From assembly GCA_934203105.1 (NCBI GenBank), contig CAKPYQ010000001.1, positions 37,270-101,269 of the forward strand: 64,000 bases of DNA. Reading direction: 5' to 3'. The translations under genes were made by a program, and so were the position numbers. Each line of letters begins with the position of its first letter. Positions within the stretch are counted from its first letter, which is position 1. The DNA comes from an uncultured Alphaproteobacteria bacterium (GTDB taxonomy: Bacteria > Pseudomonadota > Alphaproteobacteria > CAAHEQ01 > UBA3637). Of the stretch, positions 1 to 64,000 are shown one piece after another. The notes below the pieces were generated by a model. That model was not told the DNA's origin and searched no databases. It saw only the letters and a program-made list of their open reading frames with translations.

Positions 1-37
1 GCCTCTTTTATCAATATATCTGGCGGAGGTAACACCT

Positions 38-412
38 ATGAAACAAAGCATTTTTTTGATTTTAATTGTTTTTGCATTGGCGGGCTGTCAAGCAAAAGTT
101 TCCAATTATGAACGTTTTTTAAATTCGTGGCTGGGTAAATCAGAGGCGGATTTAGTTGCTACTTGGGGAGCGCCTGTCAATATGCAAACGATCGCCCCTA
201 ATCGGCAGATATTCACCTATATTCAAGAAAAACAAATTACAGTTCCGGCCGGCCAACCCGACGAACAAATTTTGGGACAAAACAGCCTGTACAATCAAAA
301 CAACGATATGTTAGGTTCGGTTTATGATTATTACTGTCAAACGACATTTACGACGCAAGACGATATCATTGTTGATTATGCTTGGTCCGGTGATGCGTGC
401 CTGATGCAATAA
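38..412 (+). CDS. putative lipoprotein (signal peptide ending in lipobox L-A-G-C)
   Basis: The N-terminus MKQSIFLILIVFALAGCQ is a typical SPase II signal with a lipobox. An RBS-like ggaggt lies upstream. No recognisable catalytic motif. Confidence 0.55.
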   Translation: MKQSIFLILIVFALAGCQAKVSNYERFLNSWLGKSEADLVATWGAPVNMQTIAPNRQIFTYIQEKQITVPAGQPDEQILGQNSLYNQNNDMLGSVYDYYCQTTFTTQDDIIVDYAWSGDACLMQ

Positions 413-1369
413 TTATTTTTGCTTTTGATATTTACCGCGACGCAAAAGCCCATAAATCCAATCGGACAACAAAAACAAACAACTGATCGCAAGCGGTAGA
501 AAATAATACAAAACCCGAAAGCTGATCAATACGGCAAGCAAAGGCAATTTTTCGGCGGGGGTGTGTTGAAACAGGTATAAAAAGCCGGCCTCAAACACGC
601 CCAACCCGCCGGGGACTTGCGTTGAAATCCCAATCATTTGCGCTAATAGGAAAATAACGGCTACATGAATATACGGCGCATCCAAATGCGCACAAAACAA
701 TGTATAAAACACCAAAGACGCCGAAAAAATATCAACGCCGCCCACAATCATTTGCTTTAATGTTAAGCTCAATGTCGGCGCCGTAATTTCAATATTCCCC
801 CATTTAAATCGACGTTTCGGGCACACGACAAACAAAACGTACGCAAGCAAAGCCAAAGAAACAAAGATTGCACCGGCGTCCAGCCAAAATTGATAGGCCG
901 CTAAATGCCCCAAATGCATAAAGTGAGACAAAATCAAACAAATATCCAAAACGATCCCCATCCCCATCAAAAATGTCAGGCTTTCAAAGGCGATCATTTT
1001 CAAAACTTGAAACTCAGTTAATCCGGCTTTGGAATAGAAGAAATATCGCACAGAGCCGCCGGCCATATAAGCGTGACCTGTTGTATTCGTTACTGAAAAG
1101 CCTACAAACGCCGTTTTTAAAACCAATTGTTTTTTCAAATGCGCGCCGATATAACGCAAAGCCAAAAAATCATACCCTGACAAAGCCACATAATCGCACG
1201 CGATAAAAAGCAATGTTAAACCCAAAATCCACAAAGGCAATTCGGTGACTTTATCGACGATTTGATCAAATCCCAAAGTGTGGATTTCTCGGTATACCAG
1301 CCATAAGGCAAGTCCGAAAAAAAACACGCCCATAAACTCAATACCGATTTTTAATATCTTCTTCAACAT
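413..1369 (-). CDS. polytopic membrane protein of the UPF0104 / lysyl-phosphatidylglycerol-synthase transmembrane-region (flippase-like) family
   Basis: The 318-aa product is highly hydrophobic with about 8 predicted TM helices. The N-terminal region resembles the LPG_synthase_TM / UPF0104 family from memory. The family assignment is tentative. Confidence 0.45.
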   Translation of the reverse strand: MLKKILKIGIEFMGVFFFGLALWLVYREIHTLGFDQIVDKVTELPLWILGLTLLFIACDYVALSGYDFLALRYIGAHLKKQLVLKTAFVGFSVTNTTGHAYMAGGSVRYFFYSKAGLTEFQVLKMIAFESLTFLMGMGIVLDICLILSHFMHLGHLAAYQFWLDAGAIFVSLALLAYVLFVVCPKRRFKWGNIEITAPTLSLTLKQMIVGGVDIFSASLVFYTLFCAHLDAPYIHVAVIFLLAQMIGISTQVPGGLGVFEAGFLYLFQHTPAEKLPLLAVLISFRVLYYFLPLAISCLFLLSDWIYGLLRRGKYQKQK

Positions 1370-1463
1370 AACTTAATAAATGGCGCAAATGACAAAAAAA
1401 ACAATTGATTTATAGCCGAAAAAAGAGTAAAACATATTTACTTATGTAAAAGGATATAACAAA

Positions 1464-1865
1464 ATGAAACATATTTTATTTGCGCTTTCAATCTGTCTGG
1501 TTTTATCCGGTTGTACGTCCGTCACCGAAACAATAACAGCCACCGACAAAACGAATGATGTCAACTTACAAACGGCGATAATCCGTAAAGATTATAAACC
1601 GATGGGACGTGTTCATGCAGAATATTCCAGAACGTGTTTTTTCTTAAACCTGTTTTGCACAGCACCCTATTATCCCCACAACGATTTAATTGCCCAGGCC
1701 GAAAAGTTGGGTGCAAATGAAGTAATAAATACAGTATTAGACATATCTCAAACGCCGGCGATTTGGTCTGTTTTCTTTTCTCATACAACGGTTAAAGCCA
1801 ATGGATTGGCGATATTATTAACGCCCGAAGATTTAACCCGATTAAAAACAATCAATAAAAAATAG
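1464..1865 (+). CDS. putative lipoprotein (lipobox L-S-G-C)
   Basis: The signal peptide MKHILFALSICLVLSGCTS is followed by a hairpin plus T-run terminator. Confidence 0.5.
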   Translation: MKHILFALSICLVLSGCTSVTETITATDKTNDVNLQTAIIRKDYKPMGRVHAEYSRTCFFLNLFCTAPYYPHNDLIAQAEKLGANEVINTVLDISQTPAIWSVFFSHTTVKANGLAILLTPEDLTRLKTINKK

Positions 1866-1867
1866 AT

Positions 1868-1907
1868 AAAAAAAGCGCCCCGATAAAAGGACGCTTTTTG
1901 TTTTTTA
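1868..1907. terminator. putative bidirectional rho-independent terminator between convergent genes
   Basis: The sequence aaaaagcgccccgataaaaggacgctttttgtttttt forms a short GC stem (aaagcg/cgcttt) flanked by an A-run and a T-run. Confidence 0.4.
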
Positions 1908-1921
1908 AAGGATCAAAGCTT

Positions 1922-2191
1922 TTAGTCTTCTTCGTCCAAACGTTTATTGATTTTTGCGATTTTCTTTTCGCAACCATCGGCCAATTCGTCTTGTCCGTTT
2001 TTATCCGCCCAAGCTTTTAATTCCTTTAAAACCGCCACTTTTTGCGTATCCAAACTGCGCAACATATCTTTGACGTTTTCCGGTAATTTGCTCCATACGG
2101 GGTGGATTAAATGATGCAAATGAACTTTGCCATCGGCCATACAGCCGCAATCTTTTTCGGTTGTGCAACCGCAGTTTTCTTTATTTTCCAT
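1922..2191 (-). CDS. hypothetical small cytosolic protein with paired CGC cysteine motifs (possible metal-binding)
   Basis: 89 aa beginning MENKENCGCTTEKDCGCMADGK. A Shine-Dalgarno ggaggt precedes the ATG. Confidence 0.4.
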   Translation of the reverse strand: MENKENCGCTTEKDCGCMADGKVHLHHLIHPVWSKLPENVKDMLRSLDTQKVAVLKELKAWADKNGQDELADGCEKKIAKINKRLDEED

Positions 2192-2288
2192 CTGAATACC
2201 TCCTTTTTTTCATATCAAGATGACACAAAAATATTTAAGGCGTTATTCAAATAACGTCAATCGCACTTTGGTCTATAAGACTTTTGAT

Positions 2289-2603
2289 TTAAGCGTCCAA
2301 CGCCGGCAAGCGTTCGACTTTTTTCAACGGAACCATATATTCACGAACAATCGATTCATCGTGTACTTCGATCATCAGCAACTTTGACACTTTTTGCAAA
2401 GCCTCGCGCACTACTTCCGGAACGTCCGCCAGATAAATCGTTTGATCTTGGTTGCGGTAAAGCAAAATCTTATCCGCACCATCATATAAAATTTGCGGTC
2501 TGTTGACACCACCCAAGCGCGCACGAATCGCAATCAAGACTTCGTCGTCTTCATTCAACAGAATGTCATATTCATCTACCGGTTCAATAATTACTTCTGA
2601 CAT
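2289..2603 (-). CDS. hypothetical protein (start chosen at internal Met with RBS)
   Basis: The ORF track begins at 2663, but the Met at 2603 (MSEVIIEP...) is preceded by aaaaaggacgatat. No family recognised. Confidence 0.4.
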   Translation of the reverse strand: MSEVIIEPVDEYDILLNEDDEVLIAIRARLGGVNRPQILYDGADKILLYRNQDQTIYLADVPEVVREALQKVSKLLMIEVHDESIVREYMVPLKKVERLPALDA

Positions 2604-2718
2604 ATATCGTCCTTTTTTATAAAATAAGACTGCTCCTTTTTCTATAATACTTGATTTTAGCAATAATTGAAAGAAAAAATTTATTTTTTTTATGACAAAA
2701 AGCTTGGCAAATAGCGCA

Positions 2719-3504
2719 TTAGCCTAAAATCAAAAAGCTAAGCAAGATCGCACCCAACAAAACACGATAAATCATAAAGGCAAAAAATGAATGTTTCTTA
2801 ACAAAGCCCATTAAAAACCATATAACGATCAAGCCGCCCGCAAAAGAAAACAGCACGCCTTGCAAAAACACTTCGTTCAACACCCGCATTTGATGATTAA
2901 GCACCAATTTTAACAACAGCCAACCGCCGGCCGCACCAATCGCCGGAATAGAAAGCAACATTGAAAACTTGGCCGCGTCCGAACGATTAAGCCGGCAACA
3001 GCGCGCGCTGGTCATCGTAATGCCGGATCGGCTGGTCCCCGGAATCAGCGCCAAACATTGGGCTATACCAATCAACAAAGCGTCTTTATATGTCATTTGA
3101 GAGATATTTTTATCTGCTTTATTGTATCGATCTGCCAACCACAGAATAACGCCAAAAACAATCAACATAACGGCAACGATATAGGGGCTGCGAAAAACTT
3201 GTTCGATACAATTTCCCGCAAACAATCCCAAAACCAAAATCGGCAACGTTGCCACAATCAACAACAACGCCGTTTTACGGGAATTTCCGCCCGTAAAAAG
3301 CCCGATAAACATCGTCCATAAATCACGAGCAAAATAAACACAAACCGCCAACAATGTGCCAATGTGCAAGGCGATATCCAATGCAACGCCTTGATCCTGC
3401 CAGCCCAAAATAAAGGGGAGTAAAATTAAATGACCGGAAGAGCTGACCGGCAAAAATTCGGTTATACTTTGCAACACGGATAAAACAAGCGTATGAATAA
3501 ACAT
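2719..3504 (-). CDS. uppP: undecaprenyl-diphosphatase (bacitracin-resistance protein BacA/UppP)
   Basis: The signature ITEFLPVSSSGHLIL and an about 8-TM profile match UppP. The length of 261 aa is typical. Confidence 0.9.
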   Translation of the reverse strand: MFIHTLVLSVLQSITEFLPVSSSGHLILLPFILGWQDQGVALDIALHIGTLLAVCVYFARDLWTMFIGLFTGGNSRKTALLLIVATLPILVLGLFAGNCIEQVFRSPYIVAVMLIVFGVILWLADRYNKADKNISQMTYKDALLIGIAQCLALIPGTSRSGITMTSARCCRLNRSDAAKFSMLLSIPAIGAAGGWLLLKLVLNHQMRVLNEVFLQGVLFSFAGGLIVIWFLMGFVKKHSFFAFMIYRVLLGAILLSFLILG

Positions 3505-3561
3505 TTTTTCCTTTTATTTTTTACTGGCTATTTAATGCGAAAAAGGATATCATCTTTTCAT

Positions 3562-5580
3562 ATGTTTGAAAAGAAAATAATGAAGAATTTAACAAATTTT
3601 ACACAAACCTTATTTGAATGCGAAAGCCAAAGACTGAACTTATGGCTGCCGGTGGCATTTGCTTTGGGAATCATTTGCTATTTTTCATTACCCTTTGAGC
3701 CAACACTTTTTATCCCCATCCTCGCTTTTATTTTATCCTTGACGGGATACATGGTTTTGCGCTTAAAAAGCAATGCCGCACTTTTGCTTTTGTTTATCGC
3801 ATTTTTCTTGGGCGGTTTTATACGCATTTTAATCCAAACGGATATAGCGGCCGCGCCCTTTATTCATAAAAGCTATTCTTTCGTATCCGTTGTCGGACGC
3901 GTCGAAAAAGTCGAATGGCGACAAGCCGGCATTCGGTTGACTTTATCCGAACTTACAATCAACAAAATCCCCGAAAAAGAAAAGCCCGTTCGGATTCGCG
4001 TCTCCGCAAATGGCCATAAAATCATACCAAAAGTCGGTGATTTTGTCGCATTAAAAGCCAAACTATCGCCGCCATCGCTTGCGTGGTACCCGAACGGATA
4101 TAATTTTGCAAGATTGGCTTTTTATCAACAAATCGGCGCAACCGGTTTTGCAACCAGTCGTTTAAAAGTCATTTCAACCAACAATAAAACCAGCCGTCTG
4201 GAAAATATCAGAATGGCCATCTTAAAACGCATTTTAAGCATTTTGCCCAAAGACACGGGAAACATAGCCGTTGCTTTGGTAACCGGAGAACAAGGCGGTG
4301 TTTCACCCGCCATTCGCGACAATTACACCGGCGCCGGCATTGTTCACGTTTTGTCCGTATCCGGATTTCATATGAGCTTAATTGCCGGATTTATCTTTGC
4401 CCTGCTCCGGTTTATATTCAGCCTTATTCCCACGATATCTTTACGCTATAACACCAAAAAGATTTGCGCTTTGTTGGCATTGATTTTAACATTCGGCTAT
4501 TTACTGATTTCCGGAATGGCCATACCGGCCGTCCGATCCTATTTAATGATTGCTTTCGTCTTAATTGCGGTCATATTGGACAGACAAGCATTATCAATGC
4601 GTTCGGTTATGTGGGCCGGATTTTTAATTTTACTGATCAGCCCGCAAGTCTTACTAACCGCCAGTTTTGCATTATCTTTCGGCGCAGTGATTGCTTTGAT
4701 TGCCGGCTATGAAAGCTTGGGCCAACAGTTCAAACACTTCTTTGCGGCAAAGCCCGCATGGGTTAAATGGACGTTGGGTGCTTTTTGTGTTTTCATCATT
4801 ATGAACTTAATCGCCCATTTTGCAACCGCACCGATTGCCGCTTACCATTTTCACCGATATAATAATTACGGCGTACTGGGCAACTTTTTAACCAGCACGA
4901 CATTCAGCTTTTTAATTATGCCACTGCTGTTTATCGCTACTATTTTAATGCCGATCGGATTGGATCGCCCGTTTATTTTCATCGTCGGATTTTTATTGGA
5001 GAAAATCAATTCAGTGACTGCGTGGATTAACTCGTTGCCTTATGCTACGATTTTTATTCCGTCCTTTCCCGATTGGGGATACGGGCTGATTTTATTCGGC
5101 GGATTATGGATTTGCATTTGGCAAAGCAAAATCCGTTATTTAGGCTTTGCGATTTTAATGATCGGAACGCTTTCGCTTTTCTGTCATCAAACGCCGGACT
5201 TGATTATCGGGCAAGGCGGCAAGTTAATCGCTGTGCGCCAAGACGACTCTTTTGCCTTTACGGATTTGCGCAAACAAAAAGCTTTTCGCAAAGCGTGGTT
5301 GGAAGCCAACGGCATAGATCCGACCGAACACCAATATAAAATAAACAACACCGACAACTTCACCGTCAAAGGATTAAAAATCAACCCGACCGGCAAAGGA
5401 TCGGGCGACATCATCATTAACACAAGCGGTAAAGCTTGCTTTGCCCGAAAGCTGTGTATCCCGCGCGGCAAATTATGGAAAGAAGGAACGCATACGTTAT
5501 TTATCAAGAACGGGGACATTAAAATTGAAACTTCGGCCGACGGCACTTTTAACCGCCCGTGGGGACAAGGAAAGTTTTAA
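3562..5580 (+). CDS. comEC: ComEC/Rec2-family DNA-internalisation competence membrane protein (start uncertain)
   Basis: The competence-domain motif GAGIVHVLSVSGFHMSLIAGF lies in a polytopic membrane protein of about 670 aa. The ORF-track start at 3493 would overlap the divergent uppP start. The start was therefore moved to the Met at 3562, with 3535 or 3580 as alternatives. Confidence 0.75.
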   Translation: MFEKKIMKNLTNFTQTLFECESQRLNLWLPVAFALGIICYFSLPFEPTLFIPILAFILSLTGYMVLRLKSNAALLLLFIAFFLGGFIRILIQTDIAAAPFIHKSYSFVSVVGRVEKVEWRQAGIRLTLSELTINKIPEKEKPVRIRVSANGHKIIPKVGDFVALKAKLSPPSLAWYPNGYNFARLAFYQQIGATGFATSRLKVISTNNKTSRLENIRMAILKRILSILPKDTGNIAVALVTGEQGGVSPAIRDNYTGAGIVHVLSVSGFHMSLIAGFIFALLRFIFSLIPTISLRYNTKKICALLALILTFGYLLISGMAIPAVRSYLMIAFVLIAVILDRQALSMRSVMWAGFLILLISPQVLLTASFALSFGAVIALIAGYESLGQQFKHFFAAKPAWVKWTLGAFCVFIIMNLIAHFATAPIAAYHFHRYNNYGVLGNFLTSTTFSFLIMPLLFIATILMPIGLDRPFIFIVGFLLEKINSVTAWINSLPYATIFIPSFPDWGYGLILFGGLWICIWQSKIRYLGFAILMIGTLSLFCHQTPDLIIGQGGKLIAVRQDDSFAFTDLRKQKAFRKAWLEANGIDPTEHQYKINNTDNFTVKGLKINPTGKGSGDIIINTSGKACFARKLCIPRGKLWKEGTHTLFIKNGDIKIETSADGTFNRPWGQGKF

Positions 5581-5583
5581 GCT

Positions 5584-7290
5584 TTATTCGGCGTTATCTT
5601 GTGTCACATACAAAGGCCAACGCCCTTCGATCAAGTTATCCAAAGAATCGACATTTTGGTTCATCAAAGTTTGATAGATCCAATAATTTGCCATAATTCG
5701 TTCGACAAAACCCCGCGTTTCACGGAAAGGAATGCTTTCGATAAACAACAAAGGATCGTCATTATACTTCATTCTGGTTTTCAACTTGTACAAATTACCG
5801 GGGCCGGAGTTATAAGCTACCGCCGTAAAAAGCAAATTGTTTTGAATTTGTCGATCCTTCATCAACCACAGCAAATAATTTTGCCCCAAAGCCAAATTGT
5901 ATTCGGGCTCGGTCAACTTTTTTTGATCCCATTCCAATTTTAAACGCCGCGCAATTTGGCGCGCATTTGATGGCATTAACTGCATCAACCCCAGCGCACC
6001 GACCGAACTTTTAGCCTTTTCATTAAAACACGATTCTTGTTTAACAAAAGCAAATACCAACGCTTTATCAACCGTCCAACCGTTTTGCGGTTCCCAATCA
6101 GGAGCCGGATAGCGTGGCGCTTTTTCATCATTATCCAAGTTGCCGGCAATACGCGTTAAATCCGCGGCTATGCCATTTTTTTCGGCCACCGCCACCAATA
6201 AAGAACGCGTATCCGAATCGGCCTTTAAGAACAAGGCGGCCAATTCTTCGCGTGCCATTTTTTCTTGCCCTATTTGCTTTAAAGCCAAAACACGGCGGAA
6301 AGTCGGGTGCGAAAATGTTTCGGTCACATCATCTTCCGGTAACACAGGCTTTGCCCAAGTATGGTTTAAATCTTGCCCCAGCGCACGCGTTGCCATAATA
6401 CCATAGAATGTACGCGACGATTCGGCTGCCTTTTCCAAATATGAATTCACCACAGCAAAATTGCCCATTTTTAAATTAGCACGACTGGCCCAAAAAGCCG
6501 CTGCGGATTTTAACAAAGGATACGCTTTAGGGCTGTTGACAATCTTATCAAAATGAAAGGCAGCCTGTTCAATTTTGCCCATACGCCAAGCGGACAGCCC
6601 AAGCGTCCAATGCCCCAATGGCAACTTGTCACCGGATCTGGCCACCGCTTTTTGCCCCATTTCAAAAACTTTATCGTCCATACCGTCCAAAAAGTACGAA
6701 AAAGCCAACGCTATCCGCGCCGCATCATGATCCCGAACATTAAATAATTGTTTGGCGTCACTGCCTTCAATTAACTGTTTAGCATTCAACGTACGGCCGG
6801 CTTTAATATAGCGCACAATTTGTTTCATTGTCTTTTGTGCTTTTTTGCGCTTGTCCCCCGAAAGATATGAAAATGACAAGTTTTCAATGCTGTTAATCGG
6901 CTCTGCCCGATACACAAAAGAGCATGTTCCGGCACGCCCGCCATATAAAGGCGTCGGTTGTTTTTTGGGCAATTTAGCTTTCTTTTTAACGCCCAAAGAA
7001 TACATGCGGGACGCTTCGGGGTGATCCGAATATTTTTTCATCCACGCTTCGATTTCCTTTGCTTTTGTGCGCCACGTTTTGGAAAAATATCGCCCCGCCA
7101 ACACATGCCCCATTAACAAAGGGTCCGATAATTTTGCAATTTTTTTATCCGCCGTCGTCCAATCTTCTTTTTTTTGCAACGCAAAGATTTTTTCATACAG
7201 TTCAGCGTCCGAAGATGATAAAACACCTTCGCCATACGCCGGACAAACAAGCACGGACAAAAATAAAATAAACGCAAAAATTCGTTTCAT
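5584..7290 (-). CDS. soluble lytic murein transglycosylase (Slt70 family), signal peptide
   Basis: The C-terminal lysozyme-like domain carries ESCFNEKAKSSVGALGLMQLMP ... AYNSGPGN. The N-terminal region is superhelical and alpha-rich. The signal peptide is MKRIFAFILFLSVLVCPAYG. Confidence 0.8.
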   Translation of the reverse strand: MKRIFAFILFLSVLVCPAYGEGVLSSSDAELYEKIFALQKKEDWTTADKKIAKLSDPLLMGHVLAGRYFSKTWRTKAKEIEAWMKKYSDHPEASRMYSLGVKKKAKLPKKQPTPLYGGRAGTCSFVYRAEPINSIENLSFSYLSGDKRKKAQKTMKQIVRYIKAGRTLNAKQLIEGSDAKQLFNVRDHDAARIALAFSYFLDGMDDKVFEMGQKAVARSGDKLPLGHWTLGLSAWRMGKIEQAAFHFDKIVNSPKAYPLLKSAAAFWASRANLKMGNFAVVNSYLEKAAESSRTFYGIMATRALGQDLNHTWAKPVLPEDDVTETFSHPTFRRVLALKQIGQEKMAREELAALFLKADSDTRSLLVAVAEKNGIAADLTRIAGNLDNDEKAPRYPAPDWEPQNGWTVDKALVFAFVKQESCFNEKAKSSVGALGLMQLMPSNARQIARRLKLEWDQKKLTEPEYNLALGQNYLLWLMKDRQIQNNLLFTAVAYNSGPGNLYKLKTRMKYNDDPLLFIESIPFRETRGFVERIMANYWIYQTLMNQNVDSLDNLIEGRWPLYVTQDNAE

Positions 7291-7295
7291 CAGCC

Positions 7296-7964
7296 CTACA
7301 TTTCAGCCAATCTTAAACGACATTGCTCGGCTGTCAAACCTTCCATAGAGCACGTTGTAACATTAAACTTTGCCCCCTTTGTCACGCGGTTGCATACATC
7401 GCCTGCCAAAGCGATGCCGACCGACGCATTGCCTCTGATGCCGACGTCGGTAAAGTCTGCAAAAGTTTTGGTGTCGCCCCAAGTATATTCAACATGTATT
7501 TGCTTTAACTGGCGCGGCGTGTAGTTAAAAACATTTAAACGCATTTGACAATATTGCATACCGGTCGATGTCGTCGTAATACGAAAATCGGTTGTCGATA
7601 AAAAGATTCTGTCCTGCATCATATAATCGGCATATTGTTGTTGTTGCTCAGGTGTCATTTTTTCCATCAAATCACCACGCAATCCGCGTCTGGTTGCTTC
7701 AATTTCTTCGTCTGATTTGGCAACCGGAACGGGCGCTTTGCTACCGTCGTCCATATCCATCATTTCCGGATTCGAGTTTTGCGGAATAACCAATTCGCCC
7801 GTTTTTTTATCAAAATAAACTGGTTCGTTTTCCTCCGACAATCCATCAGGCGCAATATCGCCCCTGCTTTTCAGCATTTCCAACTGCTGCGGGGTTTGAG
7901 CCAAAGCCGACATAGCGGTGAAAATCACTCCCAACCCAAGCGTTAAAACAAAAGAATGTTTCAT
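7296..7964 (-). CDS. hypothetical secreted protein
   Basis: The signal peptide is MKHSFVLTLGLGVIFTAMSALAQ. No recognised domain. Confidence 0.4.
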   Translation of the reverse strand: MKHSFVLTLGLGVIFTAMSALAQTPQQLEMLKSRGDIAPDGLSEENEPVYFDKKTGELVIPQNSNPEMMDMDDGSKAPVPVAKSDEEIEATRRGLRGDLMEKMTPEQQQQYADYMMQDRIFLSTTDFRITTTSTGMQYCQMRLNVFNYTPRQLKQIHVEYTWGDTKTFADFTDVGIRGNASVGIALAGDVCNRVTKGAKFNVTTCSMEGLTAEQCRLRLAEM

Positions 7965-8042
7965 TTTTATCTCCTTTATTTCTTTACATAAGCGAATTTA
8001 TTTTATAGTATACAGTAATAAGTTCAATTCGTAAAGGAAGAA

Positions 8043-9422
8043 ATGATGAAATATTATTTTTGTGGTATCGGCGGCATTGGTATGAGTTCCATTGCTCAGT
8101 ATTTTGCTTTAAAAGGTCATACAGTTTGCGGTTCGGATCGAGCGTTTGATTTGGGTGACAACAAACGCGGCAAAGACTTTTTGCAAAGTTTAGGCATTAC
8201 CATTTTCCCGCAAGACGGCAGCGGTGTCACAAAAGATATCGATTATTTTGTTACGTCTACGGCGGTGGAGGTACAAATTCCCGATGTGAAAAAAGCCGTT
8301 GATTTAGGCTTGACAATGCGTCGGCGCGCCGAAATGTTGGCCGAAATCCTACACTCTTATACAGGCATAGCCGTTGCCGGAACCAGCGGAAAGACAACGA
8401 TCACCGCGATGATCGGCCATATTTTAACGATGTGCGGCTTATCGCCGACAATCATTAACGGCGGGATTTTAATCAACACCTATCACGAAAATGCAACACC
8501 TTCTAACTTCATCATGGGAAGCGGTAATTTTTGCGTCATCGAATCGGATGAATCCGACGGCACTATCGAACTTTATCACCCCGCAATTTCGGTTGTTTCA
8601 AACATTTCTTTGGATCATAAGCCTTTGGACGAATTGCGCCCGTTATTTATCAACTTCATCGAGCGCACAGAACAAAGCGTTATTTTAAATTTGGATTGCG
8701 CGGAGACAGCGGCGTTGAAAAACATTCATAAAAACACCCTGACCTTTTCGTGCAACGCAGACAGCGGCGCAACTTTGATTGCTGCGGACATTACGCCCGC
8801 CGAACAAGGAATTGATTTTAAAGTCAACGGCATTGACGCACATTTGCAGGTAATGGGTCTGCACAATGTACAAAATGCTTTGGCTGCCGCAGGAGCGGCT
8901 ATGGCGGCCGGCGTTGAATTAAAAGATGCTTTATCGGCTTTATCTTCATTCAAAGGCACCAAAAGACGATTAGAAAAAATCGGCACAATAAATGGTGTGA
9001 CGGTTTTTGATGATTATGCTCATAACCCCGAAAAGATCGCAGCTTCGCTTCAAACACTGCATCAAGATGATCATACTTTGTGGGCAATTTTTCAACCCCA
9101 CGGTTTTACGCCGACAAAGCTGATGAAAAACGATTTAATCAAAGCTTTTATCGAAAAATCGGGAGTCAACGATGTTTTGCTTTTCCCTGAAATATTTTAT
9201 CAAGGAGGGACCGTTTCAAAGGATATTTCCTCAAAAGACTTGGTTGATGCGTTGATTAAAGCCGGCAAAAAAGCTTTCTTTTTTGAAAATCGTCCGGATA
9301 TTGCCGATTTCATCGCAAGCAAAGCCCAAAACGGCGACCGCGTTGTTGTTATGGGCGCAAGAGATAACAGCTTAACGGCTTTGGCAAAGGACATTTTAAA
9401 TAAAATCGGAGAAAAACAATGA
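8043..9422 (+). CDS. Mur ligase of the MurC/Mpl type (UDP-N-acetylmuramate:L-Ala or murein tripeptide ligase); genomic context favours the recycling enzyme Mpl
   Basis: The N-terminal YFCGIGGIGMSSIAQYF...GSD is the MurC/Mpl nucleotide-binding signature. The central GTSGKTT is a Mur-ligase P-loop. The gene is immediately followed by an LD-carboxypeptidase (peptidoglycan recycling pair) and lies outside any dcw cluster. Confidence 0.7.
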   Translation: MMKYYFCGIGGIGMSSIAQYFALKGHTVCGSDRAFDLGDNKRGKDFLQSLGITIFPQDGSGVTKDIDYFVTSTAVEVQIPDVKKAVDLGLTMRRRAEMLAEILHSYTGIAVAGTSGKTTITAMIGHILTMCGLSPTIINGGILINTYHENATPSNFIMGSGNFCVIESDESDGTIELYHPAISVVSNISLDHKPLDELRPLFINFIERTEQSVILNLDCAETAALKNIHKNTLTFSCNADSGATLIAADITPAEQGIDFKVNGIDAHLQVMGLHNVQNALAAAGAAMAAGVELKDALSALSSFKGTKRRLEKIGTINGVTVFDDYAHNPEKIAASLQTLHQDDHTLWAIFQPHGFTPTKLMKNDLIKAFIEKSGVNDVLLFPEIFYQGGTVSKDISSKDLVDALIKAGKKAFFFENRPDIADFIASKAQNGDRVVVMGARDNSLTALAKDILNKIGEKQ

Positions 9423-10303
9423 AAACAGTCGGTTTGTTTAACCCGTCCAGCCCGTCGTACAGCCCCATCAATATGGAGCGCATCACGGCGTGGTTTCAAA
9501 GCAAAGGATTGAACATTATTCAATCCGAACATTTGTTTTCATACGAGCGTTTTTTATCGGGAACAGACACTGAACGCGCCGCCGATGTAATGGCTTTGTT
9601 TCAAAACAAAAATGTCGATATGATGATCGCATTAAAAGGCGGATACGGTTCGGCACGCATTTTGGATTTATTGGATTTTGATAAAATTGCGCAACACAAA
9701 AAAACGTTAATCGGCTTTTCGGATACAACCGCTTTACAATTGGGATTGTTGGCAAAGGTTGGCCTAAAAAGTTGGACGGGATTATCTCCGCGGCGCGATA
9801 TTGCCGACGCTCAAACGATGGATCAGCTTCTTTCGAAAAGCTTTGATTTGTTTTTGTCCGGCGGCTCTGTTTCATTACAATTGCAACCCTTAACAAAAAC
9901 CGCATCAAAAGATATATCGACCCCGTTAATCGGCGGGACATTATCGCTTTTTTGCGAATTGCTTGGCACACCTTATTTGCCGGATTGTACAGGGGCTTTA
10001 TTATTTTTGGAAGACGTTAAAGAAGAACCGTATAAAATCGACAGAATGTTAACGCAACTGCGCTTATCGGGCATTTTAAGCAAAGCAGCCGGCGTTATTT
10101 TCGGCGATTTTTATAAGTGCATATCCAGCGATGAAAACGACGGCTTGATGATCGAAGTATTAACGGATTTAGCCGAACGATTACCCGAAGTTCCGATGTG
10201 GACGGGCCTGCCGTACGGGCACAGCGATACACGAATCATTATGCCGATCGGATATACGGGTCGCATTCAAAAAAATACTTTATTATTTGACTATCACACT
10301 TGA
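9419..10303 (+). CDS. LD-carboxypeptidase (peptidase S66, LdcA-like muramoyltetrapeptide carboxypeptidase)
   Basis: The S66 pattern is present: GFSDTTAL (Ser nucleophile region) and a C-terminal HSDTRIIMP-like His region. The gene overlaps the upstream Mur ligase by 4 bp. Confidence 0.7.
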   Translation: MKTVGLFNPSSPSYSPINMERITAWFQSKGLNIIQSEHLFSYERFLSGTDTERAADVMALFQNKNVDMMIALKGGYGSARILDLLDFDKIAQHKKTLIGFSDTTALQLGLLAKVGLKSWTGLSPRRDIADAQTMDQLLSKSFDLFLSGGSVSLQLQPLTKTASKDISTPLIGGTLSLFCELLGTPYLPDCTGALLFLEDVKEEPYKIDRMLTQLRLSGILSKAAGVIFGDFYKCISSDENDGLMIEVLTDLAERLPEVPMWTGLPYGHSDTRIIMPIGYTGRIQKNTLLFDYHT

Positions 10304-10324
10304 AAAAAAACGAAAGGATTACAA

Positions 10325-11143
10325 ATGACAAAATTAATGGAAAATAAACGCGGTTTAATTATGGGCGTTGCAAATGACCATTCGATTGCGTGGGGAATTG
10401 CAAAGGCTTTGGCCGACGCTGGCGCCGAACTGGCTTTCACATACCAAGGGGAAGCATTAAAACGCCGTGTACAGCCTTTGGCCGAATCCGTCGGCAGCCA
10501 CTTTGTTTTGCCGTGCGACGTCACCGATGAAGATTGTATGAATGTCATTTTTAATGAATTAAAACAAGAATGGGGCAAAATTGATTTTATCGTTCATGCA
10601 ATTGCTTTTGCCGACAAAAACGAATTAAAAGGACGCTATGTCGATACCAGCAAAGAAAACTTTACAAACGCTATGCGTATTTCGGTTTACTCTTTTACCG
10701 AAGTGTGCAGAAGAGCTGCCGAGTTAATGCCCGACGGCGGTGCGTGCTTAACGTTGTCCTATTTGGGAGCGGAAAAGTATATTCCGAACTATAACGTTAT
10801 GGGAATTGCAAAGGCTGCTTTGGAAGCATCTGTTCGCTTTTTGGCTTTTGATTTAGGAGTAAACAACATTCGAGTCAACGCCATTTCAGCCGGACCGATC
10901 AGAACTTTGGCCGCATCAGGAATCGGCGATTTTCGCAATATGTTGGAATGGAACAAAGCCAATTCGGCATTACGGCGGAATATGACCATTGAGGACATCG
11001 GCAAATCGGCCGTTTATTTATTGTCCGATTTAGCGTCCGGTGTCACAGGCGAAATCATTCACGTTGACGGTGGCGTTAATAAACAAGGTATGATCAATTT
11101 GGACGACACAAACGCTTTATCCGAATTGCTAAAATCTTTTTAA
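10325..11143 (+). CDS. fabI: enoyl-[acyl-carrier-protein] reductase (NADH), FabI
   Basis: Motifs MGVANDHSIAWGIAKAL and LSYLGAE...Y..MG.AKA. match the SDR-type FabI family. Length 272 aa. Confidence 0.9.
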   Translation: MTKLMENKRGLIMGVANDHSIAWGIAKALADAGAELAFTYQGEALKRRVQPLAESVGSHFVLPCDVTDEDCMNVIFNELKQEWGKIDFIVHAIAFADKNELKGRYVDTSKENFTNAMRISVYSFTEVCRRAAELMPDGGACLTLSYLGAEKYIPNYNVMGIAKAALEASVRFLAFDLGVNNIRVNAISAGPIRTLAASGIGDFRNMLEWNKANSALRRNMTIEDIGKSAVYLLSDLASGVTGEIIHVDGGVNKQGMINLDDTNALSELLKSF

Positions 11144-11166
11144 AGACGTTTAAAGGAAAAAAAAGA

Positions 11167-11197
11167 AACGCCCTTCATCACGAAGAGCGTTTTTTAT
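11167..11197 (+). terminator. rho-independent terminator downstream of fabI
   Basis: aacgcccttcatcacgaagagcgttttttatt forms a 9-10 bp stem with one mismatch, followed by a T-run. Confidence 0.55.
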
Positions 11198-11337
11198 TAT
11201 TTATCTTCCGCCGGCAAAAAATCCATCATCGGATAACTTTGCGTTGGAGCAAAAGGGCTTTCCTCGACATTCATTTTAATATTCACGGAACAGCCCGTTA
11301 AAAAAATGAACCCGATCAGGAACAACAGATTTTTCAT
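11197..11337 (-). CDS. tiny lipoprotein (46 aa), entericidin-like in size and organisation; not in the ORF track
   Basis: Hand-translated as MKNLLFLIGFIFLTGCSVNIKMNVEESPFAPTQSYPMMDFLPAEDK. It carries a lipobox L-T-G-C. The stop is at 11197-11199. Confidence 0.4.
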   Translation of the reverse strand: MKNLLFLIGFIFLTGCSVNIKMNVEESPFAPTQSYPMMDFLPAEDK

Positions 11338-11338
11338 C

Positions 11339-11455
11339 TTATCTTTGTGCCTCTGCTACTTTCTTGGGAGTCCCTTGCGCAACAGAAACTTCATAGTTAA
11401 AAGTACAAGCCGACAAAGCGACACAAGCCAACATCAATGCAAATAAAACTTTCAT
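11339..11455 (-). CDS. tiny lipoprotein (38 aa), second of a tandem pair; not in the ORF track
   Basis: Hand-translated as MKVLFALMLACVALSACTFNYEVSVAQGTPKKVAEAQR. It carries a lipobox L-S-A-C. Its stop is 1 bp before the start of the downstream tiny lipoprotein gene. Confidence 0.4.
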   Translation of the reverse strand: MKVLFALMLACVALSACTFNYEVSVAQGTPKKVAEAQR

Positions 11456-11552
11456 AATATAACCTCAAAATAAAAAAATAAAAACAAGGTTTGCAATTAT
11501 ACACGATTCAATAGAATTGTCAATATATTTTTTTACTTTTTGTTAACTTTTT

Positions 11553-11774
11553 TTATGATGGCCGATTCTCAATGTCTTTTATTTTAGTTTCTTCGCGCAC
11601 AATTTGTTCGTGATAATGTTCAACAATGTGACTTACTTTATGAAAAAGGCCACCCTCATAAGCTTTAAAAGTCCCCCACAGCGCCATAATGGAAACAATA
11701 ATCGTAAAAAAGGCTTCCAAAATATCCATTTTATCTTTAAACGTTAATTGTTTCCAATCGCTGCGTAAACTCAT
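11553..11774 (-). CDS. hypothetical small membrane protein
   Basis: 73 aa with one hydrophobic helix (FFTIIVSIMALWGTF). It overlaps the upstream BOF-family gene by 4 bp, suggesting co-transcription. Confidence 0.35.
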   Translation of the reverse strand: MSLRSDWKQLTFKDKMDILEAFFTIIVSIMALWGTFKAYEGGLFHKVSHIVEHYHEQIVREETKIKDIENRPS

Positions 11775-12115
11775 TTTTCTTTAACCAAATCAATGCGCTT
11801 TACGTCAATTTCCGTTGACATAAATTCTTTTTCTATTTCCCCGTCTATCGTTACGGTATCTTTCGGGCTGACATCTTGTCCACGCCAAACATATTCGTCT
11901 ATTTCAACAACAATCGTATCCGTACCGTCGGTAAAAACATACTTTTCATCACCCAAGCTTTGCGTAATACGACCGGTTAATTGAACACGCATATTGTCTT
12001 GTAAATCCTTTGCGTCCGCCACACTTAAATGATAGCTGTTATCCGGAACAAATCCGGCAGACGCCAAAGCGGGCAGCCCCAACAAGCAAAGCATCATCAA
12101 TAATATTTTTTTCAT
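11771..12115 (-). CDS. YgiW/YdeI-family periplasmic OB-fold (BOF) protein
   Basis: A signal peptide is followed by the family-typical layout: ...VADAKDL.DNMRVQLTGRI...LGDEKYVFTDGTDTIVVEIDE..W.G..VSPKDTVTIDGEIEKEF..TEIDVKRI. Confidence 0.65.
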   Translation of the reverse strand: MKKILLMMLCLLGLPALASAGFVPDNSYHLSVADAKDLQDNMRVQLTGRITQSLGDEKYVFTDGTDTIVVEIDEYVWRGQDVSPKDTVTIDGEIEKEFMSTEIDVKRIDLVKEK

Positions 12116-12245
12116 TTTAAATACTCCTTTTTAAAAACAGATATAACTTAAAAACAAAAGCCGCAAGAGCCTCTTTTTATTTTTACCATAAAAAAAGCCC
12201 CTTTGCAAATAAAGAGGCTTTCTTTTTTTTATCCGTTCATAGGGA

Positions 12246-13487
12246 CTAATACGCAGTTAAGAAATTGGAAATCTGACCAAGGGTACCCAGCGCTCTGTTT
12301 GCCGTACCAACTATTCTGTTATAGTTTCTTTCAGCACCGCTGAACTCGCCCATTGTATCGCCCATAGCCGAATGATAGGACAAATGACCGAATTCATAGG
12401 GGCGCAACATATACGAACGCAACATACCATAATCCATTGTCCACCAATGATATCCAAACATACTTAACAATTGGATTTCCGTATCCAATGCCATCATATG
12501 TCTTTGTACTCCGGTACGTTGAGCATTACCGCCCAAGCCCTGAGTTGTATCACCGACAGCCAAAACTCTTTTGGCATTCGTACCGACACCTTGCTTTGTA
12601 TCACCGACTTTCAGTCGAACAACCGGCTCTTTACCTTCGCCGAATGTCGCCGAACTGTTACCCACTTGACCTCTGGACGCAACAGCCCTGTCACCTTTAA
12701 TTAAATTGGCTCTTACTTGGTTAAAAATCGAATATGTACCAGTGTTCAGTCTGTCAATACTTGCCGTCAACTGATCATCATCATCGTTTGTATCACTATC
12801 TGGTGTAGCACCTCCGGCATTTGTATCGCTGTCCGGTGTTGTCCCGCCGGTGGTGGTGTCGCTATCCGGCGTTGCTGTTCCGGCGTTTGTGTTGCTATTC
12901 GGCGTCCCAGTCGAGTTGTTTTTCTCTACCGTTTTTGTTTCAGCTTCGCCGACCCGATTACCGTTTTTATCGTAATTAGTCGTCGTTTGTCTGTTTCCAC
13001 GCGTAATAACTTCCGTTTTTGTCCCGTCCGGACGAGTTGTCACTTTTTTTGAAAACGTTGATCCGTAAGCGGTAAAGCTGTCCTCTTGCACAACAGTACC
13101 GTCTTTATGCGTTGTTGTGGCAGTGCTGGTTCCCGCACTGGATCTTTTGTATTTAGTTACACTGCCATCTTCATTTGTTTTTTGCCCAGCGGTTACAAGC
13201 GTATTTCCGTACTGAACCGTTCGTTCTCCGTCTTTGGACTTATTTGCCGTTTGATTAGCCCCCGCAGCATTGCTATTTGTTGCGTTTTTATTATCCTTGG
13301 CAGAACCTTTATTATCTGTCGACTTATCCGCCGACTTATCCGTCGATTTATCTGTCGACTTATCGGCAGATGCGGCAGGAGCGGTTGCATTATCGTTTGA
13401 CTTTACGTCCAACGAAGCCAATGCATTTGAAAGCGGCATAATACATACACCCAATAAAGCAATCGCAATAAGCAAATTTTTCTTCAT
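12246..13487 (-). CDS. secreted low-complexity repeat protein (signal peptide; KSTD and TPDSDT repeats; YadA-head-like VGDT.QG repeats)
   Basis: Signal peptide MKKNLLIAIALLGVCIMPLSNALA. Repeats (ADKSTDKSTDKSADKSTD) and 3x ...ATPDSDT.... The C-terminus lacks an obvious beta-barrel terminal F/W. Confidence 0.45.
   Translation of the reverse strand: MKKNLLIAIALLGVCIMPLSNALASLDVKSNDNATAPAASADKSTDKSTDKSADKSTDNKGSAKDNKNATNSNAAGANQTANKSKDGERTVQYGNTLVTAGQKTNEDGSVTKYKRSSAGTSTATTTHKDGTVVQEDSFTAYGSTFSKKVTTRPDGTKTEVITRGNRQTTTNYDKNGNRVGEAETKTVEKNNSTGTPNSNTNAGTATPDSDTTTGGTTPDSDTNAGGATPDSDTNDDDDQLTASIDRLNTGTYSIFNQVRANLIKGDRAVASRGQVGNSSATFGEGKEPVVRLKVGDTKQGVGTNAKRVLAVGDTTQGLGGNAQRTGVQRHMMALDTEIQLLSMFGYHWWTMDYGMLRSYMLRPYEFGHLSYHSAMGDTMGEFSGAERNYNRIVGTANRALGTLGQISNFLTAY
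12786..12915. repeat. about 4 degenerate tandem copies of a 33-36 bp unit inside the secreted-repeat-protein gene (encodes G(T/A)TPDSDT)
   Basis: The unit tttgtatcRctRtcYggYgt... recurs in frame. Confidence 0.5.
13318..13365. repeat. 4 x 12-bp tandem repeat (gtcgacttatcc) encoding the KSTD/DKSA repeats
   Basis: gtcgacttatcc gccgacttatcc gtcgatttatct gtcgacttatcg. Confidence 0.6.
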
Positions 13488-13581
13488 TTTTTACCCCTCT
13501 TTATTATGAAACTGTATATAGTATATTATACCGCTTTTTTTGCATTTCGTCAAATAAATATCGCAACCGATAGGATTTTTT

Positions 13582-14139
13582 TTATTTAGCCGTAACAGGA
13601 ACAACCAACATTCCCATCATTTTGCCTTCCAGTTTCGGCTCTTGTTCGACTTTGCCAAGTTCGGCCAAGTCTTCCTTGATTTTCAACAAAACGTCCAAGC
13701 CTTGTTGTTGGTAAGACAGCTCACGGCCGCGGAATTTTAAAGTGAACTTCACCTTGTTGCCGGCAGTTAAAAATTTCTTTGCGCTTTTCAATTTCACTTC
13801 ATAATCATGCGTGTCGATCATCGGCGTCAACTTTAATTCTTTGACTTCCACGACCTTTTGTTTTTTCTTGGCCTCATTTTTGCGCTTTTGCAATTCGTAT
13901 TTATACTTGCCATAGTCCAAGATTTTGCATACAGGCGGTACGGCACCCGGTGATATTTCAACCAAGTCCAAACCGGCCGCTTTGGCTTTTGATAAAGCCT
14001 CTTTAATATGAACAACACCCACATTTTGCCCATCAGCCAAGATTAAACGCACCTCTTTAGCATTGATGGCTGCATTGGCTTTCGGACCGCCCGCATTATC
14101 CACAGCGTCAAAGCCAGCATTATTTTCGATAACTATTAT
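13582..14139 (-). CDS. infC: translation initiation factor IF-3, probably initiating at a non-AUG (AUA/AUU-type) codon
   Basis: Conserved EVRLI...GVV...EAL..A...GLDLVEISP.A.PPVC.I.DYGK..YE and the C-terminal KFRGRE motifs. The IF-3 homology begins (INAKEVRL) with no in-frame ATG upstream, except one 13 codons further up that has no SD. The minus-strand sequence ggaggtttATAATAgtt places ATA codons 5-8 nt after a perfect SD. Confidence 0.85.
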   Translation of the reverse strand: MIVIENNAGFDAVDNAGGPKANAAINAKEVRLILADGQNVGVVHIKEALSKAKAAGLDLVEISPGAVPPVCKILDYGKYKYELQKRKNEAKKKQKVVEVKELKLTPMIDTHDYEVKLKSAKKFLTAGNKVKFTLKFRGRELSYQQQGLDVLLKIKEDLAELGKVEQEPKLEGKMMGMLVVPVTAK

Positions 14140-14258
14140 AAACCTCCGTTTAAAAGTATTATTACGACATTCGGACACCTTTTATGGCGCCCTTTCAGCT
14201 AATAAGGATACAAATTTTTTTTGACAAAATCAACACTTTTTATATATACTTGTTATAA

Positions 14259-15692
14259 ATGAGGTACTTTTTTTGTTTATTTTTATGTTTTGTGTTCTTT
14301 ATTGGCGCTGCAAATTCGGCCGCCAACGCGACGCAAAGCGCTTTATTTAACAAAGGAAACCTGCTTGAACTGTTCAAAGGCAGCACCGATGGCAGCAGTG
14401 TCATATCGGGATCCGCCGGAGTCGGTGCTTGGCAACAAACGCCGTATGGTAAGATTCGCTTACTTGCCAGCGACTCGGCGACCGACGATTTAAAAGATAC
14501 TTTATTCGGTCTGCAAGTTGAAATCAATTCGGGTGTAACGTTGTCCGCGCCGAAACTGGATTTAAAAAGTCAAACAAATGTAGCGAAACATAAATTTTTT
14601 CTGCCTGTATCCTTGCCATTGCAACCGGACAAAGGATTAGTTTATACAAAAAACGTCACTTTTCCTTTTATTATATCGCTTCAAAAAAGCAACGAAGCTC
14701 TGCAAATAGCCGTCGATTTATCGATTGATTATTGCCAAAACGACGCTTGCACGCCGGATAATCAAACGATTTTATTGTCCATTCCCGCCGGCAAAAACTA
14801 TTTCACGCCGTTTGGCGGCTTTGTTCGCAGAGCCTTTGACTTTGTGCCGGCCGAATCTGATAAAGGGCAAATCAATGCCGGCCGACTTTCATACGATTCG
14901 ATTTGGCTGGCAATTGACTTACCCGACACAATCAAAGATCCCGTTTTTTTATTGTTAGACAGTGCCACAAACAAAGCTATTCCCTATATCATTATTCGAC
15001 AAGACATTCAAAACAATAAAGCGCTGTTTATCGTAAAATTAAAGCAAACAGATATCCAAAAAATAAGCATTTTTTTCAACGCCCGTATGCAAATGTATGC
15101 GCAAACGACACCTTTGATCCAAAAGCCGATCCCTTCTGATTTTTTCCAAAATAATACTAAATTCCCCTTTGGGCTGTGGTTTATTTTTCTGTTGATGTCG
15201 CCGACGCTGTGCCTGCTTTTCAAACAAGCGCCGCGCAACGAAATAATCGCAAAAACGCAAAGCCTTCAAAACATCGTTTGTATTATGGCGGGCGTTTTAT
15301 GTGGCGTTATGATCAATCTTTGTTGGCCGTATGCCGCTTTGTCACAAAGCCCGATTTGGTTAATTTTCGGTGCTTTATTATTTGCTTTTTTGTCCTTTGT
15401 TTCATACCCCGTCACATCGTTCGGATATGGATTTTTAACGGCTATTTTGCCTTTGTTCGCGTTCTTTGAAGCCCATAACGTCACCGTCCCAACATCGTTT
15501 TTAGAATTGCTCAACTTTTATTGTATCTTGGCGGTTGTCTGTGCATTACCGTTTACGGTCTTTTTATTTAAACCGTTTTGGGCGGTTCGTTTAGGCAAAG
15601 CCTTATTGCACAAGAATCATTATTCTATGCGTTTTGCTTTTATATTGGACACATTTTTATTTTTATATTTATTGCTTATCCGATTTTTTTAA
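14259..15692 (+). CDS. hypothetical membrane protein: signal peptide, about 300-aa periplasmic domain containing a C-x4-C motif, and a C-terminal polytopic membrane domain
   Basis: Signal [21 protein letters not shown]. The [10 protein letters not shown] motif is faintly reminiscent of DsbD-N-type domains; this is a weak inference. There are 5 or more C-terminal TM helices. Confidence 0.4.
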
Positions 15693-16124
15693 GTTCAGCG
15701 TTTCGATAAAGCCGCGCGCCAGTGCATCACATCGTTCATTTTCCGGATGTCCCGCATGACCTTTTACCCATTGCCAACGCACCGTATGAGGGCGCGTCAA
15801 ATCCGCCAACTGTTGCCACAATTCTTGGTTTGCCACCGGTTTTTTAGAGGCTGTCTTCCACCCCTTAGCAATCCAACCGGGCAGCCATTCCGTCATTCCT
15901 TTAACCACATATTGACTGTCAGTTGTTAACGTAATGTCGCACGGCTCTTTTAATATTTTCAACGCTTCGATCACGGCCGTCATTTCCATTTGATTATTGG
16001 TTGTCATTTCGGCACCGCCGGACAATTCACGCTCATTGCCCTTATAACGCAAAACAACGCCCCACCCGCCGACACCGGGGTTACCGCTGCACGCGCCGTC
16101 CGTAAAAATATCAACGTGCTTCAT
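15669..16124 (-). CDS. rnhA: ribonuclease HI
   Basis: [20 protein letters not shown] ... [13 protein letters not shown] ... TDSQYV ... W..KGHAGH.ENE.CD. These are the RNase H catalytic DEDD context. Confidence 0.9.
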
Positions 16125-16142
16125 TGCTTTTATTCCTTAAAA

Positions 16143-16190
16143 TAAAAAGCCCTGCCCCGTTTGTTTTTTTAAAAGCGGGACAGGGACTTT
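16143..16190 (-). terminator. rho-independent terminator downstream of leuS (minus strand)
   Basis: ccctgccccg / cgggacaggg is a 10-bp stem with 1 mismatch. On the minus strand it is followed by TTTTT. Confidence 0.55.
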
Positions 16191-16196
16191 ACACCT

Positions 16197-18725
16197 TTAT
16201 TTGACAACGATGTTTAATAACCGTTTTGGTACATAAATTACTTTAACAATCTGCTTGCCGTCCACAAAGCCTTTGACATGAGATTCAGACGTGGCAATTT
16301 GCAAAACTTCGTCTTGCGTCGCGTCAACTGGAACTTTCACCGTAGCACGCTTTTTGCCCATAACTTGAACCACGATATCAGCTTCGTTTTCAACCAACAC
16401 GTTTTCATCAAACGTCGGCCATTTTTCATAGGCCAAAGTATCATTATGCCCCAAACGTTGCCATAATTCTTCCATCATATGCGGTGCAATCGGCGACAAC
16501 ATCAAAACAAAGTTTTCCATAACGGTTTTGTTGACTTTATCCGCTTTGTAAATCGCGTTCGTCAATTCCATCAACTTGGCAATCGCCGTGTTATAGGACA
16601 TATTTTCCATATCTGCCGTAACACTTTTAACCGTCTTATGCATTAACTTATCCAATGCCTCATTGCCACCCGAAGCAACAATTTTTGCCGATATTTGGTC
16701 GTTGTCATCAATAAACATTCCCCAAACACGTTTCATAAAGCGATACGCACCGTTAATGCCTTCGTCCGTCCATGGCTTTTCGGCCGAAACAGGCCCCATA
16801 AACATTTCATACAAACGCAACGTATCCGCGCCAAATTCGCGGACAACATCATCAGGGTTGGCCACGTTATAACGTGACTTGGACATTTTTTCAACTTGCG
16901 TATTGACGCGAACATCGGATCCTTTAACATACCATTCTTGACCGCGGCGCTCAACTTCGGACGAATGGTAATATTTACCGTTGTCGTCACGATAAGAATA
17001 CGCCGTAATCATACCTTGGTTGAACAATTTTTGGAACGGTTCTTTTGTGGAAACCAATCCCGCATCAAACAAAACTTTGTGCCAAAAGCGCGCATATAAC
17101 AAATGCAAAACAGCGTGTTCCGCACCACCGATATAAGTATCTACCGGCATCCAATAATTTTCGGCTTCTTTGCTCCAAGCCTGTTCATCATTATGCGGAT
17201 CGCAGTAACGCAAAAAGTACCAACTGGATCCGGCCCATTGCGGCATTGTGTTTGTTTCGCGCTTTGCCGGCTTTCCCGTTTCGGGATCAACCGTATTGAC
17301 CCAATCGGTTGCTTTGGACAGAGGCGGCTCACCGTCTGGTGACGGATTAAAGTCACGCATATCAGGCAAAACAACAGGCAAATCCTTGACAGGAACGGAT
17401 TTAATTGTACCGTCTTCACAATGGATAATCGGGAACGGTTCGCCCCAATAACGTTGACGCGAAAACAACCAATCGCGCAGTTTATAATTGACCGTGCCTT
17501 TACCCAGGCCGCGTTCTTCCAACCATTCAGTCATTTTCTTTTTTGATTCGGCAACATGCAACCCGTTTAAAAATCCGGAATTCACCAAAGCGCCGTCACC
17601 TTCCCAAGCGGCTTTTGTCAAATCAAAATCTTTGGGGGCTTCGATCACCTCAATCACCGGCAAATCAAACTTTTTGGCAAAGTCCCAGTCGCGTTGATCG
17701 TGTGCCGGCACCGCCATAATTGCACCGTATCCGTAATCGCCCAAAACATAGTCCGCGATATAAACAGGAATCTTGCGCCCGTCAACCGGATTGATCGCAT
17801 AAGCACCAGTAAAAGCGCCTGTTTTTTCTTTGGCTTCCGCCAAGCGATCCTGCGTTGATTTTTTGGATGCTTCTTCAACATATTTTTCAACTTCGGCACG
17901 TTGTGCGTCCGTCGTAATTTCTTTAACCAAAGCGTGCTCCGGCGCCAATACGCAGTAAGTGGCACCAAACAATGTATCCGGCCGCGTCGTATAAACCGTA
18001 AATTCGGCATTTGTACCGTCGACTTTGAATTTAACATCAGCGCCGGTTGATTTACCGATCCATTCGCGTTGCATAATTTTAACGCCTTCCGGCCAATCCA
18101 AATCGTCCAAATCGTTTAACAAACGTTCTGCATAGGCTGTAATTTTCAACATCCATTGGCGCATCGGCTTTTTAATCACTTCGTCGCCCGTTTCGACATA
18201 CTTACCGTCTTTGACTTCTTCATTAGCCAACACCGTCCCCATTTTCGGACACCAGTTGACCGGCATTTGAACTTCATAAGCCAAACCTTTATCAAACAAC
18301 AGCTTAAAAATCCATTGTGTCCATTTATAATAAGACGCATCAGAGGTTTTAATCAGCCGATCCCAATCATAAGAGAAACCGACATTTTTCATTTGTTGCG
18401 TGAAATAGTCACAGTTTTTAACCGTCACTTCGTGCGGGTGAATGCCTTTACGCGCCGCATAGCGTTCTGCGGGCAAGCCAAAACTGTCATATCCCATCGG
18501 GTGCAAAACATTAAACCCGTTCATTCGTTTATAGCGCGCGATAATATCGGACGCGGTATAGCCTTCCACATGCCCGACGTGCAAACCGTCACCGGACGGA
18601 TACGGGAACATATCCAAAACATAATATTTGGGTTTTGTTTTATCAATTTGGGCTTTAAAAGTTTTGTTATCTTCCCAAAACTTTTGCCACTTTTTTTCGA
18701 TTTCCTGATGTTTATATTCAGCCAT
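16197..18725 (-). CDS. leuS: leucine--tRNA ligase
   Basis: HMGH-type motif [16 protein letters not shown] and KMSKS ([11 protein letters not shown]), with class I LeuS architecture. The start is placed at MAEYKH (ggag RBS) rather than the upstream in-frame ATG. Confidence 0.92.
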
Positions 18726-18829
18726 TTTATTAACTCCTAGACAATATAGAATATACAAGACGCTAACACAATTTTTACTAAATTGCAAGAGTAGTTTTTG
18801 TTATTTTAAAAAACAGCGAAATAAAACGC

Positions 18830-18858
18830 TTGCATTAACACTAAAAGGAGATTATAAT
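18830..18858 (+). promoter_or_regulatory. sigma-70-like promoter of the first Cys-rich pilin-like gene (TTGCAT-17-TATAAT)
   Basis: ttgcat at 18830-18835, a 17-nt spacer, tataat at 18853-18858. An RBS aggga lies before the ATG at 18896. Confidence 0.5.
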
Positions 18859-18895
18859 TGACTATGTTATTTTATATTTATAGGGATGTATCAAA

Positions 18896-20899
18896 ATGAA
18901 ACCATTTTTTCAAATCGGTCGAAGTATGATCGAAATGCTGGCGGTATTGGCAATTATCGGCGTGCTGTCAATTGCGGGGATTTTGGGCTATAAATTGGCT
19001 TTAAACAGCTTCATCGCAAACGACATTCTAAACGACGTCCGTTTGGCTGCGGCGACTGTACTGCACCAAGACCAACGAAAAATTGAAAATCAAAAATTGA
19101 TTGATATATCCGAATTTCATCAAACTATTAAATTTGATATGGAAGCATTTCAAGACGATTGGGAAATATTTTCCATTCGTGTTTACGATGTGCCAAAGGG
19201 CGTTTGTCGATCCGTTTTGCGCAAAATCACCGATGAATATAAAATCCGTGTCGGAGAAGAAGGCCCGATTTACATCGATGACATTTCAATATGTGATCAA
19301 GAATTAAATGAAATGTTGTTTTATTTCGGAGATGCGGGCTATATTTGCTCGACCCCTTGCGAAGACGGTGAAATCGGTTGTTGCAACGGCTGCAAATGTG
19401 ACGACGGTGCCGATTGCGTATCCGACGAAGTTTCCGGCGAACAAATGTGTTGCCCGTCCGAACAAATGGCGTGCAACGGACGTTGTTACACCGCTTGCGG
19501 ACAAGGAATGCAGTTTGATCCGACCACTTGCACATGCGTTTGCGGCACCGACAGCAGTGGCCGCCCGCTGTTCCAAGATGCCGACGGCAAATGCACACGT
19601 TGTCCCGACATCGGTGGCGCGATGCAACTGCTTTTGAAGAACGGAACTTGTGAATGCGAAAAACCCGGTTATGTTTATATTGAATCGGCTGGTGAATGCC
19701 AAAAGATCAGCTGTGACCCGCAAGAAGGTGCCGGCGGATACAAATGTACCATTAACGGCATTTTATGTGGCGTCGGCTGTGACGAAAACGCCAAAAGTTG
19801 CAACGGCATTTGTTGGCCAAACGGTTGTCCGGACAAAACTACGTTTAACAGAATGCCCAATGCACACAGGGGTTTCGGGCAAGAATTCCATTGTCAAAAA
19901 AACAAAAATGACAGTTGCTATTACGACTATGATATAGGCGAATGGTCCGTCAACAAATATTTGGGCAAAGAAAGAACCGATTTTCGTTGTTGTCAAGCCG
20001 ACAGCAATTGCAACTGCCAAAGCGGGCTTTGCGATCAAAGCTATTGCGCTGCAAGATGGCCGGGAAAAGCAAACTATGAAGTCATTTATTATAATGAAGG
20101 TCGCGGCGGTTGCTATTTTGCCCAAGAGCACGTTTTCTGCTACCCGACCGAAAGTAATTTAAATGGAAATTGGCATTGCTTTATCACCAGCGGATTAAAA
20201 ACAGGCGAACAAAAAACATGTGATACAACTTGTTCGGCGGCCGATATGCCGTCATGCAATGCAAAATGCGATCCGGATGCGCTTTGCAATGTTTATAACA
20301 TGGGTATGCACGCAGACAGCAATGGTTATTGTTGCACCACGATCAACGGACGAAACATCTGCGCCAAAGGAACGTATTTTTACGTCAAGACATCGGATTT
20401 AAAATACAATCGTTGTGGCGTGGATTGTTCGGCCGACGGCACATGTGAATTGGGCGATTGTTCCGGACAATGCCCAAGCGGCGAATATACCGAACTGAAC
20501 AATGTTTACGGTTGTGCTCATGGCAGAATCGGTTGTTACTATAACGGCAATTATATGGCCGGCAGAGAAGGCTTTTCATATGATTGCACTGTTGATAAAA
20601 CAACGCCTTGCGGTTCCAAATGCGACATCGATGGCAATTTGTGTGAAATCGTAAAAGATTTGGCTTGCGCACCGGACTTTATCGGCGCTTGCACAGACGC
20701 AAACGGCAATACGGTCGATTGCAAAAAGTGCCAAGACACCAAGGGCAACGAAGTTGTTTGCAAACAATGTGTAGCAGATCAACCGGTTACAAAAGAATGT
20801 ATTTGTCCGGCTCATACCGAAACGGCCGAAGGACAGCTTTGCTGTTTAAAAACGCACCAATTGGTCAATGGCGGATGTAATTTGTTAAGCGGATCTTAA
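18896..20899 (+). CDS. giant cysteine-rich secreted protein with type IV prepilin-like (class III signal) N-terminus
   Basis: The N-terminus MKPFFQIG|RSMIEMLAVLAIIGVLSIAGILGY has a short basic leader, then Gly, then a hydrophobic helix with Glu at +5. These are the hallmarks of the prepilin-peptidase substrate. About 500 residues follow with more than 70 Cys in CxC/CC/CxxC arrangements. Confidence 0.6.
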   Translation: MKPFFQIGRSMIEMLAVLAIIGVLSIAGILGYKLALNSFIANDILNDVRLAAATVLHQDQRKIENQKLIDISEFHQTIKFDMEAFQDDWEIFSIRVYDVPKGVCRSVLRKITDEYKIRVGEEGPIYIDDISICDQELNEMLFYFGDAGYICSTPCEDGEIGCCNGCKCDDGADCVSDEVSGEQMCCPSEQMACNGRCYTACGQGMQFDPTTCTCVCGTDSSGRPLFQDADGKCTRCPDIGGAMQLLLKNGTCECEKPGYVYIESAGECQKISCDPQEGAGGYKCTINGILCGVGCDENAKSCNGICWPNGCPDKTTFNRMPNAHRGFGQEFHCQKNKNDSCYYDYDIGEWSVNKYLGKERTDFRCCQADSNCNCQSGLCDQSYCAARWPGKANYEVIYYNEGRGGCYFAQEHVFCYPTESNLNGNWHCFITSGLKTGEQKTCDTTCSAADMPSCNAKCDPDALCNVYNMGMHADSNGYCCTTINGRNICAKGTYFYVKTSDLKYNRCGVDCSADGTCELGDCSGQCPSGEYTELNNVYGCAHGRIGCYYNGNYMAGREGFSYDCTVDKTTPCGSKCDIDGNLCEIVKDLACAPDFIGACTDANGNTVDCKKCQDTKGNEVVCKQCVADQPVTKECICPAHTETAEGQLCCLKTHQLVNGGCNLLSGS

Positions 20900-20992
20900 T
20901 TTATTGTATTGAACCGTCTTTATATTTACCTTTTATTAACAAAAGCCACGCTATATTAAAGACAAGCGTAAATTATTAAAAGGAGATTCGAT

Positions 20993-22063
20993 ATGAAACG
21001 GACGCGCAATATTGCTTTTGTTTTGTCCACCGTGGCGGCAGTCAGCTTGATTGCGGCATGCCAAAGCGCAAAAGAAGAACAACCGCTGCAAAATGCGGCT
21101 TGTCCGGAAGGCTTTGTTGAAACGACTAATATCGGCATGGGTGATGAAATTATTTGCTGTCCGTACGGAACAACCGGCCAAGACGGTTATTGCGTTGATA
21201 CACCGATGGATTATCAACCTGCCCCGTCCGAATATCCGCAAACAGATACGATCGTTGATACGGGCTTTGCCCCGCAACCCGATCAATCCGAAACGCAAGC
21301 TCCATCAGAAGAACAAACAAAACCAACTGAACCGGCTGAATTTGATGCTCGAACAACGCCTGCAGAGCCGGCCGAATCAGCTTCTGCACCGGCACAAGTT
21401 ACGCAAGTTGCCGGCGAATTCGTTTATTTAACCGCCCCGAACGGCAAAGGAAGCGCTTATTGCCAAAAAAGAGCCAATTCTTTGGCGTGGAACGGCATTC
21501 AATACAAATGTTGCGGATACGGATTAACGTCAACCGTCGTTCCGTCTCGTGATGATTCGATTTGCTGTCCGGTCGGTTCTACTTCGGCACGTTGGGTTGG
21601 AACAGCCGGCTTTGATTATCAATGTTGTCCGGTCGGAACGGTTGAAACCCAAAATGAAGGTTCGGGCGATAAATACATTTGTTGCCAAAAAGGTATGGTC
21701 GGCAAAGACGGCGTATGTCGCACCAAAACCGAATTGCAAAAAGAAGGCAAAGTTTTAATGACCGCAATCGGCAATAAAGGCCAAGCCTATTGTCCGCAAA
21801 ACGCAAACTCTTTAGCGTGGAATGCGGTTGAATTTCAATGTTGCGGCAAAGGAATGAAAGCGGCGTTGATTCCATCACGCGGCGATTCGATTTGCTGTCC
21901 GGAAAGCTCCGACGAAGCACGTTGGGTCGGACAAAAGTGGAATGATTTCGAATGCTGTCCGGCCGGTACAGTCGAAACAAAGAATGAAGGCGAAGGCGGC
22001 AAATATATTTGCTGTCCAAAGGCAAGCAGAGCTTTGAACGGGGAATGTTTAAGCGTTCAATAA
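20993..22063 (+). CDS. cysteine-rich lipoprotein with internal about 107-aa duplication (CC-P-x-G / CCG motifs)
   Basis: Lipobox L-I-A-A-C. Two repeats contain YCQKRANSLAWN..CCGYG...SR.DSICCP..S..ARWVG....CCP.GTVET.NEG.G.KYICC. A Pro/Glu-rich linker is present. Confidence 0.55.
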   Translation: MKRTRNIAFVLSTVAAVSLIAACQSAKEEQPLQNAACPEGFVETTNIGMGDEIICCPYGTTGQDGYCVDTPMDYQPAPSEYPQTDTIVDTGFAPQPDQSETQAPSEEQTKPTEPAEFDARTTPAEPAESASAPAQVTQVAGEFVYLTAPNGKGSAYCQKRANSLAWNGIQYKCCGYGLTSTVVPSRDDSICCPVGSTSARWVGTAGFDYQCCPVGTVETQNEGSGDKYICCQKGMVGKDGVCRTKTELQKEGKVLMTAIGNKGQAYCPQNANSLAWNAVEFQCCGKGMKAALIPSRGDSICCPESSDEARWVGQKWNDFECCPAGTVETKNEGEGGKYICCPKASRALNGECLSVQ

Positions 22064-22100
22064 ACGGCTCTTGCGCCTGAAAAGCCCACAAGTTGGGGGA

Positions 22101-22136
22101 GGAAAGCACCGATGACTGATCATCATTGGTGCTTTT
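22101..22136 (+). terminator. rho-independent terminator after the Cys-rich lipoprotein gene
   Basis: gaaagcaccgatgactgatcatcattggtgcttttc forms a 13-bp stem with 1 mismatch, followed by a T-run. Confidence 0.55.
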
Positions 22137-22261
22137 CATAATATAGATTAACCGCAAGCTTGAGGTTTTATTTACGCTATGAATGCAAGGCAATATGCGG
22201 CAAAAAACAAACCTTGTTTTAATAATAAAGTACCGATCAGGGAAAAATTTTAAAAAAGCAC

Positions 22262-22290
22262 TTGACACGTTAAATTTAATGATATATAAT
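22262..22290 (+). promoter_or_regulatory. consensus sigma-70 promoter of the tRNA gene (TTGACA-17-TATAAT)
   Basis: ttgaca at 22262-22267, spacer cgttaaatttaatgata (17 nt), tataat at 22285-22290. The tRNA 5' end lies about 29 nt downstream. Confidence 0.65.
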
Positions 22291-22318
22291 TCTGCTATCT
22301 TTCACGGAAAGATCCCAT

Positions 22319-22396
<78 letters not shown>

Positions 22397-22405
22397 ATAA
22401 AGATA

Positions 22406-22432
22406 AGAGGAAGTTTTGCTTCCTCTTTTTTT
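22406..22432 (+). terminator. rho-independent terminator after the tRNA
   Basis: aagaggaag tttg cttcctctt is a perfect 9-bp stem followed by a T-run. Confidence 0.65.
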
Positions 22433-22644
22433 AACATTTAAATACATGGAATGCGATTATATTTAGATGAACTAAATCCAACAGCAGGAAAACACAAAGA
22501 TTTATTACTTCCAGAGTGCGGAGTATTTTGTGAATTGGAAAAAGTATATTTTTAGTACCAGGCTTGAAGACATAATTCTAATATATACTGATCTCTATGA
22601 GGTTATTTTTTCCTACAATATGTTAATAACGGTTATTAAAATCA

Positions 22645-25600
22645 TTACACGTCCATCACGTTGTCTGTCCAAAGTTCGCATTGTGTCATAACTGTTTGAA
22701 CGGCATCATCAACACCTTCTGGGGGATATTTATGCTTTTTTAACAATTTTTTTATCATCATACGCATTTTGGCGCGCGCTGTTTCTTTTTTCTGCCAATC
22801 TATTGTTTTATTTTTGCGCAAAGTTTCGGTGAGTTCTTTTGTAATAGCAATTAATTCATCATTTTCATAAAAATCTTTAACTGCTTGTGGACGAGCCAAT
22901 GCATCATAAAAAGCTGCTTCTTCAGCATTAAGCCCTAAATCATCACCTTCCTTTTGTGCTGTGGCAATTTGTTTTGCCAAATTAAGCAGCTCCTCAATAA
23001 CTTGTTCATTAGTCAACATACCGTTCAAATAGCGGTTCATAGATTCTTGTATCATTTCACTGAACTTTTCCGAACGCACAACATTGGTATGGCGATAAAT
23101 AGAAATCTGCTCAGCTATTAATTTTTTCAACAATTCGACCGCCAAATTTTTTTCTTTCATCTTGGACACTTCATCCAAAAATTTCGGGTCAAACAGCGAA
23201 AATTCTTCTTTTATATCTGAAAACAGATTAATTACACCATCGCTTTTTATACTCTGCCCCAACAGCTCGTTGATACGCTTATTCATTTCCGGCAAAGATA
23301 TTTTCTTTTGCCCACCGCCTTCGGTAAAACGCAAAATCATAATACGAACAGCTTCCATAAATGCTGCCTCAATACGCAATATTTCTTCAACAATAGATGC
23401 GCAAAGAGACAAAGCCTGATGTAACATAAGGGCTTGCTTAATAAATGCGTCTTTTTCTTTATTTTTCTCTCTGGCAATAATAAAGTTTGCGGCACCGCTT
23501 ATCAATCTTGCTCGGACTAAATTTGAACCGGTAGCAAATTCGCTATAATCAAAACCGTGCAATAAATCGCGACAAACCTGCAATTTTTCTTTGAATTTAT
23601 TATATGCTGTGGTAGCAATATCCATATTACCATAGTTCTTTCTGTCGCGGAGAGTATAATCATTCATCGCCTTTTTCAAAGCACTGGCAATACCGATATA
23701 ATCAACCACCAAACCGCCTTCTTTATCTTCAAATACGCGATTAACACGAGCAATCGCCTGCATCAGGTTATAACCTTCCATCGGTTTATAAATATACATT
23801 GTCGCAAGCGATGGTACATCAAAACCGGTTAGCCACATATCAACAACAATCGCAATCTTCAAAGGATCATTATTATCTTTAAATTTACGTGCTAAATCTT
23901 CCTTATGAGATTTATTACCAATAATAGCTCGCCAATCTTCTGGATCATCATTACCGGATGTCATAACCACAGCAACTTTATCTTTCCACGCGGGGCGTAA
24001 CTCCAAAATTCGATGATAAATTTTCAATGCAATCGGACGAGAATAAGCTACAATCATAGCCTTACCGGTTAATAAATTTTCGCGGTAATTTTCGTAGTGA
24101 TCCAAAATATCGCAGACAAGCGAATTGATAGTATCATCGTCGCTTAATATTGTTTCCATTTGCCCGAGTTGTTTTTTACTTTTTTCAATGACCTCTGGAT
24201 CGGCATTTTGTGCCATTAAATCATATTCAGCATCAATCAGTTGTAAAATTTCCGGTTTTAAATGAAGTTTTATCACGCGGCTTTCATAATAAACCGGACG
24301 CGTTGCACCATCTTCTACTGCTTGTGTCATATCGTAAACATCGATATAATCGCCAAATACCTCTCGCGTGTTGCGGTCATCAAGAGAAAGCGGTGTCCCC
24401 GTAAAGCCAATATATGTCGCATTTGGCAGAGAATTACGAATAATTCGTGCCGTTCCGACTTTGATATTTCCTTTTTTATCTATCTTTTCAGACAAGCCAT
24501 ATTGACCGCGGTGCGCCTCATCAGCCATAACGATAATATTCCGTCGCTCTGACAGTGGCTCAACTGCTTCCTCAAACTTTTGCATCGTGGTAAAGAAAAT
24601 ACCATTGGCTTTGATACCATTCAAAAGCTGTTTCAAATGTTCTCGGCTTGTTGCTTGCACCGGTTCTTGGCGCAAAAAATCTTTGCATTTAGCAAATTGC
24701 GTATAAAGTTGGTCATCTAAATCGTTACGATCTGTAATAACTACTATTGTCGGGCTGTTTAATGCGCTTTGCAGTAAATGAGCATAAAATACCATAGAAA
24801 GAGATTTGCCACTACCTTGCGTGTGCCAAAAGACACCGCCTTTACCATCAGTTTGCGTGGCGCGTTTGGTCGATTCGATCGCTTTTTTTACCGCAAAGTA
24901 TTGATGATAACCAGCCAAAATTTTTGACCTCCCCTTATTTTCGGCAGAAAAGCAAATAAAATTTTTCAAAATATCCAGCAGGCGCGATTTTTCAAAAATC
25001 CCATTAAAAAATGTATCAAATTGCGCATATTTGGTGTTTTCGTAGGAACCATCAACCGTTTTCCATTCCATAAAACGAGTCTCATCAGAAGTAATCGTTC
25101 CGGCTTTAGATACCGCCAAATCACTCATGACACAGATTGCATTATATATAAACATAGACGGGATTTCGTGCTTATAGTTTTGAATTTGCCGATATGCTTC
25201 CGAAGCATCTGTTTCTTCTCGCGACGGAGATTTCAATTCCATCAGCACAAGTGGCAACCCGTTGATAAACAGCAACACATCCGGACGTTTTTCGCTGTTT
25301 TCAATGAAGGTCCATTGGTTGGCAACAATGAAGGAGTTATTATCCGGATTTTCATAATCAATCAGATAAACAATCGTATCGCGTGGCTCGCCTTTTTCAG
25401 TATAGCGGACGGTAATGCCATTTTGCAAATAATCCATAAAAATGGCATTTTTTTGCGTCAATTCGGCATTTTCAAAATTTTTGAGCTTAAAAAGAGCCTC
25501 GTTTATTGCCTCATCCGGCAAATCTGGATTGATTTGATGTAGAGAATTTGTCAGTATCGGTTCATACAATGGCGAAGTAAAATCCCGCGTTTCCACATCC

Positions 25601-25698
25601 GGCCCATAAACATGTGTATAGCCAATTTCTTCAAACAACTCAATAATCGACTTTTCATACGCTTCTTCATTTACTGGATTGATGAAAGTATTTGTCAT
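22645..25698 (-). CDS. hsdR: type I restriction enzyme R subunit (HsdR)
   Basis: 1017 aa. The SF2 helicase motif I is HTQGSGKSLSM and the DEAH motif II is VMADEAHRGQ. The N-terminal nuclease region and the size are typical of HsdR. The start overlaps the upstream gene by 4 bp. Confidence 0.88.
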   Translation of the reverse strand: MTNTFINPVNEEAYEKSIIELFEEIGYTHVYGPDVETRDFTSPLYEPILTNSLHQINPDLPDEAINEALFKLKNFENAELTQKNAIFMDYLQNGITVRYTEKGEPRDTIVYLIDYENPDNNSFIVANQWTFIENSEKRPDVLLFINGLPLVLMELKSPSREETDASEAYRQIQNYKHEIPSMFIYNAICVMSDLAVSKAGTITSDETRFMEWKTVDGSYENTKYAQFDTFFNGIFEKSRLLDILKNFICFSAENKGRSKILAGYHQYFAVKKAIESTKRATQTDGKGGVFWHTQGSGKSLSMVFYAHLLQSALNSPTIVVITDRNDLDDQLYTQFAKCKDFLRQEPVQATSREHLKQLLNGIKANGIFFTTMQKFEEAVEPLSERRNIIVMADEAHRGQYGLSEKIDKKGNIKVGTARIIRNSLPNATYIGFTGTPLSLDDRNTREVFGDYIDVYDMTQAVEDGATRPVYYESRVIKLHLKPEILQLIDAEYDLMAQNADPEVIEKSKKQLGQMETILSDDDTINSLVCDILDHYENYRENLLTGKAMIVAYSRPIALKIYHRILELRPAWKDKVAVVMTSGNDDPEDWRAIIGNKSHKEDLARKFKDNNDPLKIAIVVDMWLTGFDVPSLATMYIYKPMEGYNLMQAIARVNRVFEDKEGGLVVDYIGIASALKKAMNDYTLRDRKNYGNMDIATTAYNKFKEKLQVCRDLLHGFDYSEFATGSNLVRARLISGAANFIIAREKNKEKDAFIKQALMLHQALSLCASIVEEILRIEAAFMEAVRIMILRFTEGGGQKKISLPEMNKRINELLGQSIKSDGVINLFSDIKEEFSLFDPKFLDEVSKMKEKNLAVELLKKLIAEQISIYRHTNVVRSEKFSEMIQESMNRYLNGMLTNEQVIEELLNLAKQIATAQKEGDDLGLNAEEAAFYDALARPQAVKDFYENDELIAITKELTETLRKNKTIDWQKKETARAKMRMMIKKLLKKHKYPPEGVDDAVQTVMTQCELWTDNVMDV

Positions 25699-26546
25699 TT
25701 TTTCTCCTTTAATCCTTTAAGAAATTCAGCCATTTTGTTTTTCCGTTCTTTATTATCTTTAGCTAAAACACAGAATAAAAGTAATTGATAAATTTCGTCA
25801 TATAGGTTTTCCAATTCGTTATCACTCATCTTAGCAATAATTTCTTTTTTATCTGCACCCTCTTTGTTATTATGACGTATATGAGCATTGTTAATCATTC
25901 CGCGAACGGTGGTAAAATAGGAATTGAAATCTGGTATACCGTCATCCAGCAATGGTTCATATTCTGTCGCAATGGTTAGTAATAATTTTCTTTTTTCCTC
26001 TAATTGTCCTTTTAACGATGCATGATGATATTTCAAAATAGCCATTGCTGTATCTTTTGATGAAATCTCTGCCACTGCAAACGCGGCAGGATCTTTAGGA
26101 ATAAGTAAAATTTTCTCTTCATCTTCAATACAATATTCTTTGTAATTCAAACGCTCTAAAATTAGATTCAAATTTTGCAATAGCATAATATATTCTTTGG
26201 AGCTTTGAAAATTCATATTTTGTCCCAGTCCAACTTTATTTTGAGCAAGTCGTATTAGATTAATAAAATATTCCAAAGTTAAAATTAAATCATCTTGTTC
26301 GTTCGGAAGTTTACCAATTTTCAGTTTTTTCCGAATTTCTGCACAATTTAAACATCCATTTCTTTGTTTCCATCCATGCAGTAAAAATGTATCAACAATC
26401 CCCTCAATATTTAATTGTCCTTGATGAAAATTCATTGGGTTTACATATGTGAACATAGGCAATGCAAAAAGTTTGATAATCTTTTTCATTTCTGCATTTA
26501 TATCATATTCACTGGCTAAAATTTCAAAGATATTTTTACGAGTCAT
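25695..26546 (-). CDS. hypothetical protein embedded between hsdS and hsdR (possible HEPN-like R-x6-H motif; function unknown)
   Basis: 283 aa, AT-rich, no P-loop, so it is not a PrrC-type ATPase. Its only motif-like feature is RGMINNAH near the C-terminus. The gene overlaps both neighbours by 4 bp. Confidence 0.3.
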   Translation of the reverse strand: MTRKNIFEILASEYDINAEMKKIIKLFALPMFTYVNPMNFHQGQLNIEGIVDTFLLHGWKQRNGCLNCAEIRKKLKIGKLPNEQDDLILTLEYFINLIRLAQNKVGLGQNMNFQSSKEYIMLLQNLNLILERLNYKEYCIEDEEKILLIPKDPAAFAVAEISSKDTAMAILKYHHASLKGQLEEKRKLLLTIATEYEPLLDDGIPDFNSYFTTVRGMINNAHIRHNNKEGADKKEIIAKMSDNELENLYDEIYQLLLFCVLAKDNKERKNKMAEFLKGLKEKK

Positions 26547-27754
26547 GGAGTATCCTTTTGTTCTGAAATATCCACATTATCGACATTGATTTCACCAGAC
26601 ATGAGTTTGGGTAATAATGTGTCACGAATAGAGGCTAATTTAATATTTTCTAAGGCATTAGCTGCTATTTTATGCATTAGAGGAGATACAATATTTGTAA
26701 ACTTTTTAACTGTATCTGGCAATGGAATAAATATTGGTAATCCTAGTAATTCACTTTGATTTAGACCTGGTTGAGCAGCTTTACTACACGCTAGCGTGTG
26801 CAGATAATTTTTATTTGTTTCATAACTTAAACAAAAGTAAATAAAAAATTGTGATGATATGTTTGATTTTCCACGTATAATAAACACATGCTCATTAACC
26901 GCACAAACTTTATGAGGAAATCCATCTAATGCAAGAGATACTTTTCCTGTGTATGCACCATCTTTATATAATAAAACATCCTCCGATAAGACCTTTCCTC
27001 GTTTCATTTGCTTGTAAAATTCTTCACTAATAAATTTTTCTTTACTGTAATCATATACACCAAATTTTTCAATATTTTCAGCTCCGATACTAGGTATTCC
27101 TTGACTTAGAGCTCCTCCTTTTGGTCGGCTACCACTTTCTGCAATATTAACAATATCTGCTAAAATGCCATTATTTTCAGAGCCATAAATAGATTTAAAC
27201 AGAGCCTGAGCCTGTTGTTCTAAATTATTATTTATCCTATTATTCAGCTCGATTTTATCATCCAGCACCCCCAACACCCTTGCAATCTTCTTCTGAATAT
27301 CAAGCGGAGGAACTGTGAATTCTAAATTTTTAACTTGTGTACCAGATATTTCTGCAAAAGTTGATCCTGATCCCATTCCTACAATATATTCAATGTTATT
27401 TTTTAGTAAATAATAGAAAAATTCAGAACAATATCCTTTTTTTAACACAAGACTTTTAAATCCTTGATTAGTACAAACATCATTTTTTGCAATCGCTACA
27501 TATCCAATAGGAGCTCGACTTGTTAATAAAACACTACCTTTAGGTAACATATGAGCACTACTATTTTGAAGGCCTTCTTGAGCTATATTTCGTTCACCTT
27601 TAGAAATGTATCGACTATTATAACCTGATAAATCTTTAGGAGTTAGCCATGGGATATCTCCATTCCAAAAATCATAATTTTTAGTACTAGGAGTGCCTCC
27701 ACCTATGACTTCACAAACATCACTTAATTTAATCTTCTGCCAATTACTATTCAT
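26543..27754 (-). CDS. hsdS: type I restriction-modification specificity subunit (HsdS), two target-recognition domains
   Basis: 403 aa with a duplicated TRD architecture and conserved central and C-terminal coiled regions. It is very AT-rich, as is typical of hsdS. Confidence 0.7.
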   Translation of the reverse strand: MNSNWQKIKLSDVCEVIGGGTPSTKNYDFWNGDIPWLTPKDLSGYNSRYISKGERNIAQEGLQNSSAHMLPKGSVLLTSRAPIGYVAIAKNDVCTNQGFKSLVLKKGYCSEFFYYLLKNNIEYIVGMGSGSTFAEISGTQVKNLEFTVPPLDIQKKIARVLGVLDDKIELNNRINNNLEQQAQALFKSIYGSENNGILADIVNIAESGSRPKGGALSQGIPSIGAENIEKFGVYDYSKEKFISEEFYKQMKRGKVLSEDVLLYKDGAYTGKVSLALDGFPHKVCAVNEHVFIIRGKSNISSQFFIYFCLSYETNKNYLHTLACSKAAQPGLNQSELLGLPIFIPLPDTVKKFTNIVSPLMHKIAANALENIKLASIRDTLLPKLMSGEINVDNVDISEQKDTP

Positions 27755-28784
27755 CGGCTACCTCCAAATTTTCATCATCTATGCGAATTTCTTCTATTGA
27801 AAAAGAATAATCATCACAACTATTAATCCATAGTGTCATATCAAGTTCATCTGTAAAGGATAAAGCAGAATTCGTATCAACGGTTATTTCTGCTCGTATC
27901 ATAACCTCATATTCTAAAAATATTTCATCTTCATGGTGTTGTTCTATATTGTATATATTTTTTACAATAAATTTGCTTAAAGACAAATATTTTGTATCTC
28001 CGATAATTTCATTAGAAAATGATCTTAAATCATTAAGAATATTATCTGAATTTAGATATTCTTTTATCTCGGAGTATTCTTCAGGATATTGAGGTGGAAT
28101 AGGATATGTGTCATCTTTATCTTTTGCTATTTGATCTAATTTTGAGTTTAAAATGTCTTCATTTTTTGAATTAATAAAAATAATTTCTTGATTTGGAAAT
28201 AACTTTTTATACTCTTCTTTTAACTCTTCATTGAACATTTTATCATTTGTATATAGGATGATATTTGTATCCGGATGTTCTTTTTTGTATTCTAAAATTG
28301 TTTCCCAAAGTAATGCATCTTTAAAACCCTTATCTGAGTTATTTTCTTTTCCCTCAAAAGGTGGTCTTTTATCAAATGCTCTATTTATAAGATTAAAATA
28401 ACATTTATCAGATGGAAAATTTAATTCTACAATGTTAATAGGCTTATTTTTTAATGCATTTTTATAGGCATTAATGTTTTCATCAAGATAAGTATCATAA
28501 TTTTTTGTTGTATCAACTTTATACGAATGGAAAGGAAATTTATGTTTTTTAAGCATATCTTCAAATTCTTTAACTTTTTTATGGTATGCTATAATATTTT
28601 GTTTTTTAGTTTCAGACCATACAATTTGAGGAATAGCAATTGATACAATATCATAAATATCTAACTCTTCAATGCGTGTCATGAAATTGTCAAGAGTACC
28701 ATTAAAAGAAAAATCTGTAAAATCACAGCATCGAGTATAGTCCTTATATAAAGCATTTGTATCAAAAATAAGTAGATAGTCCAT
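27747..28784 (-). CDS. hypothetical protein embedded in the R-M operon; N-terminal region with PIN-like acidic-residue pattern (tentative)
   Basis: 345 aa. The N-terminus LLIFDTNAL resembles the first PIN strand with its conserved Asp. Later acidic or threonine positions (VWSETKK, ILYTNDKMF with T-x-D) are compatible with a PIN-like fold carrying insertions. There is no database support. Confidence 0.3.
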   Translation of the reverse strand: MDYLLIFDTNALYKDYTRCCDFTDFSFNGTLDNFMTRIEELDIYDIVSIAIPQIVWSETKKQNIIAYHKKVKEFEDMLKKHKFPFHSYKVDTTKNYDTYLDENINAYKNALKNKPINIVELNFPSDKCYFNLINRAFDKRPPFEGKENNSDKGFKDALLWETILEYKKEHPDTNIILYTNDKMFNEELKEEYKKLFPNQEIIFINSKNEDILNSKLDQIAKDKDDTYPIPPQYPEEYSEIKEYLNSDNILNDLRSFSNEIIGDTKYLSLSKFIVKNIYNIEQHHEDEIFLEYEVMIRAEITVDTNSALSFTDELDMTLWINSCDDYSFSIEEIRIDDENLEVADE

Positions 28785-28792
28785 TTTAACCT

Positions 28793-29203
28793 CTATTCAT
28801 AAATTACTCTTTTTGCAATCGATATAAGTTTCTGTAATAAATGCTTTAATTTTTCTCTATATTCATTATGTTCTCTACCAGTATAATACCCGCTTATTGC
28901 AGAATGAGGCAGTGGAATATAGTTTTGATTAAATGGACTTATATAATTCTTTGTCGGATTAAAATAATCACTTATCCAATTATTACGTGGCATACAATAT
29001 CCAAAATTTTCAGATAAATATGAAGTATAATTTTGTAAATACGCTTCATCCATAAGTTTAATTGTTGATGAGGCATATTTTTCAAATGCTTCATATAAAT
29101 CTTTATCTAAATGTTCATTGGCTAATAAATCTATTCCTTTACCTAGGGCTTCAAGCAATTCATTTAGAGCCTTTTGTTTATTAGGATCCAACATAATCAT
29201 CAC
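28793..29203 (-). CDS. hypothetical protein embedded in the R-M operon
   Basis: 136 aa with no recognised motif. It is translationally coupled (ATGA overlap) to the upstream small membrane protein gene. Confidence 0.3.
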   Translation of the reverse strand: MMIMLDPNKQKALNELLEALGKGIDLLANEHLDKDLYEAFEKYASSTIKLMDEAYLQNYTSYLSENFGYCMPRNNWISDYFNPTKNYISPFNQNYIPLPHSAISGYYTGREHNEYREKLKHLLQKLISIAKRVIYE

Positions 29204-29469
29204 TTTCCCTCCGTTGATTTCATTATAATTTCTTCTTCCTTATTATTTTTTTCTTCAGCTTTTTTTATAAGTAATTCATCAAATGTTGTTTTATTTTCCT
29301 TTTGTTCTTCTACAGTTTCAGGATTAAGCTCAGCCCCACCAGGGAGTTTAGTTAAACGAGAAAGAATTTTGCGAATATCATTTTTAAAAATAAAAATACA
29401 TCCACCAACTAAAATAGGCCACGCTAGATGTTCACATAATCCTAATATGAAAGTTTGCCAAGGATACAT
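29200..29469 (-). CDS. small single-TM membrane protein embedded in the R-M operon
   Basis: 89 aa. The hydrophobic helix WPILVGGCIFIF is followed by a charged KE-rich tail. The start is 2 bp after the hsdM stop. Confidence 0.35.
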   Translation of the reverse strand: MYPWQTFILGLCEHLAWPILVGGCIFIFKNDIRKILSRLTKLPGGAELNPETVEEQKENKTTFDELLIKKAEEKNNKEEEIIMKSTEGK

Positions 29470-29471
29470 TT

Positions 29472-30980
29472 TTACATCTCCCAGCCGATGGCTTTCAGTT
29501 TGTTTTTAATCTCTTCTTGCAAAGCATCAGACTGCCTAAACATCTCTGCAAGCTCTCCGGTCAGGCGTTTCATTTTATCTTCAAAAGGTTCACCGTCATC
29601 TTTCTGTTCCTCAATGCCAACATAGCGTCCAGGCGTCAAAATGTAATCCTGTGTCGCAATTTCTGCCGTTGTTGCTACCGCACAAAACCCTTTAACATTT
29701 TCCAACTTTCCTTTTTGAAATGCAGTAAATGTGTCTGCAATCTTTTTAATATCTGCATCCGTAAAATCGCGGTGTTTGCGGTCAACCATGTAGCCCATTT
29801 TCCGCGCATCAATAAAGACTGTTTTACCTTTTTGAGCTTTGTTTTTACTGATAAACCATAACGTTACCGGAATTGTTACACTATAAAACAGTTGTGGTGG
29901 TAGAGCGATAATACCCTCTATCAAATCGGCCTCAATAATATTTTTGCGAATTTCACCTTCACCGCTTGTTTGGGTAGAAAGCGCACCATTTGCAAGGACT
30001 AAACCGATTTTCCCATTAGGTGCTAAGTGATGTATCATATGTTGAATCCACGCATAGTTTGCGTTTCCTGCCGGTGGAATTCCATATTTCCAACGCACAT
30101 CATCTTGTAACTTATCCTGTCCCCAATTAGAAAGGTTAAACGGAGGATTAGCCATAATAAAATCAAACTTTTCATGCGGGTGCAGGTCATTAAAAAATGT
30201 ATCTGCCTGATATGGCCCGAAATCAGCATCAATGCCGCGAATAGCCATATTCATCTTGGCCATTTTCCATGTATCAGCATTGGATTCTTGTCCATAAACC
30301 GATATGTGGTCGCGGTTTCCGCCATGTGCTTGTAAAAATTTAACCGACTGAACAAACATACCACCGGAACCACAACAAGGATCATAAACGCGGCAATTAT
30401 CAAATGGTTTCAAAACCTCGACAATGGTTTTAACAATGCTTTGTGGCGTATAAAACTCACCGCCTTTGGTGCCTTCATATGCCGCAAATTGTGCAATACA
30501 GTATTCATAAGTTCTACCGAGTAAATCTCTATCTCCGTTGGTATCAGACATATCAATATTGTTTGTAAAAAGGTCAACAACATTGCCTAAAACACGTTTA
30601 TCAAGATCTTGATTGGCATAATTTTTAGGTAATACATTTTTAAGCGATTTATTTTCTGCTTCAATCGCTCGCATAGCATCATCAATAATAATGCCGATTT
30701 CCGGAGTGTGTGCCGCTTCAGCAATTTTACTCCAACGTGCGGCCTCAGGAACATAGAAAATACCTTCTTCAATATATGCATCTTTGTCGTTTTCAAAACC
30801 ATCACCTTCGGCGACAAGCTGATTATAGCGCTTTTCAAAGGCCGCAGAAATATAACGCAAAAAGATAAGTCCAATAATTACTTTTCGGTAATCTGCCGCA
30901 GGAATATGTCCCCAAAGTTCACAAGCTGCACCCCAGATTTGCTTTTCAAAACCTAAATTTGCATTATTTTTACCAGCCAT
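29472..30980 (-). CDS. hsdM: type I restriction-modification methyltransferase subunit (HsdM), N6-adenine
   Basis: The N-terminal HsdM domain (WGAACELWGHIPAADY) is present. The SAM motif is DPCCGSGGMF. The catalytic NPPF lies in IMANPPFNLSNW. Confidence 0.88.
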   Translation of the reverse strand: MAGKNNANLGFEKQIWGAACELWGHIPAADYRKVIIGLIFLRYISAAFEKRYNQLVAEGDGFENDKDAYIEEGIFYVPEAARWSKIAEAAHTPEIGIIIDDAMRAIEAENKSLKNVLPKNYANQDLDKRVLGNVVDLFTNNIDMSDTNGDRDLLGRTYEYCIAQFAAYEGTKGGEFYTPQSIVKTIVEVLKPFDNCRVYDPCCGSGGMFVQSVKFLQAHGGNRDHISVYGQESNADTWKMAKMNMAIRGIDADFGPYQADTFFNDLHPHEKFDFIMANPPFNLSNWGQDKLQDDVRWKYGIPPAGNANYAWIQHMIHHLAPNGKIGLVLANGALSTQTSGEGEIRKNIIEADLIEGIIALPPQLFYSVTIPVTLWFISKNKAQKGKTVFIDARKMGYMVDRKHRDFTDADIKKIADTFTAFQKGKLENVKGFCAVATTAEIATQDYILTPGRYVGIEEQKDDGEPFEDKMKRLTGELAEMFRQSDALQEEIKNKLKAIGWEM

Positions 30981-31233
30981 TTTATCTCTCTTCGCATTGA
31001 AACTATTAATAGATTGATATTCAAAAGTACTTTTTGTAGTATATTAATTTTCAATAAAAAAGTCAAAGAAAATGTAAAGACTTACGCTAAAATCTTTATA
31101 CTTTTGAGATAAATATCGTTAAACCACTGAGAGTCGACAAAATAAAAAATACAATTATTAATGAAGTTATGTTTAAAATGCAAATTTAGGATGCCTTTAA
31201 AATCAAAACTCATCCAATTTAACGTCTTGCCTT

Positions 31234-31701
31234 TTAGTCATTGTAACAATCCGTATTTTTCAGCACTTCTTTGGAATAAGAATTCTTATAAAGATTCATA
31301 TACATATCTGCAAAATCAAGGGTATAGTTTAATTGAAAAATTATAATAAATAATGCAACATGCAACGATGATATATATAGGAAATTATTATAGCTATAAT
31401 TAAAAGACAACACATTTAAAAAGAATAAAATAAGTAAAGAAAATAGAGACATCTTTAAGAATTTTTTATTATCACTAATAAAAATCTTAAACATATTACG
31501 CTTTTTCATATAGAGATTAATGTTTTGATTAGCATAGGCAGCCAAAAGAAATGACAGTGAAAAGGCAAAAATAATAGAAACACATGTAATTGCATCAGAA
31601 AGCAGGTTATCTTTTAAAGGAAATCCCAAACTTATTATTAACAAGAATAGCAATATCCATGTTCTTATTCTACATTTTAGCAAAAATTTCTTCGATTTCA
31701 T
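31234..31701 (-). CDS. small polytopic membrane protein (about 4 TM), unknown function, overlapping the upstream gene
   Basis: The start is placed at MKSKKF, preceded by the strong RBS aaaaggaagaaggatatt. There are four hydrophobic helices. The gene is very AT-rich and overlaps the upstream 251-aa gene by 32 bp in a different frame. Confidence 0.4.
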   Translation of the reverse strand: MKSKKFLLKCRIRTWILLFLLIISLGFPLKDNLLSDAITCVSIIFAFSLSFLLAAYANQNINLYMKKRNMFKIFISDNKKFLKMSLFSLLILFFLNVLSFNYSYNNFLYISSLHVALFIIIFQLNYTLDFADMYMNLYKNSYSKEVLKNTDCYND

Positions 31702-32425
31702 AATATCCTTCTTCCTTTTCAAATTCAAAAATTTCCTTTGCCACAACGCTTTGTTCATTAATAGAAATAAAACCATCAGAGCTTTCCCCTTTTATATTGA
31801 AACTTTTTATGTATGAAGGAGACATTAATTTCTCGTATAATTTTTTTATATACTTAACATTAAGCGCTCTTTTAAAATCCATTTTTACAACGGTTGTCTC
31901 GGGTTTTTCTTTTTCTTCTAAATCATCACCCCAATGAGGATTCAAAAATTCATTTATAAATAAGTTGTTTGTTGCGGTAATAGAAATTGTTTCTATTGAT
32001 TTCACCTGTTTGATAAAATCATCAATAGAAGTAGAAACGGCCAACAAATCACAAGAAAAATTCTTGTCCGTTTCATGCAATAAATTCAAAATTATATTTC
32101 TTTTATTATGATCTGAACTCAATACCTTATTTTGATAAATCACAAATATAAACTGATGCGTCATATGAACAATTTCATCTGACAAGACGCTGTCGTCATA
32201 AATCCTTTGATTCCTATTATAGCATCTATTGGGTTTTGATTTTCCATATGACACTAAAAAAACGATTTTATCTTGATCCATCATATGACGTATCGTATAT
32301 GTGGTTTCACGCAATGGGTAATCTATGATTTCTTTGTTTTGCAGTTTTTCTTTTAAAATTCGTGTTCCTGCTCCTAAAAGGTCAACACATTCCGGAATAT
32401 AACTAAACATACGCACAGAGCTCAT
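31670..32425 (-). CDS. hypothetical cytosolic protein (251 aa), AT-rich, unknown function
   Basis: No recognisable catalytic motif by eye. A glutamate-rich C-terminus (EFEFEKEEGYYEIEEIF) overlaps the downstream membrane-protein gene. Confidence 0.4.
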   Translation of the reverse strand: MSSVRMFSYIPECVDLLGAGTRILKEKLQNKEIIDYPLRETTYTIRHMMDQDKIVFLVSYGKSKPNRCYNRNQRIYDDSVLSDEIVHMTHQFIFVIYQNKVLSSDHNKRNIILNLLHETDKNFSCDLLAVSTSIDDFIKQVKSIETISITATNNLFINEFLNPHWGDDLEEKEKPETTVVKMDFKRALNVKYIKKLYEKLMSPSYIKSFNIKGESSDGFISINEQSVVAKEIFEFEKEEGYYEIEEIFAKM

Positions 32426-32587
32426 CGTTCTAATCCTTTCAATATTTTTGGTTTCTTATCTATCTCCACTAATGTTTGATATTTTAACAATTTATTCTAT
32501 CGTATCAACATTTGATAAAAAGGTCAAGTAAATATCGAAATTTGATAAAATTTTTATGTTTTTTTGAAAACACATCAATATCAATTG

Positions 32588-33487
32588 TTACAAACAAATA
32601 TTGATTAAAAGATTTTTCTTTTCCTGATAACTTTTTACTAAACTCAAAACAAAATCGTTAATGACTTCCGCCAAGGGTAATTTCCCTTTGTCAGTATAAA
32701 TAACCTGCGCAGTAAGACCGGCAAGCACTCTTTTTATTTCTGGTGTTAATTGCCCCATAAATGACCCCATTTTTAAAATATCCAAAACAGCCTGATCTGC
32801 AAAGGGGCGAAATGGTTCAATCAAATCATCAACAAGTGGCATTGTATTTGCCGATTGGCAATGCTTTAATCCCAAATAAGGTAATAACCCGTTAGCACAG
32901 ACGCTGCGCGCAACCATTGCCCGTAAAATTGTATAAGCATAATTTAAAAGCATATTTATATCTGCCGCATTGCGATTGCGAATAAAATCAGAACCAAATA
33001 ATTCATTAAAATAAAGATGCGCCGCCTGCCCTTCATTATTTTGCAGGTCATCGTTTTTAACCGTTTTTGACAACATTTGTAAACGCACTTTTATCGTCGA
33101 GTTCGGATGAACAAAAGCTAATAACTTAGCTTGATTGCTGATCTTCATTTGCACAATTTTCTTCCACAAATTTTTACGCAAGGACTCCGGCAAGGCCGTT
33201 TGCGCTTTAATTCTGGCCGACGTTAACCAATGCCCGACAATCGGTAAAGTTATTGCGGCAGGCATATATTTATCATTGCAAAAAATAAGGCATGCTTGAT
33301 TTTCACATAAAGCATTAACGATATTTTTTGAAATCAAAACATTATGTGCGGAAATAATTAAACATAAAATGCTATCCAACGGGATCTGATTAACTTGATT
33401 GGTCCGTACATCTGTAACAATTAAAAAACCTTTCGATAAAGAAAGTTTGAAATGATCAGACGATATTTCTATTACCCGTTTTAACAT
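32588..33487 (-). CDS. cas1: CRISPR-associated endonuclease Cas1, type II-family-like, apparently solo (no cas9/cas2/array in the window)
   Basis: 299 aa. Long collinear similarity to type II Cas1 as I recall it from Neisseria: NEGQAAHLYFNELFG..F.RNRN...INMLLNYAYTILRAMVAR......LLPYLGLKH......PLVDDLIEPFRPFADQ. The putative metal-binding E, H and D positions are present. GC content is lower than in the adjacent core genes. Confidence 0.8.
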   Translation of the reverse strand: MLKRVIEISSDHFKLSLSKGFLIVTDVRTNQVNQIPLDSILCLIISAHNVLISKNIVNALCENQACLIFCNDKYMPAAITLPIVGHWLTSARIKAQTALPESLRKNLWKKIVQMKISNQAKLLAFVHPNSTIKVRLQMLSKTVKNDDLQNNEGQAAHLYFNELFGSDFIRNRNAADINMLLNYAYTILRAMVARSVCANGLLPYLGLKHCQSANTMPLVDDLIEPFRPFADQAVLDILKMGSFMGQLTPEIKRVLAGLTAQVIYTDKGKLPLAEVINDFVLSLVKSYQEKKNLLINICL

Positions 33488-33490
33488 TAA

Positions 33491-34756
33491 CTACTTTAAT
33501 CCTAAATTGTCGGCGGTCAGCAAACCGGCGCCGGATAAAACCGAAAAATAAGCCGATATTTGCGCATGCTTTGCCCGCGTCAACGATACCTTCGAATCTA
33601 ATAATTCCTGCTCGGCATTCAATACATCTAATACCGTACGACGCCCGCGTTCCTGAGCGTCTCTGACGCCTTCCAACGCTAAACGATTTGCATTGATGCG
33701 CATTTGCGCTGTTTCTATCGCTGCACCTTGCGCTTGGTAAATATTCCACGCTTGACGCAACTTTTCTAAAACAATCCGCTGGGTGTGAGTGATATTTTCT
33801 TTTAAAGCAGATGCTTCATACTCGGCCTTATCCGTCCGTGCAAAAGCCGTTCCTTTATCATACAACGGCACCGTCAAATAAATGCCGATCCGGCCGTCGG
33901 AAACTTCGTCAATCACAGGAACATCTTTTAATTTCACGGCAGACGCTTTGATATCAATCGACGGCATATAGCTTTCACGCGACACCGTAACGTTGGATTT
34001 TGCCGCTTCGTATCCCGCGGCGGCAGCCAAAATAGCCGGATGCGATTTTAGAGCTGTCTTTTCGGCGTCATTAATTGACTTTGGGAAAAATTGCCGTGTA
34101 CCGTTTAATTCAATATCTGTATAATTTTCTTGCAACGATCCGTAAATTCGGCGGAACGTTTCCAAAGCATTTTCATATCCGGCATTGGCATCAATAACCG
34201 CATACTTTGCCAATTCTAAACGCGCTTTTGCTTGGGCTAAATCTGTTTTAGTCAGCACGCCGACTTTTTCTTTTTGCTCACACAAACTGAAATACTCTTC
34301 CAATACCTTTTGGTTATTTTTATCCAAATTCAATACTTCGCGTGCATTCAAAACATTGATGTAAGCATTAACGGCTTGCAAAAACACATCTTGTTCGGTC
34401 GCATATAAATTCGCCTTTTCCAAAACCGCCATACTTTTGGCTGCGTCAATTTGCGCCGTTGTTGAAAAGCCGTGAAAAATATTTTCCGATAACGTTATGC
34501 CAACCTGTTTTTGCGTATAGTCAAAATCCGTGTTATTCAATTTTGTTTTTGCACGTGCTATGCCGGCCGTTGCCCCGACGGACGGTTGCCAACCTGTACG
34601 CGCTAAATCAACTCCGGCCGATGCGCTTTTGACTTTCTGCCGCGCGGATAAAATCTGCGGGTTGGTTTGATAAACTTGCTGCAAAGCCGAATACATATCC
34701 GCATTTGCCGGCACACAAAATAAAAAGCAAATTAAAAACAGTAAATACTTTTTCAT
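33491..34756 (-). CDS. TolC-family outer-membrane efflux protein
   Basis: A signal peptide is followed by the two-repeat alpha-helical and beta-barrel OEP architecture (YQTNPQILSARQKVKSA...; repeated coiled segments). It is the last gene of the ABC-2 efflux operon. Confidence 0.8.
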   Translation of the reverse strand: MKKYLLFLICFLFCVPANADMYSALQQVYQTNPQILSARQKVKSASAGVDLARTGWQPSVGATAGIARAKTKLNNTDFDYTQKQVGITLSENIFHGFSTTAQIDAAKSMAVLEKANLYATEQDVFLQAVNAYINVLNAREVLNLDKNNQKVLEEYFSLCEQKEKVGVLTKTDLAQAKARLELAKYAVIDANAGYENALETFRRIYGSLQENYTDIELNGTRQFFPKSINDAEKTALKSHPAILAAAAGYEAAKSNVTVSRESYMPSIDIKASAVKLKDVPVIDEVSDGRIGIYLTVPLYDKGTAFARTDKAEYEASALKENITHTQRIVLEKLRQAWNIYQAQGAAIETAQMRINANRLALEGVRDAQERGRRTVLDVLNAEQELLDSKVSLTRAKHAQISAYFSVLSGAGLLTADNLGLK

Positions 34757-34765
34757 TTTTTTCTC

Positions 34766-35857
34766 CTATAAAGTCGTTTTAAAGCGCTTCACCGCCCAAA
34801 GGGCTATCAAAAATCCCGAAACAATCATCACCCAAGCATGCGCGAAAAAATAGTTCCAATCCGCTCCTTTCAAGATAATGTTGCGCACCAAATAAGTATA
34901 GTGCGTCAACGGATTAACATACGCAATCCATTGCAAAACAAGCGGCATATTTTCGCGCGGAAACAACGCTCCCGATAACATCAACGCCATAAAAGCAACA
35001 ATCATCAAGCCCAACATCGCTTGTTGTTGTGTTTTGGTATAATTGGCCAACCAAACAGCAATCGCACACGCCGGAAAGCAAAACACCAAAAACGACGCCA
35101 TAAACATAAAAAACGATCCCGTGAAAGGCAATGAAAAGAAAATCACACCCACCAGCTGAATCAAAAACATATTGATTAACGCCACCAAAATATACGGCAA
35201 TGTTTTACCCAAAATAATATCATACTTTGAAATCGGCGCCGAAATTAAAGTTTCAATCGTGCCGTTTTCTTTTTCTTTGGTAATCGAAATACTGATTAAA
35301 GTCAACAAAGACATAAACACCAAAACCGCCATAATCGCCGGCACCAAAAACCATTGCGTATCCAATTCCGGATTAAACAAAACACGCACGTTAAAACCAA
35401 TCGGCCGAACGCCTTGCGTGTGCGTTGCATCAGATAATACATTTACAATAATGCCTTGTAAATACGCTTCAATGCTTTGCGCTTTGAGCACATTCGTCGA
35501 ATCGATCAATATTTGTAATTGCCCTTCCCCGCGCATCAAAGATTTTGTCAGTCCATCTTTGGGCGCAATCAATGCCACATCAGCTTCGCCGGCTTGCACA
35601 GCCTCTACTGCGCTTTTTTCCAACGGATCAATACGCACAAACCAACCGGAACCGATTGCGTGATTATAAACGCGCTCCATAATCACATCGTTTGGAATGG
35701 TGTCAACAGCCAAACGCAAATTGCGGGCTTCCATTGTAATGGCTTGGCTTAAAACAATCACCTGAACCACCGGCATCAGCAAAATCGCCACCAGCATAAC
35801 CGGATCACGCAGCAATGCAATTAACTCTTTTTTGATAAAGCCCCACAAAGTGTTCAT
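34766..35857 (-). CDS. ABC-2 family transporter permease (YbhR/YbhS-like)
   Basis: An N-terminal TM is followed by a large periplasmic loop and then 5 C-terminal TM helices. The gene is adjacent to a second paralogous permease. Confidence 0.75.
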   Translation of the reverse strand: MNTLWGFIKKELIALLRDPVMLVAILLMPVVQVIVLSQAITMEARNLRLAVDTIPNDVIMERVYNHAIGSGWFVRIDPLEKSAVEAVQAGEADVALIAPKDGLTKSLMRGEGQLQILIDSTNVLKAQSIEAYLQGIIVNVLSDATHTQGVRPIGFNVRVLFNPELDTQWFLVPAIMAVLVFMSLLTLISISITKEKENGTIETLISAPISKYDIILGKTLPYILVALINMFLIQLVGVIFFSLPFTGSFFMFMASFLVFCFPACAIAVWLANYTKTQQQAMLGLMIVAFMALMLSGALFPRENMPLVLQWIAYVNPLTHYTYLVRNIILKGADWNYFFAHAWVMIVSGFLIALWAVKRFKTTL

Positions 35858-36975
35858 TCTATTGTCCTTTTAAACCTGAAAACACACGCAAGCATCAGCA
35901 CAATCGCCTGCACAGACAAAGCCGCAAACGGGATCCATAAATCCGCTATTGTACTGGCTTTTAAAAACTGGTCGCGCGATATTTCAACATAAAAACGCGC
36001 CGGAAACAAAGCCGATACCCATTGATAAATCCGTGGCATATACTCGATCGGGAAAATAAAGCCGGACAATAAAGCGGTCGGCAACAACCCGATAATAGCG
36101 GCATATTGAACCGCAACTTGTTGTTCGTGACTGACAACCGAAATATAAAGCCCCAAAGCCAAATACCCCAAAATAAATAAAATCGTCGCAATCGTTAAGG
36201 TGATATAGCTGCCGACAAACGGAACACCAAAAACCAATCGCGCCGCCAAGAAAACAATAATAAATCCGCAAAAGCTTAAAAACGCATAAGGAAACAACTT
36301 ACCAAACATAATTTCAAGCGATGTCACCGGCGTTGACAATAACATTTCCATTGAGCCTTGTTCCCATTCTTTGCATACCGTCAGAGCGGTCAACATAATC
36401 GCAACCAATGCAATAATCACCGCAGAGATGCCGGGGATTGCAAACCATTTTGTATTCAACTCCGGATTAAATAAATAACGCGGTTTGAAAACCAACAAAG
36501 CATCTTTGGATATCGGAATATCTTTGATTTTATAAATCGCGTTGACGTTAATTGTGTTTAAATAATTCATAATAGCCGATATGGACGAATTATCCGCGCC
36601 GTCCAATAAGATTTGAACTTGTCCCGTACGCCCCGCCATAATTTCTTTTTCAAAGTTGGGCGGAATGACCAACATCATTTTGGCTTTTTCGGCAACTAAA
36701 TCGTCTTGACCTTTCGTCGGCGTTTGAACAACATAAGGCTTAAAATATCCCGAACTGCCGAACGTTTCAACCAATTTTCGTGAACTTTGCGTTCTGTCGT
36801 GATCCATATAAGCCAAATCAATCGATTTGACATTAAACTCGATCGAATTGCCCAAAATCAGCACGATCATCAACGGCAACAACAACGCCATCATTAACGT
36901 AAACGGATCGCGAAAGATATGTTTAAATTCTTTGCTGAACACAGCGTGCGCACGGCGATAAGAAAAATATTTCAT
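35854..36975 (-). CDS. ABC-2 family transporter permease (YbhS/YbhR-like)
   Basis: Same architecture as the downstream ABC-2 permease, with 4-bp overlaps on both sides. Confidence 0.75.
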   Translation of the reverse strand: MKYFSYRRAHAVFSKEFKHIFRDPFTLMMALLLPLMIVLILGNSIEFNVKSIDLAYMDHDRTQSSRKLVETFGSSGYFKPYVVQTPTKGQDDLVAEKAKMMLVIPPNFEKEIMAGRTGQVQILLDGADNSSISAIMNYLNTINVNAIYKIKDIPISKDALLVFKPRYLFNPELNTKWFAIPGISAVIIALVAIMLTALTVCKEWEQGSMEMLLSTPVTSLEIMFGKLFPYAFLSFCGFIIVFLAARLVFGVPFVGSYITLTIATILFILGYLALGLYISVVSHEQQVAVQYAAIIGLLPTALLSGFIFPIEYMPRIYQWVSALFPARFYVEISRDQFLKASTIADLWIPFAALSVQAIVLMLACVFRFKRTIE

Positions 36976-37877
36976 CTGTTTTTTCCTTCCACCTGACGGA
37001 TAAAGACGTCCTCTAACGACGGGTTAATTTTTTCAACTTCAAAATCGGATTGAAGACGCTTTAAATCAGCATTATCTTTTAAAATAATATGAAAGTGTTG
37101 ACCGTACGGTTCCCACATTTCAAACAAAGCTTTATCCGGCAAAACAACCTTGTCCGTCTTGGGCGTCAAGTTATATAACTGTTTTGTAAAAGTTTTTGCT
37201 TTTAAGTTTTCGGGTGAATCCAACGCAATTAACTGACCGGCACGCATCAGCGCTATTCGGCCGCAGTTTTCGGCTTCGTCCATATAATGAGTTGTTACAA
37301 AAACGGTCTTGCCCGTTTTGGCCAACGCTTTAATCAATTGCCAAAAACGATAGCGTGCCGTCGGAGCAACACCGGCTGTCGGCTCGTCCAAAAAGACAAC
37401 CTGCGGATTATGCAACAACGACACACACAAAGCTATTTCCTGTTTAATGCCGGTCGGCAATGCTTTGACTACCGTTGATAACTTTTCCTTAAAACCGATA
37501 AAGTCCAATAATTTTTGCCGTTGCAGCTCGTACGCTTTTTTGTTTAAATGATGCAATGCGGCCGCAAAATCCATATTTTCTTTGATCGACAAATCATCGT
37601 ATAAAGTAAAGTGCTGCGACATATATCCGACTTTTGATTTAATCAGGTTTTCTTTGCCCGCTACAAACTCTTCATTATCGATTTTAACTTGGCCTTCACT
37701 GGCTAAAAGCAAGCCGCACAAAACGCGAATTGTCGTTGTTTTACCGGCGCCGTTTGCGCCCAAAAATCCGAATATTTCACCACGCGCAACCGAAAAAGAA
37801 ACATCTTTTACCGCATAAAAATCACCAAAGCGGACAGATAAATGATGCACATCAACAACATAAGGATTGCTTGTCAT
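36972..37877 (-). CDS. ABC transporter ATP-binding protein (efflux, YbhF-like half)
   Basis: Walker A GANGAGKTT, signature LSTVVKALPTGIKQE-like, Walker B VVFLDEPT. Confidence 0.85.
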   Translation of the reverse strand: MTSNPYVVDVHHLSVRFGDFYAVKDVSFSVARGEIFGFLGANGAGKTTTIRVLCGLLLASEGQVKIDNEEFVAGKENLIKSKVGYMSQHFTLYDDLSIKENMDFAAALHHLNKKAYELQRQKLLDFIGFKEKLSTVVKALPTGIKQEIALCVSLLHNPQVVFLDEPTAGVAPTARYRFWQLIKALAKTGKTVFVTTHYMDEAENCGRIALMRAGQLIALDSPENLKAKTFTKQLYNLTPKTDKVVLPDKALFEMWEPYGQHFHIILKDNADLKRLQSDFEVEKINPSLEDVFIRQVEGKNR

Positions 37878-38602
37878 TTCGCCCCTCCGCGTGATAGGAA
37901 AAATTCATCAAAGTTTTTGACTTTTTCTTGCAAAAGCAATGCCTTTGGCTCACCTAAACCCAGTACTTTACCTTGCTCCATCAAAACGACTTGCCCGCAT
38001 CTTTCGGCTTCGTCCATATAGGCGGTTGTCATAATCACTAAAATTCCCTGATTCACCGACGTGTGCAACATATCCCAAAACTCACGACGCGAAATCGGAT
38101 CAACACCGTTGGTCGGCTCGTCCAACAACATCACCTTGGGCGATCGCAACAAAGCACACATCAACCCTAATTTTTTATACATACCGCCCGACAATTTACC
38201 CGCCGGACGATCCAAAAATTTGTCCAATCGGGTCAATTGCAACAACTCTTTTTTCTTTTTGGCATATTCTTCGGGATCGATGCCGTATAAATCTTGGAAA
38301 AAATTCAAATGCTCCTCGATCGATAAATCGGCGTACAAGCTTTGCGTTTGAGGCATATAAGCAATGTTTTGACGAAAATCATCAAAACGCGTTTTCACCC
38401 CGTTCATAAAATAGGATATTTCGCCTGCCGTCGGCTTTAACAGTTGCAAAATCAAGCGAAATAACGTTGTCTTACCAGCGCCGGCAGGACCGATAATCCC
38501 GTAAAGTTTACCCGTTTCAAAGTGCATAGACACATCGTTCAGCGCTTTTGTTTCGCCGAAATCTTTTTTAATATGCGATATGTCCAAAGCAACGTTAATC
38601 AT
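37874..38602 (-). CDS. ABC transporter ATP-binding protein (efflux, YbhF-like half)
   Basis: Walker A GPAGAGKTT, signature LSGGMYKKL, Walker B VMLLDEPT. Confidence 0.85.
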   Translation of the reverse strand: MINVALDISHIKKDFGETKALNDVSMHFETGKLYGIIGPAGAGKTTLFRLILQLLKPTAGEISYFMNGVKTRFDDFRQNIAYMPQTQSLYADLSIEEHLNFFQDLYGIDPEEYAKKKKELLQLTRLDKFLDRPAGKLSGGMYKKLGLMCALLRSPKVMLLDEPTNGVDPISRREFWDMLHTSVNQGILVIMTTAYMDEAERCGQVVLMEQGKVLGLGEPKALLLQEKVKNFDEFFLSRGGAK

Positions 38603-39338
38603 TAAACAGCGCGCTTTCGATTGTCATTCCTGACTTTAACACCAAATCTGGATTTTCAAATTGAACTTTAACCCCGTAAACCAAGCGCGTCCGCTCTTGC
38701 CTTGTTTGTACATTTTTGGGTGTGAATTCGGCTTCTTCGTTGATTTTGATAATCCGTCCGGTAAAGGTCTTATCTCCGGCTTCCGGCAAAATGCCCACGA
38801 CTTTTTGCCCCACTTTTAAACGATACAGCTCGTCATGCGGCACATAAAAATACGCCCATATATCATAGGGATTGGCAATCGACAACAACGTTGTTCCCGC
38901 ACCGACAACTTCGCCTTTTTCACGGAACTTTGTAATGACAACACCATCAATCGGCGATTGCACCTGACACCAAGCAAGCTTTAAATCATTATCGCTTTTG
39001 TTGCGTTGCAACACATCGAATTCGGCCTTTGACATATGCCCTTTTTTCACCAAAGCTTCTGCACGAGCGTAATCATTATCGATTTGTTTGGCAAGCACTT
39101 TATAAACGTCACAGCTCATTTGCAAAACGACCTGCCCTTTTTTCACAAAATCCCCTTCGGATACCGGCAAATCCGTAATATCAGAAGCCACTTTTGATGA
39201 CAAAATAACTTTTGTCGTCTCCAACGTCCCCGCATAGCGGAACGGTTCAGCAAACAGCCAATATTTTGCAAGCCAAGCGCCCGTTGCGACAAGCGTTAAA
39301 GCCACCGCCCCGATAATTAAATTTTTCTTTGTAATCAT
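38595..39338 (-). CDS. HlyD-family periplasmic adaptor (membrane fusion protein, YbhG-like)
   Basis: An N-terminal TM anchor is followed by biotinyl/lipoyl-like hairpin segments (VVLQMS...SPIDGVV) and a coiled-coil. The start is chosen at MITKKN. Confidence 0.7.
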   Translation of the reverse strand: MITKKNLIIGAVALTLVATGAWLAKYWLFAEPFRYAGTLETTKVILSSKVASDITDLPVSEGDFVKKGQVVLQMSCDVYKVLAKQIDNDYARAEALVKKGHMSKAEFDVLQRNKSDNDLKLAWCQVQSPIDGVVITKFREKGEVVGAGTTLLSIANPYDIWAYFYVPHDELYRLKVGQKVVGILPEAGDKTFTGRIIKINEEAEFTPKNVQTRQERTRLVYGVKVQFENPDLVLKSGMTIESALFND

Positions 39339-39436
39339 AGTTTTTCTCCTTATCTTTTGGATATTATAAACAAGCAAAAGCAAAGAGTAAAGACTTTATC
39401 TTTAAAAAAAGCCACTTTTCATAAAAATGTAAAGCA

Positions 39437-40006
39437 CTAACGGATCAAAGCAATCCTTTTTGCAATCTGCGTGGAAAGCTGGCCCATTATCTCACTTTGC
39501 TTTAAAACCAAGTCGCTATAATCCGTCGTAATGTCTTTGGATATGACCGTTTGTGTTTGATAAATTGTATTGCCGTTTTGATCAAACAAGCTCCATCTGG
39601 CGCCAAAAGTCAAACGCTGCCCCAACACGGCGTCAAATTGATTGACGTCAACAAAGACAATGACTTTTGCATCCGTGCGTGAAAAAGTTTTCGGCACGAT
39701 CACCGATTGCGGCATTACCACCGTCAAATCGTTAATCAAAGTTCTTTGCAATAAATCGGATAACGATTCTGCCCAACGGCTCGTTTCGGAAAAGTTCAAA
39801 GAAATGTTATTTTCCTTTAAAGTCACAATCTGCGGCCGATCCAAAAAAGCGGGAATCTTAACCGGTTCAACAGCCACTTGCATTGACACTTGCGTTACGG
39901 GTTTTGCCTGCACAGTTTGCAAAGTGTAAAAATCGGCTTTCGGGCTGACACCGATGCACCCGCTCAAAAATAAAACCGCGATACCCAAAACAAATAATTT
40001 TTTCAT
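39437..40006 (-). CDS. ABC-type transport auxiliary lipoprotein (YmbA/PqiC-like, DUF330) of the MCE system
   Basis: Lipobox L-S-G-C, about 190 aa, and positioned downstream of an MCE-domain gene. Confidence 0.55.
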   Translation of the reverse strand: MKKLFVLGIAVLFLSGCIGVSPKADFYTLQTVQAKPVTQVSMQVAVEPVKIPAFLDRPQIVTLKENNISLNFSETSRWAESLSDLLQRTLINDLTVVMPQSVIVPKTFSRTDAKVIVFVDVNQFDAVLGQRLTFGARWSLFDQNGNTIYQTQTVISKDITTDYSDLVLKQSEIMGQLSTQIAKRIALIR

Positions 40007-40789
40007 TTAATATTTATCCTTTCCTTTTAATAAAGCCTCCGGATGGCGTTCCATATAATCCGCAAAATTGCGTATAGACTTTGCTGCATCGGAAATACTT
40101 TGCAATGTTTGGTTAAAGTTATTTAAAGTCATATCGGTTTGCGGTACATTTTTTTCAACCGACACCCGAACAACAGACGTAATTTTTTGCATATCCGGTA
40201 AAATCGTATCCAACCCTTTATCCAACTTATCCAACACTTCATTTAACCGAACCAACGTCGTGCGCAAAGGCAAAGTTTGAATGTCTTGCGACAACTGTTC
40301 GATCGGAGATAAAACCGTCGGAATTTCCAAAACTTCCGGATCGGGGCTTTTCAAAACGATCGGCGTTTTGGGCAACACTTCTAATTCAATCATCAACTGT
40401 CCGGTCAACAAGCTTTGATTTATCAACCGCGCGCGTAACCCTTTTTCAATAAAAGCATTCAATAACGCTTTGCGATATCTGTAATGACGTGCTACTTCAA
40501 CGATATTTTGCGACTTTGCAAAGCGAACATATACCGGAATATTAAAGGTTAAAGTTTCCGGATTTCCAAACAAATCAATGCGCGTCACCTTGCCGATTTC
40601 AACACCTTTGAAAACAACCGGAGACCCGACGCTTAATCCTTTAACGGACTCATCAAAGTACATCACGATCAAATTATCATTGTTGGGGAAAAGTTTGTCC
40701 CAAACAAAGTTCAATACAATACCAAAAAAAGCAATCAAGCCTATCAGTACAAATAATCCTACTTTCTTTTTATTTGGTTCTTTGTGCAT
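40007..40789 (-). CDS. MCE/MlaD-family substrate-binding protein (N-terminal TM anchor + MCE domain)
   Basis: A TM helix is followed by the MCE core (VMYFDESVKGLSVGSPVVFKGVEIGKVT.I). It is encoded with MlaE-like and MlaF-like genes. Confidence 0.7.
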   Translation of the reverse strand: MHKEPNKKKVGLFVLIGLIAFFGIVLNFVWDKLFPNNDNLIVMYFDESVKGLSVGSPVVFKGVEIGKVTRIDLFGNPETLTFNIPVYVRFAKSQNIVEVARHYRYRKALLNAFIEKGLRARLINQSLLTGQLMIELEVLPKTPIVLKSPDPEVLEIPTVLSPIEQLSQDIQTLPLRTTLVRLNEVLDKLDKGLDTILPDMQKITSVVRVSVEKNVPQTDMTLNNFNQTLQSISDAAKSIRNFADYMERHPEALLKGKDKY

Positions 40790-41540
40790 TTGTTTTTCCT
40801 CTTGTTAAAAATGAATAGACTTTTTCGTTGGGCGGATCTTTTAACAATTGTCTTGGATTGCCGTAAGCTTGAATACTTTTCGTTTCGCCGTCCAAGAAAA
40901 TTGAGTTTGTTCCAATGTCAAAAATAGAACTTAATTCGTGCGTGACAACAACAATTGTCGTCCCGAACGAATGGTTAATATCCAAAATTAAATCGTCCAA
41001 TAATTTAGAGCTGATCGGATCCAATCCGGCGGACGGTTCATCAAAATAAACGATTTTCGGATCCAAAGCCAATGCTCTTGCCAATCCGGCGCGTTTTTTC
41101 ATTCCGCCGCTGATTTCGGCAGGATAAAATTCTTCAAAGCCCGCTAAACCGACCAAAGCTAATTTCAATGAAACTAACTCATCTATTGTCTTTTTGCTGT
41201 ATGATGTATATTGTTGCAAAGGCAGTGCGATATTCTGCGCCAAAGTCATTGAACTGAACAAAGCGCCGCTTTGATACAAAATACCGGATTGCATTGCGAT
41301 TTTCTTTTTGGTATTTTCATCGGCATCGGTAAAGTTTTCACCATCGATAAAAACGCAACCCGATAACGGTTCCGACAATCCGGTTAATACGCGCAGCAAA
41401 CTGCTTTTACCGCAACCGCTGCCGCCCATAATGATAAAAATGTCGTGCTGTTTGATTTCAAAATTGATATCCTTTAACAACACAAAGTCGTCATAACCGA
41501 TCGATAAGTTTTTTGCCGCAATTTGAATGTTGTCTGTCAT
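40770..41540 (-). CDS. ABC transporter ATP-binding protein (MlaF-like)
   Basis: Walker A GGSGCGKSS, signature ISGGMKKRAGLARAL, Walker B IVYFDEPSAGLD. Confidence 0.85.
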   Translation of the reverse strand: MTDNIQIAAKNLSIGYDDFVLLKDINFEIKQHDIFIIMGGSGCGKSSLLRVLTGLSEPLSGCVFIDGENFTDADENTKKKIAMQSGILYQSGALFSSMTLAQNIALPLQQYTSYSKKTIDELVSLKLALVGLAGFEEFYPAEISGGMKKRAGLARALALDPKIVYFDEPSAGLDPISSKLLDDLILDINHSFGTTIVVVTHELSSIFDIGTNSIFLDGETKSIQAYGNPRQLLKDPPNEKVYSFLTRGKTNAQRTK

Positions 41541-42652
41541 ATTCCGATCACCTCAAAAATCGCCGTTATGATACCGGTCATTACAATCATCCAAACAATC
41601 GCGGATACAACCGCTTTGGTGGTTGCTTTACCGACGCTGTCCGCATTACGTCCGCAATGAATGCCGTAATAGCACCCGCACAAAGCAATCACAACCCCAA
41701 AAATAAGCCCGTGAAAAACGCCGACCAAAAAGTTGGTCAAACCAAAAGCTTCAATCGAAAAGCGCCAATATTCCTGAGCCGGTATTCCCAACAACAGAAC
41801 GCCGACGAAACCGCCGCCCAACATCCCCATAAAGTCCGCCAGTATCGTCAACAAAGGCATTGCTATGATTAACGCCATTAAACGCGGCAAGACCAAAAAA
41901 TCAATCGGCGATATGCCCATCGTTTTCAGTGCATCGATTTCTTCATTGACTTGCATTGTTCCGATTGTGGCTGCATAAGATGCTCCGGTTCGACCCGCCA
42001 TAATAATAGCCGCCATAATCGCCCCCATAATACGGATCATTGCGATTGTTACCAAGCTGGCGACATAAACTTGCGCGCCGAATGTTTTTAATTGCAACGC
42101 ACCGACAAAAGCCAATATCAGACCGACCATAAAGCTGATTAACGACACAATGCCAATCGCTTTGGGTCCGCAATCGTCCAAAGCAAAGAAAAAATCTACC
42201 GGCTGCATAATGGCTTTTTTATGCAAAAGACGGCTAAACGATTGTTTGGCCTGCCCCATAAAGGAAAGCCCCTTTTGCACCGCGCTCCAACAAATAAGAG
42301 CTTTATTTCCCAAAGCGGATAAAAATCCCAAATGCCGAACGCGTTCTTGCGGCGGTTTGCGATCCACCGAAAAAGCCAATTCCAACAGTTGCCGCAACCC
42401 GGCCGGCAAGCCCGCTTGATCAACCTTTATATTCTTTTGGTTCGCATATTTTGTTAATTCAAACAAAACCAACAATAAAGACGAATCCCACGCGCCTAAT
42501 TCTTTGCAATCAAAGGCTATTCGCTGCGGGTCTTGCTTTTTTAACGCAGCGAACAAAAGCGATTTTTCGTGCCCGTTATCATAAGCAATATAATCACCGC
42601 TGAATGATACCGTCAGAGTTTGATTTTTTGATGAATACAAAGCCTGCATCAT
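41537..42652 (-). CDS. MlaE-family ABC permease with N-terminal STAS (anti-sigma-antagonist-like) domain fusion
   Basis: The C-terminal 250 aa show the MlaE/YrbE pattern (GAIMAAIIMAGRTGASYAATIGTMQVNEEIDAL). The N-terminal 110 aa (TLTVSFSGDYIAYDN...AFDCKELGAWDSSLL) are STAS-like. Confidence 0.7.
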   Translation of the reverse strand: MMQALYSSKNQTLTVSFSGDYIAYDNGHEKSLLFAALKKQDPQRIAFDCKELGAWDSSLLLVLFELTKYANQKNIKVDQAGLPAGLRQLLELAFSVDRKPPQERVRHLGFLSALGNKALICWSAVQKGLSFMGQAKQSFSRLLHKKAIMQPVDFFFALDDCGPKAIGIVSLISFMVGLILAFVGALQLKTFGAQVYVASLVTIAMIRIMGAIMAAIIMAGRTGASYAATIGTMQVNEEIDALKTMGISPIDFLVLPRLMALIIAMPLLTILADFMGMLGGGFVGVLLLGIPAQEYWRFSIEAFGLTNFLVGVFHGLIFGVVIALCGCYYGIHCGRNADSVGKATTKAVVSAIVWMIVMTGIITAIFEVIGI

Positions 42653-42659
42653 ACACCGA

Positions 42660-43382
42660 TTATTTTAAGTAATATTCAACGGTAGACACAACACGGACGG
42701 TTTTGTTAATTTGATCACGCTCCATTTGATCGGGGACAGCTTCTCGGGCCGTAATAGAAAAAACACCTTGGTTTGCATTTTTGATTTTACCGACCTTTGA
42801 ATTCGAATTAGCCGCAAATTCGTCCGCAGCGCGCTTTGCATTTTGCGTTGCTTCTTTTAACATTTCCGGTTTGATCGCATTCAACCCCGTAAAGATGTAA
42901 GCTACGCCGTTACCATAGGAATTAAATGTAACACCTTTGGAAACCAAATTGCCGATATTGGGCGCTGTTTTTTGGACTAAATCAACATTCAACGAACGCA
43001 CGATAATATTTTCCCCCAACGTATAACGCGCCGAAATCGTGGACTTATCGCGATAAGAGTCCGCATAAGCATCTTGCGTTGTCAATCCTTGCACCATAAT
43101 TTCATCGTCCGTAAAGCCGGCGGCTTTTAAAAACTCAATGACGGTTTTGGCATGTTGTTCGATATTTTTCTTTTCCTGTATAATGTCGTTGCCGGCCGTT
43201 TGGAAACGGATATTCCACAAAGCCAAATCCGCTTTAACGTCTTTTTCCGCCAAACCCTTTACAGTCACCGTACGAAAATCCATCTTCGTTCGATAATAAT
43301 AGTATCCGGGGAAAAATCCGCCGACTGCCAATCCCAAAGCCACGCAAAGCGCCGGTATAAAATATGTTTTATTCATTGTCAA
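42660..43382 (-). CDS. SIMPL-domain (DUF541) periplasmic/outer-membrane protein
   Basis: Size and sequence (TVTVKGLAE.DVK.DLALWNIRFQTAG ... QNAKRAADEFA) match the SIMPL/26-kDa periplasmic immunogenic protein family. Confidence 0.6.
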   Translation of the reverse strand: MTMNKTYFIPALCVALGLAVGGFFPGYYYYRTKMDFRTVTVKGLAEKDVKADLALWNIRFQTAGNDIIQEKKNIEQHAKTVIEFLKAAGFTDDEIMVQGLTTQDAYADSYRDKSTISARYTLGENIIVRSLNVDLVQKTAPNIGNLVSKGVTFNSYGNGVAYIFTGLNAIKPEMLKEATQNAKRAADEFAANSNSKVGKIKNANQGVFSITAREAVPDQMERDQINKTVRVVSTVEYYLK

Positions 43383-43479
43383 TCTCCTTTATTTTCTTGA
43401 TTTAATAACAGTTTATACTATTTTCAACAAAAAAGAAAAGTTTTTTTTATTTTTTTCTTGCAATCTTTAGAAAAAGAAA

Positions 43480-43494
43480 TTAACCTATTATTAA
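43480..43494 (+). promoter_or_regulatory. CtrA-box-like motif TTAA-N7-TTAA in the ctrA upstream region (possible autoregulation)
   Basis: ttaacctattattaa matches the Caulobacter-type CtrA recognition pattern. It lies 36 bp upstream of the ctrA ATG in an AT-rich region. Confidence 0.35.
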
Positions 43495-43529
43495 TAATGA
43501 TTAATAACTTTATATGAATAGAGGGCAAA

Positions 43530-44216
43530 ATGCGGGTACTGTTAATCGAAGATGATAAGTCAATGGCTCAAAACATCAATATGATTTTGACCAAAGAAGG
43601 TATGGTTGTTGATGTTGCAAACTGTGGCGAAGACGGCGCGGAATATGGCAAGCTTTATGATTACGACATCATCATTTTGGATTTGATGTTGCCTGATGTC
43701 GATGGCTTTGAAGTTTTGAAAAAATTCCGTTTGGAAAAAATTTCAACACCGGTTTTGATTTTGTCCGGATTAACTGCTCCTGACAAAAAAGTGCAAGGAT
43801 TTATGGACGGCGCTGACGATTATTTAACCAAACCGTTTGATAAATCTGAATTAATTGCCCGTATCAAAGCGATTGTTCGCCGCTCGCAAGGACATTCCAA
43901 ATCCGTTTTAAATGTGGGAAAATTAGAAATCAACCTTGATTCGAAAACGGTTTCCGTCGGCGGAGAAGTCGTTCATTTAACCGGCAAAGAATTTGCTATT
44001 TTGGAATTATTAGCATTGCGACAAGGGACGACCTTAAATAAAGAACAATTTTTAAATCATTTATACGGCGGAATGGACGAGCCGGAATTAAAAATTATTG
44101 ACGTATTTATTTGCAAACTGCGTAAAAAATTACAAAAAGCAACCGGTGGAGAAGATTATATCGGTACGATTTGGGGACGCGGATATTTGTTGCAAGCTCC
44201 GGAAGCAAAAAAGTAA
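43530..44216 (+). CDS. ctrA: cell-cycle response regulator CtrA (OmpR-family DNA-binding response regulator)
   Basis: The protein aligns along its whole length with the Caulobacter CtrA I recall. Shared segments include [46 protein letters not shown], and especially the C-terminal [28 protein letters not shown] and TIWGRGY.L. Confidence 0.9.
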
Positions 44217-44416
44217 AAGTTTCACAAAGAATATTTAAAATCAGCATCGTCTTAATTTTTTGAAGATGTTTATTGTTGTGAATATTTTGCCCCCCTTGTG
44301 CTGTTATTCTGAACGAAGCAAAGAAGCTGTTTAAATCACTGTCATGGCCAAATGTGCGCTGCGCCAAAATTCGCGCGCCCGCGCCGCACATTTCACCATG
44401 AGTGAATGAGGTATCC

Positions 44417-44459
44417 CAATCGTCCCCGCGGATTGATCCGCGCGGCGCGGGGACGATTG
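44417..44459. repeat. palindromic element Q1 (14-bp perfect inverted repeat caatcgtccccgcg / cgcggggacgattg, 15-nt loop)
   Basis: Read directly from the sequence. Confidence 0.8.
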
Positions 44460-44519
44460 ATTCTTGGTGTCATTCTGAGCGAAGCGAAGAATCTCTTAAT
44501 ATGTGGCCTTGGGCGCAAA

Positions 44520-44558
44520 GTGGGGGACGCGAAATTTTCGCGCCGCGCGTCCCCCCAC
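44520..44558. repeat. palindromic element Q2 (gtgggggacgcg ... cgcgtccccccac with nested cgcgaaattttcgcg palindrome)
   Basis: Read directly from the sequence. Confidence 0.8.
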
Positions 44559-44626
44559 TTGATAAGCTGTTTTTTTCCACTCGTCATTCTGAACGAAGTG
44601 AAGAATCTTTTGAAGTATGGCACCCT

Positions 44627-44671
44627 AAAATGTGCGGCGCGCAAATCTCCGCGCGTCCGCGCCGCACATTT
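44627..44671. repeat. palindromic element P2 (aaaatgtgcggcgc ... gcgccgcacatttt, 14-bp perfect arms)
   Basis: Read directly from the sequence. P1 at 44350-44393 is a diverged copy. Confidence 0.8.
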
Positions 44672-44932
44672 TGCTATATTCGATGACGCACATCAACTCA
44701 ATAAAAAATCCTCCACAACTCATTCAAAAAAACTTCTTTCCTATATGAACAAAAACGATCGTTTAAAGTCAATAGATTTTTTTGCGGCGCGACCCTCTAT
44801 AACTTATTGAAAATAAACAAAAGCCAATTTTTATATTTTGCTTGAAATACGACGAACACAAACGATCGTTTATGTAATATATGAAAGAAGCGGTTTTTTG
44901 ATTTAGTTTAACAGAGAAAAAAGGAGATAAAA

Positions 44933-47140
44933 ATGAATAAAAATCAGCTATTAAACATCAAAAAAATGATTTTTGAGTTGGGGCGTGGGGGCAGCAAAAA
45001 TCATTTTTTTGATCGGGTGAATAACGTGCGGGAAGTTGAGAGATTCTTCGCTATCGCTCAGAATGACGATTGCGAAAACGCCAGCAAGAGGGGACGCGCC
45101 GTGCGAAAATTTTCGCGTCCCCTCTTGGATTGTTTTATTCGCCGTTATTCGGGAAAAAGCGCCCAAACACAAACCGGCCGGTCAATGCTTGAAATGCTGG
45201 GTGTGCTGGCGATCATCGGCGTGCTGTCGGTCGGCGCAATCATGGGCTTTCGGTACGCCATCAACCGCCACAAAGCAAACGAAACGATTTACGACGTTAT
45301 GCTGCGCGCGACCAACGTCCCGATGGCTTGGGACAATTACGCCGAGCTGCACGACTTTAAATATCTGTTCCCCGAGCTTCGTCCAAACGATGTCAATCCG
45401 GTCGGCTTTGCGGTTGAAACTTGGGCCGAACCTGCGACCAGCAAATACGCTTACCGAGTCGAAGTCGCGGACGTTCCAAGCGCTGTGTGCCGGCAAATTA
45501 TTGCTTTAAATCCGCCGGATATCTCGCTGTACAAAGCAGGCTCCGCAATCGATCGAACGGGCATTCATGCGACACAAAACGATTGCGGATCGGACAAAAC
45601 GAACATGTACTTTTTGTTCGAAGAAGGTTGGTTTGATCCTACGCCTGGTCCTGATCCAACGCCGGGTCCGGGACCGGAGCCGGGACCAGAGCCTGGACCT
45701 GAACCGGAATGCGCGACGAACAATGATTGTGCAGCGGGCCAAGTTTGCAAAAACGGCATTTGCGAAGAGTGTACTTTGAACTGTACAGGCGCTTGCGAGC
45801 GATTGAATGCAACGACTTGTTCGTGCGAGGTTTTAGCGGGATGCACGCCGTGCGCTGATGCCTCTGATTGCCCCTCCGGCAACTATTGCGATGAAGGCGA
45901 ATGTCAGACTTGTGATAAAACTTGCGCCGGCGCGTGTGAAGAATTGGATACCGCGACGTGTTCGTGCGTTGCTAAATCAGATTGCACGCCTTGTTCCGAT
46001 AGCTCCGAATGTGGCGACGGGCAATACTGCAACGGAGACAAGTGCGATAACTGCGATCTGACTTGCGACGGGGCTTGTGAAGAATTGAACACCGCGACAT
46101 GTTCGTGCGTTGCCAAGTCAAACTGTACGCCGTGTTCCGATAGCTCCGAGTGTGATGACGGACAATACTGTAACGGCGGCAAGTGCGACGGTTGCGATCT
46201 GACTTGTTCGGGCGCTTGCGAAGAATTGAATACCGCGACGTGTTCATGTGTCGCCAAATCCAACTGTACGCCGTGCTCCGATAGCTCCGAATGTGGTGAA
46301 GGACAATACTGTAACGGAGGCAAATGCGATACTTGCGATCTGACTTGTTCGGGCGCTTGTGAAGAATTGGACGCTGCGACGTGTTCGTGCGTTGCTAAGT
46401 CAAACTGCACGCCGTGCACCAGCAACGCAGATTGCGAAACGGGCAGCTATTGCGACGGCGTCGTTTGCACGCCGTGCCCCAGCGCTCAAAGCGGGTATGT
46501 GTGTTGTTCGGTCAAGCCGATCGACGGCGACAATCCGTTCGATCATGTATGGGTCGGCGATCCTTTGGGCGAGGGTTACTGCTGCACCAGCAAAGACGAA
46601 AGCGAGGAGTGTTGCACAGCCTATAACGCGGACTACGTTTACAAAGACGGTAAGTGTCAAGAATTTAAGTGTGACGACGGTTATCAAGCGGTAACGAATT
46701 ATGCTTCCGACGGCACAAAATCCGGCAAAGCCTGTTGCGAGGTGAAGGAGGATGAAACCTCTACAAACTCATACGGATGGACAAGACAATCAACAGGATG
46801 GACAATAGCAGGAGCCATTAACGGTAGTTGTTGTTCAGGATGGAGTTTTATAGGAGAAACTGAAGGAACTGTTGATTCATATCACACTGCTACTACATAT
46901 AACAATTCTTATGATTTAAAAACAAATGGTGGAGTAATGTATTGCGCTAAGCCGTTTAATTATGAAAAGAAAGTCTGGTATCCTGGACAAACAGATCCCG
47001 TGCAAGGCCCTAAGCGCGAAGATTATTATCCGAGCGCTTCGAAATATTGCTGTAAGACCAATTCTAGTTACGATAGTAGTACTACAACTTGTACATGTTC
47101 CGATTCCGGTGATCCGAAAAATGGATCGAGATGTGATTAA
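44933..47140 (+). CDS. giant cysteine-rich secreted protein, paralog of the 18896 gene, with prepilin-like segment (QTG|RSMLEMLGVLAIIGVLS) and 4 tandem 47-aa Cys modules; true start ambiguous
   Basis: A strong RBS (aaaaaggagataaaaATG) precedes 44933, but that start gives an 84-aa leader that runs through a palindromic repeat. Alternatives are TTG at 45125 or degeneration of the 5' end. Downstream there is a Pro-rich linker (PTPGPDPTPGPGPEPGPEPGPEPE). The repeat unit is CTPCSDSSECGDGQYCNGGKCD.CDLTC.GACEELNTATCSCVAKSN, and the C-terminal region is Cys-rich. Confidence 0.55.
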   Translation: MNKNQLLNIKKMIFELGRGGSKNHFFDRVNNVREVERFFAIAQNDDCENASKRGRAVRKFSRPLLDCFIRRYSGKSAQTQTGRSMLEMLGVLAIIGVLSVGAIMGFRYAINRHKANETIYDVMLRATNVPMAWDNYAELHDFKYLFPELRPNDVNPVGFAVETWAEPATSKYAYRVEVADVPSAVCRQIIALNPPDISLYKAGSAIDRTGIHATQNDCGSDKTNMYFLFEEGWFDPTPGPDPTPGPGPEPGPEPGPEPECATNNDCAAGQVCKNGICEECTLNCTGACERLNATTCSCEVLAGCTPCADASDCPSGNYCDEGECQTCDKTCAGACEELDTATCSCVAKSDCTPCSDSSECGDGQYCNGDKCDNCDLTCDGACEELNTATCSCVAKSNCTPCSDSSECDDGQYCNGGKCDGCDLTCSGACEELNTATCSCVAKSNCTPCSDSSECGEGQYCNGGKCDTCDLTCSGACEELDAATCSCVAKSNCTPCTSNADCETGSYCDGVVCTPCPSAQSGYVCCSVKPIDGDNPFDHVWVGDPLGEGYCCTSKDESEECCTAYNADYVYKDGKCQEFKCDDGYQAVTNYASDGTKSGKACCEVKEDETSTNSYGWTRQSTGWTIAGAINGSCCSGWSFIGETEGTVDSYHTATTYNNSYDLKTNGGVMYCAKPFNYEKKVWYPGQTDPVQGPKREDYYPSASKYCCKTNSSYDSSTTTCTCSDSGDPKNGSRCD
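45087..45126. repeat. palindromic element Q3 (aagaggggacgcg ... cgcgtcccctctt, 13-bp perfect arms, same loop core gcgaaaattttcgc as Q2), located inside the 5' extension of the second pilin-like ORF
   Basis: Read directly from the sequence. It is in frame with the 44933 ORF and translates as KRGRAVRKFSRPL. Confidence 0.8.
45843..46440. repeat. about 4.3 tandem copies of a 141-bp coding repeat (47-aa Cys module), very high nucleotide identity between copies
   Basis: Protein-level repeats read from the translation. The nucleotide copies, for example ...acgtgttcgtgcgttgctaagtcaaactg..., recur at a 141-bp spacing. Confidence 0.75.
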
Positions 47141-47151
47141 ACAAAGCGAAG

Positions 47152-47188
47152 GCAGGCGCTGTTGACAGATGGCGCCTGCATCCTTTTT
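47152..47188 (+). terminator. rho-independent terminator after the second pilin-like gene
   Basis: gcaggcgc tgttgacagatg gcgcctgc is a perfect 8-bp GC stem, followed by atcctttttac. Confidence 0.6.
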
Positions 47189-47224
47189 ACAAATACATAC
47201 TTTCAAACATATTCTTTGTTTTGC

Positions 47225-47253
47225 TTGACAAAAATCAAAAATTGATATATTAT
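47225..47253 (+). promoter_or_regulatory. sigma-70-like promoter TTGACA-17-TATTAT whose -10 box overlaps the first ATG of the downstream lipoprotein ORF (suggests leaderless or short-leader mRNA starting near the second ATG)
   Basis: ttgaca at 47225-47230, a 17-nt spacer, tattat at 47248-47253. The ORF-track ATG is at 47252 and the next in-frame ATG at 47261. Confidence 0.4.
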
Positions 47254-47260
47254 GTTTGCC

Positions 47261-47596
47261 ATGAAAAAAATAATTACAGCTTTATTTATGTTGGCTTTGT
47301 CCGGATGTATGGCGAATTCGCAAGATAAACAAGTCAATACCATTTTATCTATGGCTCGCCCCAAATCAATTGGCGTTTTGGAGGGCAAAACCCCCGACCA
47401 AATCCGCGATTTAATGGGAGAGCCGACTTTTGTCCGCAAAGAAGATCCCAACGAATCTTGGGTCTTTAAAGCGCCCGATTGCGCGGTGTTCGTCTTTTTT
47501 AATGAAACCGGTATCGCAACCTTTACCGAAAGCAAAGGATCTTGCGATAAAAAAGTCGCGCGCCGGATTTTGTCCGAACGCGCAAATATGTTGTAA
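47261..47596 (+). CDS. putative lipoprotein (lipobox L-S-G-C), start set at second ATG
   Basis: MKKIITALFMLALSGCMANS is a better signal peptide from the second Met. See the promoter note at 47225..47253. Confidence 0.5.
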   Translation: MKKIITALFMLALSGCMANSQDKQVNTILSMARPKSIGVLEGKTPDQIRDLMGEPTFVRKEDPNESWVFKAPDCAVFVFFNETGIATFTESKGSCDKKVARRILSERANML

Positions 47597-47637
47597 TCAT
47601 AAAACGCTTCTTTTACACGCACAACGCTTATAAAAAA

Positions 47638-48354
47638 CTATGCCGTTTTGACTTTACCAAAGCGCCGATCACGCGTATTATAAGCCTCTATGGCTTCGTC
47701 CAAATCCGCCTCTGAAAACTCCGGCCAATGAACGCGCGGAAAGTAAAATTCGGCATAAGATGCTTGCCACAATAAAAAGCCGCTTAAACGTTGTTCACCG
47801 CTGGTGCGTACAATCAAATCCGGATCGGGCAATCCCGCCGTATCCAAATAAGATGAAACCACATCTTCCGTCACATCGTCCGGATTTAAGCGCCCCGCCA
47901 ATGCATCACGGATCATTTTTTGCGTAGCGCGCTTGATTTCGTCGCGGCCGGAATAGCTTAAACACACCGTCAGGTGATAGCTTTCGCGCCCGCTGCACAA
48001 CCCTTCCAACGTCGCCATACGTTGCTGAATATCGTCCGTAAAGCGGCTGCGATCGCCGATAAAGCGAAACTGCACATCATTTTCGGGTTTAAATTCTTTA
48101 ATCGCTTCGGCCAAGTATTGGCGAAACAAAGTCATCAGCAAATGAACTTCCGGTTGCGGTCTGTTCCAATTTTCGGTCGAAAAAGCATAAAGCGTCATAT
48201 AGTGAATGCCGCGTTTTTTACACGCTTCCAGCACGCGCTTTAAGTTTTTTGCGCCCTCTTTATGGCCGTCGGAACGGGTCAGCCCGCGCTTTTGCGCCCA
48301 ACGCCCGTTGCCGTCCATAATAAAACCGATATGATTTAAGGGCTTATCCGTCAT
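47638..48354 (-). CDS. uppS: ditrans,polycis-undecaprenyl-diphosphate synthase
   Basis: HIGFIMDGNGRWA..RGL.R..GH and the later ...FSTENW.RP..EV and ...IVRTSGE.R.S.FLLWQ motifs. The gene is part of the pyrH-frr-uppS cluster. Confidence 0.9.
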   Translation of the reverse strand: MTDKPLNHIGFIMDGNGRWAQKRGLTRSDGHKEGAKNLKRVLEACKKRGIHYMTLYAFSTENWNRPQPEVHLLMTLFRQYLAEAIKEFKPENDVQFRFIGDRSRFTDDIQQRMATLEGLCSGRESYHLTVCLSYSGRDEIKRATQKMIRDALAGRLNPDDVTEDVVSSYLDTAGLPDPDLIVRTSGEQRLSGFLLWQASYAEFYFPRVHWPEFSEADLDEAIEAYNTRDRRFGKVKTA

Positions 48355-48915
48355 TTAAACCTGCCGAATTTCAGCCTCTTTGGCTTTTAACAATTCGTCC
48401 ATTTCATGAGTTGCAGCGTCCGTTATTTTTTGGACTTCTTCTTCGTAACGCTTTTGGTCGTCTTCGGAAATATCGCCGTCATTTTTCATCTTTTTGACTT
48501 TGTCCAAAATGTCGCGGCGAATGTTGCGAACAGCAACTTTGGACTCTTCGGTATAACGGCCCGCGATTTTACCCAACTCAACGCGGCGTTCTTCCGACAA
48601 AGGCGGCAAAGGAATCCTTAACCCCGCACCGTCATTCATCGGATTCAAACCCAAAGACGATTCCCGAATCGCTTTTTCAACGTGTTTTAACAAATTTTTA
48701 TCCCATACGTTCACGGACAACATACGCGCTTCGGGAACATTGACCGTCGCCACTTGGTTAATCGGCACAATCGACCCGTACGCGTCCACCATAATACTGT
48801 CCAGCAAACCGGCAGAAGCACGACCTGTGCGTAATCCTTGGAATTCTTTTTTCAACGCGTCAATCGTTTTTTGAACGCGCGTTTGCATATCTGATTTTAA
48901 TTCATTAAAGCTCAT
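48355..48915 (-). CDS. frr: ribosome recycling factor
   Basis: 186 aa. The motifs ...L..E....RTGRAS..LLD.I.V..YG and the C-terminal DDQK.YEEEVQK.TD are typical of Frr. Confidence 0.88.
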   Translation of the reverse strand: MSFNELKSDMQTRVQKTIDALKKEFQGLRTGRASAGLLDSIMVDAYGSIVPINQVATVNVPEARMLSVNVWDKNLLKHVEKAIRESSLGLNPMNDGAGLRIPLPPLSEERRVELGKIAGRYTEESKVAVRNIRRDILDKVKKMKNDGDISEDDQKRYEEEVQKITDAATHEMDELLKAKEAEIRQV

Positions 48916-48934
48916 ACTTTTTCCTTTCTTTTTG

Positions 48935-49642
48935 TTACTTTAAAACAGAATAAACGCCTTTGCCGCAAACAATATCGGCCAATTTGTCCGATTGATTAAA
49001 TACAACAACCGGCAAAGCGGCGTCAGAAGCCATTGCTATGGCCGTTAAATCCATAACCCCCAATTTGTTATCCAAAGCGGTTTTGTAATCAACCACATCA
49101 TAACGCTTGGCATTGGGATTTTTATGCGGATCAGAATCGTAAATGCCGTCCACCTGAGTCGATTTAAAACACGCATCACAATGCATTTGAATGGCGCGCA
49201 AAACCGCGCAAGTGTCCGTCGTAAAGAACGGATTGCCCGTCCCACCGGCAAATAAAACAACAAAATGCTGATCCAAATATCGCAAAGCTTGCTTTTGATT
49301 AAAAACTTCACCAATCCCGCCGATCGGCATGGACGTCATCACACGAGCGGGAACGCCGCATTTTTCCAGCACGTCCGCAAAAGCCAACGCATTCATCACG
49401 GTTGCCAACATACCGATATAATCGCCGGTAATGCGATCAACACCTTTTGAAGCGCCTTTTGCCCCGCGCCAAAAATTGCCCCCGCCCAACACCAAAGCAA
49501 TTTGAACGCCCTTATCATAAGCCGCTTTGATTTCATGGGCTAAGCGCGTCATAATTTCACTATCCAACGCACCGTTTACCGATCCCAATCCTTCACCGGA
49601 TAATTTCAGCAAAATACGTTTATAAGCAGTTTGGTTTGTCAT
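48935..49642 (-). CDS. pyrH: UMP kinase
   Basis: YKRILLKLSGE.L, GGGN..RG and VDGIYD.DP motifs. Confidence 0.9.
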   Translation of the reverse strand: MTNQTAYKRILLKLSGEGLGSVNGALDSEIMTRLAHEIKAAYDKGVQIALVLGGGNFWRGAKGASKGVDRITGDYIGMLATVMNALAFADVLEKCGVPARVMTSMPIGGIGEVFNQKQALRYLDQHFVVLFAGGTGNPFFTTDTCAVLRAIQMHCDACFKSTQVDGIYDSDPHKNPNAKRYDVVDYKTALDNKLGVMDLTAIAMASDAALPVVVFNQSDKLADIVCGKGVYSVLK

Positions 49643-49798
49643 AACATTTCCTTGATTTAGGGTTGTTTTGCAGTAATTTTAATCGCTTCTCCCCCATTTT
49701 GTCAATAGAAATATGATTTTTATACGCATAAAAAAAAGCACCACAGGCGAACCTGTGGCACTCTTTTTTTTGGAAAGACTTACAAGCTAACAGAATTA

Positions 49799-50173
49799 CT
49801 AATTTTTCTTCATCGTATCGGGGTAATCACCAGTTGATCCACCGCGATTTCCTACGTCAACAGCACCTGAAGTTGAATCAACAGTTACGTAGTCGATGAT
49901 CAAACCGGCGATCGCAACAATACCCAAACCAACGCACAATGCCGCGAACCATTTCCAGTTCAATTTACCGAAAATTGCAAAGAATGCCAAAACAATCAAA
50001 CCAAAACCGCCAACGATGAAAATCATCTTACGGGAATATTGGAACGCTTCGGAAACTTTAGTAAATGCGATACCCCAAGCAGTTTCAGATGAGCTAGTAG
50101 CAAAAGCATCGCCCGCCCACAACATAACGCCGGCCACCAAGGCCATTGCCATAATAGAGAATAATTTGTTCAT
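49799..50173 (-). CDS. putative TrbC/VirB2-family T4SS pilin-like protein (orphan)
   Basis: 124 aa. A long signal peptide ends in AFA. Two hydrophobic helices (MIFIVGGFGLIVLAFFAIFG and WFAALCVGLGIVAIAGLII) are separated by a short basic loop, which is the VirB2/TrbC topology. The segment GLGIVAIAG resembles VirB2 LGIVAIGI. No other T4SS genes are in the window. Confidence 0.4.
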   Translation of the reverse strand: MNKLFSIMAMALVAGVMLWAGDAFATSSSETAWGIAFTKVSEAFQYSRKMIFIVGGFGLIVLAFFAIFGKLNWKWFAALCVGLGIVAIAGLIIDYVTVDSTSGAVDVGNRGGSTGDYPDTMKKN

Positions 50174-50382
50174 AATAACCTCCTTGTTATAAAGTTGTTT
50201 TTCCCTATACTCTTTTTTTATTATACTAAAAAAATTACTTATTGTCTAGCATTTTTTTATGCACTTGTCCAGCACTTTTTTATGAGAAAATCCATATTAC
50301 TACTTTTGCACGTATAAAATAGGAATTATACAACCATTTTAGGAAAACATTCCAAAACCACATTAAATAATTGAATAAAATC

Positions 50383-50994
50383 CTATCTTAACGCATTAAC
50401 TTTTTCAAATACGGAATCCAGCATTGCCTGCGTCAATCGGCCGGTGTTCATGTTATAACGCGAACAATGATAACTGTCAATCAAACGCACGCCGTTTGGC
50501 AATTCGTGAACCGCTCCGTGAGCAAAAGGATATTTGGATTTGGGTTGATTTAAAACACTTAAAACCGCATCATGCGAAATGCGCCCCAAGCAAAAAAGAA
50601 TGTGCAAGTTTTTCATACTGTCAATTGTTTGTTTTAACCGACCGCTACAATTTTTAATTTCAGCCGGGGTGGGCTTATTTTCGGGCGGAACACACCCCAC
50701 CGCATTGGTAATCAAAACATTTTTTAATTCGAATCCGTCCTTTGGATCGGCTTTGTATTCGCCCTTTGTCCAACCGAATCGCTTCATTGTTTCATAAAGC
50801 GAGACACCGGCATAATCCCCCGTAAACGGACGCCCCGTACGATTAGCGCCTTTCAACCCCGGCGCCAAGCCCACAATCAACATAATCCCCGCCGAGTCGC
50901 CAAAATTTGGCACCGGAGCGTTGAAAAAATCCGGATACTGTTGCTTGTTTTTTTCGATAAAAGCGCATAAGCGCGGACATTTATTGCATACCAT
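50383..50994 (-). CDS. uracil-DNA glycosylase, family 4 (UdgA-type)
   Basis: Cys-rich N-terminal MVCNKCPRLC..., GLAPG..GAN.TGRPFTG and the C-terminal HPS-like region. The size is typical at 203 aa. Confidence 0.7.
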   Translation of the reverse strand: MVCNKCPRLCAFIEKNKQQYPDFFNAPVPNFGDSAGIMLIVGLAPGLKGANRTGRPFTGDYAGVSLYETMKRFGWTKGEYKADPKDGFELKNVLITNAVGCVPPENKPTPAEIKNCSGRLKQTIDSMKNLHILFCLGRISHDAVLSVLNQPKSKYPFAHGAVHELPNGVRLIDSYHCSRYNMNTGRLTQAMLDSVFEKVNALR

Positions 50995-51068
50995 AAAAAA
51001 ATCCTTGTCATTTGGTTTGTTTTTTTGATATGATAAAGCAAATCAGTTGGTTTGACAAGGAGAAATTG

Positions 51069-51434
51069 ATGTCTAAAATTTTAATTGTAGAAGATAATGA
51101 AATGAATATGCGCTTGTTTTCGGACTTGCTGAAATCAAAAGGGTACGACGTACTGCAATGCTTGGACGGCAAAAAAGCGTTGGGAATTGTCAAAGATCAA
51201 CACCCCGATTTGGTGTTGATGGATATTCAAATGCCCGGTATTTCCGGTTTGGAAGTCACGGCTTTGATTCGCAAAACGCCCGAGGTGGCCGACACAAAAA
51301 TCGTTGCTGTGACGGCCTTTGCGATGAAAGGCGACGAACAAAAAATCATCGACGGCGGGTGCAACGGGTATATTGCAAAGCCTATTGCCGTGGCGGATTT
51401 TTTGCAAACCGTCGACAATTTTTTAAAAAATTAA
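51069..51434 (+). CDS. divK: single-domain CheY-like response regulator, DivK orthologue
   Basis: KILIVEDNE.NM.LF.DLL...GY..LQ...G..AL.I......DLILMDIQ.P.ISGLEVT......PEVA...VVAVTAFAMKGDE..I..GGC..YI.KPI.V..FL.T. This is near-collinear with the Caulobacter DivK I recall. The RBS aaggag lies 9 nt upstream. Confidence 0.8.
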   Translation: MSKILIVEDNEMNMRLFSDLLKSKGYDVLQCLDGKKALGIVKDQHPDLVLMDIQMPGISGLEVTALIRKTPEVADTKIVAVTAFAMKGDEQKIIDGGCNGYIAKPIAVADFLQTVDNFLKN

Positions 51435-51466
51435 ACGCAGCGGATTTTTATTTAAGCAAACAACAT

Positions 51467-51607
51467 TAGCACCGCCGCTATTACCGGCGGTGCTCAGCAT
51501 TTGCGGCGGCGCTATTACCGGCAGCGTTCAACACTAGCAGCGGGGCTCAACAATCCGGGCGGCGTTTAGCATTACCGGTGGTGCTCAACACTAGTGGCGG
51601 CGTTTTG
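51467..51607. repeat. 4-5 degenerate tandem copies of an about 33-bp GC-rich unit containing a 9-bp hairpin (gcaccgccg ctattac cggcggtgc) between divK and ppiD
   Basis: The unit attaccggYRGYGYTCARCAYTAGYRGCGGSG recurs at 51480, 51514 and 51571, with partial copies at 51534 and 51591. Confidence 0.6.
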
Positions 51608-51671
51608 TAAAATGCACCGATGCTTTTTTTAAGGATAGCGCCCCTCATAAGGAGAACGCCCATATAACACA

Positions 51672-51714
51672 AAAAAGCGCACCGCTGTTTTATCAGGCCG
51701 GCGCGCTTTCTTTG
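51672..51714 (-). terminator. rho-independent terminator downstream of ppiD (minus strand)
   Basis: aaagcgcgccgg ... cggtgcgctttttt on the minus strand: a GC stem followed by a T-run. Confidence 0.5.
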
Positions 51715-51733
51715 CATCACGACAAGTTATTTA

Positions 51734-53629
51734 TTATTTGTCCGCATTGTCGCCCTTCATATATGGCGCAAACGTTTCTTCAATGACGGCTTGATTTACT
51801 TGAACCTTTTCCTTATCCGCATAAAAAGCCATCATCTCGTCCACCACAGAAGCAACCATTTGACGTTGTAAAGCCAAATTTAAAGTTGCTTTGGATACAG
51901 CGTCCGTTGCGTCCGCCGGCGTAATCTTTTTAATTTGTGCGACAACATAATTGCCGTCCGCCAACGGGATCAATTCAATATCGCCTTGCTTCGCATTAAA
52001 CAATCGCCCCACAACGTCCGCCGGCAAATCCGTTACATCAGCCCGTTTCACACCGTCCAAAGTTTTTTCATCCAAGTGATAGAACAACGCCACCGTCTTT
52101 AAGGCTTTGTCTTTTTGCGCCGCATTTAGCACAGTATCCGCAAAAGCCGGAGCTTGTTTCTTTTGCTCGTCTTTTAACCATTCAGCCTTTAATTCTTTTT
52201 GAACGGCGTCAAAGGGTTTTAAATAAACCGGCTCGATTTCTTGGACTTCGGCCACAATGAAACCGTTTTGATAATCCAACAAAGACGTTGCGTCGCCTGC
52301 TTTGGACAAGAAAACTTCCTGCACCAAATCGGTCGGCAAGGAAGCCGATTTCCCGTCTTTATCCATACCGCCGGCATCAATGGGAACAGCCTTTTCAGTC
52401 GTCATACCGATACGCGCGGCCGCGTCACTTAAAGCCAAACCTTCACCCAAAGTTTCATCCAATTGCTTGGATTTTGCATACAAAATATCATACGCTTTTT
52501 CGGCCTGAACTGCTTTTTTCAAATCGTCCTTGACCGCAGCAAAAGGCGTTTTTTCGGCCGCTTGCACATCGCGGACAATCAAAATGTGATAGCCGAACAT
52601 CGATTGAACCGGCTTTAAAACTTGATTGACCGGCGCACTAAAGACGGCATCGCCCACTTCCTCAACAACGCCATTTTTTTCCAACCAACCCAAATCGACC
52701 GTCTCCTGACCGGCTTTGTCTTTCGCAATTTGGGCAAAGTTTTTATCCGTCAATAACGCAAACAATTCATTTGCTTTTTCTTCGCTGTCAACCAAAATTT
52801 GCTCAACGCGACGGCGTTCCGGCTTTGAATACAAAGCTTGTTTTTCTTCATACATTTGCTTTAAAAAAGCATCATCAACCTGAATGTCGGCGGCCACTTT
52901 ATCCGGCGTCAACTTCAACACCGAAACCGTCCGATATTCCGGCGCATAAAGTTGATCTTCCATACTTTCATAGTACGCTTGCAACGTATCTTTGTCCGGT
53001 GTCGAGTTTACCTTGACAGCTGTGGAGGGCACCAAAATCACATCAATGTCGCGCGCCTCATTCACATAGCCATACATTTTATCGCTCAACACTTCCGGAA
53101 CAGCAATAACCGCTTCGATTGCGTCCGTTAAATGCTTGCGGGATAGTTCTTCTTGCAAAGCCGATGTGAACATTTGTTCGCTCATTTGCATTTGTTGCAA
53201 ATAGGCCATTAACAAAGCACGATCAAAAGTTCCCGTGATCGTTTGAAAGTTTTGATTATTGACGATGTAATTACCAACGGCGGCATCAGAGGCAATCAAG
53301 CCCATATCATCAGCAATTTGTTGATATAGCAAGCTGTTAATATCATTTTGGATCACTTTATCCAAAACGCCCATTTTGACCGCATCACCAATGCTTATAT
53401 AGGTGCGATTTCCCGTCATTGCGGCAATTTTCTTTGTTTCCGTATCAACGCTGCGGAGCAACTCTTGCCCCTTTACGGTCGCATTGCCGACACGAATAGC
53501 GGTTTGCTCTTTGCCCCACATACTGGTCATAGAACCCAAACCGAACAACCCCATCATACTGACCGTAATCAAAGCCAGTAAAGCTTTTACGAACCAAGAT
53601 TCGCTGATATTTCGAAAGAAAGTAATCAT
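51734..53629 (-). CDS. ppiD: periplasmic chaperone / peptidyl-prolyl cis-trans isomerase D (PpiD/SurA-like, N-terminal TM anchor)
   Basis: 631 aa. The N-terminus SWFVKALLALITVSMMGLFGL is the PpiD anchor pattern. The parvulin-like segment is FGYHILIVRD. Size and architecture are typical of alphaproteobacterial PpiD. Confidence 0.65.
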   Translation of the reverse strand: MITFFRNISESWFVKALLALITVSMMGLFGLGSMTSMWGKEQTAIRVGNATVKGQELLRSVDTETKKIAAMTGNRTYISIGDAVKMGVLDKVIQNDINSLLYQQIADDMGLIASDAAVGNYIVNNQNFQTITGTFDRALLMAYLQQMQMSEQMFTSALQEELSRKHLTDAIEAVIAVPEVLSDKMYGYVNEARDIDVILVPSTAVKVNSTPDKDTLQAYYESMEDQLYAPEYRTVSVLKLTPDKVAADIQVDDAFLKQMYEEKQALYSKPERRRVEQILVDSEEKANELFALLTDKNFAQIAKDKAGQETVDLGWLEKNGVVEEVGDAVFSAPVNQVLKPVQSMFGYHILIVRDVQAAEKTPFAAVKDDLKKAVQAEKAYDILYAKSKQLDETLGEGLALSDAAARIGMTTEKAVPIDAGGMDKDGKSASLPTDLVQEVFLSKAGDATSLLDYQNGFIVAEVQEIEPVYLKPFDAVQKELKAEWLKDEQKKQAPAFADTVLNAAQKDKALKTVALFYHLDEKTLDGVKRADVTDLPADVVGRLFNAKQGDIELIPLADGNYVVAQIKKITPADATDAVSKATLNLALQRQMVASVVDEMMAFYADKEKVQVNQAVIEETFAPYMKGDNADK

Positions 53630-53719
53630 ATTTCACACCTTCAAGTTAATTGATACCCAATGAATAAAAGACAGCATACGCGATTTTTTTTATTTTTTCA
53701 ACCGAAAAATACACGCTTT

Positions 53720-54148
53720 TTACAGTTTCTTTTTCAAAACCAGCGCATCCGACTTTTCCGCCCCCGAAACATAGTAATTCGGACGACAACCGACTTGGAC
53801 AAATCCCGCCTTTTCATACAAAGCTCGCGCCGGCGTATTTTTCACATCAACGTCCAAAAATAAATCCTGCACACCCAAGCGTTTTAAATAAGCCATCGTA
53901 TGCGCAAGCAAAGCCGTACCGAGCCCTTTTTGTCGTGCGTTCGGCAACACACCCAAAGTCAAAATTTCGGCTTCCGTTCCGCAAACCGAACACAAAATAA
54001 AGCAATCCGAATTGATAAAGCCGCGCGTCGTCGGCAACATCAGCAAAGATAAAAATGTGCTTTTATCCCACGCCTTATCGAAGCAAGCCGTATGCATTGC
54101 GGCAAAAGCGTCTGCATACATAATACCGGCTTCATCAAAGTGTGACAT
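53720..54148 (-). CDS. rimI: ribosomal-protein-alanine N-acetyltransferase (GNAT), RimI
   Basis: GNAT motif A (QKGLGTALL) and a conserved C-terminal ..ARALYEK.GF. The gene overlaps tsaB as in the classic tsaB-rimI pair. Confidence 0.7.
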   Translation of the reverse strand: MSHFDEAGIMYADAFAAMHTACFDKAWDKSTFLSLLMLPTTRGFINSDCFILCSVCGTEAEILTLGVLPNARQKGLGTALLAHTMAYLKRLGVQDLFLDVDVKNTPARALYEKAGFVQVGCRPNYYVSGAEKSDALVLKKKL

Positions 54149-54743
54149 CTGCGTCCCTCATGTAAAACGGTTCCGGCGGCAACGGCTTATTCAAACGCGA
54201 CAAAGCAATTCGCCCCGCTGCCAATGCAATCGGGGAAAGTTTAAATATTGTTTTACAGCCGATCTCATCGGATAAAGTTTCCGCCCCTGTCCCGATGGCT
54301 TCAAACGGCATTTCGGTTTTTAATTGAGCGGATGATTTAATCGCCGGTAAATTTAACGGCTTATCTTCTCCGTCAAAGCTTTGTACAAAGTAATCATCAC
54401 GCTTTGAATCCAAAACAACCGTGCACGGACGCCCCAAATGATAAGCCCATGCTTCAAAACACGTCACGCCGTAAACCGGAATATGCAAAGCCAATCCGAA
54501 CGCACGCGCCGCCGCAAGTCCGATCCGAACACCGGTAAAGGATCCGGGTCCAACCGTCACAGCAATACCTTGTACATCTTGCATTGTTTTATGTGCCTGC
54601 TGCATTACATTTTGTATCATTGGCATCAAAGCTTCCGCCTGACCACGTTCCATTTCTTCTTCCGCAATCGCCAATACTCTGCTTTCATCAAGCAACGCTA
54701 TTGAAACAAAATTCGCCGATGTATCCAACGCTAATATTAACAT
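54135..54743 (-). CDS. tsaB: tRNA threonylcarbamoyladenosine biosynthesis protein TsaB (YeaZ)
   Basis: MLILALDTSANFVSIALL is the TsaB/YeaZ N-terminal ASKHA fold. The start is set at this Met rather than the upstream ATG at 54821. Confidence 0.75.
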   Translation of the reverse strand: MLILALDTSANFVSIALLDESRVLAIAEEEMERGQAEALMPMIQNVMQQAHKTMQDVQGIAVTVGPGSFTGVRIGLAAARAFGLALHIPVYGVTCFEAWAYHLGRPCTVVLDSKRDDYFVQSFDGEDKPLNLPAIKSSAQLKTEMPFEAIGTGAETLSDEIGCKTIFKLSPIALAAGRIALSRLNKPLPPEPFYMRDADVTL

Positions 54744-54807
54744 TTTAACCTCTTTTCTTTTTATTGACTTTATACCACAATTAAAGCGTTTTGAAAAGAA
54801 GAAAATA

Positions 54808-55734
54808 TTAAAGGTTTGCAAAAATACTTAAAAAAAACAAACTGATAATCATCACCAATCCTGCTCTGGGCGATGTATAGTCTTTGTGATTGATGACGTG
54901 ATCATACAGCATAATCCACAACGGCGCCGTCAACGAAAGCGCATTGACATAGCCCGTGTTGGGGGTATAATCCAACGCAATCCCTTTGCTGATGATCAGC
55001 AAAACACTGAACAAAACAATCAACAAGCCAATATACATCACTTTTTGATTAAAGATTTCCTGAACGGCTCTTTTCATTGTCGGACGCTCGGTTTTAATGT
55101 AAAAATACAGATTGTAAAATCCGCTGACCAACGTCACATAAAATAAGTAATACACAATGCCTTCAAACAACAAATGGCGTTGCATAATCATTTGCGTCAA
55201 AGAGCTCATCAAAGACCACACGACCACGACCGGTAACATATAGCGCAACAATTCGCGCGTCAAAGGCGTTTTCAACATTTGAACATAAGAAGCAATTGCA
55301 CAGGCAACCGATACCAAAATAGCCAGCAAAATAAATTGCCTGTGCCATAAAGACAAAAAAACTTCGGGGTGCATCGTCCACCACAAAACCATAGACAATA
55401 AAATCGACAGCACCAAGACCCGTGATGTACCGGCGGCCCCGAAACGCGCGGAAGCAAAAAAGATGCGAGAATCATAAAAACCCGTCATCATACCTTGTAC
55501 AATCAACATAAAAACAAAAACAATGTCCCATTCAAACGGTGTAATCAGCACCAACGGAAAACAGGCAAAGGCGACACCAAAGCCACGCCAAAGCCCCAAA
55601 ACATAACCATTGACTTTATTGTTTTGGTTAATGTAGGTGTAAAAGCTCATAAACAGTCCGTAAAACAGACCCGTAATGACCCATAACATAAACGGCACCC
55701 CTTTCCTATCCAAAGGAAAAGATAGGCCGCGCAT
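54808..55734 (-). CDS. hypothetical polytopic membrane protein (about 9 TM)
   Basis: Hydrophobicity only. No motif recognised. Confidence 0.4.
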   Translation of the reverse strand: MRGLSFPLDRKGVPFMLWVITGLFYGLFMSFYTYINQNNKVNGYVLGLWRGFGVAFACFPLVLITPFEWDIVFVFMLIVQGMMTGFYDSRIFFASARFGAAGTSRVLVLSILLSMVLWWTMHPEVFLSLWHRQFILLAILVSVACAIASYVQMLKTPLTRELLRYMLPVVVVWSLMSSLTQMIMQRHLLFEGIVYYLFYVTLVSGFYNLYFYIKTERPTMKRAVQEIFNQKVMYIGLLIVLFSVLLIISKGIALDYTPNTGYVNALSLTAPLWIMLYDHVINHKDYTSPRAGLVMIISLFFLSIFANL

Positions 55735-56444
55735 TAAAACTTATCAAGCAGGTAAGCGGCGCACGCGATCAAAACGATATGCAACGGGTAGTAAACATAA
55801 AATATCCACCAACGGCGCAACAACCTTGGCTCTGATACGGGATAAACAAACAACAACAATCCGATCGTCGTTATAAGTGACACCACGCCGCCCCAAGATT
55901 CGTTGATCATTGCGGAAAATATCAAACAAAAGACAATCCAATCGGGCGTTTGACGGCGAAAATAAAAGTAAAAGCAAAGAATAAAACAAAATCCCGCAAA
56001 GCCGTAATCCGATAAAACCGACGTTCCGCCGGCAATAGCAATGACACCCCACAATAAAACGTACTTGATAAAGGTATTCAGCGGACTGTTTTCAATCATA
56101 TAAATCAGGTAAAGCGCCGCCACGGCGATCCAAAAGCTGATCAAAATATTAAACGGAAAAGCCAATGAAACGCCAAACAATCCGTGTATCGGCGCAAAGA
56201 TGAAAAATGAAAGCACGCCGAAATACCCCAATCGCATCAGATACTTTTTATATCCGGACAAATCCATTTGCGCCAAATGCAACATCATCAAATAAGCAAA
56301 TATCGGAAAAGCCGTCCGCCCGATTAAATACATCGCCGCATTAACTGCTTGCGGAACATCGATAAAGTGCCTTAAATGGTCGCAAGTCATCGTCACCAAA
56401 GCGATTATTTTTAAAATATCTTGATTGATTGCAAGCCGTTTCAT
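55734..56444 (-). CDS. TraX-family membrane protein (F-pilin N-acetylase-like family)
   Basis: The N-terminal LKIIALVTMTCDHLRHF matches the TraX family signature (LK.IA...M..DH). A polytopic membrane profile follows. Confidence 0.5.
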   Translation of the reverse strand: MKRLAINQDILKIIALVTMTCDHLRHFIDVPQAVNAAMYLIGRTAFPIFAYLMMLHLAQMDLSGYKKYLMRLGYFGVLSFFIFAPIHGLFGVSLAFPFNILISFWIAVAALYLIYMIENSPLNTFIKYVLLWGVIAIAGGTSVLSDYGFAGFCFILCFYFYFRRQTPDWIVFCLIFSAMINESWGGVVSLITTIGLLLFVYPVSEPRLLRRWWIFYVYYPLHIVLIACAAYLLDKF

Positions 56445-56558
56445 CTTTTGTCCTTAATTTTTTTAGCTTTACTTTAAAATAAATCTGTAAAAAAGTATAG
56501 CTTTTTTATTTTTTTTGTTTTATTTTTAAAATAGGGACAATAAAAAAAGGTGGATAGA

Positions 56559-57536
56559 ATGCATACATTAGTCATAGGCGGAGCCGGTTATATCGGATCT
56601 CATGTCGTTAAAGAGTTATTGAAAAACAATGTCAAAGTGACTGTTTTTGACGATTTATCGACCGGACACGAAATCAATTTATTTCCAAATGCGCACTTTA
56701 TAAAGGGCAGCATTTTGGATACGGACGCGTTGGGACGCGCGATGTGCCAAAACGTTGACGGTGTTATCTTTCTGGCCGGCAAAAAAGCGGTCGGCGAATC
56801 GATGCAAAATCCGGCAAAATACGCTAACACAAACTTAATCGGCGCGGTTAATGTGTTAAATACGATGTTGGAATGCAACGTTAAAAAGTTTATATTTTCG
56901 TCTTCGGCTTCTGTTTACGGAAAGCCGCAATACTTGCCGATTGATGAAAATCACCCGATCAATCCGATGAGTTTTTACGGTTACACCAAACAAGCAACGG
57001 AACAGCTGTTGCATTGGTACAGCAAATTAAAAGGCATTCGCTTTGTTGCGTTGCGTTATTTTAATGCCGTCGGATATGATGCAAACGGCGACATTAAAGG
57101 ATTAGAAAAAAATCCGCAAAACTTGCTGCCCATTATTATGGAAGTTGCTTGTGGCGTGCGCCCGCAGTTGAGCATTTACGGAAACGATTATGAAACATCG
57201 GACGGCACATGTATTCGCGATTATATTCACGTTACGGATTTGGCCATCGCACATTATGACGCATTAGAATATTTAAATAACAACGGGAAAAGCGATATCT
57301 TTAACTTGGGAACAGGCAAAGGCTTTTCCGTATTGGAAATGCTGCAAAAAACAGAAGAAGTCATCGGGCATAAAATCCCGTGTTCCTTTACGTCGCGCAG
57401 AGCCGGAGATCCGGCGGTCGTTGCTGCCTGTGCCGACAAAGCCAAAAAAGTTTTAAATTGGCAAGCACAAAACAGCGATTTAGAAAATATCATCAAAACA
57501 ACGTGGGCAGTATATAAAACCAGTCAAATTAAATAA
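56559..57536 (+). CDS. galE: UDP-glucose 4-epimerase
   Basis: The Rossmann motif is VIGGAGYIGSH. The catalytic YGYTK region (YxxxK) and the overall SDR-extended pattern match. The RBS aggtgg is 6 nt upstream. Confidence 0.85.
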   Translation: MHTLVIGGAGYIGSHVVKELLKNNVKVTVFDDLSTGHEINLFPNAHFIKGSILDTDALGRAMCQNVDGVIFLAGKKAVGESMQNPAKYANTNLIGAVNVLNTMLECNVKKFIFSSSASVYGKPQYLPIDENHPINPMSFYGYTKQATEQLLHWYSKLKGIRFVALRYFNAVGYDANGDIKGLEKNPQNLLPIIMEVACGVRPQLSIYGNDYETSDGTCIRDYIHVTDLAIAHYDALEYLNNNGKSDIFNLGTGKGFSVLEMLQKTEEVIGHKIPCSFTSRRAGDPAVVAACADKAKKVLNWQAQNSDLENIIKTTWAVYKTSQIK

Positions 57537-57611
57537 CAATCCAAACCCATAAAAAAAAGCGGAAAAGTTTATTGCTTTTCCGCTTTTGTTTTTGTCGCAA
57601 ATCTTTACGGC

Positions 57612-58517
57612 CTAATAGCCTTTTAATTGCTCTTCCAAACTTCCCGGAATAAAGTCAACCAAAGGTCGTTCAATCATCGTATAAGCACCGAATTGTTCCG
57701 ATTGTTTTGCACGATATGCCGCACGGACTGCACCAACCAAAACATTGGCCGTCATCAACGGATTTATCCCTTCGATCGAATACTTTTGTGCAACATCAGG
57801 AGCAACACGCTCTAACAGGCCACCGTGATTGAGCGTATCGTATTCGGAAACATCTTTAACGGCCACAACATCCGTCGGATCATTTTTAAAATAATCATCT
57901 GTACGAATAGCCTCTGCAACCGCGTTAAAATCCGCATTGTCTTGCAATTCGACATAAACCAAACGTTTTTGAAGGCCTGCACCGTTCGGAAGCGTTAAAG
58001 AAACCGCATCTTTTACTCCGCTGATTGCTTTTACGGCCGCCGTATGGCCCATGCTGCGACCGCCTTTTTCACCGCCGAAAGTCGTTGTCGTCACCGAATG
58101 CGGACAAACAATTTGCATCAAACAACGCACAACGGAATCGCTGCCCGGATCCCAACCGGCACCGAAAATAGAAACGGCTTTATTTTCCTTTGCAATCGCA
58201 TCCAAACGCTTTTTGCTTTCGATGATTTTGTCGTGAATGTCAAAGCTGTCCACTGTCGAAATACCCAACTTTAAAGTTTCGGCAACACGATCACCCGCCA
58301 ATCTGGACGGCACGCATACCAAAGCCACATCAATATCTTTTAATGCCGTAATATCAGATACCACGGTCACATCGGCCAATTCTTCGTCAACATTATTCAA
58401 AGACGAAGAACGACGCACAACGCCAACCAATTCCATATCGGCTGTTTCATCCAAAACATATTTACAATAACGTCCTACATTTCCCCAACCTATAATAGCT
58501 ACTCGAATATTTTCCAT
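57612..58517 (-). CDS. ddh: meso-diaminopimelate D-dehydrogenase (Ddh)
   Basis: The N-terminal IRVAIIGWGNVGR and the GAGWDPG motif match Corynebacterium-type Ddh as I recall it. Length 301 aa. Confidence 0.65.
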   Translation of the reverse strand: MENIRVAIIGWGNVGRYCKYVLDETADMELVGVVRRSSSLNNVDEELADVTVVSDITALKDIDVALVCVPSRLAGDRVAETLKLGISTVDSFDIHDKIIESKKRLDAIAKENKAVSIFGAGWDPGSDSVVRCLMQIVCPHSVTTTTFGGEKGGRSMGHTAAVKAISGVKDAVSLTLPNGAGLQKRLVYVELQDNADFNAVAEAIRTDDYFKNDPTDVVAVKDVSEYDTLNHGGLLERVAPDVAQKYSIEGINPLMTANVLVGAVRAAYRAKQSEQFGAYTMIERPLVDFIPGSLEEQLKGY

Positions 58518-58519
58518 AC

Positions 58520-59977
58520 TTATCCTTTCAGTTGTTGGTACAACGAATAATATTTTTTAGCTGAACGTCCCCAAGAAAAATCTTGTCCCATAGCGGTCTT
58601 GATCATATTATCCATATGCACCGGCCGGTCATAATACGTCGAATTTGCCCAACCGATTGTGTTGTATAAAGCGCCGGCAGATATATCGTAAAACTTAAAT
58701 CCGGATCCTGTTCCGTTACTTTCATCATAATTTTGAACAGTATCGGCCAAACCGCCCGTCGAACGGACAATCGGTAATGTTCCGTACAGTTGGCTGTACA
58801 TTTGCTTTAATCCGCACGGTTCATAAATCGACGGAATTAACGTAAAGTCACTGCCTGCATCAACCAAGTGCTCCAAAGGCCCGTTGAAACGATTAACGCT
58901 GATGCGGCCCGGATAATAATTTTGCAAATTTCCCAAATAAGCTTGCGCCCATACTTCGCCGTCGCCCATAATCAAAAATTGAGCCTGCATATTACGCAAA
59001 ACACCTTCGATACATTCGGTAACCATACGAATGCCTTTTTGCTCGCTTAAACGCACGCACATCGAAAAAATCGGCATATCATTATGTTCCAAACCAAAAT
59101 GATCTCGCAAAACTTTTTTATTTTTGGCTTTACCTTCCTTAAACGATTTGACATCGTACGGATAAGCAATATTCGGATCTTTCATCGGATTCCACAAATC
59201 CAAATCGATGCCGTTTAAAATACCCGAAACATCTTTTGCCCGCTCTTGAAGCAACCAATGCAAGCCGGCGCCGCCCAAAGGCGTCATAATTTCTTCGGCA
59301 TAGTGCGGGCTGACCGTCGTGATTTTATCCGCAAAGCGAATCCCGCCCTTTAACAAATTAACGCGACCGTAATTTTCAAACGCATACATATTAAAATCGT
59401 TCCAATCGATTTTGGCGTAATTTAAAACGTCCGCATTATAAATGCCTTGATACGGCAAGTTGTGGATCGTCAAAACGCTTTTGGTATCAGCAAAGAACGG
59501 ATTGCCGTCTTTTTTCAAATAATACGGAATAAGCGCCGTTTGCCAATCGTGCACGTGCACTACATCCGGCTGATAGCCCATATCTTGCGTCAACTGCAAA
59601 GCGGCACGACAAAAGAAAGCATAACGATAAGCATTGTCTTGATATTCTTCGTGAGTGTTTTTATCGTTATACACGCCATAACGATCAAAATATTTATTAA
59701 ATTCAATAAAATAAGCATCATAATGGCACGGCGTTTCGGCATGATAAACGCTGTACCATTCTTCGCAATTTCCCATTTTGACACAGCAACCGTCATACAT
59801 TTTGTGCAGTTGATATTTTTCACGGTCAATTAAAGAATAAAGCGGTAAAATTAACTTAACATCAGCACCCTGTCTTTTCAAATACTTCGGCAAAGCAGCC
59901 GCAACATCGGCCAAACCTCCGGTTTTAATGAACGGAGCCGCCTCACTGGCGACGAACAGGATTTTCATTTTTGACAT
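58520..59977 (-). CDS. glgA: glycogen synthase (ADP-glucose transglucosylase)
   Basis: MKILFVASEAAPFIKTGGLADV carries the K-T-G-G-L signature. Length 485 aa. Confidence 0.9.
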   Translation of the reverse strand: MSKMKILFVASEAAPFIKTGGLADVAAALPKYLKRQGADVKLILPLYSLIDREKYQLHKMYDGCCVKMGNCEEWYSVYHAETPCHYDAYFIEFNKYFDRYGVYNDKNTHEEYQDNAYRYAFFCRAALQLTQDMGYQPDVVHVHDWQTALIPYYLKKDGNPFFADTKSVLTIHNLPYQGIYNADVLNYAKIDWNDFNMYAFENYGRVNLLKGGIRFADKITTVSPHYAEEIMTPLGGAGLHWLLQERAKDVSGILNGIDLDLWNPMKDPNIAYPYDVKSFKEGKAKNKKVLRDHFGLEHNDMPIFSMCVRLSEQKGIRMVTECIEGVLRNMQAQFLIMGDGEVWAQAYLGNLQNYYPGRISVNRFNGPLEHLVDAGSDFTLIPSIYEPCGLKQMYSQLYGTLPIVRSTGGLADTVQNYDESNGTGSGFKFYDISAGALYNTIGWANSTYYDRPVHMDNMIKTAMGQDFSWGRSAKKYYSLYQQLKG

Positions 59978-60124
59978 TTTTCTCTCCCTTTATCTGTCTG
60001 AACTTTATATAACTTAATCGATTTTTTAATAAATAGCAAGGGAAATTTTTAACTTTTTTTTAACTTTTAATAATTGTATGCAAAACACCTGATGAACACA
60101 GATAAAACAAGCATTTACAACACG

Positions 60125-61198
60125 TTAAGCGTTACTTTCGGCTTCGGTTTCGGTTAAAGTTGTCGTCGCCGGGGTTAAAGCCGGAGTTTGAGTTGGTGCT
60201 TTTGCCTTCAATAAATCTTCCAATACGGGCAAATCGTCGCCTTTTGCCTCATCATCAAGCAAAGCCACAACACCTTTTTTAGCCTGCCACACCGGCGCCA
60301 TAGCCGATGCATTCAATAACGTCCCGCGTGCCAAAACAACCGTCGGGATAACTTCCGAATCCGGCTCTTTTTCCCGCAGCAATGCACTGGCTTTTTCCAT
60401 TAAATAAAACGGAGAGGTAATCAAACCTTGCGCCGAAAACCAAGTCGGCTCTAAATCGTCATCGGCGGCATCTTCATCGGCAATCCATTCGCGGTCTGCC
60501 GTTAAAAAAGACATCATAAAAGCAACACTGTCCGTAGCCAAAACCAACGCAACATTTAAATCGTCCAAACGCACATTTTCAAATAATTCGTATCCGTATT
60601 TAGCCCCCAAAGCTTTAATTTGTTCGGCTAATTCAGGGGTCAGCGCATCAACGGCATCTGCATCAACAGCGCTCGCCATTTTAGAAATTTCATCTGACAA
60701 GTCGTCGTTTTCATTTTCGGCCGATTGATTTTGTGCTTTTTGTTGTTCGGCTTGCTTTTGTTGTTCGGCCAACGCCAACGCGGCGCCGCCAAATCCGCGC
60801 ATTTTAGGCATTGCCGCCGGCCGAGCAGTCATACTTTGCGCCACAACCGGTGTTTTTGGCAAAGGCGCAGCATGATGATGCCGCATATTTAAGAAAGGTT
60901 TGAAAATCAAGTGCAGCCAATGGACTTTACGCACCCAAAGCCACAGGCCGAACCAAACGGGAAAATAAAATAAAAAAACAAAAAAGATCAACAGATTTTT
61001 TGGCGAATTCACAGCCCAATTATCATATTGAAAACGCATATAGAGCGTATACCAGTCAGAAAAAGGATTCAAAAAAACTTCTTTTGTCGAATACGAAAAA
61101 CAAGCAAACGGAGAATAGCCCAAATAAAGGCCGATTAAACTGCCTCCGACGCATAAATATAAAAAGCTGTACAACAAAAACAAAAAGAAATTGCGCAT
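60125..61198 (-). CDS. hypothetical membrane-anchored protein with acidic/Ala-rich cytoplasmic or periplasmic domain
   Basis: Two or three N-terminal TM helices, a Gln/Ala-rich linker (EQQKQAEQQKAQNQ) and an acidic C-terminal domain. No family recognised. Confidence 0.4.
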   Translation of the reverse strand: MRNFFLFLLYSFLYLCVGGSLIGLYLGYSPFACFSYSTKEVFLNPFSDWYTLYMRFQYDNWAVNSPKNLLIFFVFLFYFPVWFGLWLWVRKVHWLHLIFKPFLNMRHHHAAPLPKTPVVAQSMTARPAAMPKMRGFGGAALALAEQQKQAEQQKAQNQSAENENDDLSDEISKMASAVDADAVDALTPELAEQIKALGAKYGYELFENVRLDDLNVALVLATDSVAFMMSFLTADREWIADEDAADDDLEPTWFSAQGLITSPFYLMEKASALLREKEPDSEVIPTVVLARGTLLNASAMAPVWQAKKGVVALLDDEAKGDDLPVLEDLLKAKAPTQTPALTPATTTLTETEAESNA

Positions 61199-61307
61199 AT
61201 TAATCCTTTCTTATTTTTTAAATCATAACAATATTTAAAATAAAAAACAAGAAAAAATTAAAAAAGCCCCGCAACATAAGTACGGGGACTTTTTTTAATC
61301 GGCAAAC

Positions 61308-63599
61308 TTAGCGTTCTGCGCCGGTATTTTCGATCGAAATCGAACGATTGACATCTGCCCGCGGCATACGCGCCAACTTTAAAGCTTCACGGTTGGCAGA
61401 TACTTCGGCTTGTTGGCTTCTGACCCCGGCCGCCGCAGTTGAGAAATGACCTATTTCATTTTTCAAAGCCGCCGGCGTCGTTACGGAAATCGAAAAATCA
61501 TGCGCTTGCGACAGATTCATTTTCGGACGTTCAGACAAAGGCTTTGTATCAATCGCAATCATTTGATCACGTCCGCTTTGCGTGGTACGCAACATTGTCG
61601 GATCAACTTGCAAGTCCTCCGCTTTTATCGGTTGTTCCGGCGTCGGTTGTTCCGGTGTCGGCTGCTGTGGCGTTGGTTGTTCCGGTGTTGGTTGCTGTGG
61701 CGTTGGTTGTTCCGGCGTCGGTTGCTGTGGCGTCGGTTGTTCCGGTGTCGGCTGCTGTGGCGTCGGCTGTTCCGGTGTCGGCTGCTCCGGCGTCGGTTGT
61801 TCCGGCGTTGGTTGCTCCGGTGTCGGCTGCTGCGGCGTCGGTTGTTCCGGTGTCGGTTGTTCCGGTGTCGGTTGCTCCGGTGTCGGCTGTTCCGGTGTCG
61901 GTTGTTCCGGCGTCGGCTGTTCCGGTGTCGGTTGCTGTGGCGTTGGTTGCTCCGGCATCGGCTGCTCTCGTCTTTGCTTTTGCCGACCCAATCGTTCGTA
62001 TTCCCCGCCTTTCATCATCGATTTAGACGTATCCGCTAACTTTTTCAACGTTGCATTTGTCGGCGGATGGCCGTACGTTTGGAAATATCCGTAATCTAAC
62101 ATACGATTACGCAATTCTTCCATTTGACCTTTGCTTAAATCGCCAATCATACGCCCGTCTTTATCAAACTTTAATTTCAAACCGTCCAATAACTCGGGAT
62201 GTTCTTTGCGCAATTTTGCGGCCGCTTCCGGCATATTTCCGCAGCTTTCAATAAAAAGCTGGTGCACCGATTCAAATCGATCGTGCGCGCTCATTCCGCG
62301 AGCATCAGCCACGGTTTGATCATATTGTTCTACTTTGTCTTGAATATACTTTGTTTTTTCCTTAACCTTTTCGGCGGCCAAATCCAAGCCCCATGCGACT
62401 TGGTTAGGCAAGTAAAGCAACGCGCGGATAAACAAATTTTGGAAAGCTTGTTCCGGCGATTTTGCTTTTGAAAACTCTTCGACTATTCCCCAAAACGAAT
62501 TTGCATGATTACGTTCGGCAATTTTTTCCCGTGCTTCTTCACTTAATTTAAAACCTTCGGAAAAGTCCATGCCTTCACGGACGGGAGGTTGATTTTCGGG
62601 TTTTGACGCCGGCCCCGGCACATACGGTTCGGCCGGCGTATCGTTATTGTTGCCGTCCGGAGCATAATAGTATGGTCCGTTATTGGGCACATTGCCTTGA
62701 ATAGTAATCGGGGCAGCCTCCGCCATTTTTTGCGGATCATACGTAAAGTTATCATTTTCCAAACTGCCATCCACTGTAACGCCCGGTGTTGTCGGTGTTT
62801 CGCCCGTCGTTGCCATTGATGGTGTTTGTGGAATAGCTCCGTTTATCGTCGCGCCATTTTCCATTAAGCGATCAGCTTTCGGCTTATCAGCAATACTGAC
62901 TTTGTCGGGATCGTAAGTGTATGGACTTTGCTCGTTACCGGTAACAGAGATATTGTCCTTGCTGTTTGAAAACAACGGCGCGCGATACGTCGCATCTTGC
63001 GCATTGTTTTGTTCAAACGGATTGCCCCCCAACAATTGCACGGCTTTTTGATGAGCAACCGGTTCCAATTCGCTCCAAATCGTATTCAAATTATCCATAC
63101 GATTTTTATCGTAATCAATAACAGCTTGGCGTTCATCAAAAGCTTTTTGCGCTTCTTTTAAATACATCGAATCTGTACTGATGTTTCCCGTATTCAACGC
63201 TTTAATTTCATCGGTATTCATCAAAAAATCAGCCTGTTCTTTGGTCAGGTTTTCAATATTATCAACACCATAGTGTGAAGCCGCCAAACTTTTAAACACT
63301 TCCTTTGCTTTGGAGGAAGAAAGCGTTTCCAACTTTGAAAAAGCGTCCGGATCTCGGATCGGCCGAATTTGTGCGTTCAAATCCAATAAAGCTTGCTGCA
63401 CATTCGGCGATAATTCACGCTCCGGATTGATTGTCAACGAACTCATAAATCCGATCGGCGCTTTGATAAAATCGGCATAATTTTCCGCCGAGCTTTTCGA
63501 TAAAAACTCTTTTGCTTCCGATGTACCGATTTCCTCATCGACGTGCGCCGTACTGATGTTTTTGTAATCGTCCAGCTGTTGATTGTATCCGTCTGCCAT
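61308..63599 (-). CDS. large hypothetical protein with about 22 tandem PTPEQ pentapeptide repeats near the C-terminus
   Basis: 763 aa with no signal peptide. The C-terminal stretch ...QPTPEQPTPEQPTPQQ... runs for about 110 residues and is encoded by 15-bp tandem repeats. Confidence 0.5.
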   Translation of the reverse strand: MADGYNQQLDDYKNISTAHVDEEIGTSEAKEFLSKSSAENYADFIKAPIGFMSSLTINPERELSPNVQQALLDLNAQIRPIRDPDAFSKLETLSSSKAKEVFKSLAASHYGVDNIENLTKEQADFLMNTDEIKALNTGNISTDSMYLKEAQKAFDERQAVIDYDKNRMDNLNTIWSELEPVAHQKAVQLLGGNPFEQNNAQDATYRAPLFSNSKDNISVTGNEQSPYTYDPDKVSIADKPKADRLMENGATINGAIPQTPSMATTGETPTTPGVTVDGSLENDNFTYDPQKMAEAAPITIQGNVPNNGPYYYAPDGNNNDTPAEPYVPGPASKPENQPPVREGMDFSEGFKLSEEAREKIAERNHANSFWGIVEEFSKAKSPEQAFQNLFIRALLYLPNQVAWGLDLAAEKVKEKTKYIQDKVEQYDQTVADARGMSAHDRFESVHQLFIESCGNMPEAAAKLRKEHPELLDGLKLKFDKDGRMIGDLSKGQMEELRNRMLDYGYFQTYGHPPTNATLKKLADTSKSMMKGGEYERLGRQKQRREQPMPEQPTPQQPTPEQPTPEQPTPEQPTPEQPTPEQPTPEQPTPQQPTPEQPTPEQPTPEQPTPEQPTPQQPTPEQPTPQQPTPEQPTPQQPTPEQPTPQQPTPEQPTPEQPIKAEDLQVDPTMLRTTQSGRDQMIAIDTKPLSERPKMNLSQAHDFSISVTTPAALKNEIGHFSTAAAGVRSQQAEVSANREALKLARMPRADVNRSISIENTGAER
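61630..61965. repeat. about 22 x 15-bp tandem repeat (YGGYTGYTSYGGYGT on the plus strand) encoding PTPEQ/PTPQQ
   Basis: Read directly from the sequence. The unit is nearly perfect with wobble variation. Confidence 0.85.
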
Positions 63600-63678
63600 T
63601 GCCTTATCTCCTTAATAATGATCTTTGATTGGTTTAATTATAGCATGCATTTTGTGTTCTGTCTACTTTTTTTAACAT

Positions 63679-63969
63679 TTAAGCTTTTATTTTTTTAACA
63701 AAAGCACCTATTTTTTTGTTAATGTCTTTTGCGTCAGCAATGGACAAGATCCGTTTGCCGTTTTCGTCTTCGACGATAATCGGAGAAAAGAACGCCGGAT
63801 TTTCAATCAAAACGTCCCATGCTTTTTGAGCATCTAAATCCGCCATATTCAAATAATTTCTAAACAACCGTTCGGCATTAACCGGAAAGTTTTCCGGCGC
63901 CATTTTAGAGGCAAAACTGTCAATAATTTCTTTGCGGCGACGTTGGAAATTACGCAATTTTTCGTACAA
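63679..63969 (-). CDS. hypothetical small protein
   Basis: 96-aa ORF. No motif recognised. Confidence 0.3.
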   Translation of the reverse strand: MYEKLRNFQRRRKEIIDSFASKMAPENFPVNAERLFRNYLNMADLDAQKAWDVLIENPAFFSPIIVEDENGKRILSIADAKDINKKIGAFVKKIKA

Positions 63970-64000
63970 AGATAAGCCCTGCGATTGAATTTGTTGTTGT

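Follow-up and report, generated by a model that had tools for sequence, protein, structure and literature searches.

The window analysed here, by which we mean the whole 64-kb stretch of DNA, carries a solitary, intact type II cas1 gene, and this gene is probably what the decay of a type II CRISPR-Cas locus has left behind in a rapidly changing defence island. It occupies positions 32588-33487; an earlier reading of the same DNA, made from the sequence alone (the sequence-only reading), had placed the gene at these coordinates, which hold, and the strand is here corrected to minus. That reading had offered two origins for the gene, either the remnant of a decayed locus or a recruited, exapted Cas1. 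Our results favour the remnant, and recruitment is not supported.

A solitary type II cas1 in a variable defence island

From the tRNA gene to the far end of the efflux operon, the region is organized as follows:

22319-22396, plus strand: tRNA-Met (CAT), the right border of the island, annotated by Rfam
22645-30980, minus strand: type I restriction-modification (RM) cluster, assigned by profile matches and detailed in the lines down to hsdM
22645-25698, minus strand: hsdR
25695-26546, minus strand: 283-aa ORF
26543-27754, minus strand: hsdS
27747-28784, minus strand: PIN_12 protein
28793-29203 and 29200-29469, minus strand: small ORFs
29472-30980, minus strand: hsdM
31234-31776, minus strand: 155/180-aa ORF, conserved upstream of hsdM in most haplotypes
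31670-32425, minus strand: 251-aa ORF matching no family, carried by haplotypes (a) and (c) described below
32426-32587, minus strand: AT-rich intergenic region 3' of cas1, 162 nt
32499-32530, minus strand: candidate degenerate CRISPR repeat, TACTTGACCTTTTTATCAAATGTTGATACGAT
32588-33487, minus strand: cas1, an intact ATG-to-stop ORF of 299 aa, assigned by profile matches
33488-33490, minus strand: TTA, the 3-nt gap that lies between the stop codon (TAG) of TolC and the ATG of cas1
33491-34756, minus strand: TolC-family outer-membrane channel (TIGR01844, 255.6 bits), the core gene that ends the efflux operon, and left border of the island, up to which all haplotypes are collinear
34766-39383, minus strand: remainder of the efflux operon, assigned by profile matches and detailed in the next three lines
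34766-35857 and 35854-36975, minus strand: two ABC-2 permeases
36972-37877 and 37874-38602, minus strand: two ABC ATPases
38595-39383, minus strand: HlyD-type adaptor

The product of the window gene is a real type II CRISPR Cas1, a member of the TIGR03639/PF01867 family. Its best profile is the type II model TIGR03639 (cas1_NMENI), matched with 251.7 bits against a curated cutoff of 120, with residues 3-283 of the 299 aligned to positions 1-277 of the 278 in the profile. The protein also matches Pfam Cas_Cas1 (PF01867) with 96.1 bits, where the cutoff is 22.3, and the PADLOC Cas1_II model with 302 bits. The solved structures closest to it are type II-A Cas1 proteins, the top match being the S. 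pyogenes Cas1 4zkj (E = 6e-38). These matches bear out the collinearity with type II Cas1 that the sequence-only reading had described, and they give the outcome of the subtype profile search that it had proposed.

The same reading had suggested that the catalytic E/H/D positions are retained, and this also proved right. In an alignment of 17 sequences (the window protein and 16 relatives), the window Cas1 keeps all 34 of the clade-invariant columns, and E152, H209, D221 and E224 are invariant throughout. The active site of E. coli Cas1 is formed by the four residues E141, H208, D218 and D221 (PMC4046053), and the four window residues are their counterparts; the Glu/His/Glu of 4zkj pair with E152, H209 and E224. 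The reading frame is full-length and the active site complete, so that the gene is indeed intact and is no frameshifted pseudogene. A homology search returned an identical protein and a graded series of Cas1 relatives, and the window protein is nested among Cas1 proteins of complete loci, the nearest at 67% identity; it is close to type II, as had been proposed, and not a deep Cas1-solo protein.

We were not able to find any of the partners of a type II Cas1 in the window. Searches by tblastn with four related Cas2 and four related Cas9 proteins returned no cas2 (best E 0.16) and no cas9 (best E 0.17) in the 64 kb, and proteins from L007, L008, L011, L023, L025 and L028 revealed no remnants of Cas9, Cas2 or WYL in the window by the same method. 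No CRISPR array was detected in the 64 kb by TRF, by a direct-repeat search or by scanning both strands with the clade repeat, and no tracrRNA was detected there either, Rfam returning one tRNA only. Nor did we see cas2 or cas9 partners within 10 kb of the conspecific cas1 loci. The spacer 3' of cas1, described earlier as short, AT-rich and devoid of cas2 and of a repeat-spacer array, measures 162 nt and contains neither. Within the 64 kb, the fragments of cas9 and cas2, the tracrRNA and the degenerate arrays whose search had been recommended are absent, apart from one weak candidate repeat at 32499-32530. The window cas1 therefore does not form a local type II adaptation module, as cas2, cas9 and array are all absent from the 64 kb.

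At its other end the gene lies immediately downstream of the efflux operon, and we could confirm that its ATG stands 3 bp past the TAG of the TolC gene that closes an HlyD/ABC-2 operon. A search of the ~990 bp upstream of cas1 revealed no promoter-like site on its strand, and no terminator-like site separates it from the TolC gene. With its start 3 nt past the TolC stop and no promoter-like site to itself, cas1 probably owes its transcription to read-through from the efflux operon; the short stop-start gap would make translational coupling with TolC possible.

By composition and by its borders, cas1 is part of the variable island and not of the efflux operon. Its GC content (0.35-0.37) is below that of the efflux operon (0.41-0.45), and the island beyond cas1 has values of 0.25-0.33; together with the haplotype borders, these values agree with the earlier assignment of cas1 to the defence island on the ground of a GC content below that of the flanking core genes. 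In the species of the window, the stretch from TolC to tRNA-Met forms a variable defence island, which in the window covers approximately 22397-33490 (~11.1 kb). The same tRNA-Met closes the island of L012 on its far side and lies at the end where L037 is cut. Beyond cas1, PADLOC identified only RM genes in the island. The 251-aa and 155-aa ORFs and the other small island ORFs had no match in Pfam, NCBIfam, PADLOC or PHROGs, and no polymerase was found among the neighbours of cas1, which are TolC, unassigned ORFs and type I RM genes.

Convergent type II loci in related species

We read the genomic context of 13 loci with Cas1 relatives from other species, and cas2 and cas9 adjoin cas1 in every one of them (13/13). 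The relatives examined were P0002 (67% identity), P0003 and P0132 (64%), P0007 (54%), P0020 (53%), L001 (48%) and three at 34% identity. In the clade at 48-67% identity (loci L001, L007/8, L011/L023, L025/27 and L028-30), the loci share the unusual layout cas1 -> array <- cas2 <- cas9, in which cas1 is alone on one strand and cas2 and cas9 converge from the other. Their arrays begin 14-75 nt past the cas1 stop and hold 10-24 repeats with a 66-nt period. The 36-nt repeat is near-identical across loci (GTTATAGTTGACCGTCTGATAAATCTCTGATATGAT and close variants) and carries GTTATAGTTGACCGTCT.

This layout changes how the solitary gene is to be seen. The sequence-only reading had generalized that type II adaptation modules are virtually always cas9-cas1-cas2; the clade of this Cas1 is an exception, and the solo state is less surprising than it had appeared, because in the clade cas1 normally stands alone on its own strand, with the array between it and cas2-cas9. 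With cas1 at the edge of the locus and in its own transcription unit, the loss of one contiguous block (array, cas2 and cas9) leaves cas1 alone. Literature searches on a convergent type II layout returned no specific description of it. The clade loci occupy unrelated chromosomal sites, and none lies beside a TolC gene. Synteny through the SIMPL gene beside the L007 locus was uninformative, given the differences in orientation and in the genes between, and the unrelated sites of the relatives' loci.

The candidate repeat lies at nt 58-89 past the cas1 stop (32530-32499) and aligns to positions 4-36 of the clade repeat with 25/33 matches and two gaps, at the place and in the orientation in which arrays start in the related loci. 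Among shuffled sequences, 23 of 2000 with mononucleotide and 37 of 3000 with dinucleotide shuffling scored as high (~1%); the other places in the window that score as well or better are matches of 14-19 nt within coding sequence. Lying 74 nt upstream of the 251-aa ORF, the segment also resembles a promoter (TTGACC-N17-TACGAT), and the clade repeat itself contains TTGACC-N17-TATGAT. As both hold promoter-like hexamers, their similarity could stem partly from these hexamers and not from descent. The resemblance is thus suggestive only of a CRISPR array remnant at 32499-32530.

Turnover of the island and selection on cas1

The species of the window is an uncultured alphaproteobacterial lineage known from metagenomes only, with LeuS 84-89% identical in its sister species. 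Its conspecific contigs share ~98-99% nucleotide identity with the window through the efflux operon and differ in structure after TolC. The haplotypes come from independent samples and assemblies, and the Cas1 cluster at 90% identity comprises full-length alleles and two short ones. Four haplotypes were found through Cas1 itself. Haplotype (a), that of the window, reads TolC, cas1, 251-aa ORF, 155-aa ORF, hsdM. Haplotype (b) has the full cas1 and the first 49 nt of the intergenic region that follows it in the window, and then a NUDIX cassette of ~1 kb replacing the 251-aa ORF. In haplotype (c) a NUDIX cassette and an epimerase fragment are found instead of cas1 nt 17-199, and a 225-aa ORF remains. 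In haplotype (d) cas1 is cut after nt 235 (~codon 78, leaving a 79-aa ORF) and joined to the same NUDIX cassette. Assemblies with strains that carry an intact cas1 include ERZ28614815, ERZ15610014 and ERZ28613902.

A second sample, blind to cas1, consisted of 18 places reached via the exact ABC-2 permease protein. Only 4 of these carry an intact cas1, and 11 have merely a 16-nt stub of it. The stub is followed by NUDIX in 10 of the 18 places (L033 and seven similar ones, L041 and one more) and, in L037 (1/18), by a complete canonical cas9-cas1-cas2 operon convergent with TolC. In the remaining places cas1 is split by an insertion as in type (c) (1/18) or cut after nt 235 as in type (d) (2/18). 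Overall, cas1 is absent or broken in 14 of the 18 places, and it was removed or cut at at least 3 different breakpoints.

The 3-nt gap between TolC and cas1 is kept in every conspecific haplotype, those with the 16-nt stub included. This stub, ATGTTAAAACGGGTAA, encodes MLKRV, which is homologous to the MIKQV of relatives, and on this ground all haplotypes descend from a TolC-cas1 ancestor, which makes the junction ancestral for the species. The Cas1 of L037 is only 36% identical to that of the window, which indicates that this strain acquired a different, unrelated type II system at the same site. Upstream of its cas9, L037 has an anti-repeat that matches 29/36 positions of its repeat, GTTATAGCTTGCTTTCCAAATAAAATATGCTATAAT, and solitary copies of this repeat persist in L033, L041 and L018.

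While cas1 is lost or broken, the efflux operon stays intact and strongly constrained across conspecifics, with a polymorphism omega of 0.02-0.05. The sequence-only reading had described cas1 as fused onto the end of the efflux operon. This arrangement does not by itself point to a functional link: cas1 is deleted or truncated in most of the conspecific contigs sampled independently of it, and the pairing occurs in no other species examined.

The two commonest intact cas1 alleles differ by 10 synonymous and 2 nonsynonymous changes (pN/pS 0.05, similar to the efflux genes). Over all available alleles there are 20 synonymous and 14 nonsynonymous polymorphisms (omega ~0.19), far below neutrality (P = 2e-6). 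The nonsynonymous to synonymous count of 14:20 is nevertheless higher than the 35:268 of the neighbouring genes (Fisher P = 5e-5), a comparison biased upward for cas1 by the choice of loci with distinct Cas1 proteins. Some alleles carry changes at clade-invariant residues, namely K105E, R227C (two alleles) and D220Y, the last on a short contig where sequencing errors are possible. In relative-rate tests the window Cas1 lineage was not accelerated relative to P0003 and P0004, which belong to complete loci, and it was longer only relative to P0002, with some outgroups.

Pairwise omega was 0.05-0.20 between intact alleles, except for 0.63 in one pair with just 5 changes, and 0.09-0.53 for truncated alleles, overlapping the 0.05-0.63 of the intact ones. 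Truncated alleles are certainly non-functional, so that a low omega cannot demonstrate present function, and dN/dS was set aside as proof of present Cas1 function. The overlap suggests that most of the divergence is older than the disruptions. We infer that cas1 was constrained through most of its history and that the low-omega signal would mostly reflect this older history.

Origin of the solitary gene and its rival explanations

We propose that a type II locus once occupied the hot spot between the TolC gene and tRNA-Met, and that it had the layout cas1 -> CRISPR array <- cas2 <- cas9, with cas1 alone at one edge. The contiguous block of array, cas2 and cas9 would then have been replaced by type I RM genes and unassigned ORFs, leaving cas1 intact. 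Read-through from the efflux operon would since have supplied its transcription, and coupling with TolC its translation. Adaptation in type II systems requires Cas2, Cas9 and a leader-repeat target in addition to Cas1, and a lone Cas1 should not acquire spacers. A Cas1 dimer deprived of Cas2, Cas9 and array would have no target for spacer integration, and in this strain the window Cas1 most likely performs no CRISPR function; it is most likely a partnerless integrase, probably expressed and functionally idle. It would persist as a presence/absence polymorphism that is heading for loss. CRISPR-Cas loci are reported to lose part of their components commonly, and the losses vary between strains (PMC5294841).

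Several lines of evidence support such a relic: the complete loci in 13/13 relatives, the losses among haplotypes, the three or more breakpoints, the excess of nonsynonymous polymorphism and the candidate repeat. Against it stand the intact ORF, the conservation of all clade-invariant residues, the lack of rate acceleration and the low omega, all of which would fit continued selection. A catalytically competent type II Cas1 that is maintained by selection, co-transcribed with the efflux operon, and serves a remote cas9-cas2-array or a non-CRISPR DNA transaction is, in our judgement, unlikely. If it were true, this selected stand-alone Cas1 would parallel the ancient Cas1-solo genes while being recent and derived from CRISPR.

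It is doubtful, for example, that Cas1 works in trans, with the array, cas2 and cas9 moved elsewhere or with another cas1-less CRISPR-Cas system in the genome. Such service would agree with the intact gene, its complete active site and the low omega among intact alleles; the cas1 of the clade is already a transcription unit separate from cas2-cas9, and physical separation would need no rewiring. Remote cas1-cas2 genes serving other loci are known for types I and III, but the survey that describes them contains no type II locus lacking its own cas1-cas2 (PMC5294841). Moreover, no partner was found in the 64-kb window or within 10 kb at any conspecific locus, most conspecific contigs sampled have no usable cas1, and the sole conspecific with a type II system at this site (L037) has its own unrelated cas1. 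That Cas1 has been kept for a role outside CRISPR, in DNA repair or recombination or linked to the efflux pump, is rather improbable. The 3-nt stop-start gap and the ~990 bp upstream with no promoter-like site on the cas1 strand would suit an efflux-linked role, as would a TolC-cas1 junction that is old and common to all haplotypes, and the intact active site and an omega of about 0.05-0.2 would suit any role. However, a recruited gene is hard to reconcile with the 14 of 18 cas1-independent places in which cas1 is absent or broken next to an intact and constrained efflux operon, with the restriction of the TolC-cas1 pairing to this species among those examined, with significantly more nonsynonymous polymorphism than in the efflux genes, and with the GC content and haplotype borders that put cas1 in the island and not in the operon.

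We give very little credence to the idea that the orphan Cas1 is an anti-CRISPR or dominant-negative protein on a mobile island, hindering type II adaptation. Orphan cas genes in mobile elements can act in this way (bioRxiv 10.1101/2023.06.24.545427), and cas1 does lie within a tRNA-flanked variable island. What this island carries, however, is defence genes and none of phage or anti-defence type: its ORFs without a family had no PHROGs match, and PADLOC gave RM only. The Cas1 active site is kept, and nothing in the protein suggests the inactivation that is described for anti-CRISPRs derived from Cas proteins; the haplotype with a complete type II operon (L037) has lost this cas1, so that the two do not coexist. 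A chimeric or otherwise artefactual TolC-cas1 junction would be conceivable given that all data come from metagenome assemblies, yet its probability is negligible: the identical junction is present in over 20 contigs, which come from different samples and from two assembly sources (ENA and Logan), with allelic differences on both sides.

Among known systems, the window protein is full-length collinear with the type II (II-C-like) Cas1 family TIGR03639 and with the S. pyogenes (4zkj) and E. faecalis (5xvn) proteins, with the same catalytic Glu/His/Asp/Glu, and it shares 48-67% identity with the type II Cas1 of complete loci. Unlike theirs, its gene has no cas2, cas9, tracrRNA or array in 64 kb and follows an efflux gene by 3 nt instead of standing in a cas operon. 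The degraded or partial CRISPR-Cas loci surveyed by Zhang & Ye 2017 (PMC5294841) are similar in their strain-level gain and partial loss and in the leftover of a cas gene in a variable region; the surveyed loci hold at least 3 cas genes, whereas here a single cas1 remains, whose survival is explained by the convergent layout of the parent locus. Group 2 of the Cas1-solo proteins (Krupovic et al. 2014, PMC4046053) also keeps the catalytic residues. However, Cas1-solo groups 1 and 2 and casposons form separate deep clades (PMC4046053), whereas the window Cas1 is nested in type II CRISPR Cas1; group 2 genes have PolB, HNH and HTH neighbours in self-synthesising transposons, and the window cas1 has no PolB or terminal inverted repeats nearby. 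Its 67% identity to a CRISPR-linked Cas1 and its best match to a type II profile likewise set it apart from Cas1-solo proteins and casposons. The orphan viral cas anti-CRISPRs (bioRxiv 10.1101/2023.06.24.545427) are also single cas homologues away from a CRISPR-Cas operon, but they lie in phage and plasmid anti-defence clusters, whereas the window cas1 is chromosomal, beside core genes, in a defence island. The window cas1 is accordingly grouped with partially degraded CRISPR-Cas loci, and not with the classical Cas1-solo or casposon groups.

The clade to which this Cas1 belongs represents type II loci of uncultured gut and rumen Alphaproteobacteria with a convergent cas1/array/cas2-cas9 layout, and this layout accounts for a one-step origin of a solo type II cas1. 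The hot spot between TolC and tRNA-Met is a record of turnover, with two unrelated type II systems and several RM variants in one species, and it may be useful for studying the exchange of cargo in defence islands. The case would be one of ordinary CRISPR-Cas decay, and it cautions against taking an intact orphan cas gene as a sign of exaptation. Should the solo Cas1 prove to be under selection, it would be a rare, young example of the life of Cas1 outside CRISPR.

Convergent type II loci in related species

Among the loci of other species related to the window cas1, a clade of type II loci from uncultured Alphaproteobacteria (L001, L007/L008, L011/L023, L025/L027 and L028-L030) shows an atypical arrangement, cas1 -> array <- cas2 <- cas9, in which cas1 is the sole cas gene on its own strand. 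The literature searched yielded no account of such an arrangement. The 36-nt repeat is near-invariant across these loci, though their Cas1 proteins are just 50-67% identical, and it contains a sigma-70-like TTGACC-N17-TATGAT/TATAAT that is reminiscent of repeat-embedded promoters.

L007:4974-9757, convergent type II locus (example)
L007:4033-4977 and L008:2009-2974, WYL-domain gene

In the closest relative (L007/L008), the WYL-domain gene overlaps the start of cas1 by 4 nt, which suggests that cas1 is expressed there in a regulated or coupled manner. It is missing in the remaining relatives and in the window.

Conspecific variation at the defence island

L037:10911-16077, complete canonical cas9-cas1-cas2 operon, between TolC and tRNA-Met
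L033:13511, L041:11446 and L018:4613, solitary repeats of the L037 type
L012:11009-11955, L018:4721-5667 and L019:6234-6929, NUDIX cassette
Window 27747-29469, L012:14252-15736, L031:14253-15227 and L032:14252-15970, hsdM-hsdS slot

The conspecific strain L037 harbours at the same site a second type II system unrelated to the window cas1, encoding a 1037-aa Cas9, a 302-aa Cas1 and Cas2. Its assembly holds a single CRISPR repeat (10933-10968), and an anti-repeat matching at 29/36 positions upstream of cas9 (about 15489) is a putative tracrRNA. The 3' end of the tRNA is partly duplicated within this island (ATTGGTTGC, short), and the duplicate could be an att-like scar. Single L037-type repeats also lie directly 3' of the 16-nt cas1 stub in three conspecific contigs (L033, L041 and L018), whose host strains lack any cas genes; these lone repeats are orphans remaining after the second type II system was lost.

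A NUDIX cassette of ~950 bp, 98% identical between strains, abuts the cas1 region in different strains, with three distinct breakpoints among them, and these differing junctions imply that it took part in repeated recombination. Cargo also differs between strains inside the type I restriction-modification operon: between hsdM and hsdS the window carries two ORFs of 89 and 136 aa plus a PIN_12 protein, and other strains carry DUF6119, DUF3644 or a 572-aa AAA_15/SMC-like ATPase. The gap looks like a variable accessory-defence slot.

Other elements of the window

32503-32554 (-), internal duplicate, intergenic 3' of cas1
45929-46417, 141-nt tandem repeat (3.5 copies, 84% matches) in a 735-aa ORF (44933-47140)
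61628-61967, 15/30-nt repeat (about 22 or 11 copies) in a 763-aa ORF (61308-63599)
3493-5580, ComEC/Rec2-like competence protein

The duplicate, TTTTATCAAAT[T/G]T[C/T]GATA with a spacing of ~34 nt, may represent a pair of degraded repeat halves or else a regulator site; its first copy falls within the 49 nt that the window and conspecific haplotype (b) have in common. Neither repeat-bearing ORF was matched by an NCBIfam model at E <= 1e-20. The ComEC/Rec2-like protein matches TIGR00361 at E = 9e-32, under the curated cutoff, and since it is encoded here the organism may be naturally transformable; if true, this would fit with a defence island whose cargo is often exchanged.

What the first reader, a model, noticed from the sequence alone, without database searches (positions are those of the whole stretch)
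44300..45130. Cluster of at least 8 GC-rich palindromic elements of three families, one inserted in-frame at the 5' end of the pilin-like gene
The intergenic region after ctrA contains three families in an AT-rich background: family A direct repeats (3 copies), family P hairpins (2 copies) and family Q hairpins (3 copies with 10-14 bp perfect arms). The Q2 and Q3 loops share a nested palindrome gcgaaaattttcgc. Q3 lies inside the ORF that starts at 44933 and reads through in frame as KRGRAVRKFSRPL, recalling Rickettsia palindromic elements that insert in-frame into genes. This leaves the real start of the pilin-like gene ambiguous. One option is an 84-aa leader starting at 44933 with a perfect RBS. 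The other is a TTG at 45125 inside the palindrome arm. The elements could be REP- or MITE-like mobile repeats, transcription terminators or attenuators, or protein-binding sites.
Basis: seen in the sequence. Interest (0 to 1): 0.62.

Follow-up and report, generated by a model that had tools for sequence, protein, structure and literature searches.

The report
Mosaic hairpin-repeat array before pilin gene
The stretch between ctrA and a pilin-like gene of a gut alphaproteobacterium is a strain-variable mosaic of hairpin repeats, built around a 25-base box found across many bacterial phyla, which also holds a probable invertible promoter switch and runs in frame into the gene's removable leader peptide.

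Summary
The repeats are real, far beyond chance, and reproduced in independent assemblies.

- **Family A** is a 25-nt box forming a small hairpin with a GCGNAGC mini-hairpin core. It occurs in many phyla, shows compensatory changes, and is a sister of the neisserial dRS3 repeat.
- **P and Q** are one superfamily of 10-15 bp perfect-stem hairpins with a shared asymmetric loop.
a fourth, inverted A box (45042-45067), an AT-stem hairpin R (44957-45013), and a module with two AAACGATCGTTT palindromes exactly 95 nt apart (44753-44871).

That module looks like an Mpi-type invertible promoter. Its site matches the Mpi repeat consensus at 10 of 11 positions. Its centre occurs in both orientations. A conspecific contig encodes an Mpi-family invertase. 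The same site pair shows a same-locus inversion in another organism.

Conspecific strains differ by whole repeat units, and most assemblies break here. One A box is the exact joint between alternative 5' modules fused to the same pilin body.

The ORF from the strong RBS-ATG at 44933 reads through R, A4 and Q3 into a cleavable prepilin leader. About a quarter of 120 homologues carry such repeat-derived long leaders.

The closest analogue is a neisserial NIME array. I rate it a new variant of a known kind.

The parts
43530..44216 (+). ctrA, the conserved left flank of the array
   Evidence: NCBIfam NF045991 CtrA, 376 bits against a cut-off of 350. The protein is identical in 21 metagenome contigs.
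44303..44327 (+). A1, a degenerate A box with 4 mismatches. Together with P1 it forms the constant unit present in all strains.
44342..44401 (+). P1 hairpin, core 44350-44393. High-identity synteny with conspecific contigs ends at 44393.
   Evidence: z = -2.6.
44417..44459 (+). Q1 hairpin with a 14-bp perfect stem
   Evidence: z = -4.0.
44469..44493 (+). A2, an exact A box: GTC-ATTCT-GA-GC-GAA-GC-GA-AGAAT-C
44517..44561 (+). Q2 hairpin: a 10-bp perfect core at 44522-44555, extended with one bulge
   Evidence: z = -3.0.
44583..44607 (+). A3, an A box of the GAACGAAGTG variant
44627..44672 (+). P2 hairpin with a 15-bp perfect stem
   Evidence: z = -4.9.
44726..44897 (.). S1 module, a candidate Mpi-type inverton. 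The 12-bp palindromes AAACGATCGTTT lie at 44753-44764 and 44860-44871. The 95-nt centre is 44765-44859. Imperfect outer inverted repeats lie at 44726-44746 and 44877-44897. A TTGACT on the minus strand is at 44767-44772.
   Evidence: (I5, I13).
44875..44880 (+). TAATAT, a fixed -10-like hexamer. It would pair with TTGACT at a 17-nt spacing only if the centre were inverted.
   Evidence: Read from the sequence. The tool flags TTGACT-17-TAATAT in L130 at 3279-3307. No such promoter is called in the window's orientation.
44921..44935 (+). AAGGAG Shine-Dalgarno sequence and the ATG start at 44933
   Evidence: Conserved in L002, L005 and L139.
44957..45013 (+). R hairpin: a 19-bp perfect AT-rich stem with a GC-rich loop, lying inside the leader-coding region
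   Evidence: I3; z = -5.3.
45042..45067 (-). A4, an A box on the minus strand with a 1-nt insertion, translated as RFFAIAQND. It is the junction between alternative 5' modules.
   Evidence: (I7, I17).
45085..45127 (-). Q3 hairpin with a 14-bp perfect stem and its loop inverted relative to Q1 and Q2. It is translated as KRGRAVRKFSRPL.
   Evidence: (z = -5.6).
45176..45181 (+). Predicted prepilin cleavage site, G | R, within ...QTG|RSMLEMLGVLAIIGVLS with E at +5
   Evidence: The N-termini of 120 homologues align on this motif. Homologues carry PF08805, PF05307 and PF07963.
44933..47140 (+). Pilin-like gene of 735 aa, with an 82-residue leader and a Cys-rich repetitive C-terminal part
   Evidence: Its body differs between strains.

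Best explanation
The interval is a mosaic array of non-coding, hairpin-forming repeats that acts as a recombination-prone 5' control region for a variable pilin-like surface protein.

**Components.**
1. The A box, GTC-ATTCT-GA-GC-GNA-GC-GA-AGAAT-C, is one member of a pan-bacterial 'GTC-hairpin-C' superfamily that also includes the neisserial dRS3. It is recognised as a folded single strand, most likely DNA, because its core is the GCGNAGC mini-hairpin. It marks the boundaries between modules.
2. Lineage-specific long-stem hairpins (P, Q, R) sit between the A boxes and play the role of neisserial RS elements.
3. The S1 module is an Mpi-type invertible segment. Two AAACGATCGTTT sites flank 95 nt that carry a -35 hexamer. 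This hexamer meets a fixed -10 only in the orientation opposite to the one in the window. On that reading the gene is switched off here.
4. Units R, A4 and Q3 have come to lie between the start codon and the prepilin cleavage site. They are tolerated there because the leader is removed and stays cytoplasmic, provided the frame stays open.

**Shown:**
- the repeats and their folding;
- covariation in the A box;
- unit-wise strain variation;
- junctions that fall exactly at A4 and at the S1 site;
- both orientations of the centre;
- an Mpi-family invertase in a conspecific contig;
- conservation of the open frame.

**Inferred:**
- that recombination rather than transposition moves the units;
- the enzyme acting on A boxes, which is unknown;
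- the on/off assignment;
- that the long leader is translated and cleaved.
For: **Repeats and structure.**
- The repeats are real and fold strongly.
- The A box occurs in more than 120 genomes of at least 15 phyla.
- In 53 distinct, unselected A-box copies, 6 of 7 pairs show compensatory changes: 49 cells against 12.5 +/- 5 in shuffles, with 0 of 500 shuffles reaching that. 91% of cells are paired, against at most 49% when the partners are slid.
- The tandem G.A pairs are invariant and the core is GCG-N-AGC, which equals mini-hairpin DNA (PMC13037366).
- GTC-hairpin-C motifs number 257 against about 20 in shuffles. They include the exact dRS3-type GTCATTCCCGCGAAAGCGGGAATC four times.
- That same sequence, with an inverted partner, lies upstream of gonococcal pilE (PMC7593972).

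**Fit to the NIME description.** NIMEs are described as dRS3 boxes alternating with 50-150 bp RS elements. They lie near surface-protein and pilS genes and vary in repeat number between strains (PMC1797815).

**Strain variation.**
- Conspecific contigs that are 98.7-98.8% identical upstream differ by whole units.
- 5 of 7 distinct ctrA contigs end inside the array.
- All uppS-side contigs end inside the pilin gene.
- L130 and L002 are 99.2% identical from A4 onward but carry different 5' modules.

**S1 module.**
- The sites are always exactly 95 nt apart. The centre is in the window's orientation in 8 places and inverted in 3.
- Contig pairs diverge immediately after the second site: L001 against L005, and L002b against L130.
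- The site matches the Mpi repeat ARACGTTCGTN at 10 of 11 positions (PMC8375218).
- An Mpi-family invertase (E = 7e-77) lies 1.8 kb from an S1 module in L002.
- L191 and L196 show a same-locus inversion between the same site pair.
- TTGACT-17-TAATAT forms only in the inverted state.

**Leader.**
- The canonical leader is 6-12 aa.
- About 33 of 120 homologues have long leaders made of translated A boxes and GC hairpins.
- None is truncated at the N-terminus.
- Indels between strains are 6 and 36 nt, and the tandem A boxes in L127 have a 42-nt period.
Against: - No enzyme acting on A boxes was identified. No recurrent neighbouring gene was found in 120 loci.
- The strict dRS3 pattern is absent from the window.
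- No invertase gene lies in the 64-kb window.
- The L002 invertase scores just below the NCBIfam cut-off, 257.7 against 272.
- No two contigs show both orientations of S1 at this very locus. The promoter-like match is only 9 of 12, and similar matches occur in shuffles.
- Metagenome assemblies can mis-join at repeats, so the long-range contexts (L001) are uncertain.
- GC-rich palindromes lack stop codons, and 2 of 3 frames of an A box are open. Open frames are therefore partly expected.
- The leader sequence evolves with many amino-acid changes.
- Perfect stems could arise from template-switch repair rather than from selection.
Confidence: 0.6

Rival explanations
1. The units are REP/REPIN-like or MITE-like mobile elements. 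A trans-acting transposase, such as a RAYT (Y1/HUH) or an IS110-type enzyme, copies them as folded single strands. On this view the array is simply a pile-up of insertions in a permissive intergenic region.
For: - The A box has a REP-like design: conserved 5' bases followed by a hairpin, with covariation.
- 54% of A boxes in other phyla have an inverted partner, with a median loop of 29 nt, like REPIN doublets.
- 5' half copies lie upstream of full boxes.
- Units occur in both orientations and at different loci.
Against: - No transposase lies near 120 A-box loci or in the window.
- No target-site duplications were seen at the doublets inspected.
- There is only one cluster in 64 kb, which is unlike the density of REP elements.
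- The strain differences seen are deletions or duplications between homologous units and exchanges at shared boxes. Recombination explains these without transposition.
Confidence: 0.25
2. The hairpins act mainly at the RNA level. A1-P1 would terminate ctrA transcription. R, A4 and Q3 would act as attenuators, stabilisers or translational brakes in the pilin mRNA. The repeats would persist for that reason.
For: - The A1-P unit is constant in all strains, about 90 nt after the ctrA stop codon.
- P2 has an A-run, a GC stem and a T-run, so it looks like a bidirectional terminator.
- The predicted stems are strong.
Against: - The terminator scan found none. The loops are 14-16 nt and the T-runs are short.
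- No Rfam family matched.
- The core GCGNAGC is known for stability as DNA (PMC13037366).
- Orientation varies between copies.
- An RNA role does not explain module exchange at the A boxes or the breaks in synteny.
Confidence: 0.2
3. The long leader is an artefact of ORF calling. The repeats lie in the 5' untranslated region, and translation starts just before the cleavage site, at TTG 45125 or ATG 45185.
For: - Repeats poor in stop codons make long open frames likely.
- The leader sequence is poorly conserved at the amino-acid level.
- In L129 the end of an A box supplies an in-frame ATG that would give a canonical 6-aa leader, MTGETG.
- In L002 and L130 the TTG would give MGYNAG.
Against: - There is no Shine-Dalgarno sequence before 45125 or 45185, and the TTG is paired inside a 14-bp GC stem.
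- A strong AAGGAG-ATG is conserved upstream in every arrangement.
- The indels are all multiples of 3, and the tandem period is 42 nt.
- None of the 120 homologues lacks a leader. Out-of-frame insertions should be twice as common as in-frame ones if the frame did not matter.
Confidence: 0.3
4. The cluster is an assembly artefact, a collapsed or chimeric repeat.
For: Most short-read assemblies break in this region.
Against: The same unit order, at 97.8% identity over 690 nt, is seen in an independent assembly (L003). Sub-arrangements recur in several samples and assemblers.
Confidence: 0.03

Closest known systems
Neisserial intergenic mosaic elements (NIME: dRS3 boxes plus RS elements)
   Same: - Short hairpin boxes share the flanks GTCATTC...GAATC and a GCG(N)NAGC mini-hairpin core.
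- The boxes alternate with repeats of about 40-120 bp, many of which are themselves palindromic.
- The arrays lie next to pilin and other surface-protein genes.
- Unit number and order differ between strains at a syntenic site.
- The boxes coincide with recombination joints.
   Different: - The box is ATTCT-N11-AGAAT, not ATTCCC-N8-GGGAAT.
- The host is a gut alphaproteobacterium. NIME arrays were reported as not seen outside Neisseria (PMC1797815).
- The boxes here are mostly direct repeats.
- Units extend in frame into a coding leader.
- No dRS3-targeting phage or IS110-type recombinase was seen.
REP/BIME elements and REPIN-RAYT systems (Enterobacteria, Pseudomonas)
   Same: - GC-rich palindromes of 35-45 nt sit in mosaic clusters between genes.
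- The design is conserved head bases followed by a hairpin.
- Inverted doublets are common for the A box in other phyla.
   Different: - There is no GTAG head.
- No RAYT was found.
- Local density is low.
- The A box is nearly identical across phyla, whereas REP elements are lineage-specific.
Mpi-controlled invertible promoters of Bacteroides fragilis
   Same: - The inverted-repeat core AAACGATCGTT matches ARACGTTCGTN at 10 of 11 positions.
- A short segment flanked by the repeats lies upstream of a surface-structure gene.
- An Mpi-family serine invertase is encoded in a conspecific contig.
- There are several such modules per genome.
   Different: - The host is an alphaproteobacterium.
- The segment is only 95 nt, against about 170-190 bp.
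- The promoter appears to be split, with the -35 inside the segment and the -10 outside.
- Inversion at this locus was not observed directly.
Rickettsia palindromic elements (RPE)
   Same: Palindromic repeats of an alphaproteobacterium are inserted in frame into a protein-coding gene without destroying it.
   Different: - Here the insertions are confined to a cleavable leader peptide.
- The units are shorter and mosaic.
- Sequence relatedness to RPE was not tested.
Mini-hairpin DNA GCGNAGC / GCGNNAGC (Hirao and colleagues)
   Same: The centre of the A box is GCG-N-AGC, with N variable (A 35, C 21, G 10, T 6 among 72 copies). The dRS3 centre is GCGAAAGC.
   Different: That motif is known from phage replication origins and from engineered oligonucleotides, not as the core of a genome-wide repeat family.

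Membership tests
NIME (dRS3 + RS) | 20-bp dRS3 box ATTCCC-N8-GGGAAT | tested here: not met
   There are 0 matches in the window at up to 1 mismatch. The A box is ATTCT-N11-AGAAT with the same outer flanks. Exact dRS3-type boxes co-occur with A boxes in other genomes.
NIME (dRS3 + RS) | Boxes alternate with repeat units of about 50-150 bp, forming arrays | tested here: met
   A-box start-to-start spacing is 166 and 114 nt, with P and Q hairpins between the boxes.
NIME (dRS3 + RS) | Arrays at syntenic sites differ in unit number between strains and lie next to surface-protein genes | tested here: met
   The adjacent gene is pilin-like.
NIME (dRS3 + RS) | The box serves as the integration or recombination site of an IS110-type recombinase or a filamentous phage | not testable with these tools
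   No such gene was seen in the window or the related loci. The whole genome is not available.
REP / REPIN-RAYT | Imperfect palindrome with a conserved 5' GTAG head, hundreds of copies per genome | tested here: not met
   The head is GTC(A), not GTAG. There is only one cluster in 64 kb. The genome-wide count is unavailable.
REP / REPIN-RAYT | A cognate RAYT (Y1 transposase) gene flanked by the repeats | tested here: inconclusive
   Among ORFs within 300 nt of 120 A-box loci, no transposase-like cluster recurred. None was found in the parts of the window scanned with Pfam. The rest of the genome was not seen.
MITE | Terminal inverted repeats plus target-site duplication | tested here: not met
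   A(+)...A(-) pairs exist, but no direct duplications flank the doublets inspected.
Mpi-type inverton | Inverted repeats matching ARACGTTCGTN that flank a short promoter segment | tested here: met
   AAACGATCGTTT lies at 44753 and 44860 and matches at 10 of 11 positions.
Mpi-type inverton | The segment is found in both orientations | tested here: inconclusive
   Both orientations are seen across paralogous or orthologous modules, with the window's orientation in 8 places and the inverted one in 3. A same-locus inversion is seen for the same site pair in another organism, L191 against L196. It is not seen at this locus.
Mpi-type inverton | An Mpi-family serine invertase is encoded in the genome | tested here: inconclusive
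   L002 13730-14374 matches NF009949 with E = 7e-77 and 257.7 bits, against a cut-off of 272. It is absent from the window.
Rickettsia palindromic elements | Sequence membership in the RPE-1 to RPE-8 consensus families | not tested
   No RPE consensus sequence was available. Only the behaviour, in-frame insertion, is comparable.
Type IV (IVb-like) prepilin | A leader ending in G, E at +5, and a hydrophobic N-terminal helix of about 20 residues | tested here: met
   The motif is ...QTG|RSMLEMLGVLAIIGVLSVGAI. Homologues carry PF08805, PF05307 and PF07963. The window protein itself has no Pfam or NCBIfam hit.

The most novel reading that the evidence does not exclude
The 'GTC-hairpin-C' boxes (the A box, the neisserial dRS3 and their variants) would be a single pan-bacterial class of folded single-stranded-DNA recombination sites, served by a still unidentified and widely distributed enzyme. 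In this lineage they would be placed inside the disposable leader peptide. Promoter-and-leader modules and pilin bodies could then be shuffled without scarring the mature protein, giving cassette exchange layered on an Mpi-type on/off switch.
Probability: 0.2. Interest if true: 0.85.

Novelty: new variant of a known kind. Interest (0 to 1): 0.66.

Why it matters
- NIME-type arrays have been treated as a neisserial peculiarity. This locus suggests that their core box belongs to a structured motif shared by many phyla. If so, the open question of which enzyme acts on dRS3-like boxes could be approached by comparative genomics.
- The locus offers a simple rationale for in-frame repeat insertions. 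A cleaved, cytoplasmic leader peptide is a safe place for them.
- It extends Mpi-type promoter inversion, known from gut Bacteroidales, to pilin-like genes of uncultured gut Alphaproteobacteria.
- It explains a practical problem: metagenome assemblies of these organisms break at this locus.

Tried and rejected
- **Rfam.** A scan at E <= 5 over 44150-45300 gave only chance microRNA-like matches to the AT hairpin.
- **Literature.** Searches for the A-box DNA and for its translated peptides (HSERSEES, FAQNDK, SLRMT and others) found no description.
- **GIY-YIG lead.** One A box directly precedes a GIY-YIG ORF in L007, but only 2 of about 120 loci have such a neighbour. I dropped this lead.
- **Phages as carriers.** There are only 42 viral contigs with the box among 2.9 million, so there is no enrichment.
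- **JGI scan for the P hairpin.** It gave 0 hits. That collection appears to lack this species, so genome-wide copy numbers could not be obtained.
- **Exact look-up of the window's 735-aa protein.** It is not on record.
- **Recombinase in the window.** tblastn with the L002 invertase, and Pfam scans of 17 window ORFs (1, 10 and 6, excluding ctrA and the pilin-like ORFs), found none.
- **Internal promoter TTGAAA-19-TATATT in the S1 centre.** I rejected it because neither hexamer is conserved between copies.
- **Canonical terminators.** None was called.

Full report
**1. What is in the sequence**

The region 44217-45184 lies between ctrA and the body of a pilin-like gene. ctrA is confirmed by NF045991 at 376 bits. 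The gene is dealt with in section 6.

- The 25-nt A box occurs at 44303 (4 mismatches), 44469 and 44583. There are 3 matches against 0.00 expected.
- The hairpins are P1 (44350-44393), Q1 (44417-44459), Q2 (44517-44561), P2 (44627-44672) and Q3 (45085-45127).
- They have perfect stems of 10-15 bp and fold far better than shuffles, with z from -2.6 to -5.6.
- None of these families occurs anywhere else in the 64-kb window.

- a fourth A box on the minus strand at 45042-45067;
- a hairpin R with a perfect 19-bp AT-rich stem at 44957-45013 (I3);
- two perfect 12-bp palindromes, AAACGATCGTTT, at 44753 and 44860.

Rfam has no family for any of it.

**2. The A box is a structured, pan-bacterial motif related to the neisserial dRS3**

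These came from Saccharibacteria, Nitrospirota, Acidobacteriota, Bacteroidota, Chloroflexota, Bacillota, Cyanobacteria, Planctomycetota, Campylobacterota and others.

I then looked at the copies in those loci that had not been selected by the pattern. The proposed pairs 4-24, 5-23, 6-22, 7-21, 8-20, 11-17 and 12-16 are 90-97% Watson-Crick, with clear covariation:
- at 6/22, T-A 31 against C-G 30;
- at 11/17, G-C 50 against A-T 12.

On 53 distinct sequences, 6 of 7 pairs carry changes on both sides. There are 49 compensatory cells against 12.5 +/- 5 in shuffles, and 0 of 500 shuffles reach that. Sliding the partners drops pairing from 91% to at most 49%.

Two tandem G.A pairs and the flanks GTC...C are nearly invariant. 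The centre is GCG-N-AGC with a free N. That is the mini-hairpin DNA motif, extraordinarily stable as DNA (PMC13037366).

A stem-agnostic scan for GTC-hairpin-C found 257 instances against about 20 in shuffles. It included GTCATTCCCGCGAAAGCGGGAATC four times. That exact sequence, with an inverted partner 62 nt away, lies upstream of gonococcal pilE (PMC7593972). It fits the dRS3 consensus ATTCCC-N8-GGGAAT (PMC1797815).

I therefore read the A box and dRS3 as sister members of one superfamily. The strict dRS3 pattern is absent from the window.

In other phyla, 54% of A boxes have an inverted partner, with a median loop of 29 nt. In the window they are instead direct repeats separated by other hairpins.

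**3. P, Q and R**

I oriented each hairpin so that the A/T-rich half of the loop comes first. All P and Q copies then share one design: a stem closing in GCG/CGC, and a loop of 7-9 A/T-rich bases followed by CGCGCG. Q3 is the only inverted copy.

The stems differ almost completely between subfamilies: AAATGTGCGGCGCG, CAATCGTCCCCGCG, CAAGAGGGGACGCG, and AAAAATGATTTTTG for R. Each is nevertheless perfectly complementary. Q2 and Q3 differ by compensated changes.

This shows that the hairpin shape is maintained. It does not say whether selection or template-switch repair maintains it.

**4. The array is a hot spot of variation**

The source is an uncultured alphaproteobacterium from human gut metagenomes. 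An identical CtrA is found on 21 contigs.

- Contigs that are 98.7-98.8% identical upstream differ from 44394 onward by whole units.
- L001, L002 and L005 carry one A-P unit where the window and L003 carry A1-P1-Q1-A2-Q2-A3-P2.
- L004 has a half P hairpin, and has the A-R unit upstream in the other orientation.
- Five of seven distinct ctrA contigs end inside the array.
- Every contig approaching from the uppS side ends inside the pilin gene.

This means the R, A4, Q3 and pilin N-terminal stretch is repeated elsewhere in those genomes.

The same conspecific contig (L002) holds a second cluster in front of a paralogous pilin gene. Other strains place pilin-plus-array cassettes after a CcrM-like methylase gene, or in yet another context.

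L130 is a 3403-bp contig holding pilin, a FadL-like gene and an array. Its two ends overlap by exactly k = 141, so it is either a circle or a tandem unit.

L130 and L002 are 99.2% identical from A4 onward but have different sequences upstream of it. L127 departs from L130 right after the same box. The A box is therefore a module boundary. This is what was proposed for dRS3 in NIME arrays.

**5. A probable invertible promoter inside the interval**

The two AAACGATCGTTT sites are exactly 95 nt apart in all 13 related loci that hold the module, and in none of the other 174 fetched loci.

The centre is in the window's orientation at eight places and inverted at three. Two pairs of contigs are identical up to the second site and diverge immediately after it: L001 against L005, and L002b against L130.

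The case for an Mpi-type switch rests on these points:
- The site matches the repeat flanking Mpi-controlled promoters of Bacteroides fragilis, ARACGTTCGTN, at 10 of 11 positions (PMC8375218).
- L002 encodes a serine recombinase 1.8 kb from one such module. Its best NCBIfam family is the Mpi master DNA invertase (E = 7e-77, 257.7 bits, cut-off 272).
- A metagenome scan for the site pair found other loci. Among them are L191 and L196, which share flanks at 91-97% identity on opposite strands while the centre stays on the same strand. That is a same-locus inversion, upstream of a Pmp-repeat surface protein.
- In the inverted state the centre brings TTGACT 17 nt from a fixed TAATAT (44875-44880 in the window). 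The scan tool flags this in L130 and finds nothing comparable in the window's orientation.

I conclude, at roughly 70% for the inverton itself, that this is an Mpi-type inverton. The call that the window shows the off state is less certain. Inversion at this very locus, and the promoter itself, remain unproven. There is no invertase gene in the window.

**6. The gene start and the in-frame repeats**

Homologues carry the type IVb pilin domains PF08805 and PF05307, and also PF07963. Across 120 homologues the N-terminus aligns on (E/Q)TG|RSM(V/I/L)EMLGVLAIIGVLS, usually with a leader of 6-12 residues.

About 33 homologues have leaders of 27 to about 150 residues that are translated repeats. Examples:
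- four tandem KRFFA.AQND units, which are A boxes on the minus strand with a 42-nt period, in L127;
- VILSGREGS...AFRMT in L129;
- GC-hairpin peptides in L128.

In each DNA locus inspected except L131, a strong Shine-Dalgarno sequence and ATG lie upstream of the repeats and in frame with the pilin body. Indels between strains in this leader are 6 and 36 nt. None of the 120 proteins lacks a leader, although out-of-frame insertions should be the more frequent kind.

The TTG at 45125 and the ATG at 45185 have no ribosome-binding site, and the TTG is buried in the Q3 stem.

I therefore favour 44933 as the start, at about 0.6-0.7. On this reading the 82-residue leader is tolerated because it is cut off at G|R (45178/45179). 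Against this, the repeats are naturally poor in stop codons, and the leader evolves almost neutrally.

**7. Mechanism, rivals and novelty**

The best-supported picture has four parts:
- a NIME-like mosaic array whose boxes are recombination joints;
- an Mpi-type switch;
- a pilin-like gene whose body and context vary between strains;
- repeat units that have spread into the disposable leader.

The rivals are as follows.
- **Transposition by a RAYT or IS110-type enzyme** cannot be excluded. No enzyme, target duplication or recurrent neighbour was found.
- **RNA-level roles** are possible for A1-P1 after ctrA, but they do not explain module exchange.
- **An assembly artefact** is excluded by independent assemblies.

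The components are each of known kinds. What is new is threefold: a dRS3-like array outside Neisseria, its box shared across phyla, and its in-frame use of a pilin leader. This makes it a new variant rather than a new category.

Noticed in passing
L128 3915-3950 and L131 about 4845-4865: Homopolymeric G tracts lie upstream of paralogous or orthologous pilin genes in related organisms. In L128, 13 G's sit in the spacer of TTGACT-20-TATGAT. This is the classic layout of a slipped-strand phase-variable promoter. L131 has an 11-G run.
   Followed up: no
L130 (whole contig, 3403 bp): This contig carries a pilin gene, a FadL/Toluene_X-like gene and an array. Its first and last 141 nt are identical, and 141 is the assembler's k. 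It is therefore either a 3262-bp circle or a tandem unit.
   Followed up: partly
L191 671-788 and L196 157-274: In an unrelated metagenome organism the same AAACGATCGTTT site pair flanks a 94-nt segment. The segment is inverted between two contigs of the same locus. It lies upstream of a secreted protein with GGAIYN (Pmp-type) repeats.
   Followed up: partly
window 18896-20899 (+): A second pilin-like paralogue of 667 aa gives tblastn matches to the L002 pilin. It has no repeat array upstream and no Pfam hit.
   Followed up: partly
window 22645-25698 (-) and the three ORFs that follow it, to 28784: A type I restriction enzyme R subunit (HSDR_N, SWI2_SNF2, T1RH-like_C). The neighbouring ORFs are probably the M and S subunits. 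I did not check them for a phase-variable hsdS.
   Followed up: no
L182-L187, between the UDG and pyrH genes (window about 49643-50382): Small TrbC/VirB2-like genes of 120-124 aa are present in one or two copies depending on the strain.
   Followed up: no
L129 2225-2380: The leader reads MSYKNKKLESG-RS..., then the insert, then ...GETG|RSMVEML. A first 'G RS' remnant therefore precedes the inserted A doublet. This looks as if a promoter-and-leader stub had been joined to another pilin body. P0085 shows the same pattern.
   Followed up: no
L013, L032, L039, L045 (Acidobacteriota, Saccharimonadales): A-box doublets are themselves nested inside a longer lineage-specific palindrome, CAGGCTGCGGAAAAA...TTTTTCCGCAGCCTG.
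   Followed up: no
window 44469-44493 and all A boxes: The 3' end of the A box, GAATC, is a GANTC site. GANTC is the target of the alphaproteobacterial CcrM methylase. One related cassette (L131) lies directly after a CcrM-like methylase gene. This may be coincidence, since the box is pan-bacterial.
   Followed up: no

What the first reader, a model, noticed from the sequence alone, without database searches (positions are those of the whole stretch)
45843..46440. Four near-identical 141-bp tandem coding repeats (47-aa Cys module) in the second pilin-like gene
The repeats CTPCSDSSEC(G/D)(D/E)GQYCNGGKCD.CDLTC.GACEEL(N/D)(T/A)ATCSCVAKSN are almost identical at the nucleotide level, implying recent expansion. 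This allows homologous-recombination-driven copy-number variation in an antigenic, surface-exposed domain. Each module has 10 Cys, so it likely forms five disulfides. It is reminiscent of small disulfide-rich extracellular modules in eukaryotes.
Basis: seen in the sequence. Interest (0 to 1): 0.55.

Follow-up and report, generated by a model that had tools for sequence, protein, structure and literature searches.

The report
Cysteine-rich stalk repeats in a pilin
The 141-bp repeats are real but old and conserved rather than newly expanded; they most likely build a disulfide-rich stalk in an unusually large pilus subunit, one member of a big, strain-variable surface-protein family in uncultured gut Alphaproteobacteria.

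Summary
The 141-bp (47-aa, 10-Cys) in-frame repeat exists. There are five full units (45701-46405) plus a half unit (46406-46477). The units are not "almost identical". The three closest share 82-86% nucleotide identity, with dS 0.7-1.7 and dN/dS 0.04-0.10, and the longest shared exact run is 27 nt. All three complete alleles found carry the same 5.5 units, so recent expansion and recombination-driven copy-number change are not supported for this gene.

The gene encodes a modular type IVb pilin:
- a class III signal peptide (G|RSMLEML, Glu+5);
- a PilS/bundlin-like pilin module (hhalign 98.8% to short pilins that sit beside PilO, ATPase and platform genes in a related MAG; Foldseek top hits CofA/TcpA);
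- a Pro-rich linker;
- the Cys stalk;
- a variable C-terminal head.

Each unit is predicted as two beta-hairpins (pLDDT 88.5) with no significant PDB neighbour. Its first half matches TIGR04201, the stalk repeat of myxobacterial TraA.

The family has at least 577 copies in gut alphaproteobacterial MAGs. The strain variation I could see is replacement of the 3' head cassette and rearrangement at a palindromic 5' cassette. A sister clade does vary a different 53-aa module from 1 to 8 copies.

The parts
44300..45130 (+). Palindromic REP/MITE-like 5' cassette. It holds a 25-nt box (forward at 44303, 44469, 44583; reverse at about 45043-45067), GC hairpins, an AT-rich core flanked by ~32-bp inverted repeats (44734-44765 / 44862-44892), and a perfect 19-bp palindrome (44957-44975 / 44995-45013).
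   Evidence: The box occurs only here in the 64-kb window (0 expected by chance). The same cassette lies upstream of other family genes (L001, L082, L094). It also occurs without a fused gene (L095) and in the opposite orientation (L094 8961-9606).
44933..45175 (+). Probable long (81-aa) prepilin leader. The ATG at 44933 is preceded by AGGAG with a 6-nt spacer and is in frame through the reverse box and hairpin into the pilin. An alternative start is the TTG at 45125 (18-aa leader). The ATG at 45185 is rejected because the invariant G-R-S lies upstream of it.
   Evidence: Read from the sequence. The homologous 'MNK(N/H)QLLNIKKMIFELGRGG...' start heads open frames of 70-146 codons in P0001, P0002 and L094 6128-7303. 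The true start is inferred, not shown.
45176..45637 (+). Type IVb pilin module: cleavage motif G|RSMLEML (Glu at +5), alpha-1 helix (residues 3-51), beta-sheet, and two invariant Cys (C105, C137).
   Evidence: invariant columns in 15- and 92-sequence alignments; pLDDT 82-97; top nine Foldseek hits are CofA/TcpA type IVb pilins; best E 1.2e-3, prob 1.0, TM 0.49; hhalign 98.8%, E 7e-17 to the L063 PilS-type pilin.
45634..45707 (+). Pro/Gly/Glu-rich flexible linker (PTPGPDPTPGPGPEPGPEPGPEPE), and a recombination boundary.
   Evidence: 18- and 12-bp tandem arrays; pLDDT <50 for residues 155-174; 94.7% nt identity to L001 stops at 45645.
45701..45841 (+). Unit 1 of the 141-bp array: divergent, 9 Cys, lacks the first Cys.
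   Evidence: Positionally orthologous to L082 unit 1 (88.7% nt). Best TIGR04201 stretch falls here.
45842..45982 (+). Unit 2: 10 Cys, 67-72% nt identity to units 3-5.
   Evidence: Orthologous to L082 unit 2 (80.9% nt).
45983..46405 (+). Units 3, 4 and 5 (starts 45983, 46124, 46265), the three closest copies. Each is A (C-x5-C-x5-C-x4-C hairpin) plus B (C-x3-C-x3-C-x7-C-x-C hairpin).
   Evidence: 82-86% nt, dS 0.71-1.70, dN/dS 0.04-0.10; AF2 pLDDT 88.5, two beta-hairpins per unit.
46406..46477 (+). Terminal half unit (A sub-module only).
   Evidence: 92.9% nt identity to L082 across the 141-nt window starting at 46406.
46478..46753 (+). Conserved Cys-rich sub-domain (YVCCSVKPIDGDNPFDHVWVGDPLGEGYCCTSKDESEECC...).
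   Evidence: Shared with L082, P0014, P0142 and P0143. pLDDT 79-93 for residues 451-500.
46754..47140 (+). Low-GC 3' cassette encoding the distal 'GAINGxCC' head. GC is 39.6% and GC3 25.8%, against about 53% GC in the rest of the gene.
   Evidence: composition; homology to L082 ends at 46753; strains L090/L091 have 97.5% identical flank but an unrelated 3' coding end, 34% aa identity; 35% identity to the end of P0036.
18896..20899 (+). Paralogue: same leader type (MKPFFQIG|RSMIEMLAVLAIIGVLS) and pilin module, but a different Cys-rich C-terminal region with no tandem array.

Best explanation
The repeats encode a rod-like, disulfide-bonded stalk inside a modular type IVb pilin of an uncultured gut alphaproteobacterium.

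Shown by tools:
- The protein has a class III signal peptide and a PilS/bundlin-like pilin module.
- A flexible Pro-rich linker follows.
- Then come five and a half 47-residue units, each predicted as two beta-hairpins, then a conserved Cys sub-domain and a variable C-terminal head.
- The units are old and under strong purifying selection, and their number is the same in every complete allele found.

Inferred:
- A prepilin peptidase removes the leader at G|R.
- The pilin module inserts the protein as a minor, probably tip-located, subunit into a type IVb pilus built from the short PilS-like pilins of the same clade.
- The stalk holds the variable head away from the filament so that it can bind a host or microbial ligand.
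- Diversity comes from a large repertoire of paralogues and from exchange of 5' and 3' cassettes at the linker and at the gene end, not from gain and loss of the 141-bp units.
For: Repeat anatomy and age:
-.

Pilin identity:
- G1, R2, E6, M7, L8, C105 and C137 are invariant in 92 homologues.
- The AF2 N-domain has pLDDT 82-97 with helix 3-51 plus a sheet.
- The top nine Foldseek PDB hits are all type IVb pilins, CofA/TcpA.
- hhalign gives 98.8% probability to L063 pilins.
- Those L063 pilins hit Pfam PilS and Bundlin and lie directly after PAP_PilO, T2SSE and T2SSF genes.

Stalk:
- The module-only AF2 model has pLDDT 88.5 and consists entirely of beta-hairpins.
- The A half reaches the curated TIGR04201 cutoff, 29.4 against 25 bits. 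TIGR04201 was defined on the Cys-rich region that follows the PA14 domain of myxobacterial TraA (PMC3325183).

Family size:
- At least 577 confirmed stretches were found, nearly all in gut Alphaproteobacteria MAGs, with several per genome.
- Of 78 complete ORFs in the fetched loci, 64 are long with about 8% Cys, and 14 are short with mostly two Cys.

Cassette exchange:
- L001 shares the upstream region and the N-domain (94.7% nt over the N-domain) but nothing after the linker.
- L090/L091 share flanks at 97.5% but have a different head.
- The 3' cassette has GC3 of 26% against 53-61% for the N-domain and modules.

Precedent:
- Modular pilins are described as widespread in PMC8179133.
Against: - No pilus machinery or prepilin peptidase lies in the 64-kb window. 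Linkage to machinery was seen in only one related MAG (L063).
- Curated pilin HMMs do not reach threshold on this protein. TIGR02532 scores 13.4 against 16.3 bits on the paralogue. PF07963 scores 9.4 against 21.2 bits.
- Arg at +1 and a possible 81-residue leader are unusual for pilins.
- Foldseek similarity to pilins is moderate (TM 0.35-0.49).
- The adhesin role of the head and the spacer role of the repeats are inferred from architecture only.
- Disulfide pairing was not examined.
- Only three complete alleles are known. Six of six same-species contigs from the frr side end inside the gene, so hidden copy-number variants are possible.
Confidence: 0.65

Rival explanations
1. One reading: the array is a contingency locus. 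Recombination between units changes the copy number, and so the stalk length or antigenicity, between strains.
For: - In a sister clade of the family, otherwise near-identical proteins carry 1, 2, 3, 6 or 8 copies of a different 53-aa Cys module.
- Those units are 74-92% identical, with exact in-register runs up to 53 nt.
- Units 3-5 of this gene have no clear one-to-one orthology with units 3-5 of L082. All pairs are 81-86% identical, within and between genomes. This could reflect past unequal exchange or gene conversion.
- Short-read contigs often break inside the gene.
Against: - Unit identity is only 82-86%, with at most 27-nt exact runs.
- dS is 0.7-1.7.
- The same 5.5 units occur in the window, L088 and L082. 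Partial alleles L092 and L093 are collinear.
- Units 1, 2 and 6 are positionally orthologous across the 84%-identical alleles.
- The copy-number differences in the sister clade come from short-read assemblies, which can collapse repeats.
Confidence: 0.15
2. The protein is not a pilus subunit. The pilin-like N-terminus serves only as an uncleaved signal-anchor or as a pseudopilin-type export tag. The Cys-rich part then sits in the periplasm or on the cell surface, or is released as a secreted binding protein.
For: - No machinery is in the window.
- Curated pilin HMMs are below threshold.
- The genes are scattered among housekeeping genes in every context examined.
- A mature size of about 650 aa is large for a pilin.
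Against: - G-1 and E+5 are invariant in all 92 aligned homologues. This is what is expected if prepilin peptidase cleavage and filament assembly constrain them.
- The alpha-1 segment is nearly identical to that of short PilS-type pilins encoded next to an assembly ATPase and platform.
- Large modular minor pilins such as PilB and CofB are established (PMC8179133).
Confidence: 0.17
3. The repeat is an assembly artefact, or the ORF is not a real gene.
For: Metagenome assemblies frequently break in this gene.
Against: - The units differ at 14-33% of positions, so they are not collapsed or duplicated reads.
- The same array is present in independent assemblies from other samples (L088, L092, L093, L082).
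- dN/dS of 0.04-0.10 shows selection on the protein.
- The modules fold with confidence.
Confidence: 0.02

Closest known systems
Modular type IV pilins (S. sanguinis PilB/PilC, ETEC CofB; Raynaud et al. 2021, PMC8179133)
   Same: An N-terminal pilin module with a class III signal peptide is joined by a linker to extra C-terminal modules that are presented by the filament. Multi-repeat examples exist: the paper cites an 860-aa pilin with 12 copies of one motif.
   Different: - The grafted part here is a disulfide-rich stalk plus head with no Pfam signature.
- The +1 residue is Arg.
- The leader may be about 80 aa long.
- The genes form a family of hundreds of dispersed paralogues rather than one or two genes in a pil operon.
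- No experimental evidence exists.
Type IVb pili of the R64/IncI PilS-PilV kind (PilO, PilQ ATPase, PilR platform, PilS major pilin, PilV variable minor-pilin adhesin; PMC9045228)
   Same: - A related MAG (L063) has the gene order PilO-like, ATPase, platform, then PilS/bundlin-type pilins.
- Those pilins have the same N-terminus as this protein.
- As with PilV, a constant N-terminal pilin part is combined with alternative C-terminal parts.
   Different: - No shufflon, no Rci-type recombinase and no PF04917 match were found in the window.
- The alternatives are separate full-length genes and allelic cassettes, not invertible segments within one gene.
- The variable parts are Cys-rich.
TIGR04201 Cys-rich repeats of myxobacterial TraA (PMC3325183, PMC6372800)
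   Same: - The A half of each unit (C-x5-C-x5-C-x4-C with a D/G pattern) scores above the curated cutoff.
- In TraA the tandem Cys repeats are combined with a highly polymorphic PA14 recognition domain. Here they are combined with a strain-variable C-terminal head.
   Different: - The polarity is inverted: the anchor is N-terminal through a pilin module, not a C-terminal MYXO-CTERM.
- There is no PA14 domain.
- The B half is lineage-specific.
- The A-B composite was found in only 9 of 1.84 billion representatives at E<=1e-3, and only one of those is a close relative.
- The organism is an alphaproteobacterium, not a myxobacterium.
Eukaryotic small disulfide-rich modules (Dickkopf/Draxin CRD, knottins, TNFR and ErbB Cys-rich domains)
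   Same: Short beta-hairpin units are stapled by several disulfides and strung into rods. One local match covers 24 residues of Draxin at 42% identity and 0.5 A rmsd.

Membership tests
Type IV pilin (class III signal peptide proteins) | Leader ending in Gly, then about 20 hydrophobic residues with Glu at +5 | tested here: met
   G|RSMLEMLGVLAIIGVLSVGAIMG. G1, E6, M7 and L8 are invariant in 92 homologues. Many homologues have short basic leaders such as MKKQTG|.
Type IV pilin (class III signal peptide proteins) | Match to the curated N-methylation/cleavage models (TIGR02532, PF07963) | tested here: not met
   TIGR02532 scores 13.4 bits (cutoff 16.3), on the paralogue only. PF07963 scores 9.4 bits (cutoff 21.2). 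One homologue, P0038, carries a precomputed PF07963 hit.
Type IV pilin (class III signal peptide proteins) | Pilin fold: long N-terminal alpha-helix packed on an antiparallel beta-sheet, with a disulfide in the C-terminal part | tested here: met
   AF2 gives helix 3-51 plus strands at pLDDT 82-97. The top nine Foldseek PDB hits are CofA/TcpA (E 1.2e-3 to 0.14, TM 0.35-0.49). C105 and C137 are invariant.
Type IVb PilS/bundlin-type pilins | Homology to pilins encoded with type IV filament machinery | tested here: met
   hhalign of the N-domain profile against L063 6627-7172 gives 98.8% probability and E 7e-17 over 107 columns. That protein hits PF08805 PilS (61 bits) and PF05307 Bundlin, and follows PAP_PilO, T2SSE and T2SSF genes. 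The window protein itself gives no PilS Pfam hit.
Type IV pilin (class III signal peptide proteins) | Prepilin peptidase and assembly machinery in the same genome; cleavage and incorporation into a filament | not testable with these tools
   None in the 64-kb window. Only flanks of related genomes could be fetched.
Modular pilins (sensu PMC8179133) | Pilin module followed by additional structural module(s) joined by a linker | tested here: met
   Pilin module at residues 1-154, disordered linker at 155-174, then confidently folded Cys modules.
TIGR04201 Myxo_Cys_RPT | Score at or above the curated cutoff | tested here: met
   29.4 bits against 25, with 2 stretches. Only the A half of the unit is covered.
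TIGR04201 Myxo_Cys_RPT | TraA-type architecture (PA14 head, MYXO-CTERM anchor, Myxococcales) | tested here: not met
   No PA14 or MYXO-CTERM hit in Pfam or NCBIfam. All close relatives are from gut Alphaproteobacteria MAGs.
Eukaryotic Cys-rich modules (Dickkopf_N, EGF, TNFR CRD, knottin) | Significant sequence or structural match | tested here: not met
Tandem-repeat contingency locus (copy-number phase or antigenic variation) | Near-identical repeat units that can act as recombination substrates | tested here: not met
   82-86% nt identity for the best three units, at most 27-nt exact runs, dS 0.7-1.7.
Tandem-repeat contingency locus (copy-number phase or antigenic variation) | Different copy numbers among strains | tested here: inconclusive
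   Three complete alleles all have 5.5 units and two partial alleles are collinear. The sample is small and many contigs end inside the gene.
Shufflon / PilV system | Rci-type recombinase and invertible C-terminal segments flanked by sfx repeats | tested here: not met
   No integrase or recombinase Pfam hit among the ORFs of 150 aa or more that were scanned in the window. No inverted-repeat-flanked 3' segments were seen. Only the window was examined.

The most novel reading that the evidence does not exclude
Uncultured gut Alphaproteobacteria run a pilus-based antigenic or adhesive variation system of a kind not yet described. It would have these parts:
- dozens of dispersed full-length modular type IVb minor-pilin genes per genome;
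- each gene displaying a hypervariable 'GAINGxCC' head on a disulfide-rich stalk;
- diversification by exchange of 5' (pilin-module) and 3' (head) cassettes between paralogues and strains;
- possible switching by a palindromic mobile or invertible 5' cassette. This cassette carries the ribosome-binding site and start codon and is fused in frame to a cleavable prepilin leader, so the extra residues would be discarded on processing.
Probability: 0.2. Interest if true: 0.75.

Novelty: new variant of a known kind. Interest (0 to 1): 0.5.

Why it matters
If the reading is right, a poorly known group of gut Alphaproteobacteria from humans, ruminants and rabbits invests heavily in a repertoire of pilus-displayed, disulfide-rich, strain-variable surface proteins. 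These are natural candidates for adhesins that bind host or microbial ligands, and for targets of immune selection.

The result also extends the modular-pilin idea. It adds a large multigene family whose grafted parts are invisible to Pfam. It also links a bacterial Cys-repeat type, previously defined on myxobacterial TraA and related myxobacterial proteins, to pili.

For the narrow claim I was given, the lesson is cautionary. Tandem coding repeats with a conserved protein sequence need not be recent or unstable. Here synonymous divergence shows that they are old.

Tried and rejected
- Pfam and NCBIfam on the whole protein and on its parts gave no domain except TIGR04201 and sub-threshold Dickkopf_N and N_methyl hits.
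- A PDB sequence search with the module array found nothing at E<=10.
- A JGI metagenome scan with the protein found no relative.
- An exact look-up of the 735-aa ORF found no record.
- The names of NCBI-sourced homologues were all empty.
- A second protein search with modules plus C-terminus found only proteins sharing the conserved C-terminal sub-domain, and no further A-B arrays.
- tblastn with E. coli GspD/E/F/G/O against the window and about 830 kb of loci gave a single hit, the L063 ATPase. With the L063 machinery proteins as queries, nothing further matched.
- I considered an inverton (invertible promoter) in the 5' cassette. A cassette in the opposite orientation exists (L094), but it is at another locus and the whole palindromic element is flipped. 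Insertion in either orientation explains this equally well. The promoter scan was no better than chance and Rfam gave nothing. I leave this as a lead, not a claim.
- I considered P0002 as a recent recombinant of the two window genes. Its C-terminal part is only 26% identical to the 18896 paralogue, so it is the same type but not a recent exchange.
- The ATG at 45185 is rejected as the start because the invariant G-R-S lies upstream of it.
- Literature searches for this family in gut Alphaproteobacteria found nothing relevant.
Full report
**Observation.** Tandem Repeats Finder reports a 141-bp period array at 45929-46417 (3.5 copies, 84% matches). Ungapped repeat finding puts units in register at 45701, 45842, 45983, 46124, 46265 and 46406. 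All units are in frame with the ORF 44933-47140.

The units are not near-identical:
- Units 3-5 share 81.6-85.8% of nucleotides but 87-92% of residues.
- Unit 2 is 67-72% identical in DNA to units 3-5.
- An unnoticed unit 1 (45701-45841) is 52-55% identical in DNA.
- A half unit follows at 46406-46477.

Synonymous codon differences (11-17 per pair) outnumber non-synonymous ones (4-6). By the Nei-Gojobori method, dS is 0.71-1.70 and dN/dS 0.04-0.10. The longest in-register exact run between any two units is 27 nt.

**Age and copy number.** The closest orthologue is P0001, on contig L082. It is about 84% identical in DNA and has the same five and a half units. Units 1, 2 and the half unit are positionally orthologous (88.7, 80.9 and 92.9% nt). 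Units 3-5 are 81-86% identical to one another both within and between the two genes. dS between the closest units is at least as large as dS between the two genes in the N-domain (0.45). The triplication is therefore about as old as, or older than, the split of the two lineages.

Using the flanking frr gene, I found six same-species contigs:
- L088 (99.9% identical) has the full 5.5 units.
- L092 (100%) and L093 (96%) are partial but collinear, with no 141-bp indel.

No copy-number variant was seen. However, only three complete alleles exist, and all six contigs end inside the gene.

**What the gene is.** Upstream of the array lies the sequence ...TQTG|RSMLEMLGVLAIIGVLSVG. The paralogue at 18896 begins MKPFFQIG|RSMIEMLAVLAIIGVLS.

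In 189 database homologues (120 listed), this N-terminus is extremely conserved. Many homologues start with a short basic leader such as MKKQTG|. In a 92-sequence alignment, G1, R2, E6, M7, L8, C105 and C137 are invariant. This is the class III signal peptide pattern: Gly at -1, Glu at +5.

Curated HMMs do not reach threshold. A profile search of PDB sequences gives only sub-threshold hits, most of them pilin N-termini.

AlphaFold2 with the 92-sequence alignment predicts residues 1-150 at pLDDT 82-97, as a 49-residue helix packed on a sheet. The top nine Foldseek PDB hits are all type IVb pilins, CofA and TcpA (best E 1.2e-3, probability 1.0, TM 0.49).

Decisive support comes from locus L063, in a related gut alphaproteobacterial MAG. 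It has the following genes in order:
- a PAP_PilO gene;
- a T2SSE ATPase (also 32% identical to E. coli GspE);
- a T2SSF platform protein;
- two 181-182-aa pilins that hit Pfam PilS and Bundlin.

These two pilins begin ...G|RSMVEMLGVLAIIGVL. The N-domain profile of our family aligns to one of them with 98.8% probability (E 7e-17, 107 columns), including the conserved Cys. The N-domain is therefore a PilS/bundlin-type type IVb pilin module.

**The rest of the protein.** The parts after the pilin module are:
- A Pro/Gly/Glu linker (45634-45707), which is disordered in the model.
- The array, which reads A-B x5 + A. A is C-x5-C-x5-C-x4-C and B is C-x3-C-x3-C-x7-C-x-C.
- A conserved Cys sub-domain (46478-46753), shared with L082, P0014, P0142 and P0143.
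- A terminal head of about 130 aa with a GAINGxCC motif.

By sequence, the A half passes the curated cutoff of TIGR04201 (29.4 against 25 bits). TIGR04201 is the Cys-rich repeat defined on myxobacterial TraA, where it follows the PA14 domain (PMC3325183). That domain is highly polymorphic between strains (PMC6372800).

The A motif recurs 2-9 times in many paralogues. The A-B composite is almost unique. A profile search of 1.84 billion representatives found 9 hits at E<=1e-3, and only P0001 is close.

*The head.* The head cassette (46754-47140) has GC 39.6% and GC3 26%, against about 53% GC in the rest of the gene. Homology to L082 ends exactly there. Two same-species strains, L090 and L091, have 97.5% identical downstream flanks. 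In them the 3' coding end has no nucleotide similarity and only 34% protein identity, and the boundary falls at the stop codon.

**Family and variation.** Nearly all of the 80 best are in uncultured gut Alphaproteobacteria MAGs from humans (including Hadza), rabbits and ruminants, with up to eight family genes from one MAG among those 80 loci. Of 78 complete ORFs in these loci, 64 are long with about 8% Cys, and 14 are short with mostly two Cys.

The genes are scattered among housekeeping genes. Mosaicism is clear:
- L001 (P0002, from a Hadza sample) shares the upstream region and the N-domain with the window (94.7% nt over 45140-45645). It shares nothing after the linker, and it lies in a different genomic context.
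- On the response-regulator side, same-species contigs either end in the upstream cassette or continue into different genes. L094 continues into another family gene, a FadL-like gene and a second family gene. L095 continues into rpsA and cmk.

A sister clade, with an N-domain about 64% identical, carries a different 53-aa Cys module in 1, 2, 3, 6 or 8 copies in otherwise near-identical proteins. Those units are 74-92% identical, with exact runs up to 53 nt. Copy-number change therefore does occur in the family, subject to short-read assembly caveats. It is not evident for this array.

**Mechanism proposed.**

*Shown:* the architecture, the homology of the N-domain to machinery-linked pilins, purifying selection on the units, the constant copy number in the known alleles, and allelic head replacement.

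*Inferred:*
- cleavage at G|R by a prepilin peptidase;
- incorporation as a minor or tip subunit of a type IVb pilus;
- the repeats acting as a rigid disulfide-bonded spacer that presents the variable head;
- the head acting as a ligand-binding or immune-exposed part.

The nearest precedents are modular pilins (PMC8179133), R64/TP114 PilV adhesins with constant N-terminal and alternative C-terminal parts (PMC9045228), and TraA. I give this reading a confidence of 0.65.

*Rivals:*
- a non-pilus role for the pilin-like N-terminus (0.17);
- an artefact (0.02).

**5' cassette (outside the finding).** The region 44300-45130 is a palindromic REP/MITE-like element: 25-nt boxes, GC hairpins, and an AT-rich core between ~32-bp inverted repeats. 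The box is found only here in the window. It is not a known Rfam family.

An AGGAG-ATG at 44933 lies in the gene-proximal arm. It opens a frame that runs through a perfect 19-bp palindrome, a reverse box and a hairpin into the prepilin leader. The homologous start heads open frames of 70-146 codons in P0001, P0002 and L094. This suggests an unusually long leader, partly encoded by the element.

The element also occurs without a fused gene (L095), and flipped upstream of another family gene (L094 8961-9606). Whether it is a mobile promoter cassette, an inversion switch or only a recombination hotspot is open.

**Novelty and score.** Modular pilins, type IVb pili and TIGR04201 repeats are all known. 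The following appear undescribed in the literature I could search:
- the combination of the three;
- the lineage-specific A-B unit;
- the size and strain variability of the family in gut Alphaproteobacteria.

I rate it a new variant of a known kind, with interest 0.5. The narrow claim of a recently expanded, recombination-prone repeat is not supported.

Noticed in passing
window 44300-45130: A palindromic REP/MITE-like cassette lies upstream of the gene. It has 25-nt boxes (GTCATTCTGAGCGAAGCGAAGAATC), GC hairpins, an AT-rich core between ~32-bp inverted repeats, and a perfect 19-bp palindrome. The box occurs nowhere else in the window. Same-species contigs and synteny break here (L094-L100). 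A flipped copy precedes another family gene (L094 8961-9606), and a copy with no fused gene occurs in L095.
   Followed up: partly
window 44922-45175: A strong Shine-Dalgarno sequence (AGGAG) and the ATG at 44933 are in frame with the pilin. This implies an 81-aa leader partly encoded by repeat elements. The homologous start heads open frames of 70-146 codons in P0001, P0002 and L094 6128-7303.
   Followed up: partly
window 46754-47140; L090 4648-5178, L091 3478-4077: The 3' 'head' cassette is low in GC (39.6%, GC3 26%). In two same-species strains with 97.5% identical flanks it is replaced by an unrelated sequence (34% aa identity). The boundary falls at the stop codon.
   Followed up: yes
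L063 101-7175 (CALXWF010000128.1): A type IVb pilus operon sits in a related gut alphaproteobacterial MAG. It has PAP_PilO, a 491-aa coiled-coil protein, a T2SSE ATPase, a T2SSF platform and a 210-aa ORF with a sub-threshold PilS hit. Two PilS/bundlin-type pilins with the same G|RSMVEMLGVLAIIGVL N-terminus follow.
   Followed up: yes
P0003-P0012; L086 261-3137, L084 8001-9992: A sister clade of the family carries a different 53-aa Cys module (…CSACQDYN…) in 1, 2, 3, 6 or 8 copies in otherwise near-identical proteins. Units are 74-92% identical in DNA, with exact runs up to 53 nt.
   Followed up: yes
window 20993-22063 (+): A 356-aa Cys-rich predicted lipoprotein (signal ...LIAAC) with an internal duplication (…YCQKRANSLAWNG… / …YCPQNANSLAWNA…) lies immediately downstream of the first pilin-like gene. 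It has no Pfam or NCBIfam hit.
   Followed up: no
window 61628-61967 within ORF 61308-63599 (-): A 30-bp tandem repeat (11.3 copies) encodes (PEQPT/PQQPT)n in a 763-aa protein with no family hit.
   Followed up: no
window 22645-33487: A low-GC island (about 30-37% GC against about 43% elsewhere) holds a type I restriction-modification system: hsdR 22645-25698, hsdS 26543-27754, a PIN-domain gene 27747-28784 and hsdM 29472-30980. A Cas1-like gene sits at 32588-33487, and no repeat array was reported near it.
   Followed up: no
window 49799-50173 (-); L088 3935-5117: A small TrbC/VirB2-like membrane protein gene lies between pyrH and the uracil-DNA glycosylase gene. It is single in the window but present twice in some same-species contigs (L088, L090).
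   Followed up: no
window 13312-13364 within ORF 12246-13487 (-): A 12-bp tandem repeat (4.4 copies) lies inside a 413-aa ORF with no Pfam hit.
   Followed up: no
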